A DNA stretch of 64,000 bases, from assembly GCA_002293685.1 (NCBI GenBank), contig DBDS01000002.1, positions 31,742 through 95,741 on the forward strand, written 5' to 3'. The translations under genes were made by a program, and so were the position numbers. This stretch comes from Patescibacteria group bacterium UBA926 (GTDB taxonomy: Bacteria > Patescibacteriota > Doudnabacteria > UBA920). The stretch's first letter is position 1. Every line of letters starts with the position of its first letter. Of this stretch, positions 1 through 64,000 are shown in pieces. The notes beneath the pieces were generated by a model that saw nothing but the letters and a program-made list of their open reading frames with translations, was not told the DNA's origin and did not search any database.

Positions 1-1127
1 ATCGCCGCCACAGTTTCGCCACCGCCCGCCACCGTATATGCTTTTCGCTTTCCAATTCCACCAATTACTTTAGCTAAAGCCATTGTGCCAGATCGATAGG
101 GTTTTTCCTCAAAATAACCCATAGGTCCATTCCAGCAAACTGTTCCGGCTGTTTGTAAAATTTTGGTATAAGCTAAAATAGTTTTAGGTCCGATGTCGTA
201 TACTTTATCTGTCTGAGATATTTGTGTTAAGTTCTTTGCCACAATCTTGATCCCTGTTCGTTTCTGAGGTGAGTAAACAATTACATCATCGGGAAAAACT
301 AATTTATGTTTTAGATTTAATAATAATTGTTTTGATAACTGGGACCCGGCTTTATCAAGCTGATCACTTCCAACATTATAACCTTTAGCATGTAAAAATA
401 AGTTTGCCAAACCGCCGCCAATCAAAATTTGATCAGCGCGCTTTCCAAGGCTCATTAACGTTTTGGCTTTATCAGAAATTTTTATTCCGCCCATCATTAA
501 CACAAATGGCTTTTTGATTCTTCCAGAAATCAATATATCTAGCGCGGCTATTTCTTTGGAAAGCAATGGACCCGCATAGCTTGGCAAATATTTTGTAATG
601 GCTGAGTTAGAAGCCTCCGCTCTATGAGAAACACTAAACGCATCATTCACATAGACATCACCTAGCTCAGCAAGTTGGCGTGCAAACTTGTCTTGGTTTT
701 TTTCTTCACCTTCATAAAAACGAATGTTCTCGAGCATAACAATATCGGCAGGAGTTTGATGAATCAATTGCTGACGAACAGTGGCATCGGTAAGATCCCC
801 TGTAAACAAAATAAAATGCTTCACTGCGTACTCTGGTAACTTGGCATCAGCTTTAACAAATTTATAGTTCAGTTTTTCTGCTAGTGATTTTGCAATTGGT
901 TCCAGGGATAGCGACTTAACCACTTTCCCTTCCGGTCTTCCTAAATGCGAAATTATCACGAGCTTATTTCCATTTTTTTGAAGTTGCGAGGTGGTAGGTA
1001 AAGCAGCTTGGATTCTGTAATCATCAAGCAGTTTTCCCGACTTATCAATAGACTCATTTAAATCTAAGCGAAGAATTATTCGCTTATTTTTGAGGCTTTT
1101 ATTTGTGGATATCTGCTTTATTGACAA
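1..1127 (-). CDS. pgk: phosphoglycerate kinase. The C-terminus lies beyond the window edge. The start is uncertain: TTG at 1127, or ATG at 1277 which adds a non-PGK-like 50-aa extension.
   Basis: The minus-strand translation has the PGK motifs ISHLGRPEG, ENIRFYEGEEKN, DAFSVSHRA, GGGLANLFL, WNGPMGYFE and GGGETVAA. No in-frame ATG lies near the conserved N-terminus. Confidence 0.85.
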   Translation of the reverse strand, partial: MSIKQISTNKSLKNKRIILRLDLNESIDKSGKLLDDYRIQAALPTTSQLQKNGNKLVIISHLGRPEGKVVKSLSLEPIAKSLAEKLNYKFVKADAKLPEYAVKHFILFTGDLTDATVRQQLIHQTPADIVMLENIRFYEGEEKNQDKFARQLAELGDVYVNDAFSVSHRAEASNSAITKYLPSYAGPLLSKEIAALDILISGRIKKPFVLMMGGIKISDKAKTLMSLGKRADQILIGGGLANLFLHAKGYNVGSDQLDKAGSQLSKQLLLNLKHKLVFPDDVIVYSPQKRTGIKIVAKNLTQISQTDKVYDIGPKTILAYTKILQTAGTVCWNGPMGYFEEKPYRSGTMALAKVIGGIGKRKAYTVAGGGETVAA

Positions 1128-1307
1128 TGTTTCTAAATTATGGTTTAATACAGAGGTCTGAAATTTAGACAAGTCGCGTACCGAAGGAGGTGTTATGGCT
1201 TTTTTTAAATGGATGGCGAATGCCCATGTCGGCGAAGATGCTCTGTTTGTAAGTCCAGGCACAACGATGATAATCATTATCGCAATGCTTGTAACTGGAG
1301 GTGCATT

Positions 1308-1436
1308 ATGGCTAATCGGCTAGATAAGCCGCAAACAACGAGTTGGTTCGAAACTACCTCCCCCAAAACATTCCTGTTCACTCTAGTAGTGTTTGGACTG
1401 GTATTTCTGATCACAATCTTCTACAACATAGCTTAA
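1308..1436 (+). CDS. hypothetical 42-aa single-pass membrane peptide
   Basis: GGAGGTG lies 4 nt upstream of the ATG. The peptide has a hydrophobic C-terminal helix (FLFTLVVFGLVFLITIF). It is followed directly by a hairpin plus T-run. A TTGTAA-N16-GATAAT promoter-like sequence lies upstream. Confidence 0.45.
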   Translation: MANRLDKPQTTSWFETTSPKTFLFTLVVFGLVFLITIFYNIA

Positions 1437-1448
1437 CCTCAAGCCCGA

Positions 1449-1480
1449 CCGAACGCTCCCACGTTCGGTTTTTATTTTTT
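1449..1480 (+). terminator. rho-independent terminator of the small plus-strand ORF
   Basis: Stem ccgaacg / cgttcgg is followed by tttttattttttt on the plus strand. No U-run follows it on the minus strand. Confidence 0.5.
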
Positions 1481-2503
1481 TAAAGTTTTACCAACCAACA
1501 CACACTGCTCTACCAAACGATTAGAGTAACCAAATTCGTTATCATACCATGCAATAACTTTTACCATATTACCACCAACAACTTTAGTTAGAGATAAATC
1601 TACGATTGCAGATGAAGGATTCCCGACGATATCGGAAGAAACGATTTGATCTGTTGTAACCGAAATTCTGTCTTTGTACAAAGGATGATTTGCAGCATCA
1701 GTGAAAGCCTGATTAACTTCTTCAGAGGTAACATCACGCGCCAATAACATAGTAAAGTCAGATAAGCTCCCCACTGGAGTTGGAACGCGAATCGCCATTC
1801 CATCGAACAAACCTTTTAACGCAGGTATAGTTTCGGTCGCCGAAATCGCTGCGCCAGTTGTTGTCGGTACGATATTTGTAGCCGCCGCGCGGGCGCGGCG
1901 CATATCATTACTATGACCACCTGGAGGCGGGCCATCTACTAAGTTTTGCTCTGCGGTATAACTATGAATAGTTGTCATCATTGCTTTCTGAATACCAAAC
2001 TTGTTATGCAAGACATGCGCAACTGGAGCGATACAGTTAGTGGTACACGAAGCATTGCTGATAATTGCTTCATCGGAATACTTGTCTTCATTCACACCAA
2101 GTACGAATGTTTTAGTCATTCCTTCATCTTTTGCAGGAGCAGAGATGATTACTCGTTTTGCACCAGCTTGTAAATGAGCTCCTGCTTTTTCACTATCGGT
2201 AAAGCGCCCAGTACTCTCAATGACGATATCTACATCCAAATCTTTCCATGGTAAAGCACTTGGATCCTTTTCAGCGAGCACAGTGAATTTTTTGCCATCT
2301 ACTATGATATGCTTTTCGTCAAATGAAACTTCTTTTCCATAACGACCATAGTTTGAATCATACTTTAACAATCCAGCTAAGGCTTCTGGGCTAGTTAAAT
2401 CATTAATCCCCACTACTTCTAAGTCATGGTTATCTAATGCAATTTTGAAAGCTTGGCGGCCGATGCGCCCGAAGCCATTGATGGCAATTTTAGTTTTAGA
2501 CAT
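1472..2503 (-). CDS. gap: type I glyceraldehyde-3-phosphate dehydrogenase
   Basis: INGFGRIGR NAD-binding motif and active-site SNASCTTNCIAP; full-length at 343 aa. Confidence 0.95.
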   Translation of the reverse strand: MSKTKIAINGFGRIGRQAFKIALDNHDLEVVGINDLTSPEALAGLLKYDSNYGRYGKEVSFDEKHIIVDGKKFTVLAEKDPSALPWKDLDVDIVIESTGRFTDSEKAGAHLQAGAKRVIISAPAKDEGMTKTFVLGVNEDKYSDEAIISNASCTTNCIAPVAHVLHNKFGIQKAMMTTIHSYTAEQNLVDGPPPGGHSNDMRRARAAATNIVPTTTGAAISATETIPALKGLFDGMAIRVPTPVGSLSDFTMLLARDVTSEEVNQAFTDAANHPLYKDRISVTTDQIVSSDIVGNPSSAIVDLSLTKVVGGNMVKVIAWYDNEFGYSNRLVEQCVLVGKTLKK

Positions 2504-2607
2504 TTGTTTTAAATTAATTTATTCAGATACCTGATTGACAGCGCCCCGCTCTGCGAGACTTTTAGTTTCGGGGATGACCCATTTTTAAGCTTCACCTACG
2601 AAATGGG

Positions 2608-2844
2608 TCAATTTATCGAAGGACTGGCATCGAAAGTTTCGATCTGATACCGTTCGGAGCGTAGGTTCGAGTCTGCACCGCCCCGCGAAGGCGTCGAATT
2701 AGTAAATTCAACATATTCAGCTGACTCCAAAGCCTGAGTTCGCCAATAAAGCACTGAACCAACTGCGGCAATGCCAAAAAATATATAAATTAAAAATCTT
2801 AATCTTACATTTTTATCCCTAAGCGAACCACCTTCAATTGCCAT
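2608..2844 (-). CDS. hypothetical 78-aa protein with one TM helix, tightly coupled downstream of fba. Its 3' half is GC-rich and structured, so coding status is uncertain.
   Basis: ORF-track ORF with a 1-nt gap to the fba stop. TM segment LIYIFFGIAAVGSVLYW. The C-terminal half overlaps a GC-rich region that carries a GGTTCGAGTC T-loop-like motif and an 8-bp hairpin. Confidence 0.3.
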   Translation of the reverse strand: MAIEGGSLRDKNVRLRFLIYIFFGIAAVGSVLYWRTQALESAEYVEFTNSTPSRGGADSNLRSERYQIETFDASPSIN

Positions 2845-2845
2845 A

Positions 2846-3712
2846 TTAATTTACTTGATTAATAGTTTTAAACGCCATGAGTTTTGCTTTCGCTGCTTCT
2901 GTAACTCCGGCTATAGCAGGAGATAAATATTTTCTCGGATCAACTTCATCGGGATGTTCGAGCAATGCTGCTCGTAAATTTTTGGTAAATCCGATACGAA
3001 GTTCGGTATCGATATTAATTATGCTGATACCTGCTTTAATAGCTTGATGAATGACATCGTCCGGTACACCACTCGCACCATGCAAAACAAGTGGCACGGG
3101 AACCAACTCAGCAATTCTTTGAATTCTATCTATATCTACTTTCGCCTCTGCTTCTCCTGTCATCTTTATAATGCCATGAATTGTACCTACAGAACAAGCT
3201 AAAGTGTCCACACCCGTTGCTTCCCAAAATGATTTTGCTTCTTCGGGTTCAGTTAGTAGGCTTTCTCTATCGGACACAGAAACCCAGTCTTCGCTGCCAC
3301 GAATACGTCCGATTTCACCTTGCACCCAAGCTCCTTCTTTATGAGCAAACTGAACCAACTCTTTGGTGTTTTTGATATTCTTATCTAAATCCTCACCAGA
3401 GTGATCAATCATCACCGAAGAATAGCCAAGCTCAATTCCCTGCCGCAGTTGATCAACATCTTTACCATGATCCATGTGAAGAGCGATCGGAACTTTAGCT
3501 TTGATCGCCATAGTTGCCATAACTTCAAAGATTGTTTCAAGACCCGCATATTTAATCGCGCCTTCGCTAGTTTCTAAAATTATTGGAGTATTCAATTCTT
3601 CAGCAGCAGCAATAATCCCCCGAGTGATTTCAAGGTTCATTGTGTTAAACGCGGGATATGCAAATTTCCCGCGGACAGATTGTTCGAATAGTTCTTTAAT
3701 GTGAACGAGCAT
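2846..3712 (-). CDS. fba: class II fructose-bisphosphate aldolase
   Basis: FbaA-family sequence with HMDHG metal-binding region; GAGAGG Shine-Dalgarno about 11 nt upstream. Confidence 0.9.
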   Translation of the reverse strand: MLVHIKELFEQSVRGKFAYPAFNTMNLEITRGIIAAAEELNTPIILETSEGAIKYAGLETIFEVMATMAIKAKVPIALHMDHGKDVDQLRQGIELGYSSVMIDHSGEDLDKNIKNTKELVQFAHKEGAWVQGEIGRIRGSEDWVSVSDRESLLTEPEEAKSFWEATGVDTLACSVGTIHGIIKMTGEAEAKVDIDRIQRIAELVPVPLVLHGASGVPDDVIHQAIKAGISIINIDTELRIGFTKNLRAALLEHPDEVDPRKYLSPAIAGVTEAAKAKLMAFKTINQVN

Positions 3713-3715
3713 ATT

Positions 3716-4096
3716 TTATGTTTGCCTCTCTACTTTATCTGAACTTGGTTTGGAAAAAAGATAGGACATTAAACAACCAACGATATAAGATATAAACGAA
3801 TTTACCGCAATTAATCCTAGATAAACAGGAACATATATTGAGTCATAATAATTTGGTAAATCTGGATCATAAAATAGCCGTGACTGTAAGTTTAAAAACA
3901 AAGAGTCCATGCTAACCAAAGAAAGTCTAAAATCTTCAGGGATAAATATGAGTTCTGGAACGATTAAAAATCTCTGAATACCACAAAGATTCAACCAGCC
4001 AGAAGAAGTACAAGAAACTAATGACCATTCAATAATAACCACAAATAGAAGATAGCTTATTGCAATCAAAACGGCTAATTTAGAAAAATATTTCAT
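3716..4096 (-). CDS. hypothetical 126-aa membrane protein
   Basis: Fits exactly between pfkB-like and fba with 1-3 nt gaps, which suggests translational coupling. Has hydrophobic helices. No recognised family. Confidence 0.4.
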   Translation of the reverse strand: MKYFSKLAVLIAISYLLFVVIIEWSLVSCTSSGWLNLCGIQRFLIVPELIFIPEDFRLSLVSMDSLFLNLQSRLFYDPDLPNYYDSIYVPVYLGLIAVNSFISYIVGCLMSYLFSKPSSDKVERQT

Positions 4097-4097
4097 A

Positions 4098-5138
4098 CTA
4101 ATCTTTCATTTTGCCAACCGCTGCAGCAACTTTTGATTTAATTTTTTCATCTGTCATCTCGATAACCTTGAAATGCTTCTGACGTGTGAGCTTGCTCAAA
4201 ATTTGCTTCTTAGTTAGCAATCCTTCTTGCGGACCAACATGCATTACCACATTTCCAGCATTAACTGGAGCCCATCGCATTGCGTCCTTATGAGTAAGCC
4301 CATTTGCTAAAGCACCAACATAAGCCGTAGTGAAACCATCGCCAGCACCTGTAGCTTCTATGCGAGGTCCTGGAAATTCTGGGATATAATAGTAGCCTTC
4401 CGGACCATAACTGTAAGCCCCCTTGCGGCCATCGGTAATTACCACTGTTTCTGGTCCCATTTTCTGAAGCTTTTTGCTGAGTACTTCAAAATCCTCAGAT
4501 TTTCCAACCCAGCTTTGCGCTTCTTCCTTATTAATAGAGAGCACAGTGGTGCGTTCCAGTATCAATTTATTAAACTTTGGACCTTTACGTAGTTGAAAAG
4601 TTCCTGGATTGAAAGCCAATTTAGCCTTCGTCTTGTCTAAATATTTAGCAAGGTCTTTGTAAATTTTTTCGAAACCAACTCCCATGCTAGTTAGATAGAC
4701 CCAATCGGCAGTTGCTAATTTCGGAAGAACGTACTTACGATGCTCGTGGTATACAAAAATTGTCCGTTCGCCTTCATGGCTCAAAACAGTCGAAGCATTC
4801 GTAGGATGATCTTCATCAATTACGATGTAATCTGTCGCAACTTTTTCTTTACGCATCTTGTGAGTGATTTCGCGTCCACCTGTATCATGAGCGAGTACGG
4901 TATAAAAAGCGGTTTTCAAACCCAGACGACTGGAACCAACAGCAGCATTCGCTGCATTACCAGCAACAGTGCGCGCGAATTTTTGCACAGGTAATTTATC
5001 ACCCCAGCTGATTAGAGCTTTGAGCTGACCATTAATTTTCTTAATCTCAATGTCGTCGACAAACAAAAATGTGTCTATCGTGGGATCGCCGATAGCGATA
5101 ATATCGTATTTAGATTTTGGCATATTTTCTCCCGTCAT
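4098..5138 (-). CDS. PfkB-family (ribokinase-like) carbohydrate or phosphofructo-kinase
   Basis: Ribokinase-fold signatures GAGDGFTTAYVGAL and N-terminal IIAIGDPTIDTF. Lies in a glycolysis gene context. Confidence 0.75.
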   Translation of the reverse strand: MTGENMPKSKYDIIAIGDPTIDTFLFVDDIEIKKINGQLKALISWGDKLPVQKFARTVAGNAANAAVGSSRLGLKTAFYTVLAHDTGGREITHKMRKEKVATDYIVIDEDHPTNASTVLSHEGERTIFVYHEHRKYVLPKLATADWVYLTSMGVGFEKIYKDLAKYLDKTKAKLAFNPGTFQLRKGPKFNKLILERTTVLSINKEEAQSWVGKSEDFEVLSKKLQKMGPETVVITDGRKGAYSYGPEGYYYIPEFPGPRIEATGAGDGFTTAYVGALANGLTHKDAMRWAPVNAGNVVMHVGPQEGLLTKKQILSKLTRQKHFKVIEMTDEKIKSKVAAAVGKMKD

Positions 5139-5240
5139 CCCCGGGCGAGTCGCTTGTAAAGCGGCGAGAACCGGGGATCCACTAGAAGTCTAATGGATTC
5201 CCGGTCGGCCTTCACTTCGTGAAGCCCGCCAGGAATGACA
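5135..5240. repeat. palindromic intergenic element, family-1 variant (GTCATCC...GGAATGAC termini)
   Basis: Terminal inverted repeats gtcatcc / ggaatgac with nested GC-rich hairpins (ccccgggcgag...ccgggg). Confidence 0.6.
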
Positions 5241-5242
5241 TA

Positions 5243-6253
5243 TTATTTCTTAACTTTTCTGTTAATTACTTTTTTTATTGTTTGTTTAATAGACTCAACT
5301 CCCATGCCGTATTTCTCCCATAACTCTTCTGGGGTACCACTCTCACCAAAACTATCATTCATACCAACAAATTCTTGAGGCACTGGATAATTTGTTGCCA
5401 AGCATTCAGCAACTGCGCTACCCATTCCACCATGAATTTGATGTTCTTCGAGTGTTACTACGGCTCCTGTTAATTTGGCAGCCCAGATAATTGTTTCTTC
5501 ATCCAAAGGTTTAATAGTATGAAGATTAATCACAAGAACATGAATATTTTCTTTTTCAAGCTCGATAGCAGCCTTAATACCATTATACAGCAACGGACCG
5601 CAACCAATAAGCACAACGTCTTTACCTTCTTTTAAAATATTGGCTTTGCCAATTGTAAACGGACTATCGGTGGTTGTGATAAGTGGAGTTTTTTCGCGAG
5701 TGAGACGTAGATAATGAGGACCTTTCAGATGTGCGATTGCGGTGGTTGCTTTCGCGGCTTCAATTGAATCGCAAGGCTGAATTACTGTTAGATTCGGTAG
5801 GACACGTGTAATTGCAATATCTTCTAAGGCTTGGTGAGTTGCACCGTCTGGACCAACAGAAACGCCTGTATGAGCTCCTATAACCTTCACATTGGCTTCG
5901 CTATAACAAACCGAAACACGCAGTTGATCCCAATTTCGCCCAGGGCTAAAAGTAGCGTAACTTGCCGCAAAAGGAATTTTGCCGGCGAGTGCTAAGCCTG
6001 CGGCAACGCCCATCATGTTTTGCTCAGCGACACCGCATTCAATAAATCGTTCTGGATACTTTTCCGCAAAAGGAAGCACGCGTGTGCTCTCGGCTAAATC
6101 ACCTGTTAAAGCAACAATGTTTTCGTCTTTTGCACCGAGCTCTAACAACGCCTCGCCGAAACCATCGCGAGTCGCTTTTGTTTCAATATCATTTGTTCCG
6201 ATATCTGGATTCAATTTTTGTTTAGGGTTTAGCATTTTGTCAGTTACAATCAA
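5243..6253 (-). CDS. transketolase, C-terminal (pyrimidine-binding) subunit
   Basis: Split-transketolase C-terminal subunit sequence with PDGATHQALEDIAITR and later domains. Confidence 0.9.
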   Translation of the reverse strand: MIVTDKMLNPKQKLNPDIGTNDIETKATRDGFGEALLELGAKDENIVALTGDLAESTRVLPFAEKYPERFIECGVAEQNMMGVAAGLALAGKIPFAASYATFSPGRNWDQLRVSVCYSEANVKVIGAHTGVSVGPDGATHQALEDIAITRVLPNLTVIQPCDSIEAAKATTAIAHLKGPHYLRLTREKTPLITTTDSPFTIGKANILKEGKDVVLIGCGPLLYNGIKAAIELEKENIHVLVINLHTIKPLDEETIIWAAKLTGAVVTLEEHQIHGGMGSAVAECLATNYPVPQEFVGMNDSFGESGTPEELWEKYGMGVESIKQTIKKVINRKVKK

Positions 6254-6321
6254 TGGTCGAATTATTGTGTTTGAATTTTCATCTTCTGCTGTTTGTTTGC
6301 GAGAAGTATTCCTGCTCCCAA

Positions 6322-6411
6322 TCTTTGTTCAGGCGATTATTATTTACTTGGAACGCTTCCACAGTCCCGAAGGGACGAGGACTAGTGACAAGTGAATAAT
6401 AATCGCCTGAA
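6322..6411. repeat. MITE-like element with a perfect ~17-bp TIR
   Basis: ttcaggcgattattattta ... aataataatcgcctgaa flank a gtcccgaagggac tetraloop hairpin. Confidence 0.6.
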
Positions 6412-6416
6412 CCTAT

Positions 6417-7268
6417 CTATTCATGTTCGCTTTTAATTTTCCCTTGAAGCGTACGTAATTCCTGCAAAGCAATTTTCGCTTCATCTGGTTTCGGCGGTTT
6501 ACCATGCCATTCGTACTTACCTTCCATAAACTCCACACCCTTTCCTGGAATCGTGTGTGCAATAATCACTGTTGGTTTTTCGTAAATTGCTTCAGCTTCG
6601 TGATAAGCATTGATGATTGCCGAAATATTATGACCATCAACTTCAAGTACATGCCAATTAAACGCTTCGTACTTCGCTCGCAAATCGTCGAGTGGCATCA
6701 CGTCTTCAGTATAACCATCAATCTGAATATTATTGCGATCAATAATTGCGGTAAGATTATGTAGCTTCTCTTTTCCTGCCAACATAACTGCTTCCCATGT
6801 TTGACCTTCTTGTTGTTCACCATCGCTCATAACCAAATAGACCCGATTTTTCTGCTTGTTCATGCGAAAAGCTAAAGCTACACCCACTGCTTGAGAAGAA
6901 CCCTGTGATAAAGGACCGCTGGTCGTTTCAATTCCTGGTAATGATAAATTATGAGGATGACCTTGAAGTCGCGTACCTAATTTACGCAAAGTTTTCAATT
7001 CACTGACTGGGAAGTAACCTCGCTCCGCGAGTGTTGCATAAAGCACCGGACAAATATGCCCGCAAGATAAAATTAACCAGTCACGTTCTTGCCAATCTGG
7101 TTTGTGCGGGTCGATATTCATGACATCAAAATACAACGCTGTAAAAACGTCGGCCATATCTAACGGACCAGCACTGTGACCACTCCCCGCTTCTACTAAC
7201 ATCTTGATAATGTTCTGACGAATCGAGTTTGCAGTAAGTTGTAATTCTGTTGATGATAGTTTACCCAT
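6417..7268 (-). CDS. transketolase, N-terminal (TPP-binding) subunit
   Basis: GSGHSAGPLDMADVFTALYF and SDGEQQEGQTWEA motifs. Confidence 0.9.
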   Translation of the reverse strand: MGKLSSTELQLTANSIRQNIIKMLVEAGSGHSAGPLDMADVFTALYFDVMNIDPHKPDWQERDWLILSCGHICPVLYATLAERGYFPVSELKTLRKLGTRLQGHPHNLSLPGIETTSGPLSQGSSQAVGVALAFRMNKQKNRVYLVMSDGEQQEGQTWEAVMLAGKEKLHNLTAIIDRNNIQIDGYTEDVMPLDDLRAKYEAFNWHVLEVDGHNISAIINAYHEAEAIYEKPTVIIAHTIPGKGVEFMEGKYEWHGKPPKPDEAKIALQELRTLQGKIKSEHE

Positions 7269-7902
7269 TGTTTATTGCTTCCAATAATTCTTTATAATTT
7301 TCACCGATATCACCCTGAACTAATGCCGAGCCAACAACACAATCACTTGCACCGGCATCAATTAACTTTGCAATATTTTCTGCATTAACACCACCATCGA
7401 CTTCAATGATAGAGCCATGAGTGTGATCACGTAATTCCATCAATCGCTCAATAGTATCAGGCAACATTTTCTGCCCTTGCTTGCCAGGAATAACAGATAA
7501 CAATGTAAAGTGAGTAATATTGTCTGTATAGTAGCGTAGTACAGAAATGGCTGTTTGGGGCGAAACTGCCAAAGCTGGAATCATTTTTAGTTTTCGGATT
7601 GATTCCAAGGCGGTTTCTAAATCTGTTTCGCTTTCGAATGATTCGTAATGAAGGATAATTTTATCGAACCCCACCTTTTTATAGACCGAAAAATCTTGGG
7701 GATTTTTTACCATGAGATGAGCCTCAAACTGAAGTTTGCTTTTTGGTAATTTTATTTCTCCAACAGATACGGTTTTGGTAGCAACAAATTCCCCATCAGC
7801 GAAATCGACCTGAACAGCTTTAATACCCTTAAGTGCAGTAACTTCCTTAAGCTTGCCCTGGAATTGCTTGGCATTTGTTTCCAATAAAGCAGGAATGATC
7901 AT
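7261..7902 (-). CDS. rpe: ribulose-phosphate 3-epimerase
   Basis: VDFADGEFV, HLMV, LLSVIPGKQGQ and IEVDGGVNAENIAKLIDAGASDCVVGSAL match the RPE fold motifs. Confidence 0.8.
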   Translation of the reverse strand: MIIPALLETNAKQFQGKLKEVTALKGIKAVQVDFADGEFVATKTVSVGEIKLPKSKLQFEAHLMVKNPQDFSVYKKVGFDKIILHYESFESETDLETALESIRKLKMIPALAVSPQTAISVLRYYTDNITHFTLLSVIPGKQGQKMLPDTIERLMELRDHTHGSIIEVDGGVNAENIAKLIDAGASDCVVGSALVQGDIGENYKELLEAINNG

Positions 7903-8348
7903 AAAAATTTTTCTAATCTAGTTATTTTTTGCACGCGTCTCATATGCCTGGTATCAGTTGAGAATGGGGTGTCGAGCCAAGTTTTTACGATTGCTGTAGC
8001 TTGTTTCAAATTTATAAAATCACTTGGCAAGCATAATACATTTGCCATATCATCATTGCGGCTTAAAACGGCCTGCTCGGTATTCCAAACTAAAGCCGCT
8101 CTAACTCCAGAAAATTTGTTAGCTACTATACAAACACCTTGACCGCTTCGACATAATAAAATTCCCAGATTGGTTACTGGATTCTTGGAAACTTGCTTAG
8201 CAACCTTTACGGCGTAGTCCGGATAATCATCGCCGTCTTTATATTTGGTTGGACCTAGGTCCTTAAACTCAACATTCTGCTTCCGAAGAACTGTAAGCAG
8301 CTGCTGTTTAAGTTTAAATCCGCCATGGTCTGATGCAATATATATCAT
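7899..8348 (-). CDS. rpiB: ribose-5-phosphate isomerase B
   Basis: RpiB/LacAB family: MIYIASDHGGF and CRSGQGVCIVANKFSGVRAAL. Confidence 0.9.
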   Translation of the reverse strand: MIYIASDHGGFKLKQQLLTVLRKQNVEFKDLGPTKYKDGDDYPDYAVKVAKQVSKNPVTNLGILLCRSGQGVCIVANKFSGVRAALVWNTEQAVLSRNDDMANVLCLPSDFINLKQATAIVKTWLDTPFSTDTRHMRRVQKITRLEKFL

Positions 8349-8458
8349 AATTTAATCCAAAATAGTAGTAAGTAAACAATAAGTAGCAAGGGAAGGTAAT
8401 AAAAGCAGAGTTTAGAAATAATTGTTCTTTTTACTTACTACTTCTTACTCATTACTTA

Positions 8459-9139
8459 TTAACCAATTATTTTATTGAAATCGTCTGGCAACAAACTGGC
8501 TCCGCCCACTAACAATCCACCGACGTGGTGTTGAGAAAGGAAGCTTTCGCTATTGGTACTATTCACACTTCCCCCATATAATACGCTCTTCACACCAAAT
8601 TTAGTCGTTATATATAGAGCAATTTGTTCAGCATGTTCTGGAGTTGCAGGACGGCCGCTACCAATCGCCCATACTGGTTCGTACGCAACAATTACTTTCT
8701 TTGGATCGATATCTTCCAGATCGGCTGTTAACTGCGAACCCAACACATCTGTCACCTCTAGTTCGTCCTGACTCACCGCGGTACCGTAACCCACGCACAG
8801 AATAGGCGTGATTTTGAAGTGCAACAATGCCTGAAGTTTTTGGTTAATTAACTCATCTCTTTCCCCCATTGTACGTCTTTCACTATGACCAACGATACAA
8901 TACTTCACGCCTAGACTAGAAAGATGGCTAGCAGAAATCTGACCGGTATACGCGCCCTTCACTTGTGGAGATACATCTTGCGCCCCAAGGTGTAGGTATT
9001 TAACTAATGGTAAAAACGCAATTGGCGGACAAAGTACAACTTCATGAGGGCTCACCTGATTAATTTTTTCGGCTAAACCTTCTGCCTCCTTCAATGTTAA
9101 AGGATTGAGTTTCCAGTTAGCGACTATAAGTTTGTTCAT
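8459..9139 (-). CDS. tpiA: triose-phosphate isomerase
   Basis: ANWKLN, GHSERR and YEPVWAIGSG motifs. Confidence 0.95.
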   Translation of the reverse strand: MNKLIVANWKLNPLTLKEAEGLAEKINQVSPHEVVLCPPIAFLPLVKYLHLGAQDVSPQVKGAYTGQISASHLSSLGVKYCIVGHSERRTMGERDELINQKLQALLHFKITPILCVGYGTAVSQDELEVTDVLGSQLTADLEDIDPKKVIVAYEPVWAIGSGRPATPEHAEQIALYITTKFGVKSVLYGGSVNSTNSESFLSQHHVGGLLVGGASLLPDDFNKIIG

Positions 9140-10143
9140 GATTTTTCACCTCTTAAGAATTCTGCTGTCATCTCTGGCGACATCGGATTTACTGGAATAC
9201 CGGTTGCATATTCGAACCCAGCCCAAATGGTTAACCTTGGAAATACAGTAAGGTGCCAGTGGTAACTCTTCTGCTCTTGAATTAAATGTTTATCATTCGA
9301 TTTCGGCATAGTATGAATGTAAAAATTTAAAGGAGGGTCGGACAATTTTAAATACAGCGAGCCTAAGACTTTTTTTAAAACGTGCGACAAGTGCAATAAT
9401 TCGATGTCCGAAGTTGCTTCAAATCTGGCATGATGGCGTTTTGGAATAATCCAAGTCTCGAATGGACTGCGCGAAGCATACGCCGACATCACAATAAAGT
9501 ATTCGTCTTCATACACAATTCTGTCGCGCAATTTGGTCTCCTCCTTTATAATGTCACAGTAGATGCAATGACCAGTGAGTTGATAGTGATGATAACAACC
9601 CCGCATCTCGTCGTGAATATGAGGCGGCACCATTGGCGTAGCCAGAATTTGATAATGCGGATGAATTAAAGACGCGCCAGCGTCACGACCGTGATTATGA
9701 AAAACTTGAACGTAATTAATCTTAGGATCTTTGTAAATCTCTTTGATTCTATCCTGAAACATCTTTAAACTCTGTTGAACCAACACAGCAGATTGCAGAG
9801 CAGGTGGTTCATTATGCTTTCGTGAAATAATCACCTCATGCTCACCGTATCCGGCCTGTGAGTGATAAAACTGACGATTGCGATATATGGTCGCGTTTTC
9901 AAGCGCAGAATACTTGTTCATAATAACGCGAAGTTGCCAGTTTTTATCGTTAGGGACACGGCAAACATCTTCGCAAAGATCAGGGTTCTTGTGCTCGTTC
10001 CCTGGGCAAAAAATACAAGCCGGGTCATGATCGGGCAAACCAAAACCCACGCTGTAAGTGCGGAAGTCTTCAGGGCGCTTACTACGACTTGGCGCAATCA
10101 AGACCCATTGTTTTGTTACTGGATTTTGGCGAAATTGAGACAT
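9136..10143 (-). CDS. galactose-1-phosphate uridylyltransferase-like HIT-family nucleotidyltransferase
   Basis: CxxC...H Zn motif (CIFCPGNEH) and HPHYQI HxHxQ motif. Confidence 0.7.
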   Translation of the reverse strand: MSQFRQNPVTKQWVLIAPSRSKRPEDFRTYSVGFGLPDHDPACIFCPGNEHKNPDLCEDVCRVPNDKNWQLRVIMNKYSALENATIYRNRQFYHSQAGYGEHEVIISRKHNEPPALQSAVLVQQSLKMFQDRIKEIYKDPKINYVQVFHNHGRDAGASLIHPHYQILATPMVPPHIHDEMRGCYHHYQLTGHCIYCDIIKEETKLRDRIVYEDEYFIVMSAYASRSPFETWIIPKRHHARFEATSDIELLHLSHVLKKVLGSLYLKLSDPPLNFYIHTMPKSNDKHLIQEQKSYHWHLTVFPRLTIWAGFEYATGIPVNPMSPEMTAEFLRGEKS

Positions 10144-10153
10144 AAAGTTAGTT

Positions 10154-10531
10154 TTATTGCTTGCTATTTAAATAATTTTGCAGAAAAATTTGTGCGGATA
10201 AACTGTCGATGTTTTTAGAAGAACCAGCGATTTGCTCGGCCATTGTACTGGATAATCTTTCATCTACAAGCTCTAAGGGAATTTGTAGTTTTTGTTCTAA
10301 CTGTTCTGCGAATAGTCGCGCTTCGGCAGTTTTATCGGTATCTATCCCAGCCATGTTGAGCGGTAATCCGACAATTAACTTCTCTACGCTTTCTTGATTA
10401 ACTATATCAGGAATTTTTTCCCAAAACTCATCTGGTGATAAAATTGCCAACTCTCTTGCTAACTGACCCATTTCATCGGAGATTGCTAATCCGATTCTTT
10501 TCGTCCCGTAATCGATTGCTAAAGTTTTCAA
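10154..10531 (-). CDS. ruvX: Holliday-junction resolvase-like RuvX/YqgF
   Basis: MKTLAIDYGTKRIGLAISD N-terminus typical of YqgF. Confidence 0.85.
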   Translation of the reverse strand: MKTLAIDYGTKRIGLAISDEMGQLARELAILSPDEFWEKIPDIVNQESVEKLIVGLPLNMAGIDTDKTAEARLFAEQLEQKLQIPLELVDERLSSTMAEQIAGSSKNIDSLSAQIFLQNYLNSKQ

Positions 10532-11772
10532 AGCTGTGTTTCTCCAATTGTTATGGTGACCACAATTTCGCTGCCATCACGAAAAACCTTAGCTTCGACT
10601 CTATCATTTGGTCTAAACTTTTTTAATGCACGGGCCAAAGAATTATTTTCATCCAAACGCTCGCCGTTTAATTCCAAAATTATATCGTTAGCTTGCAGTC
10701 CGGCTCGAGCAGCTGGACTATTTGGAATAACTGCAAAATCGGTCGGTCTTGTACCTGGTATTAAGAAGGCACCATAATCTTTTGATAAATTATTTACTTC
10801 AGACATAGCAGGAGTAATCATCGAATATCGAACACCCAGATACGGTCGAGCAATTTTTCCTGTTTCCTGATAAATCTCCAAAGCACTGCGCGCATCGTTG
10901 GCCGGAATAGCGAATCCAATCGATTGACCACTAACATCCACGGCTGTATTAATCCCAACCACTAAGCCAGTCATACTTAGTAGAGGTCCTCCAGAGTTTC
11001 CACGATTAATAGCCGCATCAGTTTGAATCACTCCTTCTAACTGCTCCACTACTCCACCACCCCCAGCCGAAATACTTCTACCAATTCCAGAAATAATTCC
11101 GCGAGTGACTGTGTTTTGATACTGGCCTAAAGTATTTCCGATAGCAATCACATTCTGACCTAACTTCAAACTATCTGAGTCTGCAAAGCGCAAATAAGGC
11201 GCGTTTTCAATTTCAATTTTCAATAAAGCGATGTCGTTTGCAGGATCTTTGGCAGCGACAGTCGCCTCATACGATTGACCATCATTCGTTAACACAGAAT
11301 ATGTCGCGGTCTCATCATCTACGACGTGACGGTTGGTCATTATCCAACCATCTTGCGTTACAAAAAATCCTGTACCGGCACCCACTTCTTGAACCCCAGC
11401 ACTTCCGCCAGGTATGTTATACAACCCAAAAGGACCAAAAAATAATCCGCCACGCTGATTAACCTCACGAGAAATTACAATCGAAACCACAGCATCTCCC
11501 GCAGCTTCAACAACATCGGTAATAGCCGACTCTTCATTAATTTGAACATTCTGTTCTAAGATAGCTGTTGAATTGCCACCGCCAAACATATTTTGAAAGA
11601 ATGGACGCTTAGCCAAATCTAATGAGCCGTACATTCCACCGATAATTCCAGCGACCAAAGCAAACACTACAACACCATAAGAAGTGTGATGTGGTGATGT
11701 TTCGGTTTGTGTAACTTCTGTTTCGGTGACCGATTCGTCAGGTTGAATTATTTGGTTTTCTGATTCTTTCAT
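10528..11772 (-). CDS. HtrA/DegP-family trypsin-like serine protease with PDZ domain
   Basis: GNSGGPL catalytic-serine motif, N-terminal TM helix and C-terminal PDZ-like region. Confidence 0.85.
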   Translation of the reverse strand: MKESENQIIQPDESVTETEVTQTETSPHHTSYGVVVFALVAGIIGGMYGSLDLAKRPFFQNMFGGGNSTAILEQNVQINEESAITDVVEAAGDAVVSIVISREVNQRGGLFFGPFGLYNIPGGSAGVQEVGAGTGFFVTQDGWIMTNRHVVDDETATYSVLTNDGQSYEATVAAKDPANDIALLKIEIENAPYLRFADSDSLKLGQNVIAIGNTLGQYQNTVTRGIISGIGRSISAGGGGVVEQLEGVIQTDAAINRGNSGGPLLSMTGLVVGINTAVDVSGQSIGFAIPANDARSALEIYQETGKIARPYLGVRYSMITPAMSEVNNLSKDYGAFLIPGTRPTDFAVIPNSPAARAGLQANDIILELNGERLDENNSLARALKKFRPNDRVEAKVFRDGSEIVVTITIGETQL

Positions 11773-11783
11773 AAAAGAGGATA

Positions 11784-13409
11784 TTAAGGTGTAGTGGTAA
11801 GAGGAGGGTTAGAAGTTGTTGGGGGAACGTTGGGAGATGTTGGTGTTGTGTAAGTGGTTCCGGTGATAGGAACAACTGGTTTGATTTGTGCTGTTGCTAA
11901 ACAAACATTACGCTCAGCAATAATTCCAATTCCTCCTGGTCCAGAAGTTGAACCTCCTGCCAAAGGTGTAAATATAAATTTATTGACTAAGTTTTGAACT
12001 ACAGAAGCTACCAATTGCCCTGCGATATTTTCAGAGTTGCTTGAGCCAAGGTTCATAGCTCCCGAAATAGCGCTTTCCTGAACACCCATGATCGAGGAAA
12101 TAGTTTTATTAACCTGACTGTTTACAATATCGCGGCCGGTTTTCAAGCCTGGACTAAGAACTTCTTTTGCAGCCGCAGCATCTGCTTCGGCTTTAGTTTG
12201 AGCTGCGAGACTTTGATAATATCCCTCCCACCACACTGGATAATTTTTTTCGTCGCTGCCGAGACGAGCTAGCTTTTCCAAGAAATCCGGATCACTAGGG
12301 CTAATAATTAAATCATTCCCCACATTCTGACGCGCCTTAGCAACAAAGATTTGATTAAGCTGCCTTTTATCAGGAGCAACACAAAAATACTCTGGTATGA
12401 ATTTTGTAATAATGTCTTGGTCCAAAGGATCAGAGACAAATTTCTTCATATACTCAACTGAGTAAAATCTTCCTAACTCATTCGAATAGTATAGCTGACT
12501 AGCAATAGCGAATGTTTTTTCAATATGAGAAACTAGTTTGTCTATTATTTGAATACTGAATTGCGCAAATGACCTAGCAAGGCCAGTGCGAATTCCCTCA
12601 TACAAAATTTGCTGCCAATCCGTGACCACTGTAACAGCAAACTGTGCTTGAGCGGTTTTTACTAAGCCAAATTTTGGTAATTCGTAGCCATCAGGAAGCA
12701 GTCCTGCATATGTCTGGTTGAGTTTTTGCAATTCGATGTTTGTAACTCCCAAACGGTTATCAATTACAGCGTATTTATTATAAACAGTTGGCCAAGGATT
12801 AAAATCATAGTTACCAGCGTATTCTTTCGCAGTTGAGAAAACCTGACCATATTCTTGTAAAGCAATGATAGTTGCTTTATGTAACTCAACAGCGTTAGCA
12901 GGAACTTCAGTTTGCCTCAAATTTCCAACCAGAGAATTACTCAACTCCTGTGCTCTCGCTAACTCATTTGGATTAGCGTTTGCTGCAAAAAACTGTTGTT
13001 GATCAAGCCGAGCATCACGTTGAAAATTCTCAATCATTGATTTTGTCTTCGTGAAGTAATTCACCACAAAATCAGGATCAGTTCTATTACTAATATTCAA
13101 TTCCGCATTAGCTAAAGTGGGAATAACAACCCGCTGCTTGGTCTGTAAGGTGTCTTCCACTTCTTGGCGAACCAAGTCTTCAGAAGCAACCTTCTGCAAG
13201 AACTGTTGACTTGCTGCATAATTTGGCTCAATCGATGCCAAGAACTGATTGTACTGTTCTAGTTCTTCTTGTGCGAGCCTAGCCTGCTCGGAATAATCGG
13301 TAGGATCTCTAAAACTCCACTGTCCAGGTTCCCAAATATTCACAGCAACAAGAGCGAGTACGGCCAAGCCAATCACAATCGCATATATTTTTTTATTTTT
13401 GTCTTCCAT
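11784..13409 (-). CDS. hypothetical membrane-anchored protein with Thr/Pro-rich C-terminus
   Basis: N-terminal TM helix; C-terminal low-complexity run TGTTYTTPTSPNVPPTTSNPPLTTTP. Confidence 0.5.
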   Translation of the reverse strand: MEDKNKKIYAIVIGLAVLALVAVNIWEPGQWSFRDPTDYSEQARLAQEELEQYNQFLASIEPNYAASQQFLQKVASEDLVRQEVEDTLQTKQRVVIPTLANAELNISNRTDPDFVVNYFTKTKSMIENFQRDARLDQQQFFAANANPNELARAQELSNSLVGNLRQTEVPANAVELHKATIIALQEYGQVFSTAKEYAGNYDFNPWPTVYNKYAVIDNRLGVTNIELQKLNQTYAGLLPDGYELPKFGLVKTAQAQFAVTVVTDWQQILYEGIRTGLARSFAQFSIQIIDKLVSHIEKTFAIASQLYYSNELGRFYSVEYMKKFVSDPLDQDIITKFIPEYFCVAPDKRQLNQIFVAKARQNVGNDLIISPSDPDFLEKLARLGSDEKNYPVWWEGYYQSLAAQTKAEADAAAAKEVLSPGLKTGRDIVNSQVNKTISSIMGVQESAISGAMNLGSSNSENIAGQLVASVVQNLVNKFIFTPLAGGSTSGPGGIGIIAERNVCLATAQIKPVVPITGTTYTTPTSPNVPPTTSNPPLTTTP

Positions 13410-13426
13410 TTTTTTTAATTTAATTT

Positions 13427-14986
13427 TTACTCTACTAATTCCCCTCCAAATATTTTTAAAGCATCCGACACTACGACCGCAGTATCGGTAATTTTTTCTG
13501 AAACCGACAGATTTTTATCTATTACAGCTATAAACGCAACAGAACCACCCGCTTGTTTGCTAAGATAGTCGTTAATTAAAGTGCGCATTCGAGCGCTTTC
13601 GAGTTGCTCTTTATGAAATAAATATTTTACGGATACAGCCACGCGATTACCTTCAACTTTAGAAATCGGTGCATTTTTTAGTAAGGTGGCTAATGGACTA
13701 TTAAACTTTCGGACTTCTGCAATAAGCTCTGGCCACCAACCTTTTACCTGATCTTCCGTTAAGGCAACGTTAGAATTTTCGGAAACAGCTACTTCTTCTG
13801 ATTTTTGTTCAATTTCTAATTTTTCTTCGACAACTGTTACAGGTGATTCTATAACAACTTGGGCTTTGGAAACAACTGGCTTAGTGCTATCTGGTGTGGA
13901 ATTAGCGTTATCAATGTTCTTAGAAGCTTGTCCGCCCGAGCCAGACATATACAAAGCTGCCTCAATACTTGCTAACAGTAGAGGTAATTCTGGACTTAAA
14001 GCTTTTTCAATTTCTTTATAAGCTCTTAGGTATAATCGGATAATATGTAGAATTTGAGGTAATGCAAAAGCTTGGCCTAACGAATCGGTCCGCGTCTGTC
14101 CAGCCAAAGTTTGTTCCAACAATTCCTGTAACACTCCCAAAGTTTTTCTGGTAAAACTAGAAGCGTCAAAATTTAGTTCTGTCTGTTTGGCAAAAAATTC
14201 TGGCAACGCTGCGGTCTGACCTTTTGATATAAATAATAACAATTCTTCGATAGTGGCTCGTGATGTAGTGCCGAGTAGTAAGTGAATGTCGGATTCGCTA
14301 TGATCTTTTTCTAACACGGAGATCATAGACAGTTGTGATAAAGCATCACGCAACCCACCTTCGCTATTTTCTACAATAATTTCTAAGGCGCCCGCAGGTA
14401 ATTTTAATTTTTCTTGCTTCACAATACTTTCTAGAGTTTTTAAAATCTGCGGAGCGGTAATTTTTCGGAAATCAAACCTTTGAGTTCTAGAAATTATAGT
14501 TTCCGGAACTTTATCGATATCTGTAGTAGCTAAAATGAACAATGCATGAGCTGGCGGTTCTTCCAAAGTTTTTAGTAAAGCATTGAAAGCTGCTTTCGAA
14601 AGCATGTGAACCTCGTCAATGATAAAAACTTTGGTCTTGCCTTGACTTGGCCCAAAATTGATTCGTTCGATAAGTTCGCGAATGTTATCAACGCCAGTAT
14701 GTGATGCGGCATCTATCTCTACTACATCAAGAAATGTTCCGCGGCCAATTGCAGTACACACATCACATGTCCCACACGGGTCACCGTCTTTGACTTTCGG
14801 GCAATTTACGGCTTTGGCCAAAATCCGAGCGAGGGTAGTTTTTCCAACTCCCCGACTTCCGGTAAATAAATAGGCATGACCAACCCGCCCGAGCTTCACA
14901 GCTTGCGACAAAGCCTTAACAATTGATTCTTGCCCCACAACTTCGCTAAATTTTTGAGGACGGTAGGTTTGATAGTAAACAGCCAT
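13427..14986 (-). CDS. dnaX: DNA polymerase III subunit gamma/tau
   Basis: Walker A GSRGVGKTT, zinc-module cysteines CPKVKDGDPCGTCDVC and clamp-loader boxes. Confidence 0.9.
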   Translation of the reverse strand: MAVYYQTYRPQKFSEVVGQESIVKALSQAVKLGRVGHAYLFTGSRGVGKTTLARILAKAVNCPKVKDGDPCGTCDVCTAIGRGTFLDVVEIDAASHTGVDNIRELIERINFGPSQGKTKVFIIDEVHMLSKAAFNALLKTLEEPPAHALFILATTDIDKVPETIISRTQRFDFRKITAPQILKTLESIVKQEKLKLPAGALEIIVENSEGGLRDALSQLSMISVLEKDHSESDIHLLLGTTSRATIEELLLFISKGQTAALPEFFAKQTELNFDASSFTRKTLGVLQELLEQTLAGQTRTDSLGQAFALPQILHIIRLYLRAYKEIEKALSPELPLLLASIEAALYMSGSGGQASKNIDNANSTPDSTKPVVSKAQVVIESPVTVVEEKLEIEQKSEEVAVSENSNVALTEDQVKGWWPELIAEVRKFNSPLATLLKNAPISKVEGNRVAVSVKYLFHKEQLESARMRTLINDYLSKQAGGSVAFIAVIDKNLSVSEKITDTAVVVSDALKIFGGELVE

Positions 14987-15056
14987 ATATTTGAATTATA
15001 CCATATATAAAACCGCTTATAATTAAGCGGTTTTATTAAGAAAAAATCAAGTAATT

Positions 15057-15728
15057 TTATCGCTTGAAAACAAACATTTTGTAAGCCAAAAAATTCCAAA
15101 TTAAAGATAAGCCGGTAGCAAGAATTTTAGCCACATTTTTAACGCTATCCTCGTTAATAAAGCTAGATAAGGATGGCGCGAGAGCAGAAGAAGCCAAAGC
15201 GACAATACCGCTGTTGATAAGCAAACCGATAAAGCTGACCACCATAAAACTTATAAATTGCTGAGCAACTTTACTATCATCTCCATTATTACTGGTTAAC
15301 TTTAATCCAAAGGCGTACCACACTAAAATTTCTGAAACTATGAAGACTACTAAGATAAACAGATAGTAGTTCTCCATCGCACCCTGAATACTACCTACTA
15401 TTACGAGTAAGAACGCAAATAATCCCAAACCGCCTACAATCATCAATCGGATGGCATTAGCCAGTGGGGAAATATTAAAGCTGTGGAATGTCCATGCGCG
15501 GTTCCAGAAATAACTTTGAATCATCGCCGCGGTAAAACCAATCATATTAAGAGCTCCCAATGTAACCCCTTCAGTAACACCAAAAGATTTAGTGATGTAG
15601 TTCAATATAATAAAATCCAGCGCGGTGTTGATTGTGCCAATGGCAGCAAAACGCAGGACTTGCAAAATGACTGGCCTAGCTTCTAATAATCGAGCTAAAC
15701 GCTGGTTATATAACGATAATGTAGCCAC
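15057..15728 (-). CDS. GtrA-family polysaccharide-synthesis membrane protein
   Basis: GtrA-like N-terminus (VLRFAAIGTINTALDFIILNY) and multiple TM helices. Confidence 0.6.
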   Translation of the reverse strand: MATLSLYNQRLARLLEARPVILQVLRFAAIGTINTALDFIILNYITKSFGVTEGVTLGALNMIGFTAAMIQSYFWNRAWTFHSFNISPLANAIRLMIVGGLGLFAFLLVIVGSIQGAMENYYLFILVVFIVSEILVWYAFGLKLTSNNGDDSKVAQQFISFMVVSFIGLLINSGIVALASSALAPSLSSFINEDSVKNVAKILATGLSLIWNFLAYKMFVFKR

Positions 15729-15764
15729 GTTTGTTTATTTAATAATTGGATAAAAGTTTGAAAA

Positions 15765-16406
15765 TTAAAACTCTTCGGTTTCTGGTTGCATCATTGGCTC
15801 GGCTTCCATATCCTGATCGCTGTCCATTGCACCGTTACCGATTGAACCATCGAATTCCGTGTCACCACTAGCACCGTGCTTAATTACGTTTTCGACAGCT
15901 GCCCATTGACTATCCCCTTCTTGAGGAACGACTATAGTGACTTCATCTCCCGCCGAAGCTTTAAAATAGGTTAACGATGCCAACAATACTCTGTAGGTTT
16001 TTCCATCTGCAATTACTTTGTAGTCGCCGTTTTCATCTTGCAATAAAATACCAATAATTTTCTTGCGGTCAACCGGACCAATTTGTTTATATATAAATGA
16101 ACCGTCGTCGGCGATTGTTAGTTTTAACACATCACCCTCGACTAACTTTGACTTTGAAGCGTAGTTGGCAGGAACAGGATATTGTTTGTTGTCTGGACCA
16201 ATCATATTTTGACCATCGAACACACCTTCGATGATTTTTCCACCATCAAGCACAGATAAACCGGTCGCTTTTTCGGCAAAATTAGTTGAACTACGTGAAG
16301 TCGAACCACCTGCCATTTCACGCAATAAGTGTTTCGCTGATTGAATATTCTTTTCGGCCGCCTCAATCATTTGCACAATTAAAGCGAAATTTGCATTTTT
16401 ATCCAT
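15765..16406 (-). CDS. hypothetical protein with acidic C-terminus
   Basis: ORF-track ORF with no recognisable motifs and a C-terminal D/E-rich tail. Lies in the accessory segment. Confidence 0.4.
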   Translation of the reverse strand: MDKNANFALIVQMIEAAEKNIQSAKHLLREMAGGSTSRSSTNFAEKATGLSVLDGGKIIEGVFDGQNMIGPDNKQYPVPANYASKSKLVEGDVLKLTIADDGSFIYKQIGPVDRKKIIGILLQDENGDYKVIADGKTYRVLLASLTYFKASAGDEVTIVVPQEGDSQWAAVENVIKHGASGDTEFDGSIGNGAMDSDQDMEAEPMMQPETEEF

Positions 16407-16516
16407 GAATTATTTGTTTTGTTTTTGTATATTTGAATGCCAAGTTTTTGTTTCTAAACAGACGTGAAAACTTTGTTTAATTATAACACGGTTCTCCAAA
16501 AAGGCAAGTAAATATT

Positions 16517-16831
16517 TTATTTATCCATAACTTGTTTTGCTGATTTGAGGGAATTCATCTCATGCTCAATAGCCTCTTCTATTTTGAAATGAATATTCGG
16601 AACTTCCGCGGTAAGCTGAGCGATCCCTTCATCCATTTTTTCAGCGTCATCAAGTGCAGTTAGCTGTTCGAATCTAGCTAATTGCTCAGCATTAAGATTA
16701 CTCGTTAAAGTATCAATCATGACCTGATTGAGGTGCTCGGTGATTTGAGCTATGACTTGATACTTCTCATCTTCTCCTAAAGATTCCAAGCCAAGCTCAG
16801 TAATTAATTTGTCTATAGATTCTTTTAACAT
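16517..16831 (-). CDS. hypothetical acidic helical protein
   Basis: ORF with a 5-nt gap downstream of the 1144-aa gene. Confidence 0.4.
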   Translation of the reverse strand: MLKESIDKLITELGLESLGEDEKYQVIAQITEHLNQVMIDTLTSNLNAEQLARFEQLTALDDAEKMDEGIAQLTAEVPNIHFKIEEAIEHEMNSLKSAKQVMDK

Positions 16832-16835
16832 GGCT

Positions 16836-19800
16836 TTACTTCTTAATAAAGTTTTCTACCTTGGTCAATAACTCACGCGCTTTCTTCTTATCATCATCTG
16901 AGCCTGACATCAATGATTCGATGCTATCAATAGAAGACTCTACCACGTACTGAATAATATTTTCTGATGTTATGTTTTTAGAAATATTCGGCAGTTTGTC
17001 CTTACTCTCTAAAAAATCTTCAGCTTTCATTTTGTTTCGCTTGAAATATGATTCGATATGTTTAATCCTTGTAGTGGGAAGTTTTTTCCTAAATTGCTTT
17101 TGAATTTTTTCTAATCTCTCCTTATTTTCAACTTCATCATTATCAATTACCTCTTTTGAGGATCCATGATCTAAATTAATTCCCATTTGTTTAATCACAA
17201 CATCTGCGAACCTTTCAGCAACAACTTGGTCATTAGGTTTTTTTGATTCACGAAGCACAGACATACTTGAGAACCTATTCTTTACAGCATCAGAAACCTT
17301 ACTCAATCGTTCAGGGTCTGCCCTGCGAAGCCCTTCCTCCAATTGTCTATTGAGATATGCTTCATCAGGTTTAGTTAAATCTAAATCCAATTCCCCAGGT
17401 TTCGTTTGGTATTTGTCTCCTAAAACAATTTCCACATTAGACGGAAGGCCATCTGGGAATTTCCGATTGATAATATCAAGCAAAATCTCCTCAGCTGGTA
17501 CGCGTTTAGATTCGGGTATCTTAGAAAAGGCGTCATTAGTCATTAAGTCTGGGTATTTAGCAAATTGTTCTTCACGATTCATTGGTCCTAGTACAGCAGT
17601 TCTTTCTTTGTGAGATTCGCGAAGTAATCCAATAATTTCAGCAGGTTTCAATGCATTATAAGAAATTCCCCCTTTAGAAAGTTTAATTAGCTGTAAAGTT
17701 ACTTCATCTCTCTCAACAAAGTCAGTTTCTCCAATATTTATAGCCTTTAAGCCTTTGGTAATTCTTTGCAGTTCGTTTGGCTTAATTGAGTCAAAGGCCT
17801 TCTTCACTCGACTTAGTGCACGATATTGATCTTCTGGAGATAATTGATCAAAAACCCTCTGATCAGAAAGCTTAACTTTAAAATCGTATTTTGATTCAAA
17901 CTCCAAAAACTTTTTGGCGACCTCGTTCTCGATCACTCTACCAACCAGACTTTCAATATCACTCCAGTCAACTCTTGAAAATACAGGAATCCCCACAATT
18001 ACAGAATCTCTATCTGAAACCAAAGTTCTTTCCTTATCAGAAGACATATTCAAAACTATCTTGGTGTTTATATTTAGAGTCCTTAGTTTTTTTGCTGACT
18101 TAATGAACTCATCAACGATGTATTGAATCTTATCAATTTGCTTTTCTAATTTTTTATTTCCATCAATATGAACTTCCGCATTAATTCCCGCGGCGATCAG
18201 TGCTTGATTAAATTCTGCTTCAGCCTGAGATAATTTTTCTTTTTCAGGTTCGGCTTTTTCCTTTTCCTCTCCGTCTGTTTCAGTATCTTGAGATAAAGCT
18301 TTCCCCCAATCAAAATCAACAGGAGCATCTGGAGAATCAGGTCCTTTAGGCTTATCACCGGTTCGAGGGGTAGAAGCTAGAGGTGTAGTGACCGGAGGAT
18401 TTTCAGGTCCTCTATTACCAGGAGTACCGCCTAGTGCAACCCCACCGATTACAGTACTATTCTCGTTGGTATTATTTTCACGACCTGGCCTGGAAGCAGC
18501 TTCTGATGCGAGTACAGCAGCAGCTACTACAGCAAGAGCTGCATAGTCATCTGCGGTAAGCTCAACATCTTCATAAGCTTTAGACTCAGTGATGGTTTCG
18601 GTTATAAACTGTTCCATCGCAACTGGATCAAAGTCCAACATTTTAGCTTTTGTTGCTTCAGAAAGAAAGTGCGCCTTGGTTTGAATTAACTCGCCAATGT
18701 TCTTTATTCCAGCTTCGGTTAACTTGGCGTTCTCGCCTATCACACCAGCTTTTTCTAAAGCCTCTTCAACATACCCACTAGAAACTGTAAATTCAGCTGA
18801 ATTTACATCGATTCCCTGCCTTAGCGCCTCTTTAACTAGAGTATCTTCAGCATAAACTAATTGCTCAATGGTTACCCCGCTCGCAAAATTAGCGTTTACG
18901 CCTTTATGTTCTTCGATAAAAGTGTGAATTGCATCACGGGCACCACCGGTTAAGCCGCGATGATCCAGTTTATTAGTATATGACTCTGACAAATTTGCTC
19001 GGGTTTCAACAATTGGAGTTGATTCTTGAATAACAGCACCGCTATTCCATAACTTATCTGCACTTTCAACTAACGCCGCCCCTACTGTCGAACCAAGTGC
19101 ACCATAAGCCGCGCCGCGTAAAATAGCTTTGCCAACAATTGCTTTCTTGTTCCTAAAAACATTTCCAAAATCACGCTTGTAATTAATATTGCGCTCAATT
19201 CGGTTCAATAAAACTTGAACTTCTTTACCGCGATCCGATTTAGCGTAGTTATTCTTAATGTCCTGTGATGCGCCTAATAAGTATTCAATTTTATCTTTCT
19301 CTGAATAATTCGCAAATTTTCCATCCTTTTTTGCTAACTCAGTTTGCATGTTAAGTCTTGCCGCATCTAAAGTTTGCTTAATCTGATTATATTCCTCTGG
19401 TGACGCATCGAATTTTTGGTTTTTATGAAGTTCTTCAAGCTTGGTCAGCAAAGCTGCTTTCTCAAGATAATCAGCTTGGTTAAACTTCTCCATAATTTCC
19501 TTCGACTGATACGCTTTCGACTCTCGGAACAAAGCTTTTCCACCTTCTAACAAACCACCAGCGGTGGCTCCAGCAGCGATAGCAAATGGAAGGTTCGCTC
19601 CAAAAGCTGCAACGTATCCGGCTTTGACCGCACCACGAACAGCTGCGCCTGCACCCATACCAACTAAGAATGAACTCAAACGTGGATGTTTTGCAGACCA
19701 ATCACCAACTCGATCTTTAAGTCTTCCAAAGAATCCTTGTTTTGTATTTTCGTCGAAAAGAACTGACCGAATTGCTTCAGCCTGAACAACACCGATTTGG

Positions 19801-20270
19801 CCCGTAGCAACTGCCTTTTCTATTTCTTTAGCTTGCTCATCCCGAGTTTCTTTGACGACATCTTCTGCTGTTTGAATCACTTCAACTTTGATTGCTTCTA
19901 CATCAACAGGTTTTTCCTGTTCAACTTTAACTTCGTTCTTGAGAGCTTCCGCGTTCAGTATTGCTAATTCGGCGTCGAGCTCAATCAACTCCTTTTTAGT
20001 TCTAATCTCTACTTTTCGTGTATTCACGTTCTCTTGCATCAACTCCTGCTGAGAACGAAGTTCATCGGCTTTACTGCGGTTTTTCTCTGCCCGCTGATTA
20101 TTACGAACAATCTTCCAATGTGGTTGGACTTTTTCAGAATTGTTTCCACCTTTTTTGTTTTGGTTTCCAGAATTCTGCTTTTTATTTGTATTTTTTTTAT
20201 CGGCGTTTTTCGCCCTTATGGGAGCGGCGATCTCATCTGGATTTTCAGAGGATCGTTCTCGATTTGCCAT
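16836..20270 (-). CDS. giant (1144 aa) K/E-rich coiled-coil protein with Gly/Ala-rich amphipathic (glycine-zipper-like) segments; function unknown
   Basis: Long uninterrupted ORF. Low-complexity N-terminus, heptad-like K/E stretches, segments FLVGMGAGAAVRGAVKAGYVAAFGANLPFAIAAGATAGG and AILRGAAYGALGSTVGAAL. Its own extended -10 promoter (TGGTATAAT) lies upstream. Confidence 0.6.
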   Translation of the reverse strand: MANRERSSENPDEIAAPIRAKNADKKNTNKKQNSGNQNKKGGNNSEKVQPHWKIVRNNQRAEKNRSKADELRSQQELMQENVNTRKVEIRTKKELIELDAELAILNAEALKNEVKVEQEKPVDVEAIKVEVIQTAEDVVKETRDEQAKEIEKAVATGQIGVVQAEAIRSVLFDENTKQGFFGRLKDRVGDWSAKHPRLSSFLVGMGAGAAVRGAVKAGYVAAFGANLPFAIAAGATAGGLLEGGKALFRESKAYQSKEIMEKFNQADYLEKAALLTKLEELHKNQKFDASPEEYNQIKQTLDAARLNMQTELAKKDGKFANYSEKDKIEYLLGASQDIKNNYAKSDRGKEVQVLLNRIERNINYKRDFGNVFRNKKAIVGKAILRGAAYGALGSTVGAALVESADKLWNSGAVIQESTPIVETRANLSESYTNKLDHRGLTGGARDAIHTFIEEHKGVNANFASGVTIEQLVYAEDTLVKEALRQGIDVNSAEFTVSSGYVEEALEKAGVIGENAKLTEAGIKNIGELIQTKAHFLSEATKAKMLDFDPVAMEQFITETITESKAYEDVELTADDYAALAVVAAAVLASEAASRPGRENNTNENSTVIGGVALGGTPGNRGPENPPVTTPLASTPRTGDKPKGPDSPDAPVDFDWGKALSQDTETDGEEKEKAEPEKEKLSQAEAEFNQALIAAGINAEVHIDGNKKLEKQIDKIQYIVDEFIKSAKKLRTLNINTKIVLNMSSDKERTLVSDRDSVIVGIPVFSRVDWSDIESLVGRVIENEVAKKFLEFESKYDFKVKLSDQRVFDQLSPEDQYRALSRVKKAFDSIKPNELQRITKGLKAINIGETDFVERDEVTLQLIKLSKGGISYNALKPAEIIGLLRESHKERTAVLGPMNREEQFAKYPDLMTNDAFSKIPESKRVPAEEILLDIINRKFPDGLPSNVEIVLGDKYQTKPGELDLDLTKPDEAYLNRQLEEGLRRADPERLSKVSDAVKNRFSSMSVLRESKKPNDQVVAERFADVVIKQMGINLDHGSSKEVIDNDEVENKERLEKIQKQFRKKLPTTRIKHIESYFKRNKMKAEDFLESKDKLPNISKNITSENIIQYVVESSIDSIESLMSGSDDDKKKARELLTKVENFIKK

Positions 20271-20327
20271 GTTTTTGTTTCAGTTTAAAGAAATTTTCTT
20301 AATAATATTATACCATAAATTGGTTTG

Positions 20328-20365
20328 TAAATAAAAAAGAGGGTCGAGATTATTAATCTCGACCC
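20328..20365 (-). terminator. rho-independent terminator after the Lpp-like gene
   Basis: gggtcgagattaataatctcgaccc hairpin followed by tcttttttat on the minus strand. Confidence 0.55.
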
Positions 20366-20392
20366 AACAAACTGCTTGAAGGTGCAGTAAAC

Positions 20393-21043
20393 CTAGTTAC
20401 GATCTCGAATTCGAGGTGTTAGCTCTATATCGATCGGAGTGACCGACACGTTGAGAGGCACATTGATCGACGGCGGCGCTGGCGGAACAACTGGCGCGGG
20501 TGCAACATGTGCCGGAGCCGGATACGCTGGTGGTGGAATAACCAAATACCCATTCGGGTAGTGTGGTGGAGCATGATGCCCAACGCCATTTCCGTTACCT
20601 ACGCCGCCATTTCGAGGGAAAAAATATCCCCCGATTATTGCAGCGACCAGCAATGCTCCTGCTAAGAAGAGCAGAAACCACCCGGCTGGTGAGAGAGTCC
20701 ACCAACTTTCGATAGCAGACACTCTGTTCTCCACGTGGTCAATACGGCCATTAGTATCGGCGAAAGCAGCGTTCACGTCCGCCGTATTCGCCTTGTTTGC
20801 CATCTGGCTTTTCAGGGTCGACGCGAGACCTTCGACCGAGTCCAAGCGCTTACGCGCTTCAACGTCGGTGCCGTTCATGTAGTATCTCTTCACCACAGTG
20901 GTCCGCTTAACTACCGGCTGAACTATTCGCGGCCGTTCTTGTTGGCAACCAACGTAGCAGCCGTCGGTTCCTGCAAAAGCAGTTTGCGACAGAGCGAAAA
21001 AAGAAACGACCATTACAACTATTACCGCAATATTCTTAAACAT
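20393..21043 (-). CDS. exported Lpp-like coiled-coil protein with C-terminal TM anchor and Pro-rich tail
   Basis: Signal peptide ending AFA|G. Heptad coiled coil resembling Braun lipoprotein repeats. One TM helix, then a PPAYPAPAHVAPAPVVPPAPP tail. Confidence 0.55.
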   Translation of the reverse strand: MFKNIAVIVVMVVSFFALSQTAFAGTDGCYVGCQQERPRIVQPVVKRTTVVKRYYMNGTDVEARKRLDSVEGLASTLKSQMANKANTADVNAAFADTNGRIDHVENRVSAIESWWTLSPAGWFLLFLAGALLVAAIIGGYFFPRNGGVGNGNGVGHHAPPHYPNGYLVIPPPAYPAPAHVAPAPVVPPAPPSINVPLNVSVTPIDIELTPRIRDRN

Positions 21044-21216
21044 ATTATCTTTCCTCCAAGAAGTTGTATTGTTTTAAATTCCGAGGTCATCACTGACCGC
21101 CATAATACCACCCATAAACACAGGGCAGCGCCACAACGGTCAGCTTGTGCATGACCTGTAGAAACCCACATTTACGGGCTTTTACAGGAAATTCACCATA
21201 TTTAATTTGACCTCGT

Positions 21217-21245
21217 AGTATACACTATTTTTGGTATTTTGTCAA
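21217..21245 (-). promoter_or_regulatory. sigma70-type promoter TTGACA-N17-TATACT for the Lpp-like gene (about 170-nt 5'UTR)
   Basis: On the minus strand: cTTGACAaaataccaaaaatagtgTATACTacg. Confidence 0.6.
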
Positions 21246-21261
21246 GGCCTGTCACAAATCC

Positions 21262-21294
21262 GGGCAAAAGAAAAAGGACCACTTTCGCAGTCCT
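21262..21294 (-). terminator. rho-independent terminator after the 21317-21946 gene
   Basis: aggactgcgaaagtggtcct hairpin followed by ttttcttttg on the minus strand. Confidence 0.5.
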
Positions 21295-21316
21295 GTTTTG
21301 TAACCCTTTGAAGCCT

Positions 21317-21946
21317 TTACGACTTCTCTGGGTTAATATGTAGGTTTATGACACCGCTTTCACGCTTGTCACGTGCCGACACAGACGAATATTCATCGTC
21401 ATCATCTCTGATGCCCAAAGGGTCACCGAGTTTAGAAGCATCAAACTCACCTTTATGTGAATCAGGTGCTTCTTCCTTTTCCGGCTCATCCCTGATCTCC
21501 CAATAAGCCTTCCCAAGTAGATACCCGCCTGGCAAGCCAATCATTCCTAGCAGGATAATGACGGCATACCACTGCTGTGACATTAACGGCATTGGCGTAT
21601 TCCACAAGCTGTAGCCGACCATAATACTCACCGAAATGAGAGCCGCCACGACCATGAGATACCATGCTACCTGAGCGAACCACAACAGGGACCGAGCCGA
21701 ATGATAGATCGCAGCCAGGGAAAGCAGTAACGCAGTCCCAACTGTACTGCTCAATAGGATGAAGTCCATCCTACGCCGGGTTGGCATATCCAAAAGGTAC
21801 ACCATCACCAGCATAAATGCTGCCACCCCAATGAAAAACACCATCGCATTTTTTAGGTTATACATAAACATTTCCTCCAAGAAATTTGATTTAAATAGTC
21901 GAAAAACTATTTGCGTAATAATACCACAAATAGTTCTTTTTGTCAA
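21317..21946 (-). CDS. hypothetical 4-TM membrane protein with acidic C-terminus. The true start is probably an internal Met near 21868.
   Basis: Four hydrophobic helices; a D/E-rich C-terminal tail. Confidence 0.5.
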   Translation of the reverse strand: MTKRTICGIITQIVFRLFKSNFLEEMFMYNLKNAMVFFIGVAAFMLVMVYLLDMPTRRRMDFILLSSTVGTALLLSLAAIYHSARSLLWFAQVAWYLMVVAALISVSIMVGYSLWNTPMPLMSQQWYAVIILLGMIGLPGGYLLGKAYWEIRDEPEKEEAPDSHKGEFDASKLGDPLGIRDDDDEYSSVSARDKRESGVINLHINPEKS

Positions 21947-21962
21947 TCAGGTTTTCGCTAGA

Positions 21963-24521
21963 CTACACCGACTTTTCAATACCACCAGGTCCTGCCGCCA
22001 TCATATCGGCAATCTGACTGGCTTCTAATATTTCTGCTTCGACTTCATTTCGAGGCCTACCAAATTTCAAACGAGATAACTGCCTAATAGCTTCGGCTGT
22101 TTGTCTCTGTTCAGCAGTTGCTTTGGGAAGTGGATAAGTTGCCATGTTAAACGGCTTGCTTGCTGTACCGTTAATCATTAATTTAACAAAAGCGTTGTAA
22201 CGGTCTACGTTAAGCAGATCGAACTCATTGAAAGTTGGCGCAAATTCTTTCGCCATAATTTCTGCATCTTCCACACCGATACGGAAACTGACCATACTTC
22301 CCGCATTTCCAAACACGGCGTCACGCAAATCACTACTCGCCGCACCGTGCGCACCCGCACCTTGTTGCAACTGTGCCAAAAATTGATGAGCGATAATTAA
22401 ATTAAGTTTGTATTTTCGCGCCTCGCTTAATATTGAAGAAAAAGCGTCCGTAATAAAGTTTTGAAATTCATCAACATACAAATAAAAGTCGCGGCGCTCG
22501 TCTTCAGGTTGATCGGCACGGCTTAACGCTGCCATCTGAATTTTAGACACAATAATCAAACCAAGTAGCTTAGCATTCATCTCCCCTACTTTACCTTTCG
22601 CTAAGTTCACAAGCAAGATTTTCCCACTGTCCATAACTTCTCTAAAATTGAAAGAACTCTTCGATTGACCGACAATATTTCTCATCATACTGTTCTCAAC
22701 GAAACGTCCAACTTTAGAAACCAAATAGCCAAGCATTTCAGATTTATGAAAATCAGAAGTCTTCGCCATTTCTTTTTCCCAGAATGCTTTAACAACAGGA
22801 TCATTAAGTTTTGAAACTTTGTACTTTTGAAATTCTGTGTCGGTGAAGATGCGAGGAATTTCTACTAAAGTTCCTGGATGTTGTTCATCTGCCATTAAAG
22901 TAAGCATGGCGTTGCGCATATTATGTTCGAACATTGGCCCGAGCATAGCCGGATCTGTCACTAACTTATAAAAGATAGAGATCATTTCTTGCACAGCGAA
23001 ATCTTTGTGCGAATCATGCGTAACTTCGAGCATATTCAAACCCATCGGACGTTCAGTGTCGAATGGATCGAACAAAATTACATCTTCCGCGCGGCTTTTT
23101 GGCACATGAGGAAGAACGTCTTCAATGAAGTCACCATGAGGATCGATAATACAAAGACCTTCTCCGTTCGCAATATCTTGCACGGCCATGTACTTCATCA
23201 CTTCAGTTTTACCTACACCAGTGCGTCCCAAAATATACATGTGGCGTCGCCTATCTTCGCGCGCCATATGCACTTTCGTTTCGATACCCCGATAAATATT
23301 TCTACCCAAAAGCAACCCTTCGGGAGCTAGATTAATTGGCGGAGGTGCTTTTTTCGATAATAGCCATTTGATGTTCGGCGTTTCGAGCAGCGGAGTTGGC
23401 AAGTGCCATAAACTAGTTAATTCTTCGGTGTTCAAAATCATCTTGCGACCATAACGTCTGTAAATTCTGAAGATATAGTCTTTGATAATTCGCTTTTTAT
23501 TGCGCTTCTTTATTCGGAAACCGTTAAAAGGCGGCATGTTATATTCCAAAAATGAAGAAGTTAAATTATGTAAATGGGCTTTCGCTGTGCCTGGTGTCTC
23601 GGAAGCTGTGATGATTCTAATATTAGTGAAGAATCCAGGACGACTAGCTTTTTCTTCAAAACGCTTCACCATTTCTTGCTGCATCGGGGTTAAATTAATC
23701 GCCGAGTAACGACCAGACAAATCATTGCGTTGCTGCATCTGTTCTTGAGAAGGCTTCATTCCTCCTACTACGCTGTCTTTTAAACCACCCCCGACTTCCT
23801 TAACAAACCGACCTGTTGCAGACTTCGCGACAATGTTTGGATTTTTTCCTTGTTGAATTTCCAACGCCATATGACGCGGCTTCATTTGCCAATGAACTCC
23901 TGCGGGGTATAAAATAACTTGAATTGCAGCGCCGTCTGTTTCGGACAATTTAGACATCGCGTTAGTAAGTGCATTCAAGGGATCGGTCTCCATATTCTTG
24001 TAAGTGCGGAATGGAAACATGTAGGGCTTGTTCAGTTGAAGCTCTACTGCTTCCATCTCGCCTTTTTTTGGAAATGGATTATAACCTTTGACTACTTCGA
24101 TAAACGCGTGCGGATATTGCGCTTGTATTTGCTTCTCAATTAAATCCTGAAGATGCTTGGGGCAATTGATATAAAAAGAAATTTTCTTGTTTGTGCAGGC
24201 GATTTCAAAACTAATATAATCCTTGGGCTGCCAAAACCAATTTTCGTGACTGATTCCCGACAAAGTTGTGTATAGTTGTTCACCCACGCCAATCATCTGC
24301 TTCTTTTCCTCATCCCTCATATCCCGAGAATTATCTTCACTATTTTCTTTTGGCATTTGAATTTCCAAAATTACCCAGTTCTTAGTGCGAGGTAAAATAA
24401 CCTTGCTGTAGTACCAGTGCCTGTGCGCGTAATAAGCTAGCAACGAAAAAAACACTACAAGTAGCACAATCAAAAGTAGTGTTGCGATAACTATCGTACT
24501 AATGTCTAATCCAAAAGGCAT
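21963..24521 (-). CDS. VirB4/TrbE/TraC-like FtsK-HerA superfamily ATPase (type IV secretion / conjugation-type)
   Basis: N-terminal TM helix, about 420-aa N-domain, Walker A LGRTGVGKT, IIDPHGD, Walker B LYVDEF and the RK...AHQ arginine-finger/Q motif. Confidence 0.65.
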   Translation of the reverse strand: MPFGLDISTIVIATLLLIVLLVVFFSLLAYYAHRHWYYSKVILPRTKNWVILEIQMPKENSEDNSRDMRDEEKKQMIGVGEQLYTTLSGISHENWFWQPKDYISFEIACTNKKISFYINCPKHLQDLIEKQIQAQYPHAFIEVVKGYNPFPKKGEMEAVELQLNKPYMFPFRTYKNMETDPLNALTNAMSKLSETDGAAIQVILYPAGVHWQMKPRHMALEIQQGKNPNIVAKSATGRFVKEVGGGLKDSVVGGMKPSQEQMQQRNDLSGRYSAINLTPMQQEMVKRFEEKASRPGFFTNIRIITASETPGTAKAHLHNLTSSFLEYNMPPFNGFRIKKRNKKRIIKDYIFRIYRRYGRKMILNTEELTSLWHLPTPLLETPNIKWLLSKKAPPPINLAPEGLLLGRNIYRGIETKVHMAREDRRRHMYILGRTGVGKTEVMKYMAVQDIANGEGLCIIDPHGDFIEDVLPHVPKSRAEDVILFDPFDTERPMGLNMLEVTHDSHKDFAVQEMISIFYKLVTDPAMLGPMFEHNMRNAMLTLMADEQHPGTLVEIPRIFTDTEFQKYKVSKLNDPVVKAFWEKEMAKTSDFHKSEMLGYLVSKVGRFVENSMMRNIVGQSKSSFNFREVMDSGKILLVNLAKGKVGEMNAKLLGLIIVSKIQMAALSRADQPEDERRDFYLYVDEFQNFITDAFSSILSEARKYKLNLIIAHQFLAQLQQGAGAHGAASSDLRDAVFGNAGSMVSFRIGVEDAEIMAKEFAPTFNEFDLLNVDRYNAFVKLMINGTASKPFNMATYPLPKATAEQRQTAEAIRQLSRLKFGRPRNEVEAEILEASQIADMMAAGPGGIEKSV

Positions 24522-24557
24522 TTTTTGTTGGTTTTGTTTTTGTTAAAAAATCGAGGT

Positions 24558-24941
24558 CTATAGCATGCCATTTAGGCGGTCTCGCGCTTCTTGTTCGGTT
24601 GGTTTCTCTTCAATTAAATTTGCTAAGTCCATGAGCTCACTGGCATCAGCAGCTGATTCTAATTCACTGGATGAAGCATAAACTTTTTCTCGTGCTAGTT
24701 CATGATGGCGGTCATTCAAAGTATGAGGCTCAATTCCTTCAAATTCATGTGATACAGGAGGTTGTTCTGAAGACTCCACTGATATTTCATCATCAGATTC
24801 TTCTTGAGCTGCAGTTTGAGTTTCTGGTGATTGTGTTTCTATATTATCCGCACCCACGACTTCTTGTGTAGGAATAACTTCAGGAGTATCGGGAATTTGG
24901 TCTGGGGAAAATTCTATTTTTGGCTTTATTTCTTCATTCAT
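24558..24941 (-). CDS. hypothetical highly acidic protein
   Basis: ORF immediately upstream of the ATPase gene; E/D/S/Q-rich. Confidence 0.4.
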   Translation of the reverse strand: MNEEIKPKIEFSPDQIPDTPEVIPTQEVVGADNIETQSPETQTAAQEESDDEISVESSEQPPVSHEFEGIEPHTLNDRHHELAREKVYASSSELESAADASELMDLANLIEEKPTEQEARDRLNGML

Positions 24942-25024
24942 ACTGAACTAATTATACCACAAAACGCTTTATAGTGCATAAACATTCCGTTATATATTGC
25001 GGGCTCTGTCGTCCCCGTTTACCA

Positions 25025-25132
25025 TAGGTTCAGGTTTGCACACTCGAGCTGTTGAACTACGCCCTCCTAAATTTCTACGAAATTTTGGCGGGCTGGGTTG
25101 CAAAGGCTCTCGTTTAGCAAACCTGAACCTAT
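25025..25132. repeat. MITE-like element with a perfect 16-bp TIR
   Basis: ataggttcaggtttgc ... gcaaacctgaacctat flanking 76 bp. Confidence 0.6.
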
Positions 25133-25200
25133 TAACCACCCATCATTCAGCGGGTTGTACGCTGAAACAAAAACCCGCACAAAGCGGGGTTGTAAAATAA

Positions 25201-25323
25201 AAGAAGTCAGATTTTTAGGCTAGTCCGCGAAGGAATCTGCGGCTACTTCGAGCCGTAGTGAAAGCTACGGTGAGAAGTAACGCAAAGATTCCGACAAAGG
25301 AATAGTCAAAAATCTGACTTCTT
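25201..25323. repeat. MITE-like element with a perfect 16-bp TIR enclosing a family-2 hairpin core
   Basis: aagaagtcagattttt ... aaaaatctgacttctt; internal gagccgtag-tgaaag-ctacggtgag. Confidence 0.6.
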
Positions 25324-25326
25324 CAC

Positions 25327-26604
25327 CTACTTCTGATAGTCGTGCATTGTGAGCTGTGCCTCTACTTGTTTGATACTTTCAATAACAACAGCAACAACAA
25401 TCAACAATCCAGCACCACCGAAAGTCATAGCCTGAGTTCCTGTCCAAGACTGAACAATAAACGGTAATACAGCAATTAGACCTAAGAACAAAGAGCCTGG
25501 TAAAGTAATGCGGTTCAATACTTTGTATAAGTAATCGGCAGTCATTCGACCTGGACGGATACCAGGAACAAAACCACCGCTGCGTTGCATGTTTTCAGAT
25601 ACTTCATCAGGGTTGATAACAATATTTGTGTAGAAGAAAGTAAACATTACAACCAGTACGAAGTAAGCTACACCGTACCAAATTCCTTGGTTATTGGTAA
25701 ATTCAATTGCTTTCTGAGCCCATTCAGCAACCAAAGGAGTTTTTGCATTTACAAAGAACTGCGCAATTATGGCTGGGAATAACAATAAGGAAATTGCAAA
25801 AATAATTGGAATTACACCGGCTTGGTTCAGGCGAAGTGGTAAATGTGAACTAACTCCGCCAACCTGCCTGTCCCCTTGCATACGCTTAGCATAAGTTACC
25901 GGAACATTACGCTGAGCTTCCGTCACCAGAACAACTCCGATAATTACCAATAATCCAGCAATCGCGAAACCAATCAAAGTTGGTAGCTGACTCGGATCAT
26001 ACAATTCAATGAATGAGCCGATTGAAGTTGGGATTTGAGCAACAATACCTGCGAAAATGACCAAGGAAATACCGTTACCAATTCCATATTCAGAAATAAT
26101 TTCACCAATCCACATAACAAGCATCGTACCTGCAGTCACAGCCAATAGAGTTAAGAACCATTGGAAAGGACTAAATACACCAAGCAATTCTGCACCACCC
26201 TGGCTTTGTAATAAGCGGATAGTTCCAAAACCAGATAGAATCGCTAAAGGAATAGTTAAGAAACGAGTATATTGGTTGATCTTCTGACGACCAGCTTCTC
26301 CATTCTCTTTCTGTAATTCTTTTAGAGCAGGAATAATCATTGTTAGCAACTGCATAATGATCGACGCGGTAATATAGGGACCGACACCAAGAAGTGCAAT
26401 TGAGAAGTTACTTAGACCACCACCAGAAAAGATGTTTAGTAAACTGAGGAACTGATTGCCTTCAAAGAAAGAGCGAAGCCCTTCGACACTGATTCCAGGA
26501 ATTGGGATATGAGCTAAAACACGAGTCATTAACAACAAAATCAAAACCATGAAGATTTTCTTCCGAAGGTCTTTAGTTTTCCAAATTAAGCTGAGTTTAT
26601 TCAT
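25327..26604 (-). CDS. secY: preprotein translocase subunit SecY
   Basis: Ten-TM SecY sequence; lies directly downstream of rplO. Confidence 0.95.
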   Translation of the reverse strand: MNKLSLIWKTKDLRKKIFMVLILLLMTRVLAHIPIPGISVEGLRSFFEGNQFLSLLNIFSGGGLSNFSIALLGVGPYITASIIMQLLTMIIPALKELQKENGEAGRQKINQYTRFLTIPLAILSGFGTIRLLQSQGGAELLGVFSPFQWFLTLLAVTAGTMLVMWIGEIISEYGIGNGISLVIFAGIVAQIPTSIGSFIELYDPSQLPTLIGFAIAGLLVIIGVVLVTEAQRNVPVTYAKRMQGDRQVGGVSSHLPLRLNQAGVIPIIFAISLLLFPAIIAQFFVNAKTPLVAEWAQKAIEFTNNQGIWYGVAYFVLVVMFTFFYTNIVINPDEVSENMQRSGGFVPGIRPGRMTADYLYKVLNRITLPGSLFLGLIAVLPFIVQSWTGTQAMTFGGAGLLIVVAVVIESIKQVEAQLTMHDYQK

Positions 26605-26626
26605 ATATTGATATTATACACATAAA

Positions 26627-26731
26627 GTCATCCTGAGCGAAGTCCACCTAAATCTCGTAGAGATTTTGAACGGACGAAGCGAAGGATCTCATTTTGAGAT
26701 CCTTCATCCCGTAAGCGGGATTCAGGATGAC
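26627..26731. repeat. family-1 palindromic element (composite, nested palindromes)
   Basis: gtcatcctgagcg...ggattcaggatgac termini; inner gaaggatctc/gagatccttc and aaatctc-gta-gagattt. Confidence 0.65.
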
Positions 26732-26742
26732 ATTGTATTCAT

Positions 26743-27177
26743 TTATTTAACTGAACCGCCAGCCGCTTCAATAGCAGTTTTTGCGGTAGCTGAAGCTGGT
26801 ACTTTCACAACAAGTTTCTTTTTGAGTCCACCCTTAAGTAGTTTTACTCTACCAACAGTGTTGGCGATAATACCATGCTTTTTAAGAGTTGAGATTGTAA
26901 CTTCATCACCATCATTGAAAGCATTTAGCGCATCAAGTTTGATAGCTGTAGCATTTTCGTGAATGCTCTTGAAACCACGACTCTTTGGAACTTGGCGAAC
27001 TAATGGTTGACGACCACCTTCGAAAGCCGCTGGTGATTTGGAATGACCAGTACGAGACTTTTGTCCTTTTGCTCCACGAGTAGAATAGGTTCCATGACCA
27101 CTTCCAAGACCACGGCCGACAACTTTGCGTCGCTTTGTGGATTTCGGATGACGTTTTAAATCATGTAATTTAATCAT
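26743..27177 (-). CDS. rplO: 50S ribosomal protein L15
   Basis: GRGLGSGHGTYSTRGAKGQKSR motif. Confidence 0.95.
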   Translation of the reverse strand: MIKLHDLKRHPKSTKRRKVVGRGLGSGHGTYSTRGAKGQKSRTGHSKSPAAFEGGRQPLVRQVPKSRGFKSIHENATAIKLDALNAFNDGDEVTISTLKKHGIIANTVGRVKLLKGGLKKKLVVKVPASATAKTAIEAAGGSVK

Positions 27178-27188
27178 ATATTTTATGT

Positions 27189-27245
27189 TGTCATCCTGAA
27201 CGCAGTGAAGGATCTTTTAGATTCTTCGCTTCGCTCAGAATGACA
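27189..27245. repeat. family-1 palindromic element (canonical copy)
   Basis: tgtcatcctgaacgcagtgaaggatct...agattcttcgcttcgctcagaatgaca. Confidence 0.65.
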
Positions 27246-27250
27246 TTCCT

Positions 27251-27751
27251 TTACTTGCGGCTTGCCATTATTTCTTCTTTACTGCGCATCACCTTAAATG
27301 CTTCGAACGCAGCACGAACATTGTTAGTCTTGTTGTTTGAACCAATCATTTTACTGATTACGTTCTTTACACCAGCAAGGTCTAAAACTGAACGAACCGC
27401 ACCACCGGCGATTACACCAGTACCCTGACGAGCAGGCATCATCAACAATTTACTAGACTTATATTTAATCTTAACTTCATGAGGAATAGTATCTTTTACC
27501 AAAGGAACTGTAATCATGTTTTTCTTCGCAGCATTTACTGCTTTGTTTACAGCTTCTGTTACGTCCATACCTTTGCGAAGACCAATACCGATTTTACCTT
27601 TGTGATCGCCAATTACAACTAAAGCACGGAAACGCATACGCTTACCGCCACCTGTAACACGAGTTACACGTTTAATCTCAACCACTTTCTGGTCAAATTC
27701 ACGAGGTTGTTGAGGGCCACGATTATTCGGTTTTTTAGATTTCTTATCCAT
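27251..27751 (-). CDS. rpsE: 30S ribosomal protein S5
   Basis: GGGKRMRFRALVVIGD and dsRBD/S5 C-terminal domain. Confidence 0.95.
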   Translation of the reverse strand: MDKKSKKPNNRGPQQPREFDQKVVEIKRVTRVTGGGKRMRFRALVVIGDHKGKIGIGLRKGMDVTEAVNKAVNAAKKNMITVPLVKDTIPHEVKIKYKSSKLLMMPARQGTGVIAGGAVRSVLDLAGVKNVISKMIGSNNKTNNVRAAFEAFKVMRSKEEIMASRK

Positions 27752-27799
27752 AATTATCTATTAAATATTAAACTTTCTCGTTTGTTCAAGCACGAGGCA

Positions 27800-27862
27800 T
27801 TTTCCGAGGAACTTTGGAACCGTAGTCTACCTACGGTGACAAAGTTCCGAGGAAAATAACAA
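27800..27862. repeat. family-2 hairpin element
   Basis: ttccgaggaactttg-gaaccgtag-tctac-ctacggtgac-aaagttccgaggaaaataac. Confidence 0.6.
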
Positions 27863-27867
27863 AGTGA

Positions 27868-27936
27868 TTGGACAAACCCGAAGGGTGAAGTTTGGTTGAA
27901 AGTCTGAATTTACTTCAAACTGAGACCAAACGAACG
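27868..27936. repeat. family-3 structured element (copy 1 of 3)
   Basis: ttggacaaacccgaagggtgaagtttggttgaaagtctgaatttacttcaaactgagaccaaacgaacgag. Confidence 0.65.
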
Positions 27937-27949
27937 AGGGAGTTTCATC

Positions 27950-28306
27950 TTAAAATTGAAGTCCAGCTTCGCGAGCCGCTTCAGCTAATGCTTTAACACG
28001 ACCATGATATCGATAACCACCGCGGTCAAACACGACAGCTTTTACTCCAGCAGCTTGTGCCTTAGTCGCGATTTCCTTACCGACACTTTGAGCTTGAGCA
28101 GTTTTATCGCCAGTAGCTTTCAAGTCTTTAGTAGAAGCTGCTACCAAAGTTTTACCGGCCACATCATCGATTAACTGAACAACCATATGAGCATTAGAAC
28201 GGAACACGCTTAAACGAGGACGTTCTTGAGTGCCACTGATGACACTGCGAACACGACCCTTGCGGAGTTTATGCTTTAATTGTTTATGCTTCTGTAAATT
28301 AGTCAT
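27950..28306 (-). CDS. rplR: 50S ribosomal protein L18
   Basis: [20 protein letters not shown] motif. Confidence 0.95.
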
Positions 28307-28350
28307 ATATTATCACATATTAGATTATCGCAATTTTCATGGTTGAGGCG

Positions 28351-28440
28351 AATTCGCGAAGCCGGCGAGTACCGAGCGAGTCGTAGTAGAACTACGGTGA
28401 GCAAGGAACGGAGCCGGCGACAAAGAAGTCGCTCAAAGCC
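28351..28440. repeat. family-2 hairpin element
   Basis: gaattcgcgaagccggcgag...gagtcgtagtagaactacggtgagcaagg...gacaaagaagtcgc. Confidence 0.6.
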
Positions 28441-28498
28441 ACTTTGCAAGTCCGGACTTGCTCCGGGCTAAAAAGTGGCGGCCATGGAAATTGCGGCC

Positions 28499-29080
28499 CT
28501 ACTTTCCTACAGCTTTAACAACTTTACCAGCCTTGCGCAAAATATTTTCGTCGCTGTATCGAATACCTTTACCTTTGTAAGGCTCCGGCTTCTTCAACTC
28601 GCGAATATTTGCAGCAACTTGACCAACTAAATGTTTGTCGATGCTAGTTAAGGTAATTGTTGTTTGATACTGCTGAATAGTAACTTTAGCTGGTTGCTTT
28701 TCTGCCTTTACTTCTACGCCATCAGGGATTGGAAAATCGATTGGGTGAGAAAAACCAAGGTTCAAAACTAAATCTTTACCACGAACTTCTGCCTTAAATC
28801 CAACGCCTACTACATCTAGTTCTTTAGTGAAACCGGTGGTTAAACCATCTACCATATTCTGAATCAACGAACGGAACAAACCCCAAAGAGCCTTTTCGCG
28901 CTTATCTTCTTTTTTAGCAACGTCTACCAATACTTCATTGTCTTTGACTTCAACTTTTACTTTTGGGTGAATTTCCAAAGTCAAAGTACCCTTACTACCC
29001 TTTACGGTAAGTACGTTGTCTTTCAATTCAGCAGTGATGCCGTTAGAAAGAATTACTGGTTTTTTTCCGATTCTTGACAT
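28499..29080 (-). CDS. rplF: 50S ribosomal protein L6
   Basis: MSRIGKKPV start and two L6 domains. Confidence 0.95.
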   Translation of the reverse strand: MSRIGKKPVILSNGITAELKDNVLTVKGSKGTLTLEIHPKVKVEVKDNEVLVDVAKKEDKREKALWGLFRSLIQNMVDGLTTGFTKELDVVGVGFKAEVRGKDLVLNLGFSHPIDFPIPDGVEVKAEKQPAKVTIQQYQTTITLTSIDKHLVGQVAANIRELKKPEPYKGKGIRYSDENILRKAGKVVKAVGK

Positions 29081-29181
29081 AGTGTCGTTATTAAAACTGA
29101 ATAAATAATGTTATCAAAACTTTTCCGTTTGTCCAAGTACGGCACGGATTGGTCGGGCAAAGCCCGCCCATCGCGTTCAGG

Positions 29182-29244
29182 CCATTTTCCGAGGAACTCT
29201 GGAGCCGTACTTTAGTTACGGTGACAGGGTTCCGAGGAAAATAA
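29182..29244. repeat. family-2 hairpin element
   Basis: ttccgaggaactctg-gagccgtac-tttagt-tacggtgac-agggttccgaggaaaataac. Confidence 0.6.
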
Positions 29245-29252
29245 CGAAGTAA

Positions 29253-29322
29253 TTGGACAAACCCGAAGGGTGAAGTTTGACTGAAAGTCTGAATTTACTT
29301 CAGACTGAAGTCAAACGAGCGG
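29253..29322. repeat. family-3 structured element (copy 2 of 3)
   Basis: ttggacaaacccgaagggtgaagtttgactgaaagtctgaatttacttcagactgaagtcaaacgagcg. Confidence 0.65.
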
Positions 29323-29333
29323 TAAAGTTTTAC

Positions 29334-29726
29334 CTACCAAATCTGACAAACAACTTCTCCACCAACACGATCTTTGCGGGCTTGTTTGTCTGTTAATAAT
29401 CCTTTCGAAGTTGAAACAACTGTAATACCGAAGCCACCATTAGTGCGAGGAATCTTTCCAACTGGCATGTAGATACGTTGTCCCGGAGTGCTAACACGCT
29501 TGATACCGGTAATCACAGGACTGCCTGTTTGAGCATACTTAAGATTGACTTGGAGCATTTTCACACGTCCAGGCAATTCGTTCACGCCAGATAGAAAACC
29601 TTCTTCATGAAGAACTTTTGCTAAGCTGTGCTTAAACTTTGAGTATGGCATTACCAAATCTTGCTTGCCAGCTGCAAGCGCATTACGGATTCGGGTTAAC
29701 ATGTCGGAAATTGGATCGGTATACAT
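29334..29726 (-). CDS. rpsH: 30S ribosomal protein S8
   Basis: MYTDPISDMLTRIRNA start. Confidence 0.95.
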   Translation of the reverse strand: MYTDPISDMLTRIRNALAAGKQDLVMPYSKFKHSLAKVLHEEGFLSGVNELPGRVKMLQVNLKYAQTGSPVITGIKRVSTPGQRIYMPVGKIPRTNGGFGITVVSTSKGLLTDKQARKDRVGGEVVCQIW

Positions 29727-29742
29727 GATAGTTAGTTGGTTA

Positions 29743-29937
29743 TTACCAAGAGGCCTTTGTTACGCCAGGGATTTCTCCACGGCTTGCTAATTCTCTAAAA
29801 CAGATACGGCATAAAGAAAAATCTCTCATAAAAGCTGCTTTACGACCGCACTTCAAACAACGCCTGATTACTCGAGTTGAGAACTTCGGGTTTTTTAAAC
29901 TGCGATTAGCTTTTGCGATTAAGGATTTCTTTGCCAT
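29743..29937 (-). CDS. rpsN: 30S ribosomal protein S14, Zn-binding type (64 aa)
   Basis: [12 protein letters not shown]... with the CLKCGR...CRIC zinc ribbon. The true start is the internal ATG at 29935-29937; the 101-aa track ORF is an upstream artefact. Confidence 0.9.
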
Positions 29938-29974
29938 ATGGTTGCTTGCTAAAGCGGTTTCAAATTCGGGGCAA

Positions 29975-30045
29975 GTTCGAGGCATTTCCCGAAGGGCGCT
30001 GGAGCCGTAATAAATGTTACGGTGACAGAGCCCTGAGGGAAATAA
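29975..30045. repeat. family-2 hairpin element
   Basis: catttcccgaagggcgctggagccgtaataaatgttacggtgacagagccctgagggaaataacaaag. Confidence 0.55.
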
Positions 30046-30075
30046 CAAAGAAATTGTCCGAATTTGGAAGCGCGA

Positions 30076-30615
30076 TTAATCTTTAAATGGGAACTTCATT
30101 GCCTTTAATAAGGCGTATGCTGGTTCATCTTTTCCAGCTGTAGTTGCAATCGTGACTTGAAGTCCGAAAATATGTTCGATTGCATCTTGAGAGATTTCTG
30201 GGAAAACCATGTGTTCTTTTAGACCAAGGTTGTAGTTTCCACGACCGTCGAAACCTTTTCGAGATACTCCGCGGAAATCTTTCACGCGAGGGAGACCAAT
30301 GCTGATCAATTTATCTAAGAATTCGTACATTCTTTGTCCACGCAAGGTAACGGTCATACCAACCACTTGCTGTTCACGAACTTTAAATCCAGCGATAGAT
30401 TTACGAGCCTTAGTTTCAACTGGTGCTTGACCTGCCAACTTTGTGAAGTCCTTTTTCAAAGATTCCATGAAGCGGTTATCCTTAAGGTACTTACCCACCC
30501 CAATGTTGAGGTTGATTTGCTTCACTTTAGGAACGGCCATCACGTTAGTGTAACCGAATTGCTCTTTCAAAGCAGGTGCAATCTGTTTATTATATTGTTC
30601 TTGTAAACGATTCAT
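30076..30615 (-). CDS. rplE: 50S ribosomal protein L5
   Basis: L5 sequence, 179 aa. Confidence 0.95.
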   Translation of the reverse strand: MNRLQEQYNKQIAPALKEQFGYTNVMAVPKVKQINLNIGVGKYLKDNRFMESLKKDFTKLAGQAPVETKARKSIAGFKVREQQVVGMTVTLRGQRMYEFLDKLISIGLPRVKDFRGVSRKGFDGRGNYNLGLKEHMVFPEISQDAIEHIFGLQVTIATTAGKDEPAYALLKAMKFPFKD

Positions 30616-30636
30616 AAGTGTAATTAAATACTTCTA

Positions 30637-30963
30637 TTAAACAGCTTTACCGCTTTTCTTAGCAATGCGTTGCTTGGTTCCGTTCTCTAAAATTTCATAA
30701 CCAACGCGAGTTGGTTTACCAGAACTTGGATCGATCAACATTACTTTGGATGAGGACATAGGACTTGCAAAACTCACCTTTTGAGAAACGCGCTGACGAG
30801 TACCACGTGGACGTTCATACTTAGTGTGAACATTCACATTCTCGACAACAACTTTATGGTCATCAGGAAGAACACGCAAAACTTTTCCAGTCTTACCTTT
30901 ATCTTTACCTGATAATACCTTTACGGTATCGCCTTTCTTAATTTTGAGCTTTACTTGTGTCAT
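30637..30963 (-). CDS. rplX: 50S ribosomal protein L24
   Basis: KOW motif KKGDTVKVLSGKDKGKTGKV. Confidence 0.95.
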   Translation of the reverse strand: MTQVKLKIKKGDTVKVLSGKDKGKTGKVLRVLPDDHKVVVENVNVHTKYERPRGTRQRVSQKVSFASPMSSSKVMLIDPSSGKPTRVGYEILENGTKQRIAKKSGKAV

Positions 30964-30974
30964 ATGTTTTCTAC

Positions 30975-31063
30975 GTCATCCTGAGTCCCTCGACGAGCTC
31001 GGGATAAACTCCGCAACTATGTTTCGGAGCCTGTCCTGAGCCTGCGAAGGATTCGGCATGACA
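30975..31063. repeat. family-1 palindromic element (variant)
   Basis: gtcatcctgagtccctcgacgagctcggg...ggagcctgtcctgagcctgcgaaggattcggcatgaca. Confidence 0.55.
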
Positions 31064-31069
31064 AATTAT

Positions 31070-31441
31070 TTAAATAACTTCTGGTGCTAATGATGCAATT
31101 TTGCTAAATCCAGCATCGCGAATTTCACGAGGGATTGGACCAAAGATACGAGTACCTTTTGGTTCACCTTTTTCTTTATCAACTAATACACCAGCATTTT
31201 CATCGAAACGGATGTAAGAACCATCTTTACGACGAATTTCTTTTTTCGTTCGAACAATTACCGCGTAAATCTTATCACCTTTTTTTACTGAACTGTTTGG
31301 TGCAGCTTGGCGAACAGACCCAGCAACAATATCTCCAACTCGAGCATAACGGCGTTTATTTTTTCCGTTCACGCTAAACAAGTTGACGACCTTGGCGCCA
31401 GTGTTATCTGCGATTTTAATGTAGGAACGAATCTGTAACAT
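31070..31441 (-). CDS. rplN: 50S ribosomal protein L14
   Basis: [10 protein letters not shown] motif and L14 fold. Confidence 0.95.
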
Positions 31442-31455
31442 AAATTTTGATTAGT

Positions 31456-31516
31456 TGTCATCCTGAACGCAGTGAAGGATCTATGGTTGAGATTCTTCGC
31501 TCCGCTCAGAATGACA
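31456..31516. repeat. family-1 palindromic element
   Basis: tgtcatcctgaacgcagtgaaggatct...gagattcttcgctccgctcagaatgaca. Confidence 0.65.
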
Positions 31517-31531
31517 GAGGTCAATTATTAA

Positions 31532-31774
31532 TTATACCTTCTTAAGTACAACGAATCTCTTGTCTTTGCTAATCGGACGACTTGATTCGATAATAACTTT
31601 ATCACCAATCTCACAAGTGTTTTCTTCGTCGTGTGCTTTGTAGCGGTAAGACTTAGTGTAGCTCTTGTGGTATTTTGGATGACGCTTAACTAAATCAACT
31701 TTAACAACAACGGTTTTATCCATTTTGTTAGAGATGACTGTTCCTGTAAGTTGTTGTTTAGTAGCTGTTGTCAT
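31532..31774 (-). CDS. rpsQ: 30S ribosomal protein S17
   Basis: S17 OB-fold sequence. The start is the internal ATG at 31772-31774 ([11 protein letters not shown]...); the track ORF is extended upstream. Confidence 0.9.
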
Positions 31775-31812
31775 ATAAATGTCTTGTCGTTCTGACACGT
31801 ACACCGCAGAAC

Positions 31813-31886
31813 GAGTAGAAGAATCTCTTAACAAGGGATCCTTCGACTCGGCCTTCGGCCTCGCTCAGGACGACACTTAAGTGTCG
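31813..31886. repeat. family-1-related partial element
   Basis: gaagaatctctt...gatccttcg...ccttcggcc...ctcaggacgacacttaagtgtcg matches the right half of the 36682-36761 element. Confidence 0.5.
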
Positions 31887-31887
31887 A

Positions 31888-32070
31888 TTAATTTGCTCTT
31901 AAGAAAGTTAGAATTCGAGCGATATCCTTACGAACAATTGAAAGTTGATTGGTGTTCTTAACCTGCCCCAGCTTTACTTTCATTCTGAGGTTCTCACGCT
32001 TCTCCTGCAAAGAAACTAGTTCTTTGTGAAGATCTTCAATAGGTTTTTTAGATAGGTCTGAATACTTCAT
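31888..32070 (-). CDS. rpmC: 50S ribosomal protein L29
   Basis: L29 helical hairpin MKYSDLSKKPIEDLHKELVSLQEKRENLRMK... Confidence 0.9.
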   Translation of the reverse strand: MKYSDLSKKPIEDLHKELVSLQEKRENLRMKVKLGQVKNTNQLSIVRKDIARILTFLRAN

Positions 32071-32104
32071 ATTAGTGTTATTAAACAAGCGAGAAAGTTT
32101 AGAG

Positions 32105-32512
32105 CTATTGTTTGATTAAGAATTTAGTCTTTACTGGAAGTTTGTGGGCAGCGAGTCTCATCGCTTCACGCGCTGCAGGTTCAGTAACTCCATCCATTTC
32201 GAATAGAATACGACCCTTTTTTACAACAGCTACGAAGTGAGAAACTGCACCTTTACCACTACCCATCACAGATTCATTACCATGATCAGTAATTGGCTTA
32301 TCAGGGAAAATCCGAATCCAGATCTTACCACCACGCTGTACACTGCGGGTCATGGCACGACGAGCTGCTTCAATTTGGCGAGCAGTAACGAAACGGCCTT
32401 CCATCGCTTTTAGAGCGAAGTTGCCGAACGCAATGCTGTTACCAGAAGTAGCCTTACCTTTGTTATGACCGCGATGATGTTTGCGGTGTTTGACTTTCTT
32501 TGGAATTAACAT
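32105..32512 (-). CDS. rplP: 50S ribosomal protein L16
   Basis: [15 protein letters not shown] start. Confidence 0.95.
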
Positions 32513-32525
32513 ATGTTTATTAGTC

Positions 32526-32576
32526 TGTCATCCTGAGCGCAAGCAAGAATTTTTTCTTGGCTGTGCTCAGAATGAC
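32526..32576. repeat. family-1 palindromic element
   Basis: tgtcatcctgagcgcaagcaagaattttttcttggctgtgctcagaatgaca. Confidence 0.65.
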
Positions 32577-32599
32577 AGCGGATTGATAGATGATTAAAC

Positions 32600-33253
32600 T
32601 TACTTGGTCTTATTCTCGAATACGTCGCCACGATAGATCCACACTTTGATTCCGATTGTTCCGTAAGTTGTGTGAGCAGTAGAACGAGCAAAGTCGATAT
32701 CAGCGCGTAAAGTATGAAGAGGAATCTTACCGGCTGACAAATGTTCGGTACGAGCAATTTCTGCTCCGTTCAGACGACCACCGATTGCAACCTTTACACC
32801 CTTCGCGCCTGCTTGCATAACTTGTTCTAACGCTTGCTTCATGAGTCTACGGAAAGCAACACGACGTTCGATTTGCTCAGCGATTCCGTTTGCAATAACT
32901 TGCGCATGTAAGTTGATATCGCGATCTTTAATCTCTTCGATATTAACCTTGAGTTCGCTCTTAATCTTTAGTTGTTGCTTCACTCGCTTCTTTAACTCTT
33001 CGATACCTGCGCCACCTTTACCGATAATTAAACCTGGTTTGGTGGTGTGAACTACGATAGTAATTGTACCGTCGTTGAGGCGTTCGATGTCGATACGAGA
33101 AAGTCCCGCTTTACGCAAGTGCTTTTCAAGGTATTCACGAATCTTGATGTCTTCGTGCAATTGAGCAACATAGTTGCCCTTTGAAAACCACTTGGACTTC
33201 CAAGTATCGGTAATCTTTAAACGAAATGAAGTTGGATTAATCTTATGTCCCAT
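32600..33253 (-). CDS. rpsC: 30S ribosomal protein S3
   Basis: MGHKINPTSFRLKITDTWKSKWF plus KH and S3-C domains. The start is the ATG at 33251-33253. Confidence 0.9.
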   Translation of the reverse strand: MGHKINPTSFRLKITDTWKSKWFSKGNYVAQLHEDIKIREYLEKHLRKAGLSRIDIERLNDGTITIVVHTTKPGLIIGKGGAGIEELKKRVKQQLKIKSELKVNIEEIKDRDINLHAQVIANGIAEQIERRVAFRRLMKQALEQVMQAGAKGVKVAIGGRLNGAEIARTEHLSAGKIPLHTLRADIDFARSTAHTTYGTIGIKVWIYRGDVFENKTK

Positions 33254-33271
33254 AATTTGAGAGGTGAATTC

Positions 33272-33400
33272 TGTCATCCTGAACGCAGTGAAGGATCTTT
33301 ACTTGAGATTCTTCTCGGAGTTTATCCCCGCGCAGGCGGGGACTCAGAATGACAGTTAGTGGAGATCCCTGCTTTCGCAGGGACGGCACAAAGTGCCGAT
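33272..33400. repeat. family-1 palindromic element plus adjacent extra hairpin
   Basis: tgtcatcctgaacgcagtgaaggatct...ccccgcgcaggcggggactcagaatgaca, then ggagatccctgctttcgcagggac. Confidence 0.6.
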
Positions 33401-33404
33401 TAAA

Positions 33405-33971
33405 TTACTTTTGTAAGTTTTCTGGAGAAGTTTTTACTTTAGAATCAGTCGCTTCGTTTTCGCGGTGAACTTCTTTCACTTTAGGTTCAGGCTTAAGTTT
33501 AGAAACAGATTCAGCTTCAGCTTTACCAAGTTGACCTTCTTGAGTCTGGATTGGTTCAGCTTTCTTCTTAGCCTTTGGAAGCTTAGCAGAACTTTTCGGT
33601 TTTGCATCGCGCTCTTCAAGCACTACGTTCACATGTGCCATTTTGCGTCGGATAACGAATGCGCTACCACGGGCTCTTGGGAACATACGCTGAAGTACAG
33701 GACCCATGTCAGTTGTAATACTCTTGATAAATAATTGCTCACCTTTTAATGAAAAATTATTCTCAGCATTTGCTACAGCCGAACGCAATAATTTGGATAC
33801 CATTCCAGCAGCCTTTTTATTGGTGAACTGGAGTTGAACCAAAGCGTCTGCAACGCGCATGTTCTTCACCAAGTTTGTAACTAGGCGAATCTTGCGAGGA
33901 GAGATGCGGAGATTGCGTGCATGAGCTCTCACTTGAGGCTTGTTATTCGGTTGTGCGACTTTTTCTGCCAT
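33405..33971 (-). CDS. rplV: 50S ribosomal protein L22 with long C-terminal K/E-rich extension
   Basis: L22 core (RISPRKIRLVTNLVKNMRVADALVQLQF) plus about 70 extra C-terminal residues. Confidence 0.9.
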   Translation of the reverse strand: MAEKVAQPNNKPQVRAHARNLRISPRKIRLVTNLVKNMRVADALVQLQFTNKKAAGMVSKLLRSAVANAENNFSLKGEQLFIKSITTDMGPVLQRMFPRARGSAFVIRRKMAHVNVVLEERDAKPKSSAKLPKAKKKAEPIQTQEGQLGKAEAESVSKLKPEPKVKEVHRENEATDSKVKTSPENLQK

Positions 33972-33982
33972 ATGATTTCATC

Positions 33983-34044
33983 GTTATCCTGAGCACAGCG
34001 AAGGATCTTTCTAGAAAAGACACTTCACAGCACTCAGCATAACA
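33983..34044. repeat. family-1 palindromic element (variant)
   Basis: gttatcctgagcacagcgaaggatct...cacttcacagcactcagcataac. Confidence 0.5.
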
Positions 34045-34052
34045 TTACATTA

Positions 34053-34331
34053 TTATTTTCCTGCCTTTTGTTCCTTCGCAAGTTTACCACCGTGACCGAT
34101 GAACTTACGAGTCGGAGCGAATTCGCCCAACTTATGTCCCACCATGTTTTCTGTAACGAAAACTTCGGTGTGCTGTTTGCCATTGTGTACGAGGAAAGTA
34201 AAACCAACCATTTCTGGGGCAATGGCACAAGCTCGTGACCAAGTCTTGATGCGATCGCCAGGTTTGCCGGCAAGCACTTTCTTGAGTACACGAGGATCGA
34301 TGTATGGACCTTTTTTTAAACTTCTAGACAT
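34053..34331 (-). CDS. rpsS: 30S ribosomal protein S19
   Basis: [19 protein letters not shown] start. Confidence 0.95.
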
Positions 34332-34354
34332 ATATATAGATAAATTTTCTATCC

Positions 34355-34415
34355 TGTCATCCTGAACGCAGTGAAGGATCTATAATTGAGATTCTTCGCT
34401 CCGCTCAGAATGACA
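34355..34415. repeat. family-1 palindromic element
   Basis: tgtcatcctgaacgcagtgaaggatctataattgagattcttcgctccgctcagaatgaca. Confidence 0.65.
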
Positions 34416-34430
34416 GAGAGAATTGTATAA

Positions 34431-35273
34431 TTAACGCTTCTTCACGCGACGCTTAACAATAAACTTACCAGACGGTTTCTTCTTATCGCGGGTTTTCACA
34501 CCGAGCGCATGCTTACCCCAAGGAGTCTTAGGATATTTCAAACCGATTGAGTTACTACCTTCACCACCACCATGAGGGTGATCTACTGGGTTCATAACTT
34601 TACCTCGAACGCTTGGTCTCCATCCCATGTGGCGCTTACGACCAGCTGTTCCGATTCGTACGTTCATCCAGTCTGAGTTAGACATCGAGCCGATTGTAGC
34701 GCAAGCAGTTTCGCGAACTTTACGGATTTCACCAGAAGGAAGTTTAAGGAATGCATAACCACCTTCTAAGTTTTGCAACAACACACTAGCACCTGCACTG
34801 CGAGCTAACTTACCACCATGACCAGGAATTAATTCCACATCATGGATGAAGCTTCCAACTGGAATGCTTGCAAGTGACATTCTGTTACCAGGATGGATTT
34901 CGGCTGTTTCACTATACACTACTTTATCGCCAACTTTTAAGCCAGCAGGTGTTAAGATGAAACGCTTAACTCCATCGTTGTAAGTAATAAGAGAAATAAA
35001 TGCGGTGCGAGTTGGATCGTATTCAACTGTTTTCACTGTACCAGGAATGTTCTTTCGGTCGGCACGGTTGAAATCAACAATACGAACTTTCTTGTTAGCA
35101 CCACCACCACGGTGTCGAACAGTAATCTTACCAGAGTTATTACGACCGGCGTTCTTCGCTTTGCTCATTATCAAAGACTTCGGAGTTTTCTCAGTCTTTT
35201 TTAAAACGGAATAATCGGTCACACTTTGCTTGCGACGTCCCGGTGTAGTTGGTTTGTATACTTTTACTGCCAT
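34431..35273 (-). CDS. rplB: 50S ribosomal protein L2
   Basis: L2 sequence with GRNNSGKITVRHRGGG. Confidence 0.95.
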   Translation of the reverse strand: MAVKVYKPTTPGRRKQSVTDYSVLKKTEKTPKSLIMSKAKNAGRNNSGKITVRHRGGGANKKVRIVDFNRADRKNIPGTVKTVEYDPTRTAFISLITYNDGVKRFILTPAGLKVGDKVVYSETAEIHPGNRMSLASIPVGSFIHDVELIPGHGGKLARSAGASVLLQNLEGGYAFLKLPSGEIRKVRETACATIGSMSNSDWMNVRIGTAGRKRHMGWRPSVRGKVMNPVDHPHGGGEGSNSIGLKYPKTPWGKHALGVKTRDKKKPSGKFIVKRRVKKR

Positions 35274-35274
35274 A

Positions 35275-35356
35275 TTGTTAGTTAGTAGTGGGTAGATTGT
35301 AGTGAGCAGGATACAGGAATGTTCTATATTCTACTTACTACAATCTACTTACTAAT
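35275..35356. repeat. intergenic inverted repeat (gtagattgtagt / actacaatctac)
   Basis: 12-bp perfect IR in the rplW-rplB spacer. Confidence 0.45.
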
Positions 35357-35764
35357 TTAGGTAGGTTCTACTATATTAATCTTCTTACTGTCTTTGGTTA
35401 AGGTAATCATAGCTTTCTTGAAACCGCTGCGTTGTCCAACTTTACGACCGAATGTACGGCTCTTGCCTTGGACTTGAATCATGTTAACGTTGGCAACTTT
35501 TACACCATACATTTTTTCAACCGCGCGACGAACTTCGATTTTGTTCAACTTACCATAAACAGTGAAAATGTATTGATTGAAACGATCTACGAAACCAGCT
35601 TTTTCAGAAATTCTTGGAACTATTAAACCTTTGTTACCAAGACCACTATGAGGCACGTCTAACATCGCAGGAGCTTCAGCTTCTTTTTTCGGTTCATCAG
35701 ACGCAGTAGTAGTTTCTACCTTGATTTCGTCTTCTGTATTTTCTTTTTTAGAAAATAATGCCAT
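35357..35764 (-). CDS. rplW: 50S ribosomal protein L23 with N-terminal acidic extension
   Basis: L23 core KIEVRRAVEKMYGVKVANVNMIQVQGK; about 40 extra N-terminal residues. Confidence 0.9.
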   Translation of the reverse strand: MALFSKKENTEDEIKVETTTASDEPKKEAEAPAMLDVPHSGLGNKGLIVPRISEKAGFVDRFNQYIFTVYGKLNKIEVRRAVEKMYGVKVANVNMIQVQGKSRTFGRKVGQRSGFKKAMITLTKDSKKINIVEPT

Positions 35765-35781
35765 GTGGGTTAGTTAAGGGT

Positions 35782-35901
35782 TGTCATTCCTGGGACCGAG
35801 TTCGAGAATCGAACGAGGTAACCGGGAATCTATTAATTAATATGTTGCTCTAGTGGATCCCCGGTTCTCATCTCGCTTCGCGAGCTGAGCCCAGGGACGA
35901 C
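35782..35901. repeat. family-1 palindromic element (long variant)
   Basis: tgtcattcctgggac...gagcccagggacgac termini with inner hairpins. Confidence 0.55.
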
Positions 35902-35904
35902 TAC

Positions 35905-36663
35905 TTACGCAGTCAATTTCTTATCAGCAACTGCTTTCTTAGGAGTTTCTTTCTGTTCAGAGTTCCCTGATAGCCCGCGCGACTTCGTCGCTTGTGGCTT
36001 CTGGGACGACTGCTCCGCAGTCGCTTTAAGATAAGTTTTTTCGATTACTGGTAGGCTATCTTTTAGAATAAACATACTATCAGCTTTGAGAATATCGGTA
36101 ACATTTAGACTTGTGGCTAGAGTTGTAGTAACAGCTTGTAAATTACGGGAAGCTCGGACTAAAGAATCATCTTTCTTTGGAAGAACAAGCATTTGCCTTT
36201 TGCCCAAAATATCCATCTTAGATTGAAACGCTTGCATGAACTTAATAAATTCTTTGGTCTTCGGTGTTTCTAAATTCACACCTTCGACAACAATCAAGCG
36301 ACCATCTTTTGCTTTATCCGAAAGGGACATAAACAAAGCTTTAGTCTTAGCTTTCTTGTTAATCTTGAGCGACCAGTTGCGGTCTGAGCGAGGTCCGAAA
36401 GTGACTCCACCATGTCGCCACAATGGGCTACGAGTAGAACCAGCACGAGCTCGTCCAGTACCTTTTTGGCGCCAAGGCTTCTTACCACCACCAGATACAT
36501 CGCCGCGGGTCTTAGTGTGAGCCAAACCTTTACGAGCGTTGTTTGCTTGAGCACGAACCGCTTCGGCTAGCAAGTGCAAAGATGGCTTAACAGCAAAGAT
36601 TTGATCGCTAATTTCGATCTCGCCAGTGCTTTCCGCGTTCTGATTGTAAACTTGAATTTTCAT
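35905..36663 (-). CDS. rplD: 50S ribosomal protein L4 with C-terminal extension
   Basis: L4 core plus about 45 aa K/A/E-rich tail. Confidence 0.9.
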   Translation of the reverse strand: MKIQVYNQNAESTGEIEISDQIFAVKPSLHLLAEAVRAQANNARKGLAHTKTRGDVSGGGKKPWRQKGTGRARAGSTRSPLWRHGGVTFGPRSDRNWSLKINKKAKTKALFMSLSDKAKDGRLIVVEGVNLETPKTKEFIKFMQAFQSKMDILGKRQMLVLPKKDDSLVRASRNLQAVTTTLATSLNVTDILKADSMFILKDSLPVIEKTYLKATAEQSSQKPQATKSRGLSGNSEQKETPKKAVADKKLTA

Positions 36664-36681
36664 CTGTAAATAAAATTATTA

Positions 36682-36761
36682 TGTCATTCTGAGGCGACAG
36701 CCGAAGAATCTCTTTGAGAGATCCTTCGTCCCTTCGGGACTCAGGACGACACTTCGTGTCG
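36682..36761. repeat. family-1 palindromic element (variant)
   Basis: tgtcattctgaggcgacagccgaagaatctctttgagagatccttcgtcccttcgggactcaggacgacacttcgtgtcg. Confidence 0.6.
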
Positions 36762-36762
36762 T

Positions 36763-37431
36763 TTACTTTTTCTTCTTAGTTTCTACAACTTCTTGGAATA
36801 ACGGTTTAGTAACTCCGGTTGTAGATATTTTTACCATTCCATTTGGGTGTCCTGGTACAGCGCCCTTAACAAGAATTAAACCTTTATCTGCGTCTACGTC
36901 TACAATCTGTAAGTTCTTAACAGTAACTTGGGAATTGCCCATGTGACCAGCCATGCGGCGGCCTTTGTTAACGTGTTGTGGATAACGAGAACCGATAGAA
37001 CCAACACTGCGAGGCTTATCGTGACCATGACTTCCAGGGAATCCAGCAAAGTTATGACGCTTCATAACACCAGTGAATCCTCGGCCCTTCATAGTACCGG
37101 TTACGTTAATAATTTCTCCAACTTCGAAAGTAGAAACATCAATCTTTTGGCCAATTTGGAATTCGCTAGAATTTTCTAGGCGGAATTCTACAAATTTACC
37201 GAAAGTTCCAAGATCTTTTGAGTGACCAGTCTTCGCCTTGTTTGAATGACGACTTCCTGCCACTTGAGGACTGACACCAACCTGAACGGCATTGTAGCCA
37301 TCTTTAGTTTCGCCAGTTTTGACTTGAGTTACCACAATTTCTGGAGCTTTCACAACAGTAACTGGGATTACTTCGCCGTTTTCGGCAAAGTACTGAGTCA
37401 TATTTAATTTCTTACCTACAATAAATTTCAT
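36763..37431 (-). CDS. rplC: 50S ribosomal protein L3
   Basis: MKFIVGKKLNMTQYF... The start is the ATG at 37429-37431; the track ORF is extended upstream. Confidence 0.9.
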   Translation of the reverse strand: MKFIVGKKLNMTQYFAENGEVIPVTVVKAPEIVVTQVKTGETKDGYNAVQVGVSPQVAGSRHSNKAKTGHSKDLGTFGKFVEFRLENSSEFQIGQKIDVSTFEVGEIINVTGTMKGRGFTGVMKRHNFAGFPGSHGHDKPRSVGSIGSRYPQHVNKGRRMAGHMGNSQVTVKNLQIVDVDADKGLILVKGAVPGHPNGMVKISTTGVTKPLFQEVVETKKKK

Positions 37432-37557
37432 ACAGTTTTGATTGGTCCATATCTTGGTCGCAAATGCGGCAAGCCGCCCTGCTCCGCGTTCGTACTGGCA
37501 AAGCCAGATACTCACTCGCTAAAGAAATAGGGACATCACTTTCATAAATAATTGTTT

Positions 37558-37621
37558 TGTCATCCTGAGGCCAAAGGCCGAAGGATCTCGAATGAGATTC
37601 TTCGCTTCGCTCAGAATGACA
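37558..37621. repeat. family-1 palindromic element
   Basis: tgtcatcctgaggccaaaggccgaaggatctcgaatgagattcttcgcttcgctcagaatgaca. Confidence 0.65.
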
Positions 37622-37764
37622 TGAAAATAAAAAAATGTGGCTACTCACCACATAAAAACAAGTCATAAGGCCGGAGGCCATGCTTTGCTTATATTTGGCG
37701 AATAGTTATCTGAATCGCCAAGCTTTTTGGGCTTTTGCGGTTCAGAACCAACTCACTCTAGTAT

Positions 37765-38088
37765 TTAACTCATTTTAATTTCTACATCAACCCCAGCTGG
37801 AAGGCTTAAGTTGGTGAGAGAATCGATGGTTTTAGGCGTAGCTTCTGTGATATCGATCATACGCTTGTGTGTGCGCATTTCGAACTGTTCACGGCTATCT
37901 TTGTGCACGAAAGTTGAACGCAATACAGTGTATTTGCGCTTCGCGGTCGGCAAAGGAACTGGTCCCGAAATGGTTGCCCCAGTGCGCTTAGCTGTTTCAA
38001 CGATCTGCTTTGCGCTTTGATCAATTAACTTGTGATCGTACGCGCGGATCTTGATGCGAATTTTCGGCTTGTGTTCGCCTTTTTCCAT
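37765..38088 (-). CDS. rpsJ: 30S ribosomal protein S10
   Basis: [16 protein letters not shown] motif. The probable start is the ATG at 38086-38088 (MEKGEHKPK...); the track ORF starts at an upstream TTG. Confidence 0.9.
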
Positions 38089-38180
38089 AAAATGAATTGA
38101 CAATATGCTTGTTTCTCGCTTATTTATGCGTTAAACAGCAATTAAAATTGCTTAGCTACTTAGCTAGCAAACTAAGACCA

Positions 38181-38209
38181 ATTTTATCTGATATTTCAAC
38201 TAATGTCAA
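38181..38209 (-). promoter_or_regulatory. sigma70-type promoter for the S10 operon (TTGACA-N17-TAAAAT)
   Basis: On the minus strand: catTTGACAttagttgaaatatcagaTAAAATtgg; a leader hairpin cagcaattaaaattgc lies downstream. Confidence 0.55.
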
Positions 38210-38244
38210 ATGTTTTTTAAAGAAAATCGTTGTTTTTGTATAGG

Positions 38245-38273
38245 TTTGACAAAAAGTGCTATAAATAGTATAA
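38245..38273 (+). promoter_or_regulatory. perfect-consensus sigma70 promoter TTGACA-N17-TATAAT
   Basis: gtTTGACAaaaagtgctataaatagTATAATgtg, about 35 bp from and divergent to the S10 promoter. Confidence 0.7.
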
Positions 38274-38309
38274 TGTGTAAAGTAAATTTCAGTATCTATG
38301 GAGGATATA

Positions 38310-38734
38310 TGTTGAAAAGTATCGTATTTGGAGGCATGAGCAGCCAAGAGTTTGTAATCGTCTACACTATTATGAATTCAAGATGTGTCTTTACACAAGC
38401 TGTGCCGCGCAACAATTGCATTACCATAAATTGGGCCGAAGAAATTATCGGAGAGATTATGGATAACGAAAAGCGTAGATATGACCGATTTTATAACTTA
38501 CTGATTATCAGGAAGCATCGGCCATTCGTACCTGTTCACGAGTCAAGGCCTCATCTGGAGTTTTGCGAAGTGATTAGCAAGCTTGAAGATAAGCCCGATC
38601 ATTCCACTGATTTCAAACACACCCGATTCCCCGATCAACTTCGCGAAGTTTTCAATGGGTTGATACCGAATAACGTGAAGCAGAAATCAAAGATGGTCGC
38701 TTCAGGATTCGGACAAAAGATCCATTCTTGGTAA
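38310..38734 (+). CDS. orphan 141-aa hypothetical protein
   Basis: GGAGG 6 nt upstream of the ATG. Preceded by the consensus promoter and followed by a strong terminator. No recognisable domain. Confidence 0.55.
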
Positions 38735-38767
38735 ATTTCAGGATTTCCTCAACGATAACTAATTAGA

Positions 38768-38793
38768 AGAGCCGCTCCCCGGCTCTTTTTTAT
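38768..38793 (+). terminator. rho-independent terminator
   Basis: agagccg-ctccc-cggctct followed by ttttttatt. Confidence 0.7.
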
Positions 38794-38832
38794 TATCCCA
38801 ACAAAAAACTCCCCAATTTCTGGGGGAGTTTT

Positions 38833-38863
38833 TAAGATCCTTCGGCTTCGCCTCAGGATGACA
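38833..38863. repeat. solo right arm of a family-1 element
   Basis: taagatccttcggcttcgcctcaggatgaca. Confidence 0.45.
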
Positions 38864-38866
38864 TAG

Positions 38867-40048
38867 TTATTTGTTGATTTTAACAACAACACCTGCACCT
38901 ACAGTTCGGCCACCTTCACGGATAGCGAACTTACCTTTTTCTTCCAAAGCGATCGGAGTGATCAACTTTACGTCGATGGTAACGGTGTCACCAGGCATAA
39001 CCATTTCTTGGCCTTCTGGCAAGATTACTTCACCAGTCACGTCGGTTGTACGAACGTAGAACTGTGGCTTGTAACCCTTGAAGAATGGAGTGTGACGTCC
39101 ACCTTCTTCTTTGGTCAAGATGTAAACTTCAGCAGAGAACTCAGTGTGAGGAGTGATAGAACCAGGCTTAGCCAAAACTTGGCCGCGCTCAACTTCTTCT
39201 TTCTTAACACCACGGAGCAATAGACCAGCGTTGTCACCAGCCATACCCTTGTCGAGCTGCTTGTTGAACATTTCAACACCAGTTACAACGGTCTTTGAAG
39301 TAGGTTTGATACCAACAATTTCAACTTCTTCGTTGATATTGATAACACCACGTTCGATACGACCTGTAACTACAGTACCGCGACCTTCAATTGTGAAGAT
39401 ATCTTCGATAGGCATTAAGAAAGGCTTATCGGTTTCGCGGGTTGGTTCAGGGATGAAAGTATCCAATGCTTCTACAAGCTTAAGGATAGTTTCTTCGTTT
39501 GCAGCATCTCCTTCGAGAGCTTTCAACGCAGAACCACGGATGATAGGAGTTTCAGCTCCTGGGAATTCGTACTTGCTTAGAAGATCACGAATTTCTTCTT
39601 CCACAAGATCCAAAAGTTCTGGATCGGAAACTTGGTCTACCTTGTTCATGTAAACAACGATAGAAGGTACACCTACCTGACGAGCGAGCAAGATGTGTTC
39701 GCGAGTCTGAGGCATAGGACCGTCTGCAGCTGATACTACAAGAATCGCACCATCCATTTGAGCAGCACCGGTAATCATGTTTTTGATGTAGTCGGCGTGA
39801 CCTGGACAGTCAACGTGAGCGTAGTGACGCTTGTCGGATTCGTATTCGCTGTGTGAGGTATTAATAGTAATACCACGAGCTTTTTCTTCTGGCGCGTTGT
39901 CGATTTGGTCGTAAGCCTTAGCTTTTGCCTTACCAGACTTCGCAAGCACAGTAGTGATAGCAGCGGTCAAAGTTGTCTTACCATGGTCAACGTGGCCGAT
40001 GGTTCCCACATTCAAATGGGGCTTTGAGCGATCAAATTGTTCTGCCAT
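38867..40048 (-). CDS. tuf: elongation factor Tu
   Basis: [23 protein letters not shown] and NKVD G-domain motifs; full-length at 393 aa. Confidence 0.97.
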
Positions 40049-40295
40049 TTGATGCCTTTCGAGCTATAAAAAGTTTTCAATTCTTGTCCCGAGATACCCT
40101 CGCTCCTTCCCCTATCGATGCGAGGAAAAAGAGAGGGTTTCTCTTTTTTTCACGTAGGAATCCAGAAACAAAAAGAGGTGAATTTATAGCGGTTAATTAT
40201 TATTTACCGTTATGTGCCGAAGTCGTTTGGCCAAGTTCGATACGAGCTTACTCGGGCCAAGCCCGAGTATCGCAAGCAGGAAAAAGTTGAGCAAG

Positions 40296-40335
40296 TTGCG
40301 AGCCGTACTAATAGTACGGTGAGCGACTAGCGGAA
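40296..40335. repeat. family-2 hairpin element
   Basis: gcgagccgtactaatagtacggtgagcgactagcgg. Confidence 0.55.
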
Positions 40336-40351
40336 ACTTTTGACAAAGAAA

Positions 40352-40422
40352 TTGGGCAAACCCGGAGGGCGAGTTTGATTGAAAGTCTGAATTTACTTCA
40401 GACTGAGATCAAACGAGCGACG
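40352..40422. repeat. family-3 structured element (copy 3 of 3)
   Basis: ttgggcaaacccggagggcgagtttgattgaaagtctgaatttacttcagactgagatcaaacgagcg. Confidence 0.65.
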
Positions 40423-40564
40423 AGGTACATACGATTATAAAATTGGCGGCCGCAAAGCGCGCCAATCAATAAGTATTCTAAGTCTTTTTACGTATCGCGT
40501 CAAGTTGCCAACCAGCCGGAAACGTGCCACAATGTAGGCATCATACACATAGGGGGTATTATAT

Positions 40565-40834
40565 ATGCCATACCGAACCTTGAAGGTGCATTGGATTCAA
40601 TATTTAAACGAAGAGAAGGTGTCTGATCTTTATTCATACCACTCTTCGCCAGAAACTTTTGAATTCTTTCGCATGAGATTCCTGAGAGAAAATAGAACCA
40701 AACAATCACCGTACCAATATTCCATTGGTTTGACAGGTTGGGTTCTGGTCTCTGATACTAAGGGCACAGCAATAAAAAATTCCATCTTTGGAATTTGGCA
40801 TGTTGATGACATGGAGGTGAAGCAGTCTGTTTAA
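40565..40834 (+). CDS. orphan 89-aa hypothetical protein
   Basis: AGGGGG 8 nt upstream of the ATG; TTGCCA-N17-(TGc)CACAAT promoter-like sequence; a terminator hairpin overlaps the stop codon. Confidence 0.45.
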   Translation: MPYRTLKVHWIQYLNEEKVSDLYSYHSSPETFEFFRMRFLRENRTKQSPYQYSIGLTGWVLVSDTKGTAIKNSIFGIWHVDDMEVKQSV

Positions 40835-40852
40835 CAGACTGCTTTTTCTTTT
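40821..40852 (+). terminator. rho-independent terminator
   Basis: agcagtctg-tttaa-cagactgct followed by ttttcttttt. Confidence 0.6.
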
Positions 40853-40856
40853 TACA

Positions 40857-41249
40857 TTAAACCTTAAGTCGAATTAACTTACCTTTGCGTTTGACAATGT
40901 TTTTATAATCCCATTGGACTGTCTTTGATTCTTTCAACCAAAGTCTTAAATCCTTTAATTTGATTTCATCTGCTGAAGTGTAATTTTTTTGAGCAGCTTT
41001 AAAGCTTCCTTCTTTTTCTAGACCTTTGGCTTTAAAAGATTGCCCACTCCAGAATAATAATGTTACCCCAACTTTTCTTTTGGAATATCCAGCGACTGGA
41101 TTTCCTTCGATAAACCAAACTGGGCCGCCGTGCCAAAGTTTGCTTTCTGCTTTTTTGAGAGACTTATCGATTTCTTCGGCTAACTTTTTACTAATAGCTT
41201 TGTCTTCGCCTTTGAGCGCGTTGTTATATTTTTGAATGTCTTTGTGCAT
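40857..41249 (-). CDS. DUF1801 (YdhG/YdeI)-like protein
   Basis: Shape and motifs resemble DUF1801. The start is probably the internal Met (MHKDIQKY...), which avoids overlap with the upstream gene. Confidence 0.45.
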   Translation of the reverse strand: MHKDIQKYNNALKGEDKAISKKLAEEIDKSLKKAESKLWHGGPVWFIEGNPVAGYSKRKVGVTLLFWSGQSFKAKGLEKEGSFKAAQKNYTSADEIKLKDLRLWLKESKTVQWDYKNIVKRKGKLIRLKV

Positions 41250-41253
41250 AGAT

Positions 41254-41694
41254 TTAAATATCATCAAAGTTTGGTTTGATTTCTTCGTCGTCCATTGAGA
41301 CGCGCGGCGCTCCCAAACGACCATAATTTGGATCCATCACTTCTTCGCGCGGATCGTAATCAATTTCTTCAATGCGAGATGCTGCGGGATGAGACACAAA
41401 TAAATTCCGCGCTCTATCTTGAAGAATCTGGCCGATTGGCTCAGGCATTTTAATTGGCCCACCGATTGTCTCTAAATTACTCTCTCCCAAATCCATATTC
41501 TCACGGAGTTGAGCTTCAAGAATTTCGCGATTGATTTTTTCTCTATCAACTTCTTCGACCTGTGGTTTTTCGGAACCACTCATTTTTCGATACTCTGCCT
41601 CACCAAGAAAAACACCTTTCACTTCCCCTTCACCATTAACAATCACCACTTTCCCCTGCTGGCCTGCTAAATTGATTAAGTCTTTGAGATTCAT
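41254..41694 (-). CDS. hypothetical protein with Phd/YefM-like N-terminal fold and long acidic tail
   Basis: N-terminus LKDLINLAGQQGKVVIVNGEGEVKGVFLGEAEYRKM resembles antitoxin Phd/YefM. No partner toxin is evident. Confidence 0.4.
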   Translation of the reverse strand: MNLKDLINLAGQQGKVVIVNGEGEVKGVFLGEAEYRKMSGSEKPQVEEVDREKINREILEAQLRENMDLGESNLETIGGPIKMPEPIGQILQDRARNLFVSHPAASRIEEIDYDPREEVMDPNYGRLGAPRVSMDDEEIKPNFDDI

Positions 41695-41747
41695 AATCGC
41701 ATCTTAGCACAAAAAAACCACCTTTTAGAAGATGGTCTTATTATTTA

Positions 41748-42968
41748 TTACATTTTGAGCTCAAACACCCTAACGGTAAAGCTTCCATCAATCATCTCAG
41801 TTCCCACGCATCGGATGAATTTGGTCAAAGGTACTACTGCACAAGCTCGAAATTCTCCACCAAATTCGAATGACTCTCGCCATGTCGCGCCACCATTTTC
41901 AGAAACTATAATACCGCCACCCTGTTCACCAATAAATACAGCGTTACCACCAGATGCGTAAATCAAACCATTATCCACGGGCAAGACATGTCTAATTGGC
42001 CATTTGGGTTCAGCTAATCTCTGTCCCCAGGTTGCTCCACCATCTGTAGTTTTATATATCCAGCCCTGTGATTCTGGAAAGATCATTCCTCCAGCTACGA
42101 AGCCTGTATTGTTGTCCAAAAACTGAACCGATCCATCAAATATTGGGTCAATTGATTCACGACACGACCAACCAAAACCGTTATTATTGCTAGTACAAAA
42201 ATTTATCCCTGCTAAATGTGCAGTTGTACCAATAAAACTGGATTGATGACCAAACCAACCATCTTGGTTAGGGTGAGGTTCAACTCGACGCAACTCGCTC
42301 GAACCACGACCATAAAATACCGAAGGGACTCCATCCACCACACTCATAGCTGGGCTGATTACATTACTACCATTCCCTACCACATCCATTAGCCAATCTT
42401 CATTAGACAATATTGACTTAGGGTTCCAGATTATACCACCATCATAAGAGCTATAAATGAATCCCTGTGAGGCATCAGAAGCATTGCTATAACCAGAAAC
42501 CATTAAGTGATTTCCAGGACCGAGGTATAATCCTGAAAAGAATTCGGGTGGATTATTGGTAGCTGTCCAAGAAACAATCCATGTACGTCCTCCATCAAGA
42601 GTCCGGTAAATATTTTTCTCAGTCAATAAGTAACCTCTATTTTGATCAACGAATACTATTCTTTGCGCAAAATTATCGCTTATACTGCTAATTAATTCCC
42701 AATCATCTTCACCCTTCTCAATATCAAGAGCTGGTACTTGAACGGCTCTCAAAGCACTCAGGTCTCTAAAAGCAGAAGCCTTCTGACCACCAGCAACACT
42801 AGCTGGGAAGATGGCCGTCACCACTTCCTCATCACCACCTTTTTGCGAAGCTGAACTCAATAATCCTCGCAAAGTGCCATTCTCAGCCAAAATCATGGTT
42901 GATACTAATACCAACACTGCCACACCAGCCAGGATAAAGGGTGATTTATTTTGTCGTTTTTGTTTCAT
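41748..42968 (-). CDS. exported BNR/Asp-box repeat protein (Ycf48-like / sialidase-like beta-propeller)
   Basis: Signal peptide; repeated DGGRTW, DGGIIW, DGGATWG and NGGATW Asp-box motifs. Confidence 0.7.
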   Translation of the reverse strand: MKQKRQNKSPFILAGVAVLVLVSTMILAENGTLRGLLSSASQKGGDEEVVTAIFPASVAGGQKASAFRDLSALRAVQVPALDIEKGEDDWELISSISDNFAQRIVFVDQNRGYLLTEKNIYRTLDGGRTWIVSWTATNNPPEFFSGLYLGPGNHLMVSGYSNASDASQGFIYSSYDGGIIWNPKSILSNEDWLMDVVGNGSNVISPAMSVVDGVPSVFYGRGSSELRRVEPHPNQDGWFGHQSSFIGTTAHLAGINFCTSNNNGFGWSCRESIDPIFDGSVQFLDNNTGFVAGGMIFPESQGWIYKTTDGGATWGQRLAEPKWPIRHVLPVDNGLIYASGGNAVFIGEQGGGIIVSENGGATWRESFEFGGEFRACAVVPLTKFIRCVGTEMIDGSFTVRVFELKM

Positions 42969-43053
42969 AAATATTGCTCAATTAAGATAAGTATAACATA
43001 AAACCGCCCTTTCGAGCGGTTTTTTATTTAGGTCCAAGTTTACAAGCACAGAG

Positions 43054-43896
43054 TTATTTAGATTTTTTCTGTATAAAAGTAATCTGTTCTGAACCGTCTT
43101 TTCTATCTAATCGATATATTTCCAATAGACCGTTTTCTCTTATTTCCACTAACTCGCCGAAATTACTTGTCAGGTTAAAAACTTGTCCGTTTTCTGGTTT
43201 TGTAATTTTGGGAGGTGGAATTATACCATCCGTATGATCTATATATTTCGCCATCATATTTGTTAAATCTGTAACATCAGGGTCCTGCTGACGCTTGATT
43301 TGGGTTTGATCACTTTGCCATGTCATATATTTCATACAGCTGTCAGTGCCATCCTTATACCTATAATCCAAACCTGAAGACCATCCCATATATTGACAAA
43401 GTAGCTTATTTCTCCAAAAGACATTACCGAAAACTGATGTTTTATCAAAGAGCGCACCATCATTAAAGATGAAAAGTGCATCAGTGATGTGCCCAGAATC
43501 AGGGATATGGCCGTAAGTCCCTAAGGCTAACACACCATAATCGGGATCATTAATTGTACAAAAATTCATGTATCCAACATATATAAAACACTCTTCAGAC
43601 TCATCCCCTGGCACAATACTAAAATTTAAAGCTCCGTTACTTTCCCAATTAGCTATTGCTCTAGTAAAATGTATGTCCCAACCTCTGGAAGCGCTATCTA
43701 AAAGTGCAACCTGGCCATGAGCCCAATGCGGTGATGGTTCTTCATTGGCACTTGAGCTTAATGGTTGCGGTGCATAAGAACTGTAATAGCGAACGTAGAC
43801 TAAACCTGCGGCGGCAGTTATCACGAATAGAGCAAGTAATAAATTGATTCTGTGCTTGGAATTCCATTTTTTTAGGAACTTTGACATATTTTTCAT
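43054..43896 (-). CDS. hypothetical membrane-anchored protein
   Basis: N-terminal TM helix; no recognised motifs. Confidence 0.45.
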   Translation of the reverse strand: MKNMSKFLKKWNSKHRINLLLALFVITAAAGLVYVRYYSSYAPQPLSSSANEEPSPHWAHGQVALLDSASRGWDIHFTRAIANWESNGALNFSIVPGDESEECFIYVGYMNFCTINDPDYGVLALGTYGHIPDSGHITDALFIFNDGALFDKTSVFGNVFWRNKLLCQYMGWSSGLDYRYKDGTDSCMKYMTWQSDQTQIKRQQDPDVTDLTNMMAKYIDHTDGIIPPPKITKPENGQVFNLTSNFGELVEIRENGLLEIYRLDRKDGSEQITFIQKKSK

Positions 43897-43999
43897 GAAT
43901 TATTTTAACTCACCTTAAGTATAAGTAAATGAGACTGAACGAAGAAATGACTTATCCACAAAAAAAACCGCCCCGAAGGGCGGTTTTTATAAACAGATA

Positions 44000-46123
44000 T
44001 TATTGCCCCTTACGAACATTCATGCCCGCGCGAGATTCAATAATATTAGCAGCAACATTTTTTGGAACTTCTTCGTAGTGATCGAATTCCATAATAGAAG
44101 ATGCTTGACCTTGGGTCATAGAGCGAAGTTGTGTCGCGTAACCAAACATTTCGGCTAGCGGTACAAAGGCAGTCACAACTTTGCGACCAGTGATATCTTC
44201 CATATCTTGTACTTTCGCGCGCTTAGAGTTCAAGTCACCGATAACGTCTCCCATGTTCGCTTCTGGGGTAGTTACTACAACTTTCATCACCGGTTCAAGT
44301 AGTACAGGATCACCTTTCTTGACGGCTTCTTGTAAACACTTGGATGCAGCAATTTTGAAAGCCATTTCCGAAGAGTCAACTTCGTGATAGCTACCATCAT
44401 AAACAGCAGCTCGGAAGTCTACTAATGGGTAACCAGCGATCACACCGTTAGCAGCAGATTCTTGAATACCTTTATCAATTGGCTTGATGTATTCTTTTGG
44501 AATTACACCACCCACAATCTCATCAACGAATTCATAACCCTTACCTTGTTCAAGAGGTTCAACACGCAAGTAAACGTGACCATATTGACCGCGTCCACCA
44601 GACTGACGAATATACTTTACTTCTGCTGTTGCAGTTTTCTTGAAAGATTCTTTGTAAGCAACTTCTGGCTTACCAACGTTCGCTTCAACTTTGAATTCTC
44701 GCTTCATACGATCGACAAGAATTTCCAAGTGAAGCTCGCCCATACCAGCAATAATAGTTTGCTGAGTTTCATCGTTGGAAGAAACTTTGAAAGTTGGATC
44801 TTCTTCCGCAAGCTTTTGCATCGCGATACCCATTTTTTCTTGGTCCGCTTTAGTCTTCGGTTCAATCGCCATCGAAATAACTGGATCAGCGAATTTAATC
44901 TTTTCTAATTCGATTGGAGAGTTCTCGGCACAAAGAGTGTCGGCTGTGATTGTGTCCTTTGGACCAACCAACGCACAAATGTCTCCGGCGAAAACCTCTT
45001 TTACTTCGTCACGTTGATCGGCGCGCATACGCACAATACGACCAACACGTTCACGGTTACCAGTACGACCGTTAAGTACGTAAGAACCAGCGGTCAAAGT
45101 TCCAGAGTAAACACGGAAGAAAGCAAGGCGTCCTACGAAAGGATCGGTTGCGATTTTGAAAGCAAGCGCTGTAAATGGTTCATCATCACTTGGATTGCGA
45201 AGTAGCTCTTCACCAGTTTTTGGATTGTGGCCTTTAACAGGACCCTTGTCCAAAGGAGATGGTAAGAAGTTTGTAACAGCATCGAGCAATGTGCGTACGA
45301 TAATTCCGCGACCATCACCACCGAATACAGGATAGAAGTCGCCGGATCGAGTAGCTTTACGAATGGCTTGTAAAATTTCCTCTTCGGAAAGTTCTTTACC
45401 TTCTAAGTATTTCTCCATTAACTCATCGTCAAACTCTACAATTTTTTCGATTAGTTCATGGCGGTATTTCTCGGCCTTTTCTTTCATATCAGCTGGAACT
45501 TCACCGATTGTAAATTCTTTGTCTGTGAAATCCTTATAAGTGTAAGACTTCATAGTTACTAAGTCGACAACACCAACAATGTCTTTTTCGAAACCAATCG
45601 GCAGTTGAACTGGAAAAGCGTTCTTGGTTAAGCGGTTATGAATTGAATCCAAAGACTTGTAGAAGTCGCCGCCAGTTTGGTTAATCTTATTGATGAAGCA
45701 CATGCGTGGTACGCCATACTTGTCGGCTTGGCGCCAGACAGTTTCGGATTGAGGTTCAACACCCATTTTACCGTCAAATACGGTAATCGCACCGTCGAGT
45801 ACGCGCAAAGAGCGCTCTACTTCTACTGTGAAGTCTACGTGACCTGGAGTGTCGATAATGTTGATTTTATATTCCTTGTCACCTTCAATCTTGATGTATT
45901 GAGGTTTCCAGTAACAAGTAACAGCCGCGGAAGTGATAGTGATACCACGTTCGCGTTCTTGTTCCATCCAATCGGTAACGGTTTCACCTTCGTGAACTGC
46001 ACCGATCTTGTGGATCATACCGGTGTTGTACAAAATACCTTCGGTAGTTGTAGTTTTGCCGGCGTCGATGTGAGCGATAATCCCGATATTACGGGTCGCT
46101 TCTATTGGATATTCTCTGGGCAT
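44000..46123 (-). CDS. fusA: elongation factor G
   Basis: [20 protein letters not shown] and NKMD motifs; 707 aa. Confidence 0.97.
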
Positions 46124-46129
46124 GTTAAT

Positions 46130-46158
46130 TTGAATAAATACTAATTTTTAAATATAAT
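46130..46158 (+). promoter_or_regulatory. promoter-like TTGAAT-N17-TATAAT
   Basis: tTTGAATaaatactaatttttaaaTATAATtg, upstream of the 46177 ORF. Confidence 0.5.
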
Positions 46159-46176
46159 TGAATTAAGGAGGTGGAG

Positions 46177-46398
46177 ATGGTACTGGTTAAAGGCAAAATT
46201 CGACAAATGGGCTCTGAGGAATGGGAATCATTCGAAGAAAGTGTCGAACCCAGGATTGATACCAAACCTGAGAACATGCGTAGACAAATGAAAATGCATT
46301 TTCATTTGGTAGATGGCGAGGAGATCGAAATCGAATCGATCATATCTCATGCTGTTATTGCGTTCAGTAATGAACCGCAAACAGAGATTAGCTTTTAG
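46177..46398 (+). CDS. orphan 73-aa acidic hypothetical protein between fusA and rpsG
   Basis: AGGAGG 6 nt upstream of the ATG; own promoter; the stop lies in the loop of a plus-strand-specific terminator. Confidence 0.5.
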   Translation: MVLVKGKIRQMGSEEWESFEESVEPRIDTKPENMRRQMKMHFHLVDGEEIEIESIISHAVIAFSNEPQTEISF

Positions 46399-46420
46399 CT
46401 GGTCTCTTTTTTATTTTCTC
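46384..46420 (+). terminator. rho-independent terminator (plus-strand specific, has U.G pairs)
   Basis: agagattagc-tttta-gctggtctct followed by tttttatttt. Confidence 0.55.
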
Positions 46421-46968
46421 TTATTTCCGAAACGGGCGAAGTGAGCAAATGCTTTGTTTGCTTCAGCCATACGGTGAGTATCATCGCGCTTCTTCACAGC
46501 AGTTCCCTGCTTGTTGAACGCATCCATGATTTCTTGCGCAAGCTTTTGCGCCATAGGAGCGCCTTTGCGTGAACGCGCTGCAGCAATCATCCATTTCATA
46601 CCTAATGCTGTGCGACGTGGCTCTTGCACTTCCATAGGAACTTGGTAGTTTGAACCACCAATGCGACGACCTTTAATTTCCATAATTGGAGATACATTTT
46701 TCAATGCGATATCAAAAATCTGGCGAGGGTCGGTAATTTTTGCATCTGCAACTTCAGCAACAGAACCATCTTGTTCTTTGCTAGCTGGTGCAGAATTTTT
46801 AGACATCTTTTCTTCAACGATATCTAGCGCAGTGTAGAAAATTTTCTGTGAAGTTGTCTTCTTACCGCGTTCCATCAAATAGTTGATGAATTTTGCATAC
46901 TTAACACTGCTGAACTTTGGATCTGGTTCAGGTACGTGCTTTTCAAAACTTCTTGCTCTTCGTGGCAT
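46411..46968 (-). CDS. rpsG: 30S ribosomal protein S7
   Basis: MPRRARSFEKHVPEPDPKF start. Confidence 0.95.
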   Translation of the reverse strand: MPRRARSFEKHVPEPDPKFSSVKYAKFINYLMERGKKTTSQKIFYTALDIVEEKMSKNSAPASKEQDGSVAEVADAKITDPRQIFDIALKNVSPIMEIKGRRIGGSNYQVPMEVQEPRRTALGMKWMIAAARSRKGAPMAQKLAQEIMDAFNKQGTAVKKRDDTHRMAEANKAFAHFARFGNKRK

Positions 46969-47049
46969 CTTAGTTTTTCCTTTCAGAATTCCCGGAAGCG
47001 AAGCTATCCGGGATCTAGACCCCGGCTCTTCGGCCGGGTATACTTTTTT

Positions 47050-47475
47050 CTAAGCGGCGGCTGATGGACGCTTAGTTCCATACTTTGAACGAGAGCGTTT
47101 TCGACCGTCAACGCCTAGGGTGTCCAATTTACCACGAACAATGTGGTAGCGCACACCAGGTAAATCTTTTACACGACCACCGCGGATCATTACCACACTG
47201 TGTTCCTGTAAATTGTGACCAACACCAGGAATGTACGCGAGTACTTCCATGCCGTTAGTTAATTTAATCTTGGCTACTTTACGCAAAGCCGAGTTCGGCT
47301 TCTTTGGAGTAGTTGTATAAACTTTTAGACAAACCCCTCGCATGAACGGGCTACCTGTCTTGATGAACAATGTCTTGTTCTTGATTAAGTTCTGACGGCG
47401 TTGTAGGGCCGGAGACTTACTCTTGGTTTGGGCAAGTTTTCTTGGCTTGCGAACCAACTGGTTAATAGTAGGCAC
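47050..47475 (-). CDS. rpsL: 30S ribosomal protein S12
   Basis: [13 protein letters not shown] start and the [11 protein letters not shown] region. Confidence 0.97.
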
Positions 47476-47543
47476 TTCTTTGACCTTTCGTGGGATGACA
47501 CGTCCCTATTAATTTTTTACTAAGCTACTTATGTGATTGAGGT

Positions 47544-47672
47544 GAATTCGCGAAGAAATACGCGGCTATTTCGAGCCGTACTAAAGGTACGGTGAGAAAT
47601 AACGTAAGTATTTCGACAAAGAATTCGCCCAAAGCTTTATGTAAGTCCAAACTTGCTTTGGACTGCATAAAG
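47544..47672. repeat. family-2 hairpin element plus adjacent nested hairpin
   Basis: gaattcgcgaagaaatacgcggctatttcgagccgtactaaaggtacggtgagaaataacgtaag...gacaaagaattcgccc, then ctttatgtaagtccaaacttgctttggactgcataaag. Confidence 0.6.
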
Positions 47673-47899
47673 GGTTCACATAATGTAGCTAAAACAAAAA
47701 CTGACCTAAGAGTCAGTCTCTTTGGCTCACGCACGCGGTACTCTGACGAAGCCTTATCAGATAACTTCCCGCTTAACGCGACAATGTGTCAGTAATTCCT
47801 TAAGTTGGGGCTTCTAATGAATTATGAGAATATTATAGAAGATTGTTCAGGTTTAGTCAACACTTATTATTCAATGGAATAATTCTAAATCAAGGAGTT

Positions 47900-48508
47900 T
47901 TAAATATTAAATATTCGAAAGAAGATGCCTGTAACTAAACTATAGATAGGTGTGAATAGGCCTGAAAGAACAAAGATCATAACAAGAATAAAACCAAATC
48001 GCTCTAGTTCCAAAAATTTATACATATACTTATCCGGAAGTAGAGTTGCTAAAATCTTACTTCCGTCTAACGGTGGGATAGGTAATAGATTAAATACACC
48101 AAGTACTAGATTAAGAACCACGGCAATTTTCCAAATCTCAGCCATAAATCCATCGATCAAACCAAATGTTAATGGTAAGGCGAAAATAATCGCTAAAATA
48201 AAATTGGATGCGGAACCAGAGATCGAAACAAGGACCATTCCTAGTTTACGGGGTCGTAAATTCTCAAATTGCACTGGCACAGGATTTGCATATCCAAACA
48301 GAAACGGACTGCCTAAAAAGAGCAGTAATCCTGGTAAAAGAATCGAGCCGATCGGATCAATGTGAGGAATTGGATTAAGTGTAATGCGACCTGCATCACG
48401 GGCTGTACTGTCCCCTAATTTTTCTGCAACTAATGCATGGCAAATTTCATGTACTATAACTGAGAATAATAAAATTGGGAGGAAAATTAAAATACTATAT
48501 ATATCCAT
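47900..48508 (-). CDS. site-2 protease family (M50) intramembrane zinc metalloprotease
   Basis: HEICHAL HExxH motif in a TM helix; multi-TM. Confidence 0.85.
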   Translation of the reverse strand: MDIYSILIFLPILLFSVIVHEICHALVAEKLGDSTARDAGRITLNPIPHIDPIGSILLPGLLLFLGSPFLFGYANPVPVQFENLRPRKLGMVLVSISGSASNFILAIIFALPLTFGLIDGFMAEIWKIAVVLNLVLGVFNLLPIPPLDGSKILATLLPDKYMYKFLELERFGFILVMIFVLSGLFTPIYSLVTGIFFRIFNI

Positions 48509-48599
48509 TTCTTAATTTTAGCATAATCAAATATGCTAAGAAAGTTGATCATTTTTAAGGATTACTCATTAGTGAGTCTGGTGCCCAAACACCCTACAC

Positions 48600-48628
48600 T
48601 TGCCAATTCTTTTATATTCCAGTATACT
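48600..48628 (+). promoter_or_regulatory. promoter-like TTGCCA-N17-TATACT for rpmB
   Basis: cTTGCCAattcttttatattccagTATACTtag. Confidence 0.5.
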
Positions 48629-48686
48629 TAGCAAGTATCATTTTTATAACCAAATCGGCACATCGCCGAATTAACAAAGGATTACT

Positions 48687-48884
48687 ATGCCAAGAATGTG
48701 TACCACTTGCGGCAAAACTTACTCTAAAACTATCAAGCGTTCTCACTCAATGAGAGCATCTATTGTCCGATTGAAATCCAATCTCCAATGGACACGCAAT
48801 GAAGATGGAAATCGAGTGAAAGCTTGTACCAGCTGCATTAAAGCAAAAACCAAGAAAGCTACTAAAGCCAAAATCGCTGCATAA
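48687..48884 (+). CDS. rpmB: 50S ribosomal protein L28
   Basis: MPRMCTTCGKT...RSHSMRAS...NLQ...C-x2-C L28 pattern; AAGGA Shine-Dalgarno; terminator follows. Confidence 0.85.
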   Translation: MPRMCTTCGKTYSKTIKRSHSMRASIVRLKSNLQWTRNEDGNRVKACTSCIKAKTKKATKAKIAA

Positions 48885-48892
48885 GAAATACC

Positions 48893-48925
48893 CCCGCTTA
48901 CGCGGGGGTATTTTGTTTATGAGCG
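48893..48925 (+). terminator. rho-independent terminator of rpmB
   Basis: atacccccgc-tta-cgcgggggtat followed by tttgtttat. Confidence 0.7.
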
Positions 48926-49038
48926 GCACAAGTGATATCTTTCGTCGAGCCGCAGGGCTACGCTTCAAGTAATTTTCTTTAGAAAATTACTTGAGCTGGG
49001 CCCAGAGCCTCTCCTTTAAGATATCACTTGTGCCGCTT
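48921..49038. repeat. palindromic unit with a perfect 20-bp TIR and nested 11-bp palindrome
   Basis: gagcggcacaagtgatatctt ... aagatatcacttgtgccgctt; inner caagtaatttt-ctttag-aaaattacttg. Confidence 0.6.
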
Positions 49039-49084
49039 AAAAATGGGGTGGAATGAGAGATACATTCCTGCTCTGATTCGCTAC

Positions 49085-49190
49085 TTAAGAAAGGCTGGGG
49101 TGATTTGCCGTATCCACCCAATCGCTACGCTCCGCTTGCAGCGGAGCTGGGCGAATGGGTTCCACTTACAAACCACCTCAGCCTTTCTTA
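49085..49190. repeat. palindromic unit with a 23-bp imperfect TIR and inner GC hairpins
   Basis: ttaagaaaggctggggtgatttg ... caaaccacctcagcctttcttaa; inner gctccgc-ttgca-gcggagc. Confidence 0.55.
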
Positions 49191-49240
49191 AAATATAGGG
49201 AAGAAGAAAAATGCATTCCATTCTTCCCATTCCATTTTCA

Positions 49241-49327
49241 CTGGCGGGTGGTGCCGCCTGGAGGCCCTCCGACCGCCCGCACGGAGGAGGACGGTTGGAG
49301 GTAGGCGGCGACAGGACCCGCCGAGTC
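49241..49327. repeat. GC-rich hairpin unit
   Basis: actggcgggtggtgccgcctggaggccctccgaccgcccg...gacaggacccgccgagt. Confidence 0.45.
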
Positions 49328-49330
49328 ATA

Positions 49331-49358
49331 CTAAAACCCCGCCATAAGGCGGGGTTTG
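49331..49358 (-). terminator. rho-independent terminator of the cupin gene
   Basis: On the minus strand: aaaccccgcc-ttat-ggcggggtttt. Confidence 0.6.
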
Positions 49359-49362
49359 TAAT

Positions 49363-49728
49363 TTAGTGGTGTTCAGCTTCATCAGCTTCGGCTTTGGTTT
49401 TATGAACAGTTGCGTTCTCGTGTTCAGGTGGACTGTAAATCGTAAATAGCTTTAGAGGTGAATCCCCTGTATTAATAAAGTTATGCTTAGTGGTAGCAGG
49501 AACATTTGCTACATCCCCGGCAGCAAACTCTTCTTCGCGTCCTTCAAATACAGCTTTACCTGAACCGGCTACAAAATATAAAATTTGGTCTAAGTCATGT
49601 TCTTCTTCGCCGATCTCTTCGCCTGGGTTGATACACATCAACACAAGTTGTGAATGAGAATTAGTAATTAAGACTCGACGAAAATCGGTGTTATCAAGGG
49701 TAAGTTTGTGAAGATTTTTTGTAATCAT
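49363..49728 (-). CDS. cupin-domain protein
   Basis: Small beta-barrel cupin motifs (GEEIGEEEHD...GSGKAVFEG). Confidence 0.7.
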   Translation of the reverse strand: MITKNLHKLTLDNTDFRRVLITNSHSQLVLMCINPGEEIGEEEHDLDQILYFVAGSGKAVFEGREEEFAAGDVANVPATTKHNFINTGDSPLKLFTIYSPPEHENATVHKTKAEADEAEHH

Positions 49729-49741
49729 AAAATCCTTTCAG

Positions 49742-52390
49742 TTAATCTCTCTGCCAATACAATACCAGACGACGGAGCACCTTAACAAGCTCTTCCCAGA
49801 TTAAGATTGAAGATGCGGCCGCAAGTGTGATTAACCATTCATTAAGAGTTAAATCTACAGTTCCTAAAATTTTCTGCATCGGTCCCCAGTGTACAGCCGC
49901 CCATTGCAATAATGCAACTGCAGCAATTGCTGCCCATAGCCATTTATTTGTGAATGCCTGACTGAACGCAGAACGAGTTTCGCTTCGACAATTAAAAGCA
50001 TTATACCACTGGTAAATTGCTAAAACTGTAAGAGAAATGGTTTGTGCTTTAGCAATATCGCCATCGCGATAAAAATCAAACAACCACAGAGTTCCGATTG
50101 CCATGATTAACGCTAGTGGAATCATTCTTAGCACCATGAATCTATCGATCATGTACTTGGCCGGTTTTCGGTAAGGCTCTCGGAGTAAATTTCCCTCTTT
50201 CGGTTCCGCGGCAAAAGCGATTGTTAAGAATCCATCAGTAACTAAGTTCAACCAAAGGATTTGCACGGCTGTAACTGGAAGCGGCCATGCCAACAACAAT
50301 GCACCGACAATTGTAAACAATTCACCGAAACTGGTAGAGGTCAAATATAGAATAGCGCGTTTAATAGTTTTATAAATGTTTCTCCCCTCTTCAACTGCGG
50401 CAGCAATAGTAGAAAAGTTATCATCGAGTAAAATAATATCTGCGGATTCTTTGGTTACTTCTGTACCGGTTTTACCCATCGCTATTCCTAAATCAGCAGC
50501 CACTAATGAAGGAACATCATTAACTCCATCCCCGGTCATTGCAGTAACTTTTCCTAACTCTTGATACCCCTGAACGATGCGAAGCTTATTGTCTGGTGTA
50601 ATGCGAGCAAATACCGAAGTTGTCGGAAGAACACCTAATAACTCATTTTTAGAAAGTTTCTCCATGTCTGCGCCCGTCAAAACTTGATCGCCTTCCTCAA
50701 AAATCCCCGCTTGCCTGGCGATTGCCTTGGCTGTTTCAGGCCAGTCTCCTGTTATCATAACAACTTTCATCCCTGCAGATTTCACATCAGCAACAGCACC
50801 AGGGACTTCTCGATGCAAAGTATCTTGCATGCCATACAAACCACCGAAGTGAAGCTTTGGAATTTTTTCAGGATCAACTGCACCCTCAACAGTAGCAAAT
50901 CCAAACGCGATGATACGCAAGCCCTCACCCGCCATTTCTGTCATCGCGTGCTCAAATTCATTATGATCACGGCCGGCCAAACTAGCCACTGCTTCTGGCG
51001 CACCAATCACGGCCAGAGTATGTTTGCCATTTTCTTCAAATACAACCGCACGATATTTTGTACGATAATCAAATGGAATTTCTTGGATCAATCGGTGGTT
51101 TACCAATATGGCCTTCTTTCCAAATCCTAATTTTTCGGCTAGTACTAGCATCGCAGCTTCAGTTGGATCGCCTTGAACAATCCAAGCTTTGGTTTTAGGG
51201 TCAAAAATTAGTTCTGCAGAAGCGAACGCAGCAAATTTTGCTGCAAGTAATAATTCGGCTGTGTGATCTGGCGCCACTACTTTTCCATGATAACTCGCCT
51301 CTCCCTTTGGCTCATAACCACGACCACTAATTTCAAAAGTTTTACCCGCTACAAAAACCTTTTTCACAACTAATTGATTGCGGGTAATAGTTCCCGTTTT
51401 ATCGACAGCGATTACATTCGCATGACCCAATGCTTCCACAGCTGCAAGTTTTTTCACCAAAGCTTTACGTTGACTCATTCGCCAAACACCATTCGCCAAA
51501 ATTAAAGTCATGATGATTGGCAGACCTGAAGGAATCAATGATACTGCTAAAGCAACAGAAGTTTTTACCATTACCAATAACTCAAGCCCAAGCCATAAAC
51601 CCAAACCAACAAATCCTACGCAGAAAATCGTTACAGCGATAACTATTATGCGAGATAGATAACGAACATTTTTCTGCAAAGGGATTTCTGTATCCAGACC
51701 CATCACCTTAACAGAGAGCTGGCCAATTTGAGTATTCACACCTGTAGCAGTCACAACAAAATTTGCATTACCAGAAACGATACTTGTTCCTTTAAAAACC
51801 ATGTTCAACTGATCTGCCGGATTCAATGTAGATAAACCTTTTTGTTCAGTGATTGGATCAATCGTTTTTGCAACCGCGTTTGATTCACCAGTTAATGAAG
51901 CTTCATCTACAGTCGCACCTACTACTTCGATTAATCTACCATCAGCCGGTATCCGACCACCTTCATGTAGAACAACGATATCACCGACGACTAACTCTTT
52001 ATCAGAAATCACTGTTTCTTTACCATCACGGACAACCAAAGCTTGAGTCTGAATGAAATTCTTTAAAGCTGCCAAAGTATTATTGGCGCGACCTTCTTGA
52101 ACTGTTCCGATTACAGCATTAAACAAGAGTACAATTGAAATCACAATACTGTCTGCAATATCTCCCAACAGCAAGACAATTACGCTGACGATCAACAAAA
52201 TGTAAACTAGAGGACTTTTAAATTGTGAAATAAAAACTTGAACAAGCGAAGGTTGCTTCGCTTCAGGTAAAGCATTAACTCCGTCCCGCTTCAAACGTAA
52301 AGAAGCCTCTTGTTCTGAGAGGCCGTTTATAGTTGTACCATGAGCTTCTAGTACTTCATCAATTGTTTTTTGATACCAGTTTTGTTTCAT
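49742..52390 (-). CDS. P-type (type IIA, SERCA/PacL-like) calcium-transporting ATPase
   Basis: DKTGTIT phosphorylation site; TGES, MITGD and GDGVNDVPSL motifs; 10 TM helices. Confidence 0.9.
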   Translation of the reverse strand: MKQNWYQKTIDEVLEAHGTTINGLSEQEASLRLKRDGVNALPEAKQPSLVQVFISQFKSPLVYILLIVSVIVLLLGDIADSIVISIVLLFNAVIGTVQEGRANNTLAALKNFIQTQALVVRDGKETVISDKELVVGDIVVLHEGGRIPADGRLIEVVGATVDEASLTGESNAVAKTIDPITEQKGLSTLNPADQLNMVFKGTSIVSGNANFVVTATGVNTQIGQLSVKVMGLDTEIPLQKNVRYLSRIIVIAVTIFCVGFVGLGLWLGLELLVMVKTSVALAVSLIPSGLPIIMTLILANGVWRMSQRKALVKKLAAVEALGHANVIAVDKTGTITRNQLVVKKVFVAGKTFEISGRGYEPKGEASYHGKVVAPDHTAELLLAAKFAAFASAELIFDPKTKAWIVQGDPTEAAMLVLAEKLGFGKKAILVNHRLIQEIPFDYRTKYRAVVFEENGKHTLAVIGAPEAVASLAGRDHNEFEHAMTEMAGEGLRIIAFGFATVEGAVDPEKIPKLHFGGLYGMQDTLHREVPGAVADVKSAGMKVVMITGDWPETAKAIARQAGIFEEGDQVLTGADMEKLSKNELLGVLPTTSVFARITPDNKLRIVQGYQELGKVTAMTGDGVNDVPSLVAADLGIAMGKTGTEVTKESADIILLDDNFSTIAAAVEEGRNIYKTIKRAILYLTSTSFGELFTIVGALLLAWPLPVTAVQILWLNLVTDGFLTIAFAAEPKEGNLLREPYRKPAKYMIDRFMVLRMIPLALIMAIGTLWLFDFYRDGDIAKAQTISLTVLAIYQWYNAFNCRSETRSAFSQAFTNKWLWAAIAAVALLQWAAVHWGPMQKILGTVDLTLNEWLITLAAASSILIWEELVKVLRRLVLYWQRD

Positions 52391-52440
52391 TTAGAGCACA
52401 ATCAATACCTGTTTGCTCAATTATAACGCAATTAACAGAT

Positions 52441-53304
52441 TTATTGAATTAAATCTTGAAAATTAAACTTAGATAAAAATATATACCAAAATAGTAACAA
52501 GCCGATTATTCCATTAATGTATGGGAACCACCAATACACGCGATGGATTACGGAAGGTTTTATTAATAATAGTAGGCTTGAAAGTGGGTAAACATATGCG
52601 AGGTAAGTTAGAATTGTGCCTGGAAAGTTCTGTGTGAATAAAATTGCAGTGATAACCCAAAGCACAGTACATAGAACTAACGACCATTTTTCCTTAAGTA
52701 GCACTGCCGTGGTTGTGAGATTTGCTTGCTTATCACTAGCAATATCAGGAACGGCGGAAAAGATATGCATCGAAGCTGTCCAGCTCCATGCTGCGATGAT
52801 TGCCCAAAGCGGTGGAAATTCACCGCTAAGCAGAGCATAGGCCACAAATCCAATTACTGCATAATGAACATTTGAAATTGCGTCGATAAAGGGCTTGGCC
52901 TTAAAACGGAATGGTAATGAACTGTATGCCCATGCTAAAAATAAAAAAATTAGAAATAGAATTGTCGCTTTTATATTCGGAGTTAAAATTGCCAATACAA
53001 TTCCTAGTACTAAAGAGCCATAAACTAAGCTTTGCAGCCAGGAACGTTCTGTGTTTTGCAAGCGATGTTCTTTATCGTCTTTTTTAGAATTGAACTCGTC
53101 GGTGTCGCCGTCGAACATATCATTGATTCCATAAATAAAAATATTTGCAGGAATCATGAAATAAATTAGCAACAACAAAACCAGAGGCGATGCTAATTGG
53201 CTAAGTTCGCTCGCACCAGCAATCGCTCCAACCCAAAACGTCCCACCCGCGTACAGCCAAAATCTTGGTCTGGAAATTTTAATTAGGGTTTTTAATTTGT
53301 TCAT
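52441..53304 (-). CDS. UbiA-family prenyltransferase (candidate carotenoid elongase or other membrane prenyltransferase)
   Basis: NDMFDGDTD Asp-rich motif in a multi-TM protein, adjacent to polyprenyl synthase/crtB/crtI. Confidence 0.7.
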   Translation of the reverse strand: MNKLKTLIKISRPRFWLYAGGTFWVGAIAGASELSQLASPLVLLLLIYFMIPANIFIYGINDMFDGDTDEFNSKKDDKEHRLQNTERSWLQSLVYGSLVLGIVLAILTPNIKATILFLIFLFLAWAYSSLPFRFKAKPFIDAISNVHYAVIGFVAYALLSGEFPPLWAIIAAWSWTASMHIFSAVPDIASDKQANLTTTAVLLKEKWSLVLCTVLWVITAILFTQNFPGTILTYLAYVYPLSSLLLLIKPSVIHRVYWWFPYINGIIGLLLFWYIFLSKFNFQDLIQ

Positions 53305-54362
53305 TATTTTTCCCTTGAAACAAGGTATACAGTTAAATCAATTAGTCCTTGTTTTGATAATTTTGAAAATGGGAGTTTATCAATATCTTTGATAACAATT
53401 TTTTGATGCTTAGCTATTTCTTTATTAGCCAGTTCTTCAATTTTGTATTTATGTAGAAGGTCCATAATCTTTACTTGCTGCTCGTCTGAAATAATAGCTT
53501 GTCCATTATATAACTTTTTTAATAAGGCAGTGTCAGCGGCCGAGCATTTTTTAAGCAACTCAAAGTAAAGCCAAGTTTGTTTTTTCTCGCGAATATCACC
53601 ACCGACTGATTTTCCTGTTTTTGTAGAATTTCCAAACACACCCAAACAGTCATCCTTGAGTTGAAAAATTACTCCTAGACTTTTAGCTAGCTGGTAAACA
53701 AGTTTTTCTGTTTTGTTATCTAGCTTGTTCTGCAAAATCAATCCAGCCAACAGTGGTAATGCAAATGTGTAACGGCCAGTCTTTTGCTCATAAATACGCA
53801 AAATTGCTTCTTTATTGATATAGCCTTTATTAGTCGAACTGTTCACGTCGTCCATCTGCGCTAAACCAAGTACAGTCATTTCTGAACTGAATAAATTAAT
53901 TAGTTTCGGAGTGACTTTTGAATTTTTCAATTCTGCAAATTGATTGATCGCTAAAAAATAAGCAACAATTGCCACACAACTAGCCATGCTTTCACCGTAA
54001 TGCAAGCTTTCATTTCTATCACGTGAGTCTAGTAATTTTTGATATTGAGCATGGACTGTTGGAATACCGCGTCGCTTTTGATCGCGATCCATAATATCAT
54101 CATGAACTAATATTCCTGTGTGCATGATCTCGAGCATAGCACCCATTTTCACAGCATCAGCTAACTGGTTTTTAGTTTTTGGTTCCGCTGCAAACACAAC
54201 CAACAATCCGCGAATCAACTTTCCCGCCAAAGCAAACTCTTCCAAACGCTCAAGTGCATCTTTACTCCAAATATGCGATGACTTGGAAAAAGTCTTGGCT
54301 TTACTAACCATGCTTTTGATTTCTTTTTCTAAATGTATTCGATTACTATAAAAATTTTTCAT
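53304..54362 (-). CDS. polyprenyl diphosphate synthase (CrtE/IdsA-like trans-isoprenyl diphosphate synthase)
   Basis: First and second Asp-rich motifs HDDIMD and KDDCLG. Confidence 0.85.
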   Translation of the reverse strand: MKNFYSNRIHLEKEIKSMVSKAKTFSKSSHIWSKDALERLEEFALAGKLIRGLLVVFAAEPKTKNQLADAVKMGAMLEIMHTGILVHDDIMDRDQKRRGIPTVHAQYQKLLDSRDRNESLHYGESMASCVAIVAYFLAINQFAELKNSKVTPKLINLFSSEMTVLGLAQMDDVNSSTNKGYINKEAILRIYEQKTGRYTFALPLLAGLILQNKLDNKTEKLVYQLAKSLGVIFQLKDDCLGVFGNSTKTGKSVGGDIREKKQTWLYFELLKKCSAADTALLKKLYNGQAIISDEQQVKIMDLLHKYKIEELANKEIAKHQKIVIKDIDKLPFSKLSKQGLIDLTVYLVSREK

Positions 54363-54365
54363 AAA

Positions 54366-55181
54366 TTAAAATATACTTTTCACTAGACTTACTACGACTT
54401 CAGGTTTTGTTGGCTTCACTTTGGAATTGAATACCAACATTGGATTATCAGAAATCTTTCGGATAGTTGTGTCGAACATCAACGCCGCCGCTTCAACAGG
54501 AATTCGCAACCGCTTTGGAATGAACTTAAATCCTTGCTCAGCTTCTTTACGCCACACCCAGTATCGTTCGATCTCACTCTGAATAAATTTCTGAAATTGT
54601 TCTGACTTTGCATTTACTTCTTCAAAAGTTAAATTTTGCAAACCAAACTGCTTATAGTGATTGGCTGGTAAATAAGTTCGGGCAAATTTTTGATCTTCGT
54701 TGATATCACGAATCATGTTCATATACTGAAAAGCTTTCCCTAAAGCTTTGGCATATGGGTATGACTCGGGCGCGAGCTTCATTATCTTCGCCATCATCAG
54801 TCCAATTACTTCAGCTGACCCGTAGATGTAATCCAAAGTTTCCGAGAGTTCATTATAATCATGTTTAGTAATATCCTGCTCCATCGACTTGAAAAACGCA
54901 TCAATCCAAGGTTGTTCGAACTGGCGTTGGTTTTGTAATTCTACAAATCGCATCACAATGGAATTATCGACTACCCCACCTTTAACAGCTTTGTAGTATT
55001 CAGACTTCAAATTATAGTATTCCGCAGTCTGCTGAGGAACCGAATCAATAAAATCATCGAACACTCTCACGAAAGCGTATAAATCAAACACGTCTTCCTG
55101 AATTTTTTTCGGGAAAAATAAACTAGCGGTGAAAAAAGTCACGCTACCGTTTTTGAATATTTTGTAAGATAACTTATCCAT
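54366..55181 (-). CDS. crtB: phytoene/squalene synthase family (CrtB/CrtM-like)
   Basis: YAFVRVFDDFID and the MIRDINEDQKFARTYLP region. The start is probably the internal MDKLSY, which keeps overlap with crtI small. Confidence 0.8.
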   Translation of the reverse strand: MDKLSYKIFKNGSVTFFTASLFFPKKIQEDVFDLYAFVRVFDDFIDSVPQQTAEYYNLKSEYYKAVKGGVVDNSIVMRFVELQNQRQFEQPWIDAFFKSMEQDITKHDYNELSETLDYIYGSAEVIGLMMAKIMKLAPESYPYAKALGKAFQYMNMIRDINEDQKFARTYLPANHYKQFGLQNLTFEEVNAKSEQFQKFIQSEIERYWVWRKEAEQGFKFIPKRLRIPVEAAALMFDTTIRKISDNPMLVFNSKVKPTKPEVVVSLVKSIF

Positions 55182-56652
55182 TTTGCTCCTTCCCAATTTT
55201 CTCAGAAACAATCTGCCCTGAGATTACAACCATCGGTACACCCACGCCAGGCTGAGTATGATGACCAACATAATACAGATTACTAAGCTTTTTACTTCTC
55301 ATACGTGGTCGAAAATAAGCTGTTTGCCATAACGTATGAGCCAAGCCCAAGCCTGTACCACGAAAAGCATTATAATCACCAGAAAAATCTTTAAGACTGA
55401 AAACTCTCTCCACTACAATGTTTTCCTTAAACTTCTGTCCTGTGATTTTCTCCAAACGGTCGTAGAGATTATTTTTTAATCGCTCGTGTACTTCAGGAGT
55501 ATCATCCAAACCAGATGCGATTGGTGCTAAGAAAAACAAATTTTCACTTCCCTCAGGTGCTACAGAATCATCTGTTTGAGATGGTGTGCAAAGATAAAAG
55601 GAAGGTTGGTCTGGCCAAGCAGGTTTATTAAATATGGTATTGAAATGTTCAGTCCAATCTTTGTCTAAAAATAAAGTATGATGCAACAAACCAGACAATT
55701 TCTTATTTACGCCAACATACACAATGAAAGCTGACGGGGCAACAACTCGTTTATTCCACCAACGTGGAGAGTAGTCGCGATATTGTTTTTCTAATAAAGT
55801 TTGGTCTACAAAATGATAGTCAGCGTTAGCAACAACAAGATCGGCTTCGAAGTCCCCGCTAGAAGTTTTCACTTTTCGGATTTGGTTTTTTTCATATTCA
55901 AAGCCGGTTACAGTTTGTTCAAATTCAAACTTAACACCTTGCTCTTCGGCAAGTTTTTGAAACGCGCTTGCCACCGCACCAAACCCACCCTGTGGATACC
56001 AAACACCTAGATTTAAATCAGCGTGGTTAATCACCGAGTACAAAGCAGGTGTATTGTCCGGTGCGCCGCCTAAAAAGACCATACTGTACTCAAGTAATTT
56101 TCTAAGACGTTCGTTTTTAAAATATCGTTTCGTGAATGAAGATAATTTTTCGAAGACGTGAAGCTTACGGCCTTCGGTTATCATTCGCTTTGTAAAGAAA
56201 TCAAAAATCGAATTGAAGTCTTTATAAATAAACTCCTTCATCGAAACTTCATACTGATATTCTGCCTGGGCTAAATATTCGCGGAGCTTTTCTCCTGCTC
56301 CAGTTTCAATTGATTCAAAGAGTTTATACGTCTCTTCAACATCCGACGGCATGTCTACTTTATCACTTTCTCCAAAGTAAGCGCGATAAGAAGGACTAAG
56401 TCTTTTCAAAGAATAATAGTCACTCGGTTTTTTGCCAAACAATGAAAAATAGCGCTCGTAGATTTCAGGCATCATGTACCAAGACGGACCCATATCAAAA
56501 CTAAAGCCGCGCTCTTGCCAAACCCGAGCACGTCCACCAACCATATTATGTTTTTCCAGTACTGTAACCTGATGTCCGTCTTTCGCCAACAATGCCGCTG
56601 CTGACAGCCCTCCAAAACCTGCTCCGATTACAACGATTTTTTTCGTTGTCAT
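55174..56652 (-). CDS. crtI: phytoene desaturase family (CrtI/CrtN-like)
   Basis: N-terminal FAD fold IVVIGAGFGGLSAAALLAKDG. The start is the ATG at 56650-56652 (MTTKKIVV...). Confidence 0.85.
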   Translation of the reverse strand: MTTKKIVVIGAGFGGLSAAALLAKDGHQVTVLEKHNMVGGRARVWQERGFSFDMGPSWYMMPEIYERYFSLFGKKPSDYYSLKRLSPSYRAYFGESDKVDMPSDVEETYKLFESIETGAGEKLREYLAQAEYQYEVSMKEFIYKDFNSIFDFFTKRMITEGRKLHVFEKLSSFTKRYFKNERLRKLLEYSMVFLGGAPDNTPALYSVINHADLNLGVWYPQGGFGAVASAFQKLAEEQGVKFEFEQTVTGFEYEKNQIRKVKTSSGDFEADLVVANADYHFVDQTLLEKQYRDYSPRWWNKRVVAPSAFIVYVGVNKKLSGLLHHTLFLDKDWTEHFNTIFNKPAWPDQPSFYLCTPSQTDDSVAPEGSENLFFLAPIASGLDDTPEVHERLKNNLYDRLEKITGQKFKENIVVERVFSLKDFSGDYNAFRGTGLGLAHTLWQTAYFRPRMRSKKLSNLYYVGHHTQPGVGVPMVVISGQIVSEKIGKEQNG

Positions 56653-57752
56653 TAAGTCAAATAATTTTGCACCAGATACCAAGCTAGCAGGAACAGTGCT
56701 CCCCACCAGCCAAAGAATGAAATTCCAAAACTTAGGGCTATCTTGTTTCGCATTCCAACAGAAAGAGGTTCTGAAATACGTCCTTCCCGTTCTTGCGCCA
56801 ATAGTTTTGGACTAATATAAAAAGTAAGAAACAACCCATTCGCTATTAATAATAGCAATAAAATAGCTTGGTAGAAAGCCACGCCATTCAGCCAACTTTC
56901 GCGGTAAGTTATGGCAGCGCCAATCAATAATAACAATAATCCTAACCAGATCAATGGCTTTGTTACTTTATGCGCGCGGATAGTACTCTCAGTCCAATAA
57001 GATGAATGGCGTCCTAAAAAGCCATGAACATCTATTACTGTTACAGCACCAAGCCCAACCACAAAACCTGCCATGAACAAAAATAACCCAATAATGTCTA
57101 GCCAAGGAATTTTTTGGCCATCAAATATTCCTAATTTAATTTTACCCACATCACCGAGCAATCCAGTAACGCTTGTATTTGAAAAATCTTCTACTGTACC
57201 AACACCAATAACATAATCCCCTATCTGCGAGTTAGGTTCATAAACAATTATAAAGTAATTTTGTTTAGCTTCAACAGTTATTTCTTTTTTATCACCAACC
57301 CAATATCTTTCAAAACTAAATGGTTCATACCAAAATCCATTTTCGTGATTGTTGGATAACTTAATACCACCATAACCTTCAGGAATAGCTATGGGTAAAA
57401 TCTCCATGTCTACTGAATTTTCATCAGAAATATTCCGAGCAATTAAATAAATATCTGGCTTAAATTGACTATTTCTCGGAGAAACAGGGACGAGAATCTC
57501 TAATGGAATAGTCGCATCCTGCTCAGGTACGAATACATAGGAATCTAATTCGCCCACGGTTGATAATTGGCCATACACTGCTTGTGAAGAAGATGTAGGG
57601 TCAGAGATCTGAGTTGATCCCAAAAATATCCCATCAGCGACAGAGCTAAAACTAGACTCTGTTTCTAAAAATGGTTGATGAGCAAAAACGATCAGAGGTG
57701 AAAACAAAAATACAACTGCCGATAATATAGTTAACTTCGATTTAATTTCCAT
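56652..57752 (-). CDS. hypothetical signal-peptide protein with about 200-aa extracytoplasmic domain and C-terminal 3-4 TM helices, translationally coupled to crtI
   Basis: Its stop overlaps the crtI start. Signal peptide LTILSAVVFLFSPLIVFA; hydrophobic C-terminal third. Confidence 0.5.
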   Translation of the reverse strand: MEIKSKLTILSAVVFLFSPLIVFAHQPFLETESSFSSVADGIFLGSTQISDPTSSSQAVYGQLSTVGELDSYVFVPEQDATIPLEILVPVSPRNSQFKPDIYLIARNISDENSVDMEILPIAIPEGYGGIKLSNNHENGFWYEPFSFERYWVGDKKEITVEAKQNYFIIVYEPNSQIGDYVIGVGTVEDFSNTSVTGLLGDVGKIKLGIFDGQKIPWLDIIGLFLFMAGFVVGLGAVTVIDVHGFLGRHSSYWTESTIRAHKVTKPLIWLGLLLLLIGAAITYRESWLNGVAFYQAILLLLLIANGLFLTFYISPKLLAQEREGRISEPLSVGMRNKIALSFGISFFGWWGALFLLAWYLVQNYLT

Positions 57753-58201
57753 ATTTCTTTCGTTAGTTTAGTTGCGATTCCTACCCAAATTACATATGGG
57801 ATTAATAATAATGCTGGTAATAAATAAATTGGCCAGATAATGATTATCGCAATCACAGTAGTAATATTTAGATAAATCATGCGCTTATACGCTTTGCTAA
57901 AATTATGTTCAACAAAAAATACTTTGTTCCAGTTTGCATTTAAATAAGCGTTTAGCAAAAGCACAACAGCTAATATATAGTGCCAAACTCCAGGAATTGT
58001 AACAATCCAAAACAACATAACTGCCACAGTCACTAAAATATACAAAAATATCCAAATTTCTTTAATTAATTTTCCACTTGGAGTCCAGCTTGGCTTGTGT
58101 AAACCACTATACCAAGTCTTTAAACCAACTTTGGTATAACCGACTCCTATGTAAGCAGTAAAAGCTACGATTAAAGGAATAATTATAGAACTAATTTTCA
58201 T
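57731..58201 (-). CDS. tspO: TspO/MBR (CrtK) tryptophan-rich sensory protein
   Basis: WYSGLHKPSWTPSG motif and five TM helices. Confidence 0.85.
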   Translation of the reverse strand: MKISSIIIPLIVAFTAYIGVGYTKVGLKTWYSGLHKPSWTPSGKLIKEIWIFLYILVTVAVMLFWIVTIPGVWHYILAVVLLLNAYLNANWNKVFFVEHNFSKAYKRMIYLNITTVIAIIIIWPIYLLPALLLIPYVIWVGIATKLTKEIWKLNRS

Positions 58202-58826
58202 ACGATTGATAGTTAATTTCTTCGTAAAATTTTATGTCACGATCAGTACACCACTGTTTAATCATACTATAAAATGGTCCGCCAAATTTCAAAAATCCGT
58301 CATGAACCGGAATTACTACTTTTGCACTACTGGCTGCAACAAAATCCATCGTTTCACTTATTTTAGACCAAGGCGCTACAATCGGCAAAAGTAAAATTTC
58401 GGCTGGTTTTGGTAAAACTGTGAGACTATCCCCTGGATACCACAACTTTTGATTTACTAAATAGCCCGTGTTTGAAATAGTTGGAATACTTGAATGAATC
58501 ACAGCGTGATCTTTACCAAACGCTTCTACTAATAAATTATCTAATTCAAAACTTTGGCCTTGTTCGACAATCTCAATTTTAAAATTTAGATTAGAAATTT
58601 CTGCAGCAACTTCGGAATTGCATACAATCTTTACTCCAGGGCTATTATGAGCTAGTAAACTTAAATTTTCTACATTTAAATGGTCGAAGTGTTTATGTGT
58701 AATCGCAACAATGTCTACATGAGGCAGTTGTTCTGGTAACTCCGAAAACGCACCAGGATCAAACATTAAAGCCAATCCATGCTCTTCGACTAACACACAA
58801 GAATGTCCGTACTTTGTTATTTTCAT
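58191..58826 (-). CDS. MBL-fold metallo-hydrolase
   Basis: HKHFDH HxHxDH motif. Confidence 0.8.
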   Translation of the reverse strand: MKITKYGHSCVLVEEHGLALMFDPGAFSELPEQLPHVDIVAITHKHFDHLNVENLSLLAHNSPGVKIVCNSEVAAEISNLNFKIEIVEQGQSFELDNLLVEAFGKDHAVIHSSIPTISNTGYLVNQKLWYPGDSLTVLPKPAEILLLPIVAPWSKISETMDFVAASSAKVVIPVHDGFLKFGGPFYSMIKQWCTDRDIKFYEEINYQSYEN

Positions 58827-58845
58827 TAAAAGTAATACTCATTTA

Positions 58846-59304
58846 CTATTCTATAAACTCAATTTTATGGGATGTGAAAGTATTACCCACTTCGGTATCA
58901 AAAGCAAAGTATGCTTTAAATTTTTTGCCTTCTAACACATGTGGCAGCCAAACAGCATCATCAGACCACATCTCTGCATAAGGAATTTCATGATGGGCAA
59001 ACCATTGAGGTTTCATTTCTTCCGATTCCACTGGCTCACCATCAACTTCGTTAGTAGTGAAAATGTGACACATTAAATGATTATCGTCCACGAATGTGAA
59101 TTCAATCTCACCTTTATACTCTAAAGATTTTGCGACTAATCCACTTTCTTCTTGAAGCTCACGCATTGCTGCTTGCTCTAAGGTTTCACCCTCTTCAACT
59201 TTTCCACCGAAGCCATTCCATCGCCCACTTCCAAAACCACGTTTCTTGTAACCAAGTAAGACTTTCTCGTCATCATGAACAAAAACTAATGTGACTATTT
59301 TCAT
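58846..59304 (-). CDS. NUDIX hydrolase
   Basis: Nudix box GGKVEEGETLEQAAMRELQEESGL. Confidence 0.85.
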   Translation of the reverse strand: MKIVTLVFVHDDEKVLLGYKKRGFGSGRWNGFGGKVEEGETLEQAAMRELQEESGLVAKSLEYKGEIEFTFVDDNHLMCHIFTTNEVDGEPVESEEMKPQWFAHHEIPYAEMWSDDAVWLPHVLEGKKFKAYFAFDTEVGNTFTSHKIEFIE

Positions 59305-59808
59305 TTAAAACCTTTCTGCTATTTGCCCCACAACAATTCCCACCAAGATTGCTATACCTCCCATTAAAAAAGTGAATAGACCATCTCGCCAAACTTTACT
59401 GCGGAACATTTTTGCACTAACTGCGCCAAGCAAGAACAATGCAACCAACGTAAGAATTACTGAAGCAATTACCGCATTAGTGTTCGTAGAATAGAAATAT
59501 GGTGACAACGGAATGAACCCAGCTGCTATATAAGACAGTAACATTATGACTCCGCCTTTGAATGGTTTTGAGTAAGAAGTATTTTCTCCTGTCTCATAAG
59601 TTTCAACTGAGCGTTCTGAAATCAAACTTCCAACAGCCATTGAAAAAGCTTCAACAAAAATTAAAACTAACCCGGTGATAATAATACTTTTTTGATCTAG
59701 GCCAGCCACAGCGATACCTGCCAATAACCCAACAGTCGAAACCAAACTATCTTCTACACCGAAAGTGAAGTTACGAATAAAAATTGTGTAATCTTTTTTT
59801 ATACTCAT
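59305..59808 (-). CDS. VIT1/CCC1-family metal transporter
   Basis: VIT1-like TM pattern. The start is probably the internal MSIKKDYTI. Confidence 0.7.
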   Translation of the reverse strand: MSIKKDYTIFIRNFTFGVEDSLVSTVGLLAGIAVAGLDQKSIIITGLVLIFVEAFSMAVGSLISERSVETYETGENTSYSKPFKGGVIMLLSYIAAGFIPLSPYFYSTNTNAVIASVILTLVALFLLGAVSAKMFRSKVWRDGLFTFLMGGIAILVGIVVGQIAERF

Positions 59809-59809
59809 T

Positions 59810-60241
59810 TTATTTTCCAGTGCTCCCAAAACCACCATCACCACGATGAGTTTCTTCTAGTTCATCTACGAATTCTGGCTCTGGAGTAATAATTGCTTCA
59901 ATTATAAGTTGTGCCACCCTATCGCCTTTGTTCACAGAAAAGTCTTTGTCGGTGTGATTGGATAAAAGAATTAATATTTCCCCGCGATAATCCGCATCAA
60001 TTACACCGGCTAATGTATCAATTCCAAATTTCACAGCCAGACCTGAACGTGGTGCAATTCGCCCGTAATAATTTTCTGGGATTGCTGTAGAAATTCCCGT
60101 ACTCACCGAGGCAAAGCCACGGGCGGGTATAGTTTGCTCCTCTGAAGCATACAAATCCAAGCCAGCAGCCAAACCACTACCTCTTGTGGGTAATATGGCT
60201 TGTTCGTTCAATTTTTTAAAGGCTAACTTGGGAATACTCAT
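59810..60241 (-). CDS. dut: dUTP diphosphatase
   Basis: dUTPase motifs [16 protein letters not shown] and GGFGSTG. Confidence 0.9.
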
Positions 60242-60301
60242 ATTGATAGTATAAATATTATAGCACTATTAAACCCGCCTTTGGGCGGGTTGTTAAATTG
60301 A

Positions 60302-61300
60302 TTATACTACGAGATAACCGTCGTCTGTGTCCTTTTTCTCTTCGGCGATTCTATGCAAAATATCGTTAAGATCCTCGTCGCTGAAAAATTCAATGGTAAT
60401 CTTTCCACCCCGGCCTTGTCTTTGAATTTTCACTTGAGTACCAAGTTTTCCGCGCAGTTCACTTTCAATTGCAATGAGCTTTGGATCCGGCATTGCTGCA
60501 TCCATTTTTCGACGCTGAACTAGTTCTCGAACCTTGGCTTCAACTTGTCTTACATTTAGGCCTTGTTCCAAAACTTGTTTGTACATTAACAACTGTCTTT
60601 CAATATCCGGCAAACTTAAAATGGCACGACCATGCCCTTCACTAATTTTTCCTTCAATAATTGCTCGCTGAATTTCGGCTGGCAAGTTTAACAAGCGCAA
60701 AGTGTTTGCCACACTCGGACGAGACTTTCCAACTTTTTGCGCAACTTGTTCTTGAGTTAAATTGAATTTATCGATTAAACGTTGAAACGCCTGAGCTTCT
60801 TCAATCGCGTTTAATTCTTGGCGTTGAATATTTTCAATTAAAGCAACTTCCAGTTTAGTCTGGTCGTGCAGAGTTTGTTTAACAATCGCAGGAACTTTTA
60901 GAAGTCCCGCTAATTGTGATGCGCGAAATCTTCGCTCACCAACCACCAACTCATAACCATCCGCTACCTGAGTTACAACAATAGGTTGAATCACTCCGTG
61001 TTCTTTTATCGAACTAGCTAATTCCTGAAGTGCTTCTTGATTAAATACTTTTCTTGGTTGAAAAGGGTTTGGTACAACTTTTGAAACTTCAATTTCCTGA
61101 ATACTGCTATCAGCGTAAGAAACTTTTTCTGATAAATCTACGGTTGGTACAAAAATTTCCTGAGTAGTGCTTTGTGGTTCTGAGGTTGCTTCTTGTTGTG
61201 AAATAATCTCTGCTTCCGGATATGAAATAACCCCAGCGTCGTTATCAGACTGCTCGGGAGTCGGTTCAGAAATATTCGGATTGATATTGAATTGGTTCAT
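60302..61300 (-). CDS. parB: ParB/Spo0J-family partition / nucleoid-associated protein
   Basis: ParB box GERRFRAS and HTH region; N-terminal acidic low-complexity extension. Confidence 0.85.
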   Translation of the reverse strand: MNQFNINPNISEPTPEQSDNDAGVISYPEAEIISQQEATSEPQSTTQEIFVPTVDLSEKVSYADSSIQEIEVSKVVPNPFQPRKVFNQEALQELASSIKEHGVIQPIVVTQVADGYELVVGERRFRASQLAGLLKVPAIVKQTLHDQTKLEVALIENIQRQELNAIEEAQAFQRLIDKFNLTQEQVAQKVGKSRPSVANTLRLLNLPAEIQRAIIEGKISEGHGRAILSLPDIERQLLMYKQVLEQGLNVRQVEAKVRELVQRRKMDAAMPDPKLIAIESELRGKLGTQVKIQRQGRGGKITIEFFSDEDLNDILHRIAEEKKDTDDGYLVV

Positions 61301-61423
61301 GATCTTGTGTTTTGTACTGCTTCGCCAAGGCTTCGCAGTACACTTCTTCGCAAATACGAAGGTGCCTGCACTTCGAAGCTTTCTTGTACTCCGAAGCTTT
61401 AAGCGAAGGAGGAAGCGAAGAAG

Positions 61424-61443
61424 TGGTGCCGATGGTGGGAGTT
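61424..61443. repeat. 20-bp direct repeat of the tRNA-Leu 3' end (att-like)
   Basis: tggtgccgatggtgggagtt is identical to 61607-61626. Confidence 0.7.
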
Positions 61444-61606
61444 CTCTTCACCCGAGCTCACGGCGGACTATGTCCGCTTCCGCTCGCTCTCCTTCAGAGC
61501 CGGCCGCTCTGCGAACGTACCACAGGTACGTTCTCGAGTCGGCTTCAACTCCTTTACCACATCAATAGATTTGTCAGCCTTGCAAGAAGCAAGGCTATCA
61601 AATCTA

Positions 61607-61691
61607 TGGTGCCGATGGTGGGAGTTGAACCCACACACCCGAAGGTACACGATTTTGAGTCGTGCGCGTCTGCCAGTTCCGCCACATCGGC
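61607..61691 (-). tRNA. tRNA-Leu (anticodon CAA), type II with long variable arm; CCA encoded
   Basis: Minus-strand GCCGATG acceptor stem; anticodon stem CACGA / TCGTG with loop CTCAAAA; variable arm; T arm GTGGG-TTCAACT-CCCAC; CATCGGC-A-CCA. Confidence 0.9.
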
Positions 61692-61727
61692 ATGCAATAA
61701 CCAACTAATTCTATCAAAATCTATGGT

Positions 61728-62267
61728 CTAGGTAAAGAACACGTTTAAACCATAAATGGTCAGTAAATAGCCAGTTATAGAGCCTAATGTGAGTCCTGTC
61801 AGGATGTCTGAAGGCCAGTGATAACTCAAAATCACCCGTGCCACACCAGTTACCACTGTTACAATTAGTAAGGCAATTCCAACAATTGGATTGAACACTA
61901 AAATCGAGCCGGCAACAGAAGCGTAAGCAATGCTATGTCTAGATGGAAATGAATTAAAGTTCACATCTCTCATTGAGAAAAATCGAGAAGTAATCACATT
62001 AAAATTAAATTTCTGATACGGGCGTTGTTTTTTATAAACGGAATTAATTGCAACTGTAATAATCATACGCGCTACAACAAATGATGTAAGTCCCAAAATA
62101 ATTATCGCCACTAGATTATCTTCAAAAAGTAAAATAAATCCAGCGATTAAATAAAACACAAAAGAGTAGTTACTCCAAAATTGCCACCAATATCGAAACA
62201 ATTTATTCGTTTCTAATTTTCTTTGCCAGTTCTGATAAGTCGCTTGATTCGGATTCATTATCGCCAT
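61728..62267 (-). CDS. PAP2-family phosphatase
   Basis: KKQRPY, PSRHS and SYHWPSD PAP2 motifs. The start is probably an internal Met (62258 or 62267), not the track start. Confidence 0.75.
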   Translation of the reverse strand: MAIMNPNQATYQNWQRKLETNKLFRYWWQFWSNYSFVFYLIAGFILLFEDNLVAIIILGLTSFVVARMIITVAINSVYKKQRPYQKFNFNVITSRFFSMRDVNFNSFPSRHSIAYASVAGSILVFNPIVGIALLIVTVVTGVARVILSYHWPSDILTGLTLGSITGYLLTIYGLNVFFT

Positions 62268-63064
62268 AAGTAAACTATTAACACCAAAGTTGCCAAACCT
62301 AATCGATACCACGCAAAGATTGCAAACGAGCGAGTTGCAACATACTTAAGCAAAAAGTGAATGGCTATAAATCCAAAAATTGCTGCGGAGAAAAATCCTA
62401 TAAGAACAGAATTCAGATTCGGTTCATCGAAGATTGCAGGAAGTTCTAACAGACCTGCCCCCAAAATTATCGGAGCCGAAAGTAAAAAGCTAAACCGCGC
62501 CGCTTGTTCACGTGTTAAACCCAGCCCTAATCCAGCCATTATCGTTGCTCCACTTCGAGATACTCCAGGAATTATAGAAATCGCCTGAGCCAATCCAATC
62601 ATCAAAGCATTCTTCCATGTTAATTCTGTAAGTTGTTTTAACTTACTTCCCCATCTATCGACTGCGAAAATAATTAACGCTCCCACACTCAAAGTAATTA
62701 TCACAGTAACCGGGCTTCGCAAAACTGTCGCCACTTGTTCTTCAAAAAGTTTGCCAGCAATTGCCGCAGGGATTGAAGCTAGAACAATTAGCCATGCCAA
62801 TCGCTGATTCAAATCACCTCGAATATTTTGCCGAGATGGAATAAGTGAAGCCAAAAACCCTTTCGCTAAGGCTAAAATTTCATGTCGGAAATAGATAACT
62901 ACAGCCACCAAAGTCCCCCAATGAAGAGCCACATCAAACGCAAGACCTTGATCTTGCCACTGAAATAACCACGAAGTCACTATTAGATGCCCTGAAGACG
63001 AAATCGGCAAAAATTCGCCGAGCCCTTGTACTAATCCTAATATGATTGGTTGAATAATTCCCAT
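62258..63064 (-). CDS. uppP: undecaprenyl-diphosphate phosphatase
   Basis: BacA/UppP family: ISRSGATI motif and eight TM helices. Confidence 0.9.
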   Translation of the reverse strand: MGIIQPIILGLVQGLGEFLPISSSGHLIVTSWLFQWQDQGLAFDVALHWGTLVAVVIYFRHEILALAKGFLASLIPSRQNIRGDLNQRLAWLIVLASIPAAIAGKLFEEQVATVLRSPVTVIITLSVGALIIFAVDRWGSKLKQLTELTWKNALMIGLAQAISIIPGVSRSGATIMAGLGLGLTREQAARFSFLLSAPIILGAGLLELPAIFDEPNLNSVLIGFFSAAIFGFIAIHFLLKYVATRSFAIFAWYRLGLATLVLIVYLWR

Positions 63065-63471
63065 TATGAAAGTTCTTTTTCAAAAATTATTTGCAAATCT
63101 TGTATTGTCTCATAAGGCAAAACTGTAAACGCTTTATTCCCCAAAACCATTGCTGAAATCCGTTTTTCTTGTGGTCTATATAAACAAATCACTTTCTTGC
63201 CTAGTTTCTCTGCAATACCGAGTTCGTATCCAACCCCCATACTAACTTGAGTTACCTCTGCGACAACCATATCTGATGATTCTAACCAACCTACATCTCT
63301 ATTAAATATAGAGAACACATCGGATTCTTCCCCACCATCCCCGAGTAAACTATCGCCTATATGTTCGGTAAGAACTTCCCCATAGTGATTAAGCACTTCG
63401 ATGATTTGTAAATACAAACCTTGATCAGCTCGACCACCTGTGATAGAGCCTGCGAAATAAATCTTCATCAC
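63064..63471 (-). CDS. nucleoside 2-deoxyribosyltransferase-like protein
   Basis: MKIYFAGSITGG N-terminus typical of the NDT / YtoQ-like fold. Confidence 0.55.
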   Translation of the reverse strand: MMKIYFAGSITGGRADQGLYLQIIEVLNHYGEVLTEHIGDSLLGDGGEESDVFSIFNRDVGWLESSDMVVAEVTQVSMGVGYELGIAEKLGKKVICLYRPQEKRISAMVLGNKAFTVLPYETIQDLQIIFEKELS

Positions 63472-64000
63472 TAGATTCCCGGTACTGGAAATTGGGTGCT
63501 AAAATCACGCACTTCCGATTTAATTTTTTCATGCAAAGTGGTGTCGTCTGGATTTTGCAAAACTTGGACCAACCAATCGGCAATTTTTGTCATGTCATCT
63601 TCTTTTGCACCGCGTGTTGTAATCGCTGGCGTTCCCAAACGAATCCCACTCGGATCCATCGGACTACGCGGATCGTTTGCAATCATGTTCATATTTAATG
63701 TAATTCCAACTGTATCTAATAACTCCTGAGCCTGCTTACCGGTAACATTCCAAGAGCTCATTACATCTACTAACATCAAGTGATTACTTGTTCCGCCAGT
63801 TATTAATTTTCCACCGCGCGCCATTAACTCTTCCGCGAGTTTAGCAGCATTACGAATAACCTGAGAAGAATATTCAATGAACTCCGGTTTTAAAGCTTCA
63901 CCAAACGCTACAGCTTTCGCAGCAATGTTATTCATATGTGGACCACCTTGAAAACCAGGAAAGACCGATTTATCGATAACAGAAGTAAATTCTTCCTTAC
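63471..64000 (-). CDS. glyA: serine hydroxymethyltransferase (C-terminal part; the N-terminus lies beyond the window)
   Basis: C-terminal SHMT sequence KLITGGTSNHLMLVDV...RLGTPAITTRG; the ORF continues to the window edge. Confidence 0.9.
   Translation of the reverse strand, partial: KEEFTSVIDKSVFPGFQGGPHMNNIAAKAVAFGEALKPEFIEYSSQVIRNAAKLAEELMARGGKLITGGTSNHLMLVDVMSSWNVTGKQAQELLDTVGITLNMNMIANDPRSPMDPSGIRLGTPAITTRGAKEDDMTKIADWLVQVLQNPDDTTLHEKIKSEVRDFSTQFPVPGI

Follow-up and report, generated by a model that had tools for sequence, protein, structure and literature searches.

The window analyzed here is a 64-kb stretch of the genome of Patescibacteria group bacterium UBA926 and carries, all on the minus strand, the ribosomal cluster tuf-S10-L3-L4-L23-L2-S19-L22-S3-L16-L29-S17-L14-L24-L5-S14-S8-L6-L18-S5-L15-secY. 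A promoter and terminator scan found a promoter-like site (TTGACA-17-TAAAAT; 38181..38209, minus strand) upstream of S10 and a terminator after secY (25174-25188), which would bracket all elements within one transcription unit. The arm motif of the repeats described below, GTCATCCTGAG, has 20 matches with at most one mismatch in the 64 kb (0.43 expected from shuffles), all of them within 26627-38862. A covariance model of the repeat unit (cut-off, E<0.05) found 15 units, all between 26696 and 38863 in the tuf-secY cluster, and zero family-1 units elsewhere in the window. The repeats named in a preliminary description of this DNA are real, and an element is present at every position it gave, but those at 35782 and 5135 are members not of family 1 but of a sister family (family 3; TGTC-ATTCCYGG...CCGGGAAT-C) that is nearer to the Neisseria NTS/dRS3 sequence. 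The statement that every gap over 20 bp carries such an element was too broad. A family-1 or family-3 unit is found in 13 of the 20 gaps longer than 20 nt; other palindromic families occupy the L23-L2, L5-S14, S8-L6, L6-L18, and L18-S5 spacers, and the L16-L29 (34 nt) and L24-L5 (21 nt) spacers hold no palindromic element.

The family-1 unit is 28 nt long and reads (T/C)GTC, then ATYCT-GA-GC, GNA, and GC-GA-AGRAT, and then C-T-N. Its stem is 5 bp long and is followed by a tandem sheared G.A pair and then by a short clamp, variable in length, that is capped by a GNA triloop; on the 5' side the GTC tag stays unpaired, and the palindrome is always followed by C. A family-1 element is a head-to-head dimer, tags outward, of two such independent hairpin units. 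The Y/R position of the stem is Watson-Crick paired within each half (80/80 and 77/79), whereas between halves its combinations are random (T-G, 27; C-A, 31; C-G, 25; T-A, 17). Of 248 units, 246 are Watson-Crick at this position, and 196 close with G-C and 43 with A-T; 99.5% of cells are paired, and three pairs covary. Among 35 partner units, 33 carry the GTC tag and all 35 the C after the palindrome, features that were not imposed by the search. Covariation is therefore present within each unit and random between halves, and the single palindromic hairpin originally proposed does not hold at the family level. The G.U-type substitutions noted between arms do not compensate within one long hairpin; they come from the joining of unlike units, one T/A-type (ATTCT/AGAAT) and one C/G-type (ATCCT/AGGAT), which leaves the long hairpin with one G.U and one A.C whichever strand is folded.

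This architecture leaves little room for a classical MITE, in which an insertion sequence has shrunk by deletion and, bounded by 11- to 12-bp terminal inverted repeats, is mobilized by a DDE transposase. The inverted ends TGTCATYCTGAG...CTCAGRATGACA (TG...CA), the small size, and presence/absence polymorphism would fit such an origin. However, no copy has a target-site duplication, the halves vary independently and are each self-complementary, the interior is conserved across phyla as much as the ends, and no full-length parent with these ends was present in ~250 loci. Solo halves also occur, at 38834-38863 and in another UBA926 locus (L253, 6664-6691), so the basic module is the unit and not the dimer. 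The apparent terminal repeats are the outer halves of two hairpin units, and the covariation within halves refutes a TIR-MITE for practical purposes; we regard this origin as wholly improbable.

Three spacers hold canonical family-1 head-to-head heterodimers. The S5-L15 element (27188..27246; model units 27189-27216(+) and 27218-27245(-), E~1e-8) has, in the mRNA sense, a T/A-type unit and then an ACGCAGT C/G-type unit; it is identical in strain L001, which is 98% identical to the window, and is missing from the relatives L128, L255, L129, and L130. The S17-L14 element (31455..31517; units 31456-31483(+) and 31489-31516(-)) is present in L128 and L255, and L001 has an unrelated AT-rich sequence instead. 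The L2-S19 element (34354..34416; units 34355-34382(+) and 34388-34415(-)) is missing from L255, L129, and L130, and in its L128 ortholog the tandem G.A has gone from both units via a compensatory A-T to G-C change. Further family-1 head-to-head dimers depart from this pattern. In L15-secY (26626..26733; arm matches at 26627(+) and 26721(-); unit 26696-26732(-), E=1.8e-5), both units are C/G-type and additional mini-hairpins are inserted; the element is 135/138 identical in L001 and has a shorter ortholog in L128. The L22-S3 dimer (33271..33355; unit 33272-33299(+)) has a long loop insertion in its 5' unit in the mRNA sense, matched by a regular expression as a unit with a 29-nt insert, and the L128 spacer is empty (34 nt). 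The annotated S3 start at 33277 is probably wrong, as the conserved N terminus MGHKINP begins at 33253, which would leave the element at 33272 clear of the real start codon. In L3-L4 (36681..36752; units 36682-36712(+) and 36718-36751(-)), the order is reversed, with the C/G-type unit first in the mRNA sense, and the mini-hairpins are TCCCGAAGGGA and GGCTGTCGCC; this spacer measures only 2-12 nt in L129, L130, and L255. The S10-L3 dimer (37557..37622; units 37558-37589(+) and 37594-37621(-); best match, 50.1 bits) lies shortly downstream of a leader-like region that is conserved and structured, and L128, L129, and L130 have this spacer without an element.

Other copies have decayed. The L14-L24 spacer (30974..31063) has a degenerate family-1 hairpin with a nested 55-bp insertion (30986-31040) that is missing from L001, where the short hairpin GTCATGCTGAATCCTTCGCAGGCTCAGGATGAC is kept. 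In the L29-S17 dimer (31788..31876), the mini-hairpin, GGCCGAAGGCC, is enlarged and the 3' unit has decayed (weak model match, 31837-31875(-)); L001 has a 92% identical copy, but in its S19-L22 spacer. The S3-L16 element (32525..32578; 32526-32553(+), E=0.036) is a collapsed, noncanonical derivative that keeps a near-perfect long hairpin and differs from its L128 ortholog at 3/54 positions (4-fold sites, 33%). The decayed S19-L22 dimer, GTTATGCTGAG...CTCAGGATAAC (33981..34044; 33982-34009(+)), shows in its L128 ortholog one compensatory pair change and several changes between G.U and Watson-Crick pairs, and the L001 spacer holds a different copy. The solo unit of the window, TGTC-ATCCT-GA-GGCGAAGCC-GA-AGGAT-CTT (38834..38863, minus strand; E=1e-5), abuts the tuf stop codon, and the terminator scan placed an intrinsic terminator (38811-38825) after it. 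Family 3 is represented by two head-to-head dimers. That in L4-L23 (35780..35904), recognized by sequence and fold, has ~26-nt loop inserts and a weak model match at 35782-35812 and is 138/140 identical in L001. The other, between a pfkB-like gene and a transketolase gene (5139..5242), was found by spacer sequence and fold, is not detected by the family-1 model, and is the sole related element outside ribosomal clusters in the window.

Orthologous spacers differ among relatives in the elements that they hold. L129 and L130 (~90% S3 identity) have the operon without units, and their spacers measure 1-51 nt, the S10-L3 leader and the L15-secY spacer excepted. L001 differs from the window by element gains, losses, and swaps, at S17-L14, S19-L22, and L14-L24. 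The sister lineages L255 and L256 have repeats in partly different spacers; in L255, dimers occupy 12 spacers, about half of them not those of the window. Taken together, the element-free relatives, the shifted spacers in the sisters, and the changes between strains amount to a recurrent, lineage-specific invasion. As judged from these comparisons, the elements were absent from the ancestral operon, the sister lineages colonized different spacers of the same operon independently, and dispensable DNA repeats invaded it recently and recurrently in one small-genome lineage. Clade-wide, 56 units lie in ~60 kb of operon versus 3 in ~94 kb outside, and four unrelated palindrome families accumulate in the operon. 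Neighboring spacers hold identical subvariants, which suggests local spread.

The unit is not restricted to this clade. It occurs in at least 120 genome contigs from many phyla and in at least 120 metagenome contigs. It fits the CGTC/TGTC-tagged REP superfamily (Di Nocera 2013) and NTS/Ssn-related hairpins, a class that takes in Neisseria dRS3/NTS and the "Ssn-related motifs" (Chenal 2025). Published traits of the class that are shared here include the TGTC variant of the tag, the A-T/T-A start of the stem, a 3-nt tail, mainly head-to-head dimers and heterodimers, and the lack of a transposase; against an Ssn-type assignment, the published degenerate SRM pattern matches 0/248 family-1 units. 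Thus, the earlier suggestion of a mobile or selfish DNA stands in substance, given the absence from relatives, the strain polymorphism, the different spacers, and the multiphylum repeat class, but not in its form as a TIR-MITE. Absence from relatives together with a lack of covariation had been named as the signs of a purely DNA-level repeat; the absence is found, and covariation is present within units.

Small single-domain GIY-YIG nucleases bind Ssn-related motifs in single-stranded form and cut them a few nucleotides 5' of the tag (Chenal 2025). For SsnA, the critical positions are 3 nt upstream, for cleavage, and the C after the palindrome, for binding (Chenal 2025), and these match the GTC tag and the postpalindrome C of our units. 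Small GIY-YIG genes (PF01541, 94-112 amino acids [aa]) are flanked by units in 5/6 motif-selected loci and in 3/3 loci picked on protein similarity alone (Chloroflexi, Zixibacteria, and Acidobacteria), so that in other organisms 8/9 examined genes are flanked (Fisher test of GIY-YIG open reading frames close to units against those farther away, P=7e-5); units lie on both sides of such genes. The nearest solved structures for the flanking proteins are only distant UPF0213 proteins. No GIY-YIG gene is present in the ~84 kb of UBA926 covered (window, L251, and L253; ~10% of the genome), and the nuclease partner is therefore only inferred for this organism. An origin as REP doublets mobilized by a domesticated IS200/IS605-type tyrosine (HUH) transposase, as in REPIN/RAYT systems, would share the two short inverted hairpins, the conserved unpaired tag, the lack of target duplication, and the intergenic placement between codirectional or convergent genes. 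We consider it very unlikely, as the tag is (T/C)GTC and not GTAG, no CGTC-type REP was found to flank any tyrosine transposase (Di Nocera 2013), no transposase-like frame was noticed among the window frames checked, and small GIY-YIG nucleases are the top recurrent protein family encoded next to the elements across ~1.9 Mb of loci that bear them.

Once resident, the copies change slowly. Elements shared with L001 are 0.83% diverged versus 4.1% at 4-fold sites (P=2e-8), and against L128 the values are 12% and 33% (P=1e-18), so that synonymous sites evolve 3 to 5 times as fast as retained copies. Of the loop sites, 9/35 changed, versus 19/208 in stems (P=0.009). The S3-L16 and S19-L22 copies have lost canonical unit features and retained the long hairpin, with 12/118 sites changed versus 33% (P=2e-8), and compensatory cross-half changes are present. 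From these substitution patterns, resident copies look to be under purifying selection that maintains the long hairpin, probably for an acquired cis role; such a secondary role, at the RNA or DNA level, is plausible.

It could be argued that the RNA function is primary, each ribosomal protein mRNA junction needing a stable stem-loop as a site for RNase III or other processing, as a 3' exonuclease barrier, or as an insulator against folding of the next cistron's initiation region, which is AU-rich and lacks a Shine-Dalgarno sequence, with the DNA-repeat ancestry incidental. Besides the slow change, every dimer lies within the one putative transcription unit and leaves an 11- to 23-nt AU-rich leader before the next ATG, and folding of a free strand strongly favors the long hairpin, at -30 to -37 kcal/mol, over the twin unit hairpins, at about -8 kcal/mol. 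At S19-L22, the mRNA strand folds 13 kcal/mol better than its opposite (-32.8 versus -19.3 kcal/mol), and the same operon was loaded independently in several lineages. The strand tests, however, are not significant, either for standing hairpins (G.U, 78; A.C, 62; P=0.20) or for substitutions on the mRNA strand (Watson-Crick to or from G.U, 8; to or from A.C, 2; P=0.11). Moreover, the ~90% relatives run the operon hairpin-free, some elements are missing or exchanged in a strain that is 98% identical, and elsewhere the same repeat flanks nuclease genes and lies between unrelated genes. Unit covariation is nearly all Watson-Crick, SsnA shows no RNA binding (Chenal 2025), and the filling of other spacers by unrelated palindrome families suggests that the cause lies in the site and not in this sequence. 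We therefore find a primary RNA function unlikely. No family-1 hairpin is followed by a T-run, so none is a terminator or, as once considered, an attenuator.

The reading that we favor, and consider probable, is that the elements are head-to-head dimers of a REP-superfamily DNA hairpin whose spread is linked to an Ssn-like nuclease, with the operon as a hot spot and a cis role acquired later. Spread of the units would take place at the DNA level through single-strand hairpins and would be coupled to an Ssn-like nuclease, the flanking GIY-YIG proteins being candidate members of the Ssn clade (cd10448); the literature describes no demonstrated transposition mechanism for the copying of CGTC-type REPs. 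The long, heavily transcribed operon of codirectional essential genes may be a favored or protected landing zone. Outside the clade, ribosomal operons are not preferred (1/120 loci among the matches listed), and the hot spot thus requires a lineage-specific explanation. Transcription of the operon would give each resident dimer the form of a stable ~25-bp hairpin in the polycistronic mRNA, 11 to 23 nt before the next start codon, and this hairpin probably took on a cis role in mRNA stabilization or processing, or at the DNA level. The element itself is of a known kind; what is new is that the operon is a hot spot and that resident copies are constrained. The strong conservation of these copies is unlike what would be predicted for a purely selfish, decaying repeat.

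The window has a G+C content of 41%, carries nearly all of its genes on the minus strand and holds a complete tuf–S10–spc–secY cluster from which L30 is missing. The preliminary description reported that palindromic elements of family 1 crowd the S10/spc spacers, and this is real and far above chance: the arm GTCATCCTGAG, with at most one mismatch, occurs 20 times against 0.43 expected, always within 26627-38862. That every gap over 20 bp carries an element was overstated. In the mRNA sense there are 20 spacers of more than 20 nt, of which 13 have an element of family 1 or of its sister family 3; the others hold different palindromic families or are empty. A solo family-1 unit, recognized by its match to the unit model, lies after tuf. 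With Rfam 15, the elements had no match near the family thresholds, a tRNA was the sole match in the whole window at gathering thresholds, and a search at E<=1 over 26000-39500 gave zero matches. The repeats also disturb gene calling, as the wrong S3 start in the window shows. At 33253-33277, the longest S3 ORF begins within the 3' arm of the element between L22 and S3, eight codons upstream of the conserved N-terminus MGHKINP, and this false upstream start is created by the repeat.

Each element had been taken for one long hairpin with G.U compensation between its arms. At the family level, tables of pairing within and across halves reject this. We scanned 185,579 species genomes for the two arms with the interior left free and obtained at least 120 matches; among the matches listed, the interior is conserved too. 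The single variable stem position is Watson-Crick paired within its half in 80/80 and 77/79 copies among the matches listed, and in these copies it is unrelated to the variable position of the other half. A Watson-Crick Y/R pair is present in 246 of 248 units, and at the clamp pair 196 units have G-C and 43 have A-T. The mini-hairpin differs in length between units, and its sequence changes so as to compensate (GCGAAGC, GGCGAAGCC, GTCCCGAAGGGAC and others). An alignment of 95 sequences has 99.5% of cells paired and two-sided changes at all three variable pairs, so that covariation exists within each unit; between the halves there is none across the family. Because pairing and covariation run within halves, the basic module is a 28-nt unit, (T/C)GTC-ATYCT-GA-GC-GNA-GC-GA-AGRAT-C, and family 1 is a dimer of such units with the tags outward. 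The unit has nine stacked positions, including a tandem G.A and the invariant pairs A5-T25 and T6-A24, a GNA loop (5 nt counting the C-G clamp) and a C-T-N tail. GTC is preceded by T in 195 of the 248 units and by C in 36. When partner units were located without using the tag or the C after the palindrome, GTC was present in 33 of 35 (TGTC in 30) and the C in 35 of 35. All dimers in the window have their tags outward. Units of T/A-type (ATTCT/AGAAT) and C/G-type (ATCCT/AGGAT) are combined about randomly. Joining the two types places one G.U and one A.C in the long hairpin, i.e., the whole dimer folded across both halves, on either strand, and both strands fold about equally; the G.U substitutions noted earlier arise from this joining.

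Two other readings bear on this architecture. A MITE, the terminal-inverted-repeat element of a DDE transposon, had been suggested; such an element has terminal inverted repeats and a target-site duplication and moves as one piece. Here no target-site duplications were seen flanking the copies in the window, covariation runs within halves and not between them, and solo halves exist, so this reading was rejected. A consistent target sequence was not derivable, as the ancestral spacers without elements have diverged too far from the occupied ones for an alignment. A hammerhead-like reading of CUGAG-hairpin-CGAAG was also rejected: the likeness between UGAG-hairpin-CGAA and hammerhead stem II goes no further than the tandem G.A junction, no CUGAUGA catalytic core is present, and there is no Rfam model match.

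The unit resembles the CGTC-tagged REP superfamily, which includes Neisseria dRS3 and Rickettsia RPE-4/RPE-6 and was reported from 5 phyla in four families (Di Nocera, De Gregorio & Rocco 2013, BMC Genomics 14:522; PMC3733652). In the accessible part of that study, its members have an unpaired 5' tag CGTC, often TGTC, an 8-9-position stem opening A-T, T-A, a loop of 4-5 nt and a 3-nt tail with the consensus CCA. They form mainly head-to-head dimers with the tags outside, many of them heterodimers of units with different stems, and lie between co-directional or convergent genes and sometimes within genes, including tRNA synthetase genes; the same part reports no associated transposase and no RAYT link (PMC3733652). 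Family 1 shares the tag, the 8-9-position stem starting A-T/T-A, the short loop, the 3-nt tail, the head-to-head dimers, often heterodimers, and the lack of a transposase. It even has an intragenic copy in a tRNA synthetase gene: about 5 kb past the high end of the window, on further DNA of the same organism (L253 4483-4550), a head-to-head dimer lies in the leuS frame, like the Rickettsia palindromic elements in genes. The differences are a C-T-N instead of a CCA tail, the conserved tandem G.A in the stem, the saturation of a ribosomal-protein operon, which the accessible part of PMC3733652 does not describe, and a range beyond the published 5 phyla that includes Patescibacteria, Firmicutes, Chloroflexi, Acidobacteria and Nitrospirota. 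Compared with the published feature descriptions, family 1 fits the superfamily point by point. REP/BIME of Enterobacteria and REPINs of Pseudomonas are likewise dispersed hairpin doublets in transcribed spacers. However, they carry a GTAG tag, are associated with a tyrosine HUH transposase and are usually species-specific, whereas the unit here is tagged (T/C)GTC and is nearly identical across phyla. No transposase recurs beside the units in the element-bearing loci examined, and CGTC repeats lack a RAYT association in the accessible account (PMC3733652), so we rejected a REPIN/RAYT origin.

A second likeness leads to a nuclease. The gene of SsnA, a single-domain GIY-YIG nuclease of 94 aa, has the repeat NTS on its flanks (Chenal et al. 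2025, Nat Commun 16:2388; PMC11893778). NTS (CGTCATTCCCGCGMAVGCGGGAATCYRG, a longer form than dRS3; Neisseria variant of the core sequence, GTCATTCCCGCG) is bound and cut by SsnA solely as single-stranded DNA, with Ssn cleavage on the sense strand a few nucleotides 5' of the tag; cleavage depends on the three bases that precede the palindrome, and binding on the C that follows it (PMC11893778). NTS copies are clustered non-randomly about particular genes, and neither ribosomal operons nor Patescibacteria are mentioned (PMC11893778). The layouts agree: NTS is CGTC-ATTCCCGC-GMAV-GCGGGAAT-C-YRG (28 nt) and family 1 is TGTC-ATYCTGAGC-GNA-GCGAAGRAT-C-TC (28 nt). The GTC before and the C after the palindrome, the positions critical in the published mutagenesis, are conserved in both, copies of both cluster non-randomly near particular genes, and both lie on either side of a single-domain GIY-YIG gene of about 94 aa. 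Family 1 differs in the two non-Watson-Crick G.A pairs of its stem. The published SRM pattern, HGTCWYN(0-2)YYVSBRHN(0-5)WNVSBRGN(0-2)RNCYNB, fits 0 of 248 family-1 units and no site in the window. It does match canonical NTS and a solo unit after the leuS stop codon of the same organism (L253 6664-6691), and family 3 of the window (ATTCCYGG...CCGGGAAT) is close to NTS. We therefore assign family 1 to the known CGTC-REP/Ssn-related class, as a sequence variant that the published pattern would miss. In the str operon, the S12-S7 spacer (46969-47049) contains small hairpins, one of them like a tag-less family-3 unit (ATTCCCGGAAGCGAAGCTATCCGGGAT, + strand).

The link to the nuclease genes holds in other organisms. 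Small GIY-YIG genes (PF01541) adjoin units in 5 of the 6 motif-selected loci that have one, and they are the top recurrent protein family beside units (near versus far, p=7e-5). Three GIY-YIG homologs chosen by protein similarity alone, from Chloroflexi, Zixibacteria and Acidobacteria, all have family-1 units on both sides, and the rest of their flanks is free of units except for one downstream cluster in one locus (L259). In total, of the 9 GIY-YIG genes inspected in other organisms, 8 are flanked by units. A profile of the flanking proteins found no GIY-YIG gene in the window, in two further stretches of the organism's DNA (L251 and L253; about 84 kb of an approximately 850-kb genome covered) or in the relatives L001, L128, L129 and L130.

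The matches listed come from Nitrospirota, Firmicutes, Planctomycetota, Bacteroidota isolates, Chloroflexi, cyanobacteria, Proteobacteria, several Patescibacteria and others. Among them, units in other phyla have the usual REP context (50 between co-directional, 18 between convergent and 13 between divergent genes, and 11 within ORFs) and show no preference for ribosomal operons (1 of 120 loci). A metagenome scan with the organism's commonest 25-mer returned unrelated environmental contigs, none from the organism among the matches listed, which gives an independent locus set. BLAST of the consensus dimer against plasmids hit three Planktothrix plasmids only, and the arm sequence retrieved unrelated primers only from the full-text literature. 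Repeat translations are a source of spurious ORFs, and the translated repeat (...LRMT) surfaces as such at many loci.

S3 homologs place the organism in Patescibacteria, with Candidatus Doudnabacteria as the nearest named matches (about 80% identity), and an identical S3 is present on many contigs. Comparison of orthologous spacers in relatives, which had been proposed earlier, revealed presence/absence polymorphism. In L001, a strain with genes about 98% identical, most elements are common with the window; the differences are an unrelated sequence between S17 and L14, a different copy between S19 and L22 and the lack of a nested 55-bp insert between L14 and L24 and of three large family-2 composites; the S8-L6 and L18-S5 spacers also differ between the two. 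L128 (96% S3 identity) and the window have five dimer sites in common and are otherwise different. In L255 (92%), 12 spacers contain dimers; about half of these spacers are unoccupied in the window, and one sub-variant is present in four neighbouring spacers. L256 (91%) combines three dimers with many AT-rich hairpins. The operon of L129 and L130 (both about 90%) is tight and has zero units; its spacers measure 1-51 nt, except for the S10-L3 leader and the L15-secY spacer. The clade loci taken together have 56 units in roughly 60 kb of operon DNA against 3 in roughly 94 kb beyond it, yet only 1 of 120 loci among the matches listed in other phyla is in a ribosomal operon. For this reason, the operon is a recurrent, lineage-specific hot spot, one shared by several palindromic families that are unrelated. 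This suggests that the cause lies in the site itself, with its long, co-directional essential genes, its heavy transcription, its protection against deletion and the local spread of copies.

The other families were seen as follows. Family 2, large nested palindromes (core GTTATTTTCCTCGGAAC..GTCACCGTA..TACGG..GTTCCTCGGAAAATG) in composites of 140-250 bp, fills other spacers (24942-25326, 27752-27949, 29081-29333, 29938-30075 and 40213-40412); four copies are missing in L001, where the spacers that remain are 10 and 27 nt long. An AT-rich hairpin family (AGTAAGTAGATTGTAGTAAGTAG...) also occurs in the operon spacers (35274-35356), with a further window copy at 8349-8458. AT-rich hairpins dominate in L256 (S17-L14, L24-L5, S8-L6, L6-L18 and S5-L15 spacers), and L001 has an extra 75-bp copy after its L3-L4 element.

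Every dimer is located downstream of the S10 promoter-like site and ahead of the terminator that follows secY, and none is followed by a T-run, so they should be transcribed. The suggestion that the hairpins act as attenuators, or as intrinsic terminators, was rejected: a terminator scan picks sites after tuf, in the S10-L3 leader and after secY, and no family-1 hairpin. Once resident, the copies change slowly. In the comparison of the window with L001, divergence is 4.1% at 4-fold sites, 0.62% at codon positions 1+2 and 0.83% in shared spacer elements (p=2e-8); with L128, the values are 33%, 4.4% and 12% (p=1e-18). Even the decayed, clearly orthologous copies between S3 and L16 and between S19 and L22 have changed at 12 of 118 sites (p=2e-8). 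Because gene conversion cannot bring divergence under the neutral rate, this low divergence reflects purifying selection or frequent replacement by fresh copies. In four orthologous dimers, changes fall at 9 of 35 loop sites and 19 of 208 stem sites (p=0.009). Orthologous dimers also show compensatory changes across halves, and between L2 and S19 in L128 the tandem G.A of both units is lost together while the long hairpin is retained. Strand asymmetry as proof of selection on the RNA was rejected. A first count of 8 kept and 2 broken pairs was biased by the window's own fold; a register-based recount on the mRNA strand gave 8 Watson-Crick/G.U against 2 Watson-Crick/A.C changes (p=0.11), and standing pairs number 78 G.U against 62 A.C (p=0.20).

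E. coli REP hairpins can stabilise upstream mRNA and modulate expression inside operons. We propose, as a rather speculative reading that we consider unlikely on present evidence, that a nuclease-linked repeat of many phyla has been domesticated as operon punctuation in this Patescibacteria clade, with hairpins of about 25 bp kept by selection after insertion. One possibility is that, at each junction of the polycistronic ribosomal-protein mRNA, which lacks Shine-Dalgarno sequences, the hairpins serve in processing or stabilisation. Another draws on the Neisseria NTS/SsnA case: when homologous single-stranded DNA of the ribosomal cluster enters the cell, the hairpins might cause it to be chopped gene by gene, and if so, allelic replacement of essential genes would be limited in a naturally competent, recombining population. 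Either form of domestication would explain the independent loading of the same operon in sister lineages and the hairpin kept in decayed copies.

The original observation is real, with a corrected structure, and a known class of nuclease-associated DNA hairpin repeats accounts for its nature: what looked like an RNA hairpin at each ribosomal gene junction is re-read as a CGTC-REP/Ssn-related repeat. Relative to the accessible literature, the new points are the breadth of the variant, the repeated saturation of the ribosomal operon in a Patescibacteria clade and the constraint on resident copies. The variant was missed by the published pattern and has a very wide phylum range, and it is still tied to small GIY-YIG nuclease genes. 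Close relatives with small genomes and with empty, partly filled and nearly saturated versions of one essential operon are a natural experiment, which makes it testable how such repeats spread and how they affect expression and recombination of neighbouring genes.

The operon has further features. Between S10 and L3 (37632-37764, - strand), a structured region of about 130 nt is kept in all relatives, including those without palindromic elements. Of its 39 predicted pairs, 14 show compensatory changes in a comparison of five sequences. The region ends with a hairpin that resembles a terminator (ATGTGGTGAGTAGCCACAT+T7) and has no Rfam match; it is a candidate ribosomal-protein leader or attenuator that lies between S10 and L3, not upstream of S10. 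A 174-aa ORF without a Pfam match lies antisense between tuf and S10 (38210-38734, + strand), and the sigma-70-like promoter at 38246-38274 that accompanies it scores a perfect 12/12. L001 has this ORF and L128 lacks it, and L130 and L255 have other genes inserted between tuf and S10. Finally, an extended -10-like motif, TGTGTATAAT (26605-26630, - strand), precedes the start of secY by about 11 nt; conserved in L128, L255 and L256, it may represent an internal promoter.

Follow-up and report, generated by a model that had tools for sequence, protein, structure and literature searches.

What is the structured repeat that recurs between the ribosomal protein genes of this locus, and do those genes depend on it? 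In the window (the whole 64-kb stretch of DNA analyzed), the first-pass annotation had described three copies of an approximately 70-nt element (family 3), always directly 3′ of a second hairpin (family 2), and had read their compensatory changes as selection on RNA secondary structure upstream of rplF, rpsE, and tuf. The three copies were recovered at the annotated coordinates, at 27868–27936, 29253–29321, and 40352–40419, all on the + strand. Their 26-nt core, GAAAGTCTGAATTTACTTCAGACTGA, gave three matches at ≤1 mismatch compared with 0.00 expected (100 shuffles), and the 5′ part, ATTGGRCAAACCCGRAGGG, also gave three, with 0.03 expected. The outer tier of the long stem (P5) reads GTTTGGT/ACCAAAC in copy 1, GTTTGAC/GTCAAAC in copy 2, and GTTTGAT/ATCAAAC in copy 3. 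Because this stem contains no mispair in any of the three copies, the reported double compensatory substitutions (GGT/ACC to GAC/GTC to GAT/ATC) are genuine. The plus-strand U.G wobble is real as well, since copies 1 and 3 have T.G as the eighth outer pair, where copy 2 and nearly all relatives have T-A. The inner stem found in family 3 is AGTCTGAA/TTCAGACT with the loop TTTAC, and copy 1 carries a single C.A mismatch there (TTCAAACT). The small hairpin of copy 3 had been misread: CCCGGAGGG, described as compensatory relative to CCCGAAGGG, is a loop-only change (GAA to GGA) accompanied by the loss of a flanking A-T pair.

Rather than standing alone, family 3 is the optional 3′ domain, consisting of P4 and P5, of a single modular element 118–215 nt long. 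P1 is a closing stem of ~11–14 bp formed from both element ends, with a sequence that varies by sub-family and a pairing that is constant. P2 is a stem with conserved purine-rich junctions (CAAG-NNC-GAGG ... GACAAAG-NN-ATTGG), and P3 is a rod broken by symmetric tandem G.A loops, with the tip CCGTA...TACGG; together, they form the hairpin previously called family 2. P4 is a small hairpin and P5 a two-tier hairpin, and either can be present or absent, so that type A copies carry P4 and P5, type B copies have the core without P4 and with a variant P5, and type C copies consist of P1-P2-P3 alone. An independent RNAalifold run recovered most helices of the hand model (P1, the base of P2, part of P3, P4, and P5). 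The proposal that families 2 and 3 form one composite was therefore correct, whereas its size, given as about 150 nt, and the terminal stem that closes it had been missed. The window and MAGs labelled Saccharibacteria and Doudnabacteria share the identical full architecture. A copy in the relative L013 consists of P1 and P5 only, and a mosaic copy has P1 from one sub-family and P3 from another.

A covariance-model search, a check proposed with the first-pass annotation, returned seven matches in the window, covering types A, B, and C; every one is on the + strand and antisense to all flanking genes. Three are full elements of type A. The first (w1, 27770–27945) lies in the rplR-rpsE spacer (185.7 bits, E = 7e-52), with P1 formed by AAACTTTCTCG and CGAGGGAGTTT, P4 at 27877–27885, and P5 at 27890–27896/27925–27931 (outer) and 27901–27908/27914–27921 (inner); its RNA fold has an energy of −72.3 kcal/mol (z = −8.9). 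The second (w2, 29116–29331) occupies the rpsH-rplF spacer and has an extra hairpin nested between P2 and P3 at ~29145–29181, the GTCGGGCAAAGCCCGCC core of which was matched at 29152–29168; its P4 is at 29262–29270, and its P5 is at 29275–29282/29309–29316 (outer) and 29286–29293/29299–29306 (inner). The third (w3, 40215–40427) is positionally upstream of tuf, just past the terminator of the preceding − strand gene, with a nested hairpin at 40249–40269, P4 at 40361–40369, and P5 at 40373–40379/40408–40414 (outer) and 40384–40391/40397–40404 (inner).

The type B copies are located at 28331–28492 in the rplF-rplR spacer (99.1 bits, E = 6e-27) and at 47526–47685, positionally upstream of rpsL and directly past the terminator of the preceding − strand gene (82 bits, E = 5e-22). 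The former keeps the P1-P2-P3 core, lacks P4, and has the variant P5 GCCACTTT...AAGTCCGGA CTTGC TCCGGGCT...AAAGTGGC; the latter has the P5 inner stem AGTCCAAA/TTTGGACT with the same loop, CTTGC. The type C copies, which have no family-3 domain, are located at 25203–25320, between the secY stop codon and the terminator (72.3 bits, E = 3e-19), and at 29954–30072 in the rplE-rpsN spacer (70 bits, E = 2e-18). Separately, the true start of rpsN is at 29937, and the 101-aa ORF listed there is over-extended. Family 3 thus follows family 2 in its three window copies, as had been stated, but the arrangement is not a constant one: family 2 also occurs alone (type C) or with a variant 3′ domain (type B), and at 6416–6495 of L013, the family-3 hairpin is present and family 2 is missing. 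In the window, the copies are concentrated in the str, S10, and spc operons; the element sits 2–6 nt past the stop codon of the upstream gene or immediately behind a terminator.

The element fold is maintained by compensatory change. In alignment A3 (nine sequences from six genomes), 95.0% of 480 pair cells were paired compared with 33–45% when the partners were slid, and both sides had changed in 30 of the 54 pairs; none of 500 shuffles reached the observed values. For P5 alone (13 distinct sequences), 184 of 192 cells were paired, and 8 of 15 pairs covaried. The overall sample is small, at about 25 copies from about 10 genomes. One strand, the + strand of the window, carries the fold, as the first-pass annotation had held: the pair cells of the element strand include 33 G.U versus 7 A.C, and this strand folds better than its complement in 12 of 13 copies, by 7–24 kcal/mol. 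Furthermore, non-Watson-Crick features (tandem G.A loops, purine-rich junctions, and a U.G pair in nine of nine sequences) are kept in all copies. With DNA energy parameters, the fold and the strand asymmetry were unchanged (−40.8 versus −36.0 kcal/mol). Selection on a single-strand fold is therefore upheld, with strong covariation in 9–13 copies from several genomes, but its attribution to RNA is not, since DNA parameters give the same result and no + strand promoter is evident.

The element strand is almost always opposite to the local genes; its GC skew is negative, and it carries the minority of genes, in 10 of 11 loci. With every window gene encoded on the − strand, the folded strand runs antisense to the genes, and the element is no leader of rplF, rpsE, or tuf. 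The position of ParB (60302–61300), together with this gene orientation, fits replication running with the genes, and the element strand is probably the leading-strand template.

The copies are insertions, polymorphic between near-identical genomes and placed at different sites in different genomes. In L032, which is 95–99% identical to the window, the spacers measure 27 nt at the w1 site and 10 nt at the w2 site, and both copies are missing; w1 is also missing from the matching spacer of L033 and L034, and the empty w2 site is 10 nt in L034 and 9 nt in L013. L032 has the type B copy at 28331–28492 with a 1-nt difference; L034 lacks this copy and has a 1-nt spacer in its place. The type C copy at 29954–30072 has same-site copies in L029, L031, and L032. 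Occupied and empty sites form a patchy pattern in L013, L015, L017, L030, and L031. Elsewhere in relatives, copies adjoin argS, a peroxiredoxin gene, and rpsB, or lie in the rpsJ-rplC spacer, where L034 has a type A copy precisely at the place at which the window and L032 hold another repeat family. Absence from a genome this similar and the varied sites elsewhere fit a mobile repeat and not r-protein autoregulation.

The w2-w1 stretch is 96.5% identical to L032 compared with 98.6–99.0% on both sides, which suggests import by recombination. Type A copies are mutually 76–90% identical with the exception of one pair, indicating that recent bursts are rare. L029 has two copies at two sites that are 98% identical, with homology that opens exactly at AAACTTTCTCG and runs to CGAGGAAGTTT; two of their four differences form one compensatory pair, and one is G-C versus G.U. 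Because the spacers have been remodelled, occupied and empty alleles differ beyond the element, and no clean insertion event was documented. No target-site duplication was found at the copies and empty sites compared, and no terminal sequence is common to all sub-families; therefore, the classical hallmarks of transposition are missing. The 64-kb window contains no transposase, integrase, or reverse transcriptase, the mobilizing enzyme was not found, and none of the copies examined carries an ORF.

The element has thus been inserted into the intergenic spacers of housekeeping operons, in a CPR lineage resembling Saccharibacteria, and the host genes do not need it. Because it is inserted between r-protein genes on the strand opposite to them, the family looks like a selfish repeat rather than a ribosomal protein regulator. 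We favor, as the probable explanation, a new family of nonautonomous, structure-dependent interspersed repeats of Saccharibacteria-like CPR bacteria, similar in behavior to BOX, ERIC, and REP. Such a unit would spread selfishly, with the folded single strand needed for copying or insertion and possibly recognized by a trans-acting enzyme encoded elsewhere. The intermediate is slightly more likely to be folded single-stranded DNA than RNA, because the transposed unit has no promoter and host transcription yields the complementary strand. Homologous recombination and gene conversion through the highly conserved flanking r-protein genes may also spread and homogenize copies. The orientation bias could have its origin in the insertion mechanism, or copies may survive better when their more stable strand avoids the lagging-strand template.

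It is possible, though unlikely, that the copies are instead small structured RNA genes forming one family, or a functional RNA class (ribozyme, guide RNA, or protein-binding RNA), with + strand transcription running antisense to the operons, P1 as the closing helix, and P4-P5 as an accessory domain. The purine-rich junctions and loops, tandem G.A loops, and G.U excess all fall on the + strand, P1 is variable yet always paired, as in many functional RNAs, and the core sequence is strongly conserved across distant MAGs. After secY, the L029 copy at the same site preserves the fold, and its differences from the window copy are almost all compensatory, with unalignable flanks, which could mean selection in place and hence a host function. 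However, the unit common to the 98%-identical L029 copies begins exactly at P1 and therefore carries no upstream promoter, promoter-like sites were not enriched (9 found versus 9.8 expected) with none regularly preceding the copies on their 5′ side, and the strand produced by host transcription is the complementary one. The copies are also dispensable in the 95–99% identical genome. A known Rfam family, which the first-pass annotation had raised as an alternative, was searched for, and no match was obtained even at E up to 10, ribozymes and sRNAs included.

We consider it quite improbable that the element benefits the host in cis, as a REP/ERIC-like 3′ stabilizer or processing site, a re-initiation aid joining stop and start codons, or a topological or protein-binding site in highly transcribed DNA. 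The copies lie in or beside highly expressed housekeeping operons directly past stop codons or terminators, the − strand (mRNA sense) is also a strong folder (−64 to −87 kcal/mol, z −6 to −8), and the fold is retained at common sites in diverged genomes. On the mRNA, however, 33 pair cells become C.A mismatches and the conserved G.A loops become U.C, and the presence/absence differences between near-identical genomes, with the same site filled by a different repeat family, argue against a needed function.

There is still less reason to regard the covariation as a mutational by-product of DNA palindromes, produced by template switching or gene conversion between quasi-palindrome arms with no selection on the fold. 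Types B and C are essentially long imperfect inverted repeats, gene conversion between copies is evident, and the mosaic copy exists, but arm-to-arm correction would remove mismatches, yet the G.A loops, the invariant U.G pair, and the purine-rich junctions are conserved, and P4 and P5 are local hairpins within one arm that covary independently. An r-protein autoregulatory leader bound by L7Ae/L30e-like proteins, S4, or S8, as first suggested, is scarcely tenable despite the clustering in r-protein operons and the tandem G.A pairs, as the folded strand is antisense, the same spacers are empty in close relatives, the element also adjoins argS, a peroxiredoxin gene, and rpsB and follows secY, and the G.A pairs of the inspected folds lie in symmetric 2x2 loops with no K-turn 3-nt bulge.

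Compared with known systems, the interspersed repeat that we favor resembles integron attC sites in that one strand folds, the structure of the closing stem outweighs its sequence, and noncanonical features are conserved. Unlike attC, it has no RYYYAAC/GTTRRRY core sites in the correct order, no integrase is present, its internal sequence is highly conserved, and it does not border gene cassettes, given that the order of the r-protein genes has stayed the same. With REP/BIME and RAYT and with IS200/IS605-derived palindromes (ssDNA, HUH/Y1), it shares the likelihood that a folded single strand rather than a duplex sequence would be recognized, the lack of target duplication, and a strand or orientation bias along the chromosome. 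REPs are shorter (~35 nt), the ends of IS200/IS605 consist of two separate sub-terminal hairpins without pairing between them, unlike the ends that form P1, and no Y1 or RAYT gene was seen for the element. The top strand of IS608 is on the lagging-strand template, whereas the folded strand here is seemingly on the leading-strand template, an orientation opposite to expectation that counts against IS200/IS605-like behavior.

Bacterial MITEs (Correia, RUP, Nezha, and others) are likewise noncoding interspersed units of 100–250 nt with inverted-complementary ends and insertion polymorphism. The terminal inverted repeat sequence that defines MITEs is not common to the sub-families of the element, in which only pairing is conserved, and no target-site duplication can be discerned. 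Terminal inverted repeats and target duplications are features of ERIC-type and RUP elements (PMC3184786), whereas no TA or other target duplication accompanies the element. It has no sequence similarity to BOX or ERIC and is set apart from them by its multi-helix junction, conserved tandem G.A loops, strong covariation, almost uniformly antisense orientation, and CPR host with a genome of ~1 Mb. Nevertheless, judged against the reviewed properties of BOX, ERIC, and Correia (PMC3184786), it is like BOX of Streptococcus pneumoniae, and loosely ERIC/IRU of enterobacteria, in being small, noncoding, intergenic, multi-copy, and modular. BOX combines boxA, boxB, and boxC variably, as the element combines P1-P2-P3 with or without P4 and P5. 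Both are also predicted to form stable stem-loops, are found in or beside transcription units, lack a transposase of their own, and differ in occurrence among related strains.

With the hairpin 21-mer TGAAAGTCTGAATTTACTTCA as the query, a genome scan returned only four loci, in three MAGs, and the same long architecture surrounded the hairpin at all four loci and in the window. Read 5' to 3', this element consists of CGTTTGnnCAAGnnCGAGG, the long hairpin previously named family 2, and GACAAAGnnATTGGnCAAAC; these are followed by P4, a short hairpin of G+C, and by P5, a two-tier hairpin, and the two ends of the element pair with each other in the closing stem P1; P2 and P3 denote a rod with tandem G.A loops. 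Family 3, the approximately 70-nt repeat of the first-pass annotation, is an optional arm of this larger element. Its three copies were confirmed at 27868, 29253, and 40352; the 26-nt core occurred three times with at most one mismatch, versus none expected in shuffles, and the 5' part ATTGGRCAAACCCGRAGGG likewise had three occurrences. The outer stem was fully paired in each copy, as had been claimed, with two adjacent pairs varying from GT/AC to AC/GT to AT/AT, and the inner stem AGTCTGAA/TTCAGACT enclosed the loop TTTAC. The change from CCCGAAGGG to CCCGGAGGG in the third copy, which had been read as compensatory, is a change in a loop. The annotation had correctly joined family 2 to family 3, but its composite of about 150 nt was too short, as both are parts of a longer architecture closed by P1.

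A covariance model was built from A3, an alignment of nine sequences from six genomes; to prepare it, an optional nested hairpin was cut by hand out of four sequences, and another four each had one bulged base removed. The covariance-model search that the annotation had suggested was run with this model and recovered seven copies in the 64 kb, all on the + strand and 118-215 nt in length. Three copies are of type A and contain P1 to P5, namely w1 (27770-27945, rplR-rpsE spacer), w2 (29116-29331, rpsH-rplF spacer), and w3 (40215-40427, before tuf and after a terminator). Type B, without P4 and with the variant P5 loop CTTGC, is represented at 28331-28492 (rplF-rplR spacer) and 47526-47685 (before rpsL, after a terminator), and type C, with P1, P2, and P3 only, at 25203-25320 (after secY) and 29954-30072 (rplE-rpsN spacer). 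One relative's copy consists of P1 and P5 only. An extra G+C hairpin, CTCGGGCnAAGCCCGAG, is nested at differing junctions in some copies: between P2 and P3 at 29152-29168 and 40251-40267, and on the other side of P3 at approximately 1758-1795 of the related piece L002. Within the window, this hairpin was not found outside the elements, and it may represent either an expansion segment of the element or a mini-insertion nested in it. The 101-aa rpsN ORF (29743-30048, − strand) is over-extended into the type C element, and the conserved start ATGGCAAAGAAATCC at 29937 gives the usual 64-aa S14.

The fold was supported by covariation. On A3, the hand model of 54 pairs had 95.0% paired cells, compared with 33-45% when the partners were slid, and both-side changes were seen in 30 of the 54 pairs versus 14.1 in shuffles; the observed values were reached by none of 500 shuffles. 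Independently, RNAalifold on the first trimmed set recovered most of the hand-model helices (P1 and the base of P2, part of P3, P4, and P5), the middle of P3 not being recovered on that set. The alternatives CAC/GTG, TGC/GCA, TAC/GTA, and TTC/GAA were found in P2. When P5 was taken alone, over 13 distinct sequences with its variant forms among them, 184 of 192 cells paired and 8 of 15 pairs covaried; one pair had five types. The P1 sequences were unrelated among sub-families (AAACTTTCTCG, GAAGTCAGATTTTT, CAATTTTCATGG, GCGGTTTCAAATTCG), yet they were always paired. For the 5' GTTTG, the data fit equally well a partner CAAAC before P4 and a partner CGARC after P5. The predicted folding energies of the elements were -72 to -100 kcal/mol, and the z-scores against shuffled controls, computed for w1 and w3 only, were approximately -8 to -9.

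The A3 helices contained 33 G.U cells versus 7 A.C cells, and the element strand was more stable by 7-24 kcal/mol in 12 of 13 copies, the exception being a decayed copy. On the element strand, the junctions and internal loops were all purine-rich and the tandem G.A loops symmetric, and the strand asymmetry persisted under DNA parameters. Taken together, these results show selection on a single-strand fold, as the first-pass annotation had held. Its further statement that the fold is RNA could not be upheld; that the selected strand acts as RNA would not follow from a fold that is also predicted with DNA parameters.

All ORFs of substance in the window lie on the − strand. The region is the ribosomal-protein cluster of str, S10, and spc, together with tuf and secY, and its gene order is the usual S10-spc order. 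Because all genes are on the − strand, the element copies are intergenic and on the opposite strand, and those within operons are all antisense to the genes. The elements are located 2-6 nt past the upstream stop codon or directly after a terminator, and an A+T-rich stretch of 16-60 nt separates them from the next start codon; in the related piece L029, the stretch that precedes rplF (3388-3445) includes the short tandem repeat ACGAATTTGTACGAATTTACGAAC. The GC skew of the + strand was uniformly negative across 1-64000. ParB is encoded at 60302-61300, near the right end of the window, which suggests that the origin lies beyond the 64 kb. The ParB location and the uniform skew also suggest that replication runs with the genes, which would place the folded strand on the leading-strand template. 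In 10 of 11 loci, L002 being the exception, the element strand had negative GC skew and carried the minority of the genes. An antisense structured RNA family or a ribozyme is a doubtful reading: a scan for promoters gave neither an enrichment nor a + strand promoter that recurred consistently, and an outward TTGGAC resembling a -35 box was flagged at the element end of w2 alone. A small peptide was also considered; the 12-codon ORF MKLPRSFGLSLK occurs at the − strand edge of w1 (27946-27908) and in the copy of the related piece L015, but it is missing from w2 and the L029 copies and is therefore probably fortuitous.

Relatives were obtained via L18 and S5 homologues. They were MAGs labelled Candidatus Saccharibacteria or Doudnabacteria, which places the host lineage in CPR/Patescibacteria, and the window sequence matched contig DBDX01000008.1 of GCA_002293775.1. 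L032 is a related piece that shares the window's gene arrangement collinearly at 95-99% identity; in it, the rpsH-rplF spacer measures 10 nt versus 253 nt in the window, and the rplR-rpsE spacer 27 nt versus 198 nt; both spacers were also without the element in L034, L030, and L031. The type B copy at 28331-28492 (1 nt different) and the type C copies are present in L032. L034 (approximately 90% identical) is without this type B copy and the type A copies of the two spacers; its rpsJ-rplC spacer holds a type A copy, at the exact site of a different palindromic repeat in the window and L032. Occupied and empty sites were patchy across L013, L015, L029, L030, and L031. Further copies were located beyond the 3' end of argS and ahead of a peroxiredoxin gene. 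In the MAG pair L002/L004, the element separates rpsB from a conserved region upstream of it, and its orientation in one MAG is opposite to that in the other. This conserved non-coding stretch, AARTCCTGTCRCTTTTGGCCAnCTGGC...GAAATAGAAGC (L002 1620-1650, L004 6480-6560), may be an rpsB leader.

These data bear on the idea raised in the first-pass annotation that the element, upstream of rplF, rpsE, and tuf, might be associated with ribosomal-protein autoregulation. An autoregulatory leader would need the mRNA sense strand, whereas the fold is favoured on the + strand and all genes are on the − strand; a conserved operon position would also be expected, whereas the rpsH-rplF and rplR-rpsE sites are empty in L032, L034, L030, and L031. 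The idea was therefore rejected.

L029 contains two copies at two sites that are 98% identical, with homology from exactly AAACTTTCTCG to CGAGGAAGTTT and unrelated flanks. They differ at four positions: two of these make up a single compensatory pair, a third sets G-C against G.U, and the fourth is in a G.A loop. No direct repeat was found at the exact boundaries set by this pair, and no target-site duplication was found at the window copies compared with empty sites. The differences between occupied and empty alleles extend beyond the element itself, and the segment between w2 and w1 (27949-29081) is 96.5% identical to L032 8842-9974, compared with 98.6% and 99.0% for its neighbours, suggesting that alleles also move by homologous recombination. 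The 27949-29081 segment looks like a recombination import that carried both type A insertions in together. Type A copies are otherwise only 76-90% identical to one another, indicating that the family is old and constrained. In the copies after secY, the fold was kept by compensatory changes while the flanks were unalignable, which is the observation that fits a purely selfish model least. A host cis function seems quite unlikely, and a palindrome mutational artefact is a very improbable source of the paired changes.

A second family, an approximately 70-nt palindrome (TGTCATCCTGAACGCAGTGAAGGATC ... GATTCTTCGCTYCGCTCAGAATGACA), was observed in at least seven other S10-spc spacers (27178-27245, 31445-31516, 32515-32577, 33261-33359, 33971-34008, 34344-34415, and 37592-37621). 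The location of the L034 type A copy at a palindrome site indicates that the two families share insertion hot spots, and approximately two thirds of the S10-spc operon spacers in the source organism hold inserted repeats. Just after rpsJ (approximately 37640-37764, − strand), a stretch of approximately 130 nt is conserved in L032, L034, and L013. At its end, directly ahead of the site where the repeat is inserted, is a hairpin resembling a terminator and followed by a T run (GTGGTGAGTAGCCACATTTTTTT); the stretch could serve as an attenuator or leader for rplC.

The best-supported interpretation is that the element belongs to a new repeat family whose members are interspersed, modular, and non-autonomous and depend on their structure. 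A trans-acting enzyme would recognise the folded single strand, which is the route we favour, and recombination would also spread the copies. It is conceivable, though we consider it improbable, that the element is an undescribed class of structured nucleic acid with its own activity, possibly CPR-specific: either a small RNA, catalytic or guide, belonging to a mobile system that has so far escaped recognition, or a transposon with a folded single DNA strand as its moving form and an enzyme of a class that has yet to be connected with elements of this kind. Its functional core would then comprise the four-way junction, which is conserved, the invariant P5 loop (YUURC), and the tandem G.A loops. 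The genomes of CPR/Patescibacteria are among the smallest and most compact known. The covariation-backed complex fold, the strict strand specificity, and the lack of a match to described RNAs raise the questions of how selfish DNA persists and moves in an approximately 1-Mb genome with no visible transposase and how inserts inside the most highly expressed operons are tolerated or used. As a repeat family, the element is also a practical marker, since its presence or absence separates genomes that are 95-99% identical, and it carries a warning for RNA-motif discovery that strong covariation beside ribosomal-protein genes does not on its own point to a ribosomal-protein regulator.

The element was compared with known systems. 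No relevant Rfam match was obtained that would explain the copies as a known family, which the annotation had left open: Rfam 15 at gathering thresholds returned one tRNA only for the whole window (the single tRNA, 61610-61691), nothing at E values up to 10 for 40150-40480, and only chance-level microRNA and leader matches (E 1.2-3.1, far below gathering scores) for 25000-35000. In a K-turn, the L7Ae/L30e motif, two helices are joined by a 3-nt bulge and the tandem sheared G.A pairs that come after it. By inspection, the G.A pairs of the element are in symmetric 2x2 loops (CC-GA-GG opposite CC-GA-GG), and the P5 internal loop places UGAA opposite GAG without a 3-nt bulge before a G.A step, so that a K-turn was rejected. 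Small ribozymes were rejected by eye, as the junctions required for hammerhead and hairpin cores are missing, and so was group II intron domain V, of which GAGCCGUA...UACGGU resembles the lower helix while the upper helix is missing; neither had an Rfam match. A retron-like ncRNA was rejected, since it would have a different hairpin order on the folded strand and there is no adjacent RT. As for integron attC sites (RYYYAAC ... GTTRRRY), GTTTGnn...nnCAAAC is, by inspection, reversed in order and one base off the consensus, and the normal S10-spc gene order is not a gene-cassette setting. A metagenome scan with AGTCNGAATTTACTTCNRACT gave 11 loci, all chance matches without the surrounding element; two patterns had no matches in viral contigs, phage and plasmid collections gave no blastn match, and literature searches for CPR or Saccharibacteria repeats and MITEs turned up nothing on the present element.

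Among mobile elements, no Y1/HUH transposase is encoded in the 64-kb window or the 20-kb pieces of relatives, and when 40 window ORFs were scanned against Pfam, none proved to be a transposase, an integrase, or a reverse transcriptase. Like a classical MITE, the element is short, non-coding, and multi-copy, with documented occupied and empty alleles; however, the conserved terminal inverted repeat sequence is missing (the ends pair, but P1 is unrelated across sub-families), as is a target-site duplication. For IS200/IS605 or REP/RAYT systems, the observations point both ways: the fold is strand-specific, target duplication is lacking, and the orientation is biased in 10 of 11 loci, but, unlike in IS608, the folded strand is apparently on the leading-strand template and the element ends pair with each other. 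As in BOX elements, modules occur in variable combinations and the terminal modules pair. The element fails the terminal-repeat and target-duplication tests for MITEs and behaves like BOX, ERIC, or REP-type elements, the features of which have been reviewed (PMC3184786).

Follow-up and report, generated by a model that had tools for sequence, protein, structure and literature searches.

Torsional coupling between divergent promoters, of the twin-domain kind, has been established in other systems, through work in E. coli (PMC4469952) and in a model (PMC4154641). Divergent transcription out of one short intergenic region is also a property of symmetric bidirectional promoters, in which a shared pseudo-symmetric -10 region accepts polymerase in one orientation or the other (PMC10268837, PMC12825309). 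At the level of gene content, HGT hotspots with core genes on either side have been well documented (PMC5635113), and integron platforms place a fixed strong promoter (Pc) before exchangeable cargo. The locus described here, the interval between tuf and rpsJ in a 64,000-nucleotide stretch of contig DBDS01000002.1 from the Patescibacteria group bacterium UBA926 (the window, to which all positions refer), has features in common with each of these arrangements and differs from all of them.

The gene rpsJ (ribosomal protein S10), the first of the S10 operon, lies on the minus strand at 37765-38088, as taken from the ORF list and from relatives at 70-98% identity, and the homologous gene of loci L001 and L003 matches Pfam Ribosomal_S10. 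It is preceded by a structured 5′ leader of ∼85 nt (38089-38173, minus strand) that lacks a Shine-Dalgarno sequence; a 23-nt block before the rpsJ ATG is invariant among five relatives, and an alignment with consensus fold gives a hairpin with a covarying G-C to A-U pair plus a long-range helix. The predicted S10 operon promoter, P_S10, occupies 38181-38209 on the minus strand (TTGACA-N17-TAAAAT, 11/12 consensus positions), and its hexamers are conserved upstream of S10 clade-wide, at 10/12 or better at 60 loci. Back-to-back with it on the plus strand is a predicted divergent promoter, P_div, at 38246-38274, with TTGACA at 38246-38251, a 17-bp spacer and TATAAT at 38269-38274. The -35 hexamers are separated by 36 bp (38210-38245; 42 bp centre to centre, ∼4.0 helical turns), very close to the 35 bp or so of the initial annotation, and the predicted start sites lie ∼107 bp apart. 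At the far side of the interval, tuf (EF-Tu; minus strand, 38867-40048) converges with the plus-strand 141-aa ORF that P_div faces, as had been noted earlier. Between them is a bidirectional terminator hairpin (38804-38833; inverted repeat I4), which serves as the tuf terminator and as a back-up stop for the ORF transcript. Immediately past the tuf stop codon is a small palindromic repeat element, GTCATCCTGAGGCGAAGCCGAAGGATC (38836-38862, minus strand); relatives of this element were seen in the S10-L3 spacer and inserted in the S10 leaders of L003 and L004. Rfam searches over 37000-41000, covering the spacer and the S10 leader, gave no match at the gathering score (best E from ∼0.05 upward, far below threshold), and neither tRNAs nor known RNAs were found in the tuf-S10 spacer.

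In symmetric bidirectional promoters the opposed -10 elements reportedly overlap and the start sites lie roughly 18 bp from each other. That arrangement was rejected for the present pair, in which the -10 elements (38181-38186 and 38269-38274) are 82 bp apart with the -35 hexamers in between. Here, and in relatives with 15-68 bp between the -35 elements, there are two complete promoters, each with its own -35 and -10, so that simultaneous occupancy would be possible.

P_div matches the sigma-70 consensus at 12/12 positions, as the initial annotation had claimed from coordinates one base off, and is the sole perfect match in the window; its 17-bp spacer falls within the usual 17 ± 1 bp between hexamers. 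Its designation as a predicted promoter is based on this match together with conservation of the hexamers, both in L001 (11/12 plus an extended -10 TG) and at 29 related loci. Near-consensus promoters are usual in the source genome: sites with at most one mismatch number six in the window versus 0.68 expected from shuffled sequences, none of 100 shuffles reaching six. An extended -10 TG occurs in 16 of 29 divergent promoters versus one of 60 S10 promoters, but was rejected as a unique mark of the divergent class, other strong promoters of the window carrying it too. The transcript predicted from P_div would have a 5′ untranslated region of ∼27 nt (the segment 38275-38308, counted from the predicted start site) with a GGAGG Shine-Dalgarno sequence at 38300-38304, 4 nt upstream of an ATG at 38309. 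It would end at a predicted intrinsic terminator of consensus type (38765-38795), consisting of a hairpin at 38765-38789 (-13.9 kcal/mol, z = -5.45 versus shuffles) followed by a T-run. Both the ribosome binding site and the strong terminator thus agree with the initial annotation, whose start codon existed but was misplaced at 38310, a frame that gives nine stop codons. L001 carries a hairpin and T-run in the equivalent position with another stem sequence and a weak fold (-6.8 kcal/mol, z = -1.08).

The segment 38309-38734 is a genuine gene, and a monocistronic one to judge by its predicted sigma-70 promoter, Shine-Dalgarno sequence and intrinsic terminator. Full-length homologues occupy the same locus in L003 (98% identical) and in the diverged relative L001 (55% amino-acid identity), the latter also possessing the promoter, the Shine-Dalgarno sequence and a terminator in the same position. 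Against L001, pN is 0.29 and pS 0.82, with 51, 36 and 81 differences at the three codon positions, and frame 0 has a better codon score than the five other frames. Public gene calls of 174 and 194 aa start upstream of P_div and are over-extended, the correct start being the ATG at 38309. That the ORF might instead be a chance open frame in a long spacer, with P_div driving a non-coding or antisense RNA, is scarcely credible. This reading could appeal to the lack of a known domain, to the strand, all other plausible window genes of at least 100 aa being on the minus strand, and to relatives in which P_div would yield only a very short RNA, but it is already contradicted by full-length conservation with pN far below pS, by 24 distant homologues of equal length, by a confident predicted fold, by the correctly spaced Shine-Dalgarno sequence and by the codon score. 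The earlier picture of a genuine gene that looks independently transcribed, has no recognisable domain and stands back-to-back with the S10 promoter is therefore supported.

The encoded protein, a soluble alpha/beta protein by its model, belongs to a very small, previously unannotated family restricted to Patescibacteria. Approximately 24 distant clusters or relatives of 134-157 aa align end to end (profile E 1e-11 to 1e-52), and the window protein aligns over its full length and retains the positions conserved in the family (alignment A5: Y19, C26, F28, A43, I46, I50, E54, R60, F85, E87, P108, F115, and Q125). A 90% cluster that includes HAG27257.1 (141 aa) contains the window protein and TSC61538.1 is a distant member, both being annotated merely as ‘hypothetical protein’. 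A 142-aa gene of L087 that had been considered as a paralogue gave no alignment and was dropped. The isoelectric point is not conserved (4.5-9.1). An AlphaFold model built on family relatives reached pLDDT 86.3 and pTM 0.83, the model from three sequences only (pLDDT 34) not being usable. Single-protein and profile searches of Pfam, NCBIfam, PHROGs, PADLOC and PDB sequences returned nothing significant, in keeping with the earlier statement that no domain is recognisable, and Foldseek found no PDB match at E ≤ 1e-3. The proposed check by homology and structure prediction has thus delivered homologues and a confident model, but neither a known family nor a known fold. The best Foldseek leads (CntK, 6l4l; HisR, 9cr6) suggested a DapF-like/histidine-racemase fold, which was rejected at TMq 0.36-0.45 and E 0.085-0.21, below a TM-score of 0.5; the central helix also lacks the N-terminal catalytic cysteine of that fold, its cap reading S/T-I-N-x-A-E and the near-invariant C26 lying in strand 3. 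No earlier description of the family, of its fold model or of its genomic setting turned up in the libraries searched.

At other loci, family members do not adjoin ribosomal genes. Their neighbours include NERD, DUF2726 and MazG-like genes, a PemK toxin, an HNH nuclease, a serine recombinase, a reverse transcriptase, an Apyc1-like MBL and an Rhs/SpvB-like protein, the last being what a suspected tuf beside P0018 proved to be; one family copy lies directly downstream of a tRNA 3′ end. Together with the rare, patchy distribution and fast evolution of the family, and with the Zeta toxin and DNA methyltransferase genes that occupy the tuf-S10 slot in relatives, these neighbourhoods would suit a stand-alone defence, immunity or anti-defence protein in a slot resembling a defence island. 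We regard this specific assignment as unlikely, although it is compatible with the reading of the locus favoured below rather than exclusive of it. The argument is one of guilt by association: a constant partner gene is absent, further family members lie in metabolic or unrelated surroundings (cytidine deaminase and thymidine kinase, flavodoxin and pirin, ClpB and pilins), none of 24 family members matched a PHROG, and in PADLOC the window protein was unmatched and the 24 members gave only two isolated weak matches (E > 0.03). Rather than a translation factor, the protein is most likely a cytoplasmic binding protein with a niche or conflict-related role.

The initial annotation had taken the maximal promoter as a possible sign of a very abundant unknown protein. 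A highly expressed product co-regulated with the r-proteins, for example a lineage-specific ribosome-associated protein, would explain the perfect promoter, the canonical Shine-Dalgarno sequence and the strong terminator, and the position between tuf and rpsJ is kept in L001 and L003. A very abundant protein is nevertheless argued against because the codon usage of the ORF lies at the low-expression end (log-likelihood ratio -0.17 per codon versus +0.02 to +0.20 for r-proteins and tuf). The GC3 value is likewise atypical (0.47 versus 0.34 for window genes), dN over the same divergence is 0.37 versus 0.03-0.16 for r-proteins, and the variable isoelectric point and non-ribosomal neighbours of the family also count against such a role. 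L004 and L005, with 98 and 97% identical S10 the closest species-level relatives, lack the gene and have unrelated genes in its place. This explanation is consequently considered very improbable.

Of the 80 genome and 80 metagenome loci compared, only L001, L002 and L003 hold the ORF, and scanning contigs from genomes and metagenomes for its profile pattern located no further loci. Absence from relatives, which had been named beforehand as grounds for doubting the gene, was therefore found in some (L004 and L005) and not in others, and conservation at the locus, which the initial annotation had proposed to check, extends to those three loci. The tuf-S10 gap measures ∼20-220 bp in most Patescibacteria; in the close clade it ranges from 240 to more than 3,200 bp and contains unrelated ORFs. 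Among the cargo at other loci are a D12 methyltransferase, a ClpP-like protease, a Zeta toxin, an APH kinase, TPR proteins and many ORFans. Judged by gene content, the tuf-S10 spacer is shown as a hypervariable accessory-gene slot in this Doudnabacteria-like clade, with the 141-aa gene as an accessory passenger. It resembles the HGT hotspots flanked by core genes (PMC5635113) in that one interval bounded by two very highly conserved genes, here tuf and rpsJ, is filled with unrelated accessory genes and ORFans among closely related genomes, and in that the lack of an integrase is consistent with replacement via homologous recombination in the flanks. It differs in being situated inside the otherwise near-universal str/S10 ribosomal array, in including a conserved outward-facing promoter, and in having ultra-small CPR bacteria as hosts. 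No integrase-like ORF was found in the tuf-S10 gap of the window or of relatives, and mobile-element signatures around the ORF amounted to a 14-nt direct repeat at chance level (38282-38295 and 38731-38744). The likeness to the integron platform, a fixed strong promoter before exchangeable cargo, goes no further than function: the cargo varies in size and orientation, and an integron-like cassette platform was rejected as there is neither a tyrosine integrase beside the promoter nor attI- or attC-type repeats flanking cassettes.

In about half of the clade, P_S10 has beside it a near-consensus promoter that points away from S10 (10-12/12 at the 29 related loci), whether the cargo differs or is absent. 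The spacing is 36 bp in the window, L001, L004 and L005 alike, and their 5′ untranslated regions are similar, with a GGAGG and 34-39 nt between the -10 and the start codon, yet three unrelated cargos are found behind these promoters. Cargo-less divergent promoters occur in L015, L024 and L019, and also in L021 and L027, in which the gene ahead of the promoter is co-directional; in a few cargo-less genomes the promoter is aimed directly into the terminator of the upstream gene. Those of L015 and L024 match at 12/12 in different spacing classes, that of L019 at 10/12 only and at a distance of 117 bp. Between L015 and L019, which differ by dS of ∼1.0 in tuf and ∼2.8 in S10, P_div and P_S10 are the sole conserved islands of the spacer, the cargo-less promoter being as conserved as P_S10. 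A conserved small RNA behind the cargo-less promoters of L015, L019 and L024 was sought and not found, terminator hairpins being all that they have in common. At the sequence level, P_div is thereby shown to belong to the locus and not to the 141-aa gene.

Each cargo could alternatively have brought its own promoter, because near-consensus promoters are usual in this genome, many of them with an extended -10 TG, and because a promoter can be recognised for most family members elsewhere (in most of those inspected there is one matching at 9-11/12 and/or a hairpin downstream). Accessory genes would then have entered a hotspot of the documented kind (PMC5635113) by flank recombination, adjacency to S10 would be meaningless, and cargo-less promoters would be recent remnants of deleted cargo. 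The absence of a divergent promoter from many clade members and the partly degraded, displaced copy of L019 agree with such a history. It is nonetheless difficult to reconcile with three unrelated cargos at one 36-bp spacing and with a similar 5′ untranslated region, with promoters of L015 and L019 that are conserved, spacer included, at a tuf dS of ∼1 amid diverged flanking spacer DNA, with the retention of 12/12 in L015 and L024 in different spacing classes, or with the 10.5-bp periodicity of the spacings. We consider this history a possibility to be taken seriously, but not a probable one.

The -35 spacings fall into classes of 15/16, 26-28, 36/37, 46/47 and 68 bp, equal to 2.0, 3.1, 4.0, 5.0 and 7.05 turns, so that the distance from P_div to P_S10 tends, in these predicted pairs, to whole helical turns. 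The best period is 10.4-10.5 bp (Rayleigh R = 0.95, p = 0.005), a test that draws on few independent lineages and on spacing classes noticed post hoc; six new metagenome loci match the predicted phase (V-test p = 0.02), and divergent promoters 84-117 bp away are unphased. To our knowledge, helical spacing periodicity is not a described feature of supercoiling-coupled divergent pairs. The window pair resembles such pairs in having opposed sigma-70-type promoters with tens of bp between the -35 elements, one of which heads an operon of a supercoiling-sensitive class (r-proteins). It differs from them in its phasing and in that the partner promoter is conserved while the downstream gene is swapped or absent, and coupling would here be deduced from sequence.

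The account that we favour, and hold to be on balance probable, is that of a passenger gene in a hypervariable slot, behind a P_div owned by the locus, with the promoter pair acting as a functional module. Recurrence of P_div whatever the cargo, together with the helical spacing, gives indirect support to a role at the promoter level; coupling or interference, which the initial annotation had offered as its second possibility, is what we infer from them. Polymerase at P_div may help the S10 promoter through local negative supercoiling or through polymerases sharing one DNA face, or it may shield the S10 promoter from tuf read-through, and any gene landing behind P_div would obtain constitutive transcription. 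Counting against this account, a cargo-less transcript would be ∼30-60 nt long and end at once in a terminator, from which little supercoiling would be expected. A stricter version, in which P_div and the S10 promoter form an obligatory, helically phased back-to-back pair and P_div has been selected for its effect on its partner (by topological or polymerase-sharing activation, or by insulation from tuf read-through), with the landing pad for new genes as a by-product, appears doubtful. Also against the favoured account, nine short-gap clade members have no divergent promoter at all (L025, L026, L030, L031, L096, L101, L103, L104, and L106); the predicted S10 promoter evidently works without one.

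If the pair is a functional module, it would represent a simple, cis-encoded means of setting or protecting r-protein operon transcription in CPR bacteria, which are without most known growth-rate regulators, and would also explain how a gene-turnover hotspot is tolerated in one of the most conserved bacterial gene arrays. The 141-aa family, found in episymbiotic Patescibacteria only, is a tractable target, being small and confidently modelled with no detectable structural relative. For this regulator-poor CPR clade, P_div would, if the stricter version is true, provide a high-expression landing pad where newly acquired genes, including the 141-aa family without an assigned fold, are tried out.

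Between tuf and rpsJ (37765-38088, minus strand) lies a predicted transcription unit shown to be self-contained, with promoter, Shine-Dalgarno sequence, ORF and terminator all on the plus strand. The outward-facing promoter, P_div, consists of TTGACA (38246-38251), a 17-nt spacer and TATAAT (38269-38274), matching the consensus hexamers at 12 of 12 positions; it is the sole perfect promoter within the window, where six sites with at most one mismatch were found against 0.68 expected. It is followed by a GGAGG Shine-Dalgarno sequence (38300-38304), the 141-codon ORF (38309-38734) and a hairpin with T-run (38765-38795; -13.9 kcal/mol, z = -5.45), beyond which a second, bidirectional hairpin (38804-38833) terminates tuf. 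Back-to-back with P_div is the S10 promoter-like site TTGACA-N17-TAAAAT (38209-38181, minus strand), the two -35 hexamers being 36 bp apart. The initial annotation had described these four plus-strand elements at 38104-38793, and all were found, with coordinates shifted by one base: the consensus promoter, placed at 38245-38273, lies at 38246-38274, and the ATG is at 38309 and not at 38310, from which translation yields nine stop codons. Every other credible gene of 100 aa or more in the 64-kb window lies on the minus strand. A second plus-strand unit in this otherwise all-minus window (1121-1485) comprises a TTGACA-N17-TTTAAT promoter with an extended -10 TG (1121-1149), two 42-aa hydrophobic peptides, each behind a Shine-Dalgarno sequence (ATG 1195 and ATG 1310), and a terminator-like hairpin (about 1443-1485), and is convergent with a GAPDH-like gene (1472-2503).

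The ORF is a gene. A 98% identical copy is present in the protein database (GCA_022842405.1, 851-kb contig, locus L003), and loci L001 and L002, from an unrelated sample, carry a full-length copy of 55% identity; both copies adjoin rpsJ and are divergently oriented. Between the ORF and the L001 copy synonymous sites are saturated (pS 0.82), pN is much lower (0.29), and the differences per codon position number 51/36/81. By this comparison the ORF is under purifying selection, yet it evolves faster than the r-proteins, since their dN over the same divergence is 0.03-0.16. L001 retains the promoter (TTGACA-N17-TATACT, with an extended -10 TG) and the Shine-Dalgarno sequence, and has at the terminator position a hairpin and T-run with a different stem sequence and a weak fold (-6.8 kcal/mol, z = -1.08). 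The public gene calls P0001 and P0002 (174 and 194 aa) are too long at the N-terminus: they open at in-frame codons that precede the promoter, and their first 33-54 residues are translated promoter and UTR. A 141-aa version is also found at NCBI, HAG27257.1, "hypothetical protein [Patescibacteria group bacterium]". The ORF is bracketed by a 14-nt direct repeat, GTAAATTTCAG(T/G)AT (38282-38295 and 38731-38744, plus strand), with one copy just past the predicted transcription start and the other at the stop codon; the frequency of this repeat is at chance level, but its placement hints at an insertion junction.

Most Patescibacteria have about 20-220 bp between tuf and rpsJ; in the clade whose S10 identity is at least about 80%, the gap ranges between 240 and more than 3,200 bp and encloses unrelated ORFs. 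In a tblastn comparison with 80 loci from genomes and 80 from metagenomes, the 141-aa gene was detected in L001-L003 only. Conservation in relatives, which the initial annotation had proposed as a check, thus extends to these three loci and breaks down elsewhere. In L004 (S10 98% and tuf 99% identical) the slot holds an unannotated 442-aa protein, a D12 DNA methyltransferase and a 196-aa membrane protein, and in L005 (S10 97%) a ClpP-like SDH protease and a 116-aa helical protein, while further loci carry a Zeta toxin, an APH kinase, TPR proteins and many ORFans; some slot ORFs look glycosyltransferase-like on a reading of their sequences. The ORF does not belong to the conserved components of the ribosomal locus, and the interval behaves as a gene-turnover hotspot between two highly conserved genes, for which other hotspots flanked by core genes offer a comparison (PMC5635113). 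Codon-usage LLR per codon is -0.17 for the ORF versus +0.02 to +0.20 in r-proteins and tuf, and its GC3 is 0.47 versus 0.34 for the genes of the window, values that fit an acquired gene and not a highly expressed one; the suggestion of a very abundant protein is not supported. In L015 (3090-3220) and L024 (1660-1750) the last tuf codons (GVVTKIIK*) are duplicated around an insert of about 75 nt, which looks like insertion into the tuf 3' end with the reading frame restored and gives a hint of how the hotspot acquires its inserts.

An exhaustive HMM search over 1.84 billion cluster representatives and then two profile searches over 5.8 billion clusters delineated a family of about 24 clusters (134-157 aa) that align end to end, none with a Pfam domain or an informative name; the protein failed all family tests applied. 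Near-invariant positions are Y19, C26, F28, A43, I46, I50, E54, R60, F85, E87, P108, F115 and Q125, and the proteins are soluble, lack a signal peptide and have pI values of 4.5 to 9.1. With 24 family sequences AlphaFold gave a confident model (pLDDT 86.3, pTM 0.83) in the order b1-b2-b3, helix 38-54, b4-b5-b6, short helix. Foldseek against the PDB returned no match at E <= 1e-3, the best leads being the histidine racemases CntK and HisR (TM 0.36-0.45), and against viral models one uncharacterised phage protein (E = 1.1e-3). At other loci the gene is solitary, most copies examined having a recognisable promoter and/or downstream hairpin, and the settings are varied and CPR-like: next to cytidine deaminase, thymidine kinase and PemK; next to NERD, DUF2726 and MazG-like genes; near an HNH nuclease; next to a serine recombinase and reverse transcriptase, upstream of an Rhs/SpvB-like protein; near T4SS-type pilins, ClpB or an MBL hydrolase; or immediately downstream of a tRNA 3' end. 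No partner gene is constant across the settings examined, and the patchy spread and neighbouring genes lead to a low-confidence best guess of a niche or conflict-related binding protein. In kind the ORF is ordinary, a CPR hypothetical protein.

Alignment upstream of rpsJ shows that the S10 promoter is kept clade-wide and that many members have a second, outward-facing promoter just upstream. A scan for divergent promoters matching at 10 or more of 12 positions was positive at 29 loci, in ten of which the match is complete (12/12), and the 36-bp spacing and a 34-39-nt UTR with GGAGG are common to the window, L001, L004 and L005, which carry three unrelated cargos. At sequence level the self-contained unit is shown to sit in a variable slot, and the recurrent outward-facing promoter to be a feature of the locus. 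In L015 and L024 (both 12/12) and L019 (10/12), where the tuf-S10 gap is just 236-391 bp, it points straight into the tuf terminator with no ORF behind it, and in L021 and L027 the terminator ahead of it belongs to a co-directional gene. The sole conserved islands in the L015/L019 spacer alignment are the divergent promoter, spacer included, and the S10 promoter, despite a tuf dS of about 1.0 (S10 dS about 2.8), which points to selection on the divergent promoter itself. This reading is limited by L019, whose copy is the weaker one and lies displaced at a distance of 117 bp, and by nine short-gap clade members that have no divergent promoter. That each cargo brought its own promoter, with adjacency to the S10 promoter incidental, is a less likely but reasonable alternative. 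In the subclade of L011, L016 and L018 the predicted divergent transcript opens with a conserved AGGAGG, followed by a T-run and a GGAAG...CTTCC hairpin, about 30-110 nt past the divergent promoter; this block may be a 5' UTR element or small RNA, since the cargo begins more than 100 nt away, after it.

The spacing of the promoter pairs is suggestive of helical phasing. The -35 to -35 gaps fall into classes of 15/16, 26-28, 36/37, 46/47 and 68 bp, corresponding centre to centre to 2.0, 3.1, 4.0, 5.0 and 7.05 turns at 10.5 bp per turn (Rayleigh R = 0.95, p = 0.005 on the five classes; best period 10.4-10.5 bp). Six additional metagenome-locus promoters (gaps 7, 15, 24, 25, 34, 37) showed the predicted phase with a looser fit (V-test p = 0.02). 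Taken together, the 14 distinct gap values gave R = 0.75 (permutation p = 1e-4), and no phasing was seen among divergent promoters 84-117 bp away. The pattern is graded no higher because it was noticed post hoc and the lineages are few.

An extended -10 (TGn before the hexamer) occurs in 1/60 S10 promoters versus 16/29 divergent promoters, and the S10 -10 is nearly always TAAAAT, TAAACT or TAGAAT rather than TATAAT, so that the r-protein promoter looks deliberately sub-consensus. The S10 5' leader (38089-38173, minus strand) is structured, combining a long-range helix with a hairpin in which one pair covaries from G-C to A-U; small elements are inserted in its loop in L003 and L004. No Rfam family matches this leader, which lacks a Shine-Dalgarno sequence and whose last 23 nt ahead of the ATG do not vary among five relatives; it may serve in r-protein autoregulation. 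Small palindromic repeats of the GTCATYCTGAGSCGAAGSCGAAGRATC type (38836-38862; 37560-37625; L003 5877-5908; L004 about 3375-3440) lie past the tuf stop codon (one) and, inverted, in the S10-L3 spacer (two); in close relatives, others are inserted in some S10 leaders and absent from others. The rpsJ-rplC spacer (37516-37764, minus strand) is unusually long at about 250 bp; its terminator-like hairpin (37653-37635), with the two small palindromic elements after it, may make it an attenuator within the operon. The region 40049-40856, about 800 bp upstream of tuf, has no convincing ORF, tRNA or Rfam match; it contains promoter-like sites at 40503-40475 (minus strand) and elsewhere and a strong hairpin (40819-40845), and may be a long tuf leader or an unannotated RNA.

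With indirect comparative support, a promoter-level link to the S10 promoter appears a more interesting lead than an abundant protein. It is proposed that polymerase at the divergent promoter would either assist the S10 promoter, via local negative supercoiling or as two polymerases on one DNA face, or block tuf read-through into the S10 leader; mechanisms of the assisting kind have been described (PMC4154641; PMC4469952). Whichever gene lay behind the divergent promoter would be expressed constitutively. An integron was ruled out, with no integrase or att-type repeats in the gaps of the window and relatives, as was a symmetric bidirectional promoter (PMC10268837; PMC12825309), from which the locus differs in that its -10 elements are 82 bp apart. 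Its working would resemble that of divergent promoters coupled by supercoiling, and also that of a fixed promoter in front of exchangeable cargo; the two known kinds of locus to which it relates are the divergent promoter pair and the core-flanked hotspot.
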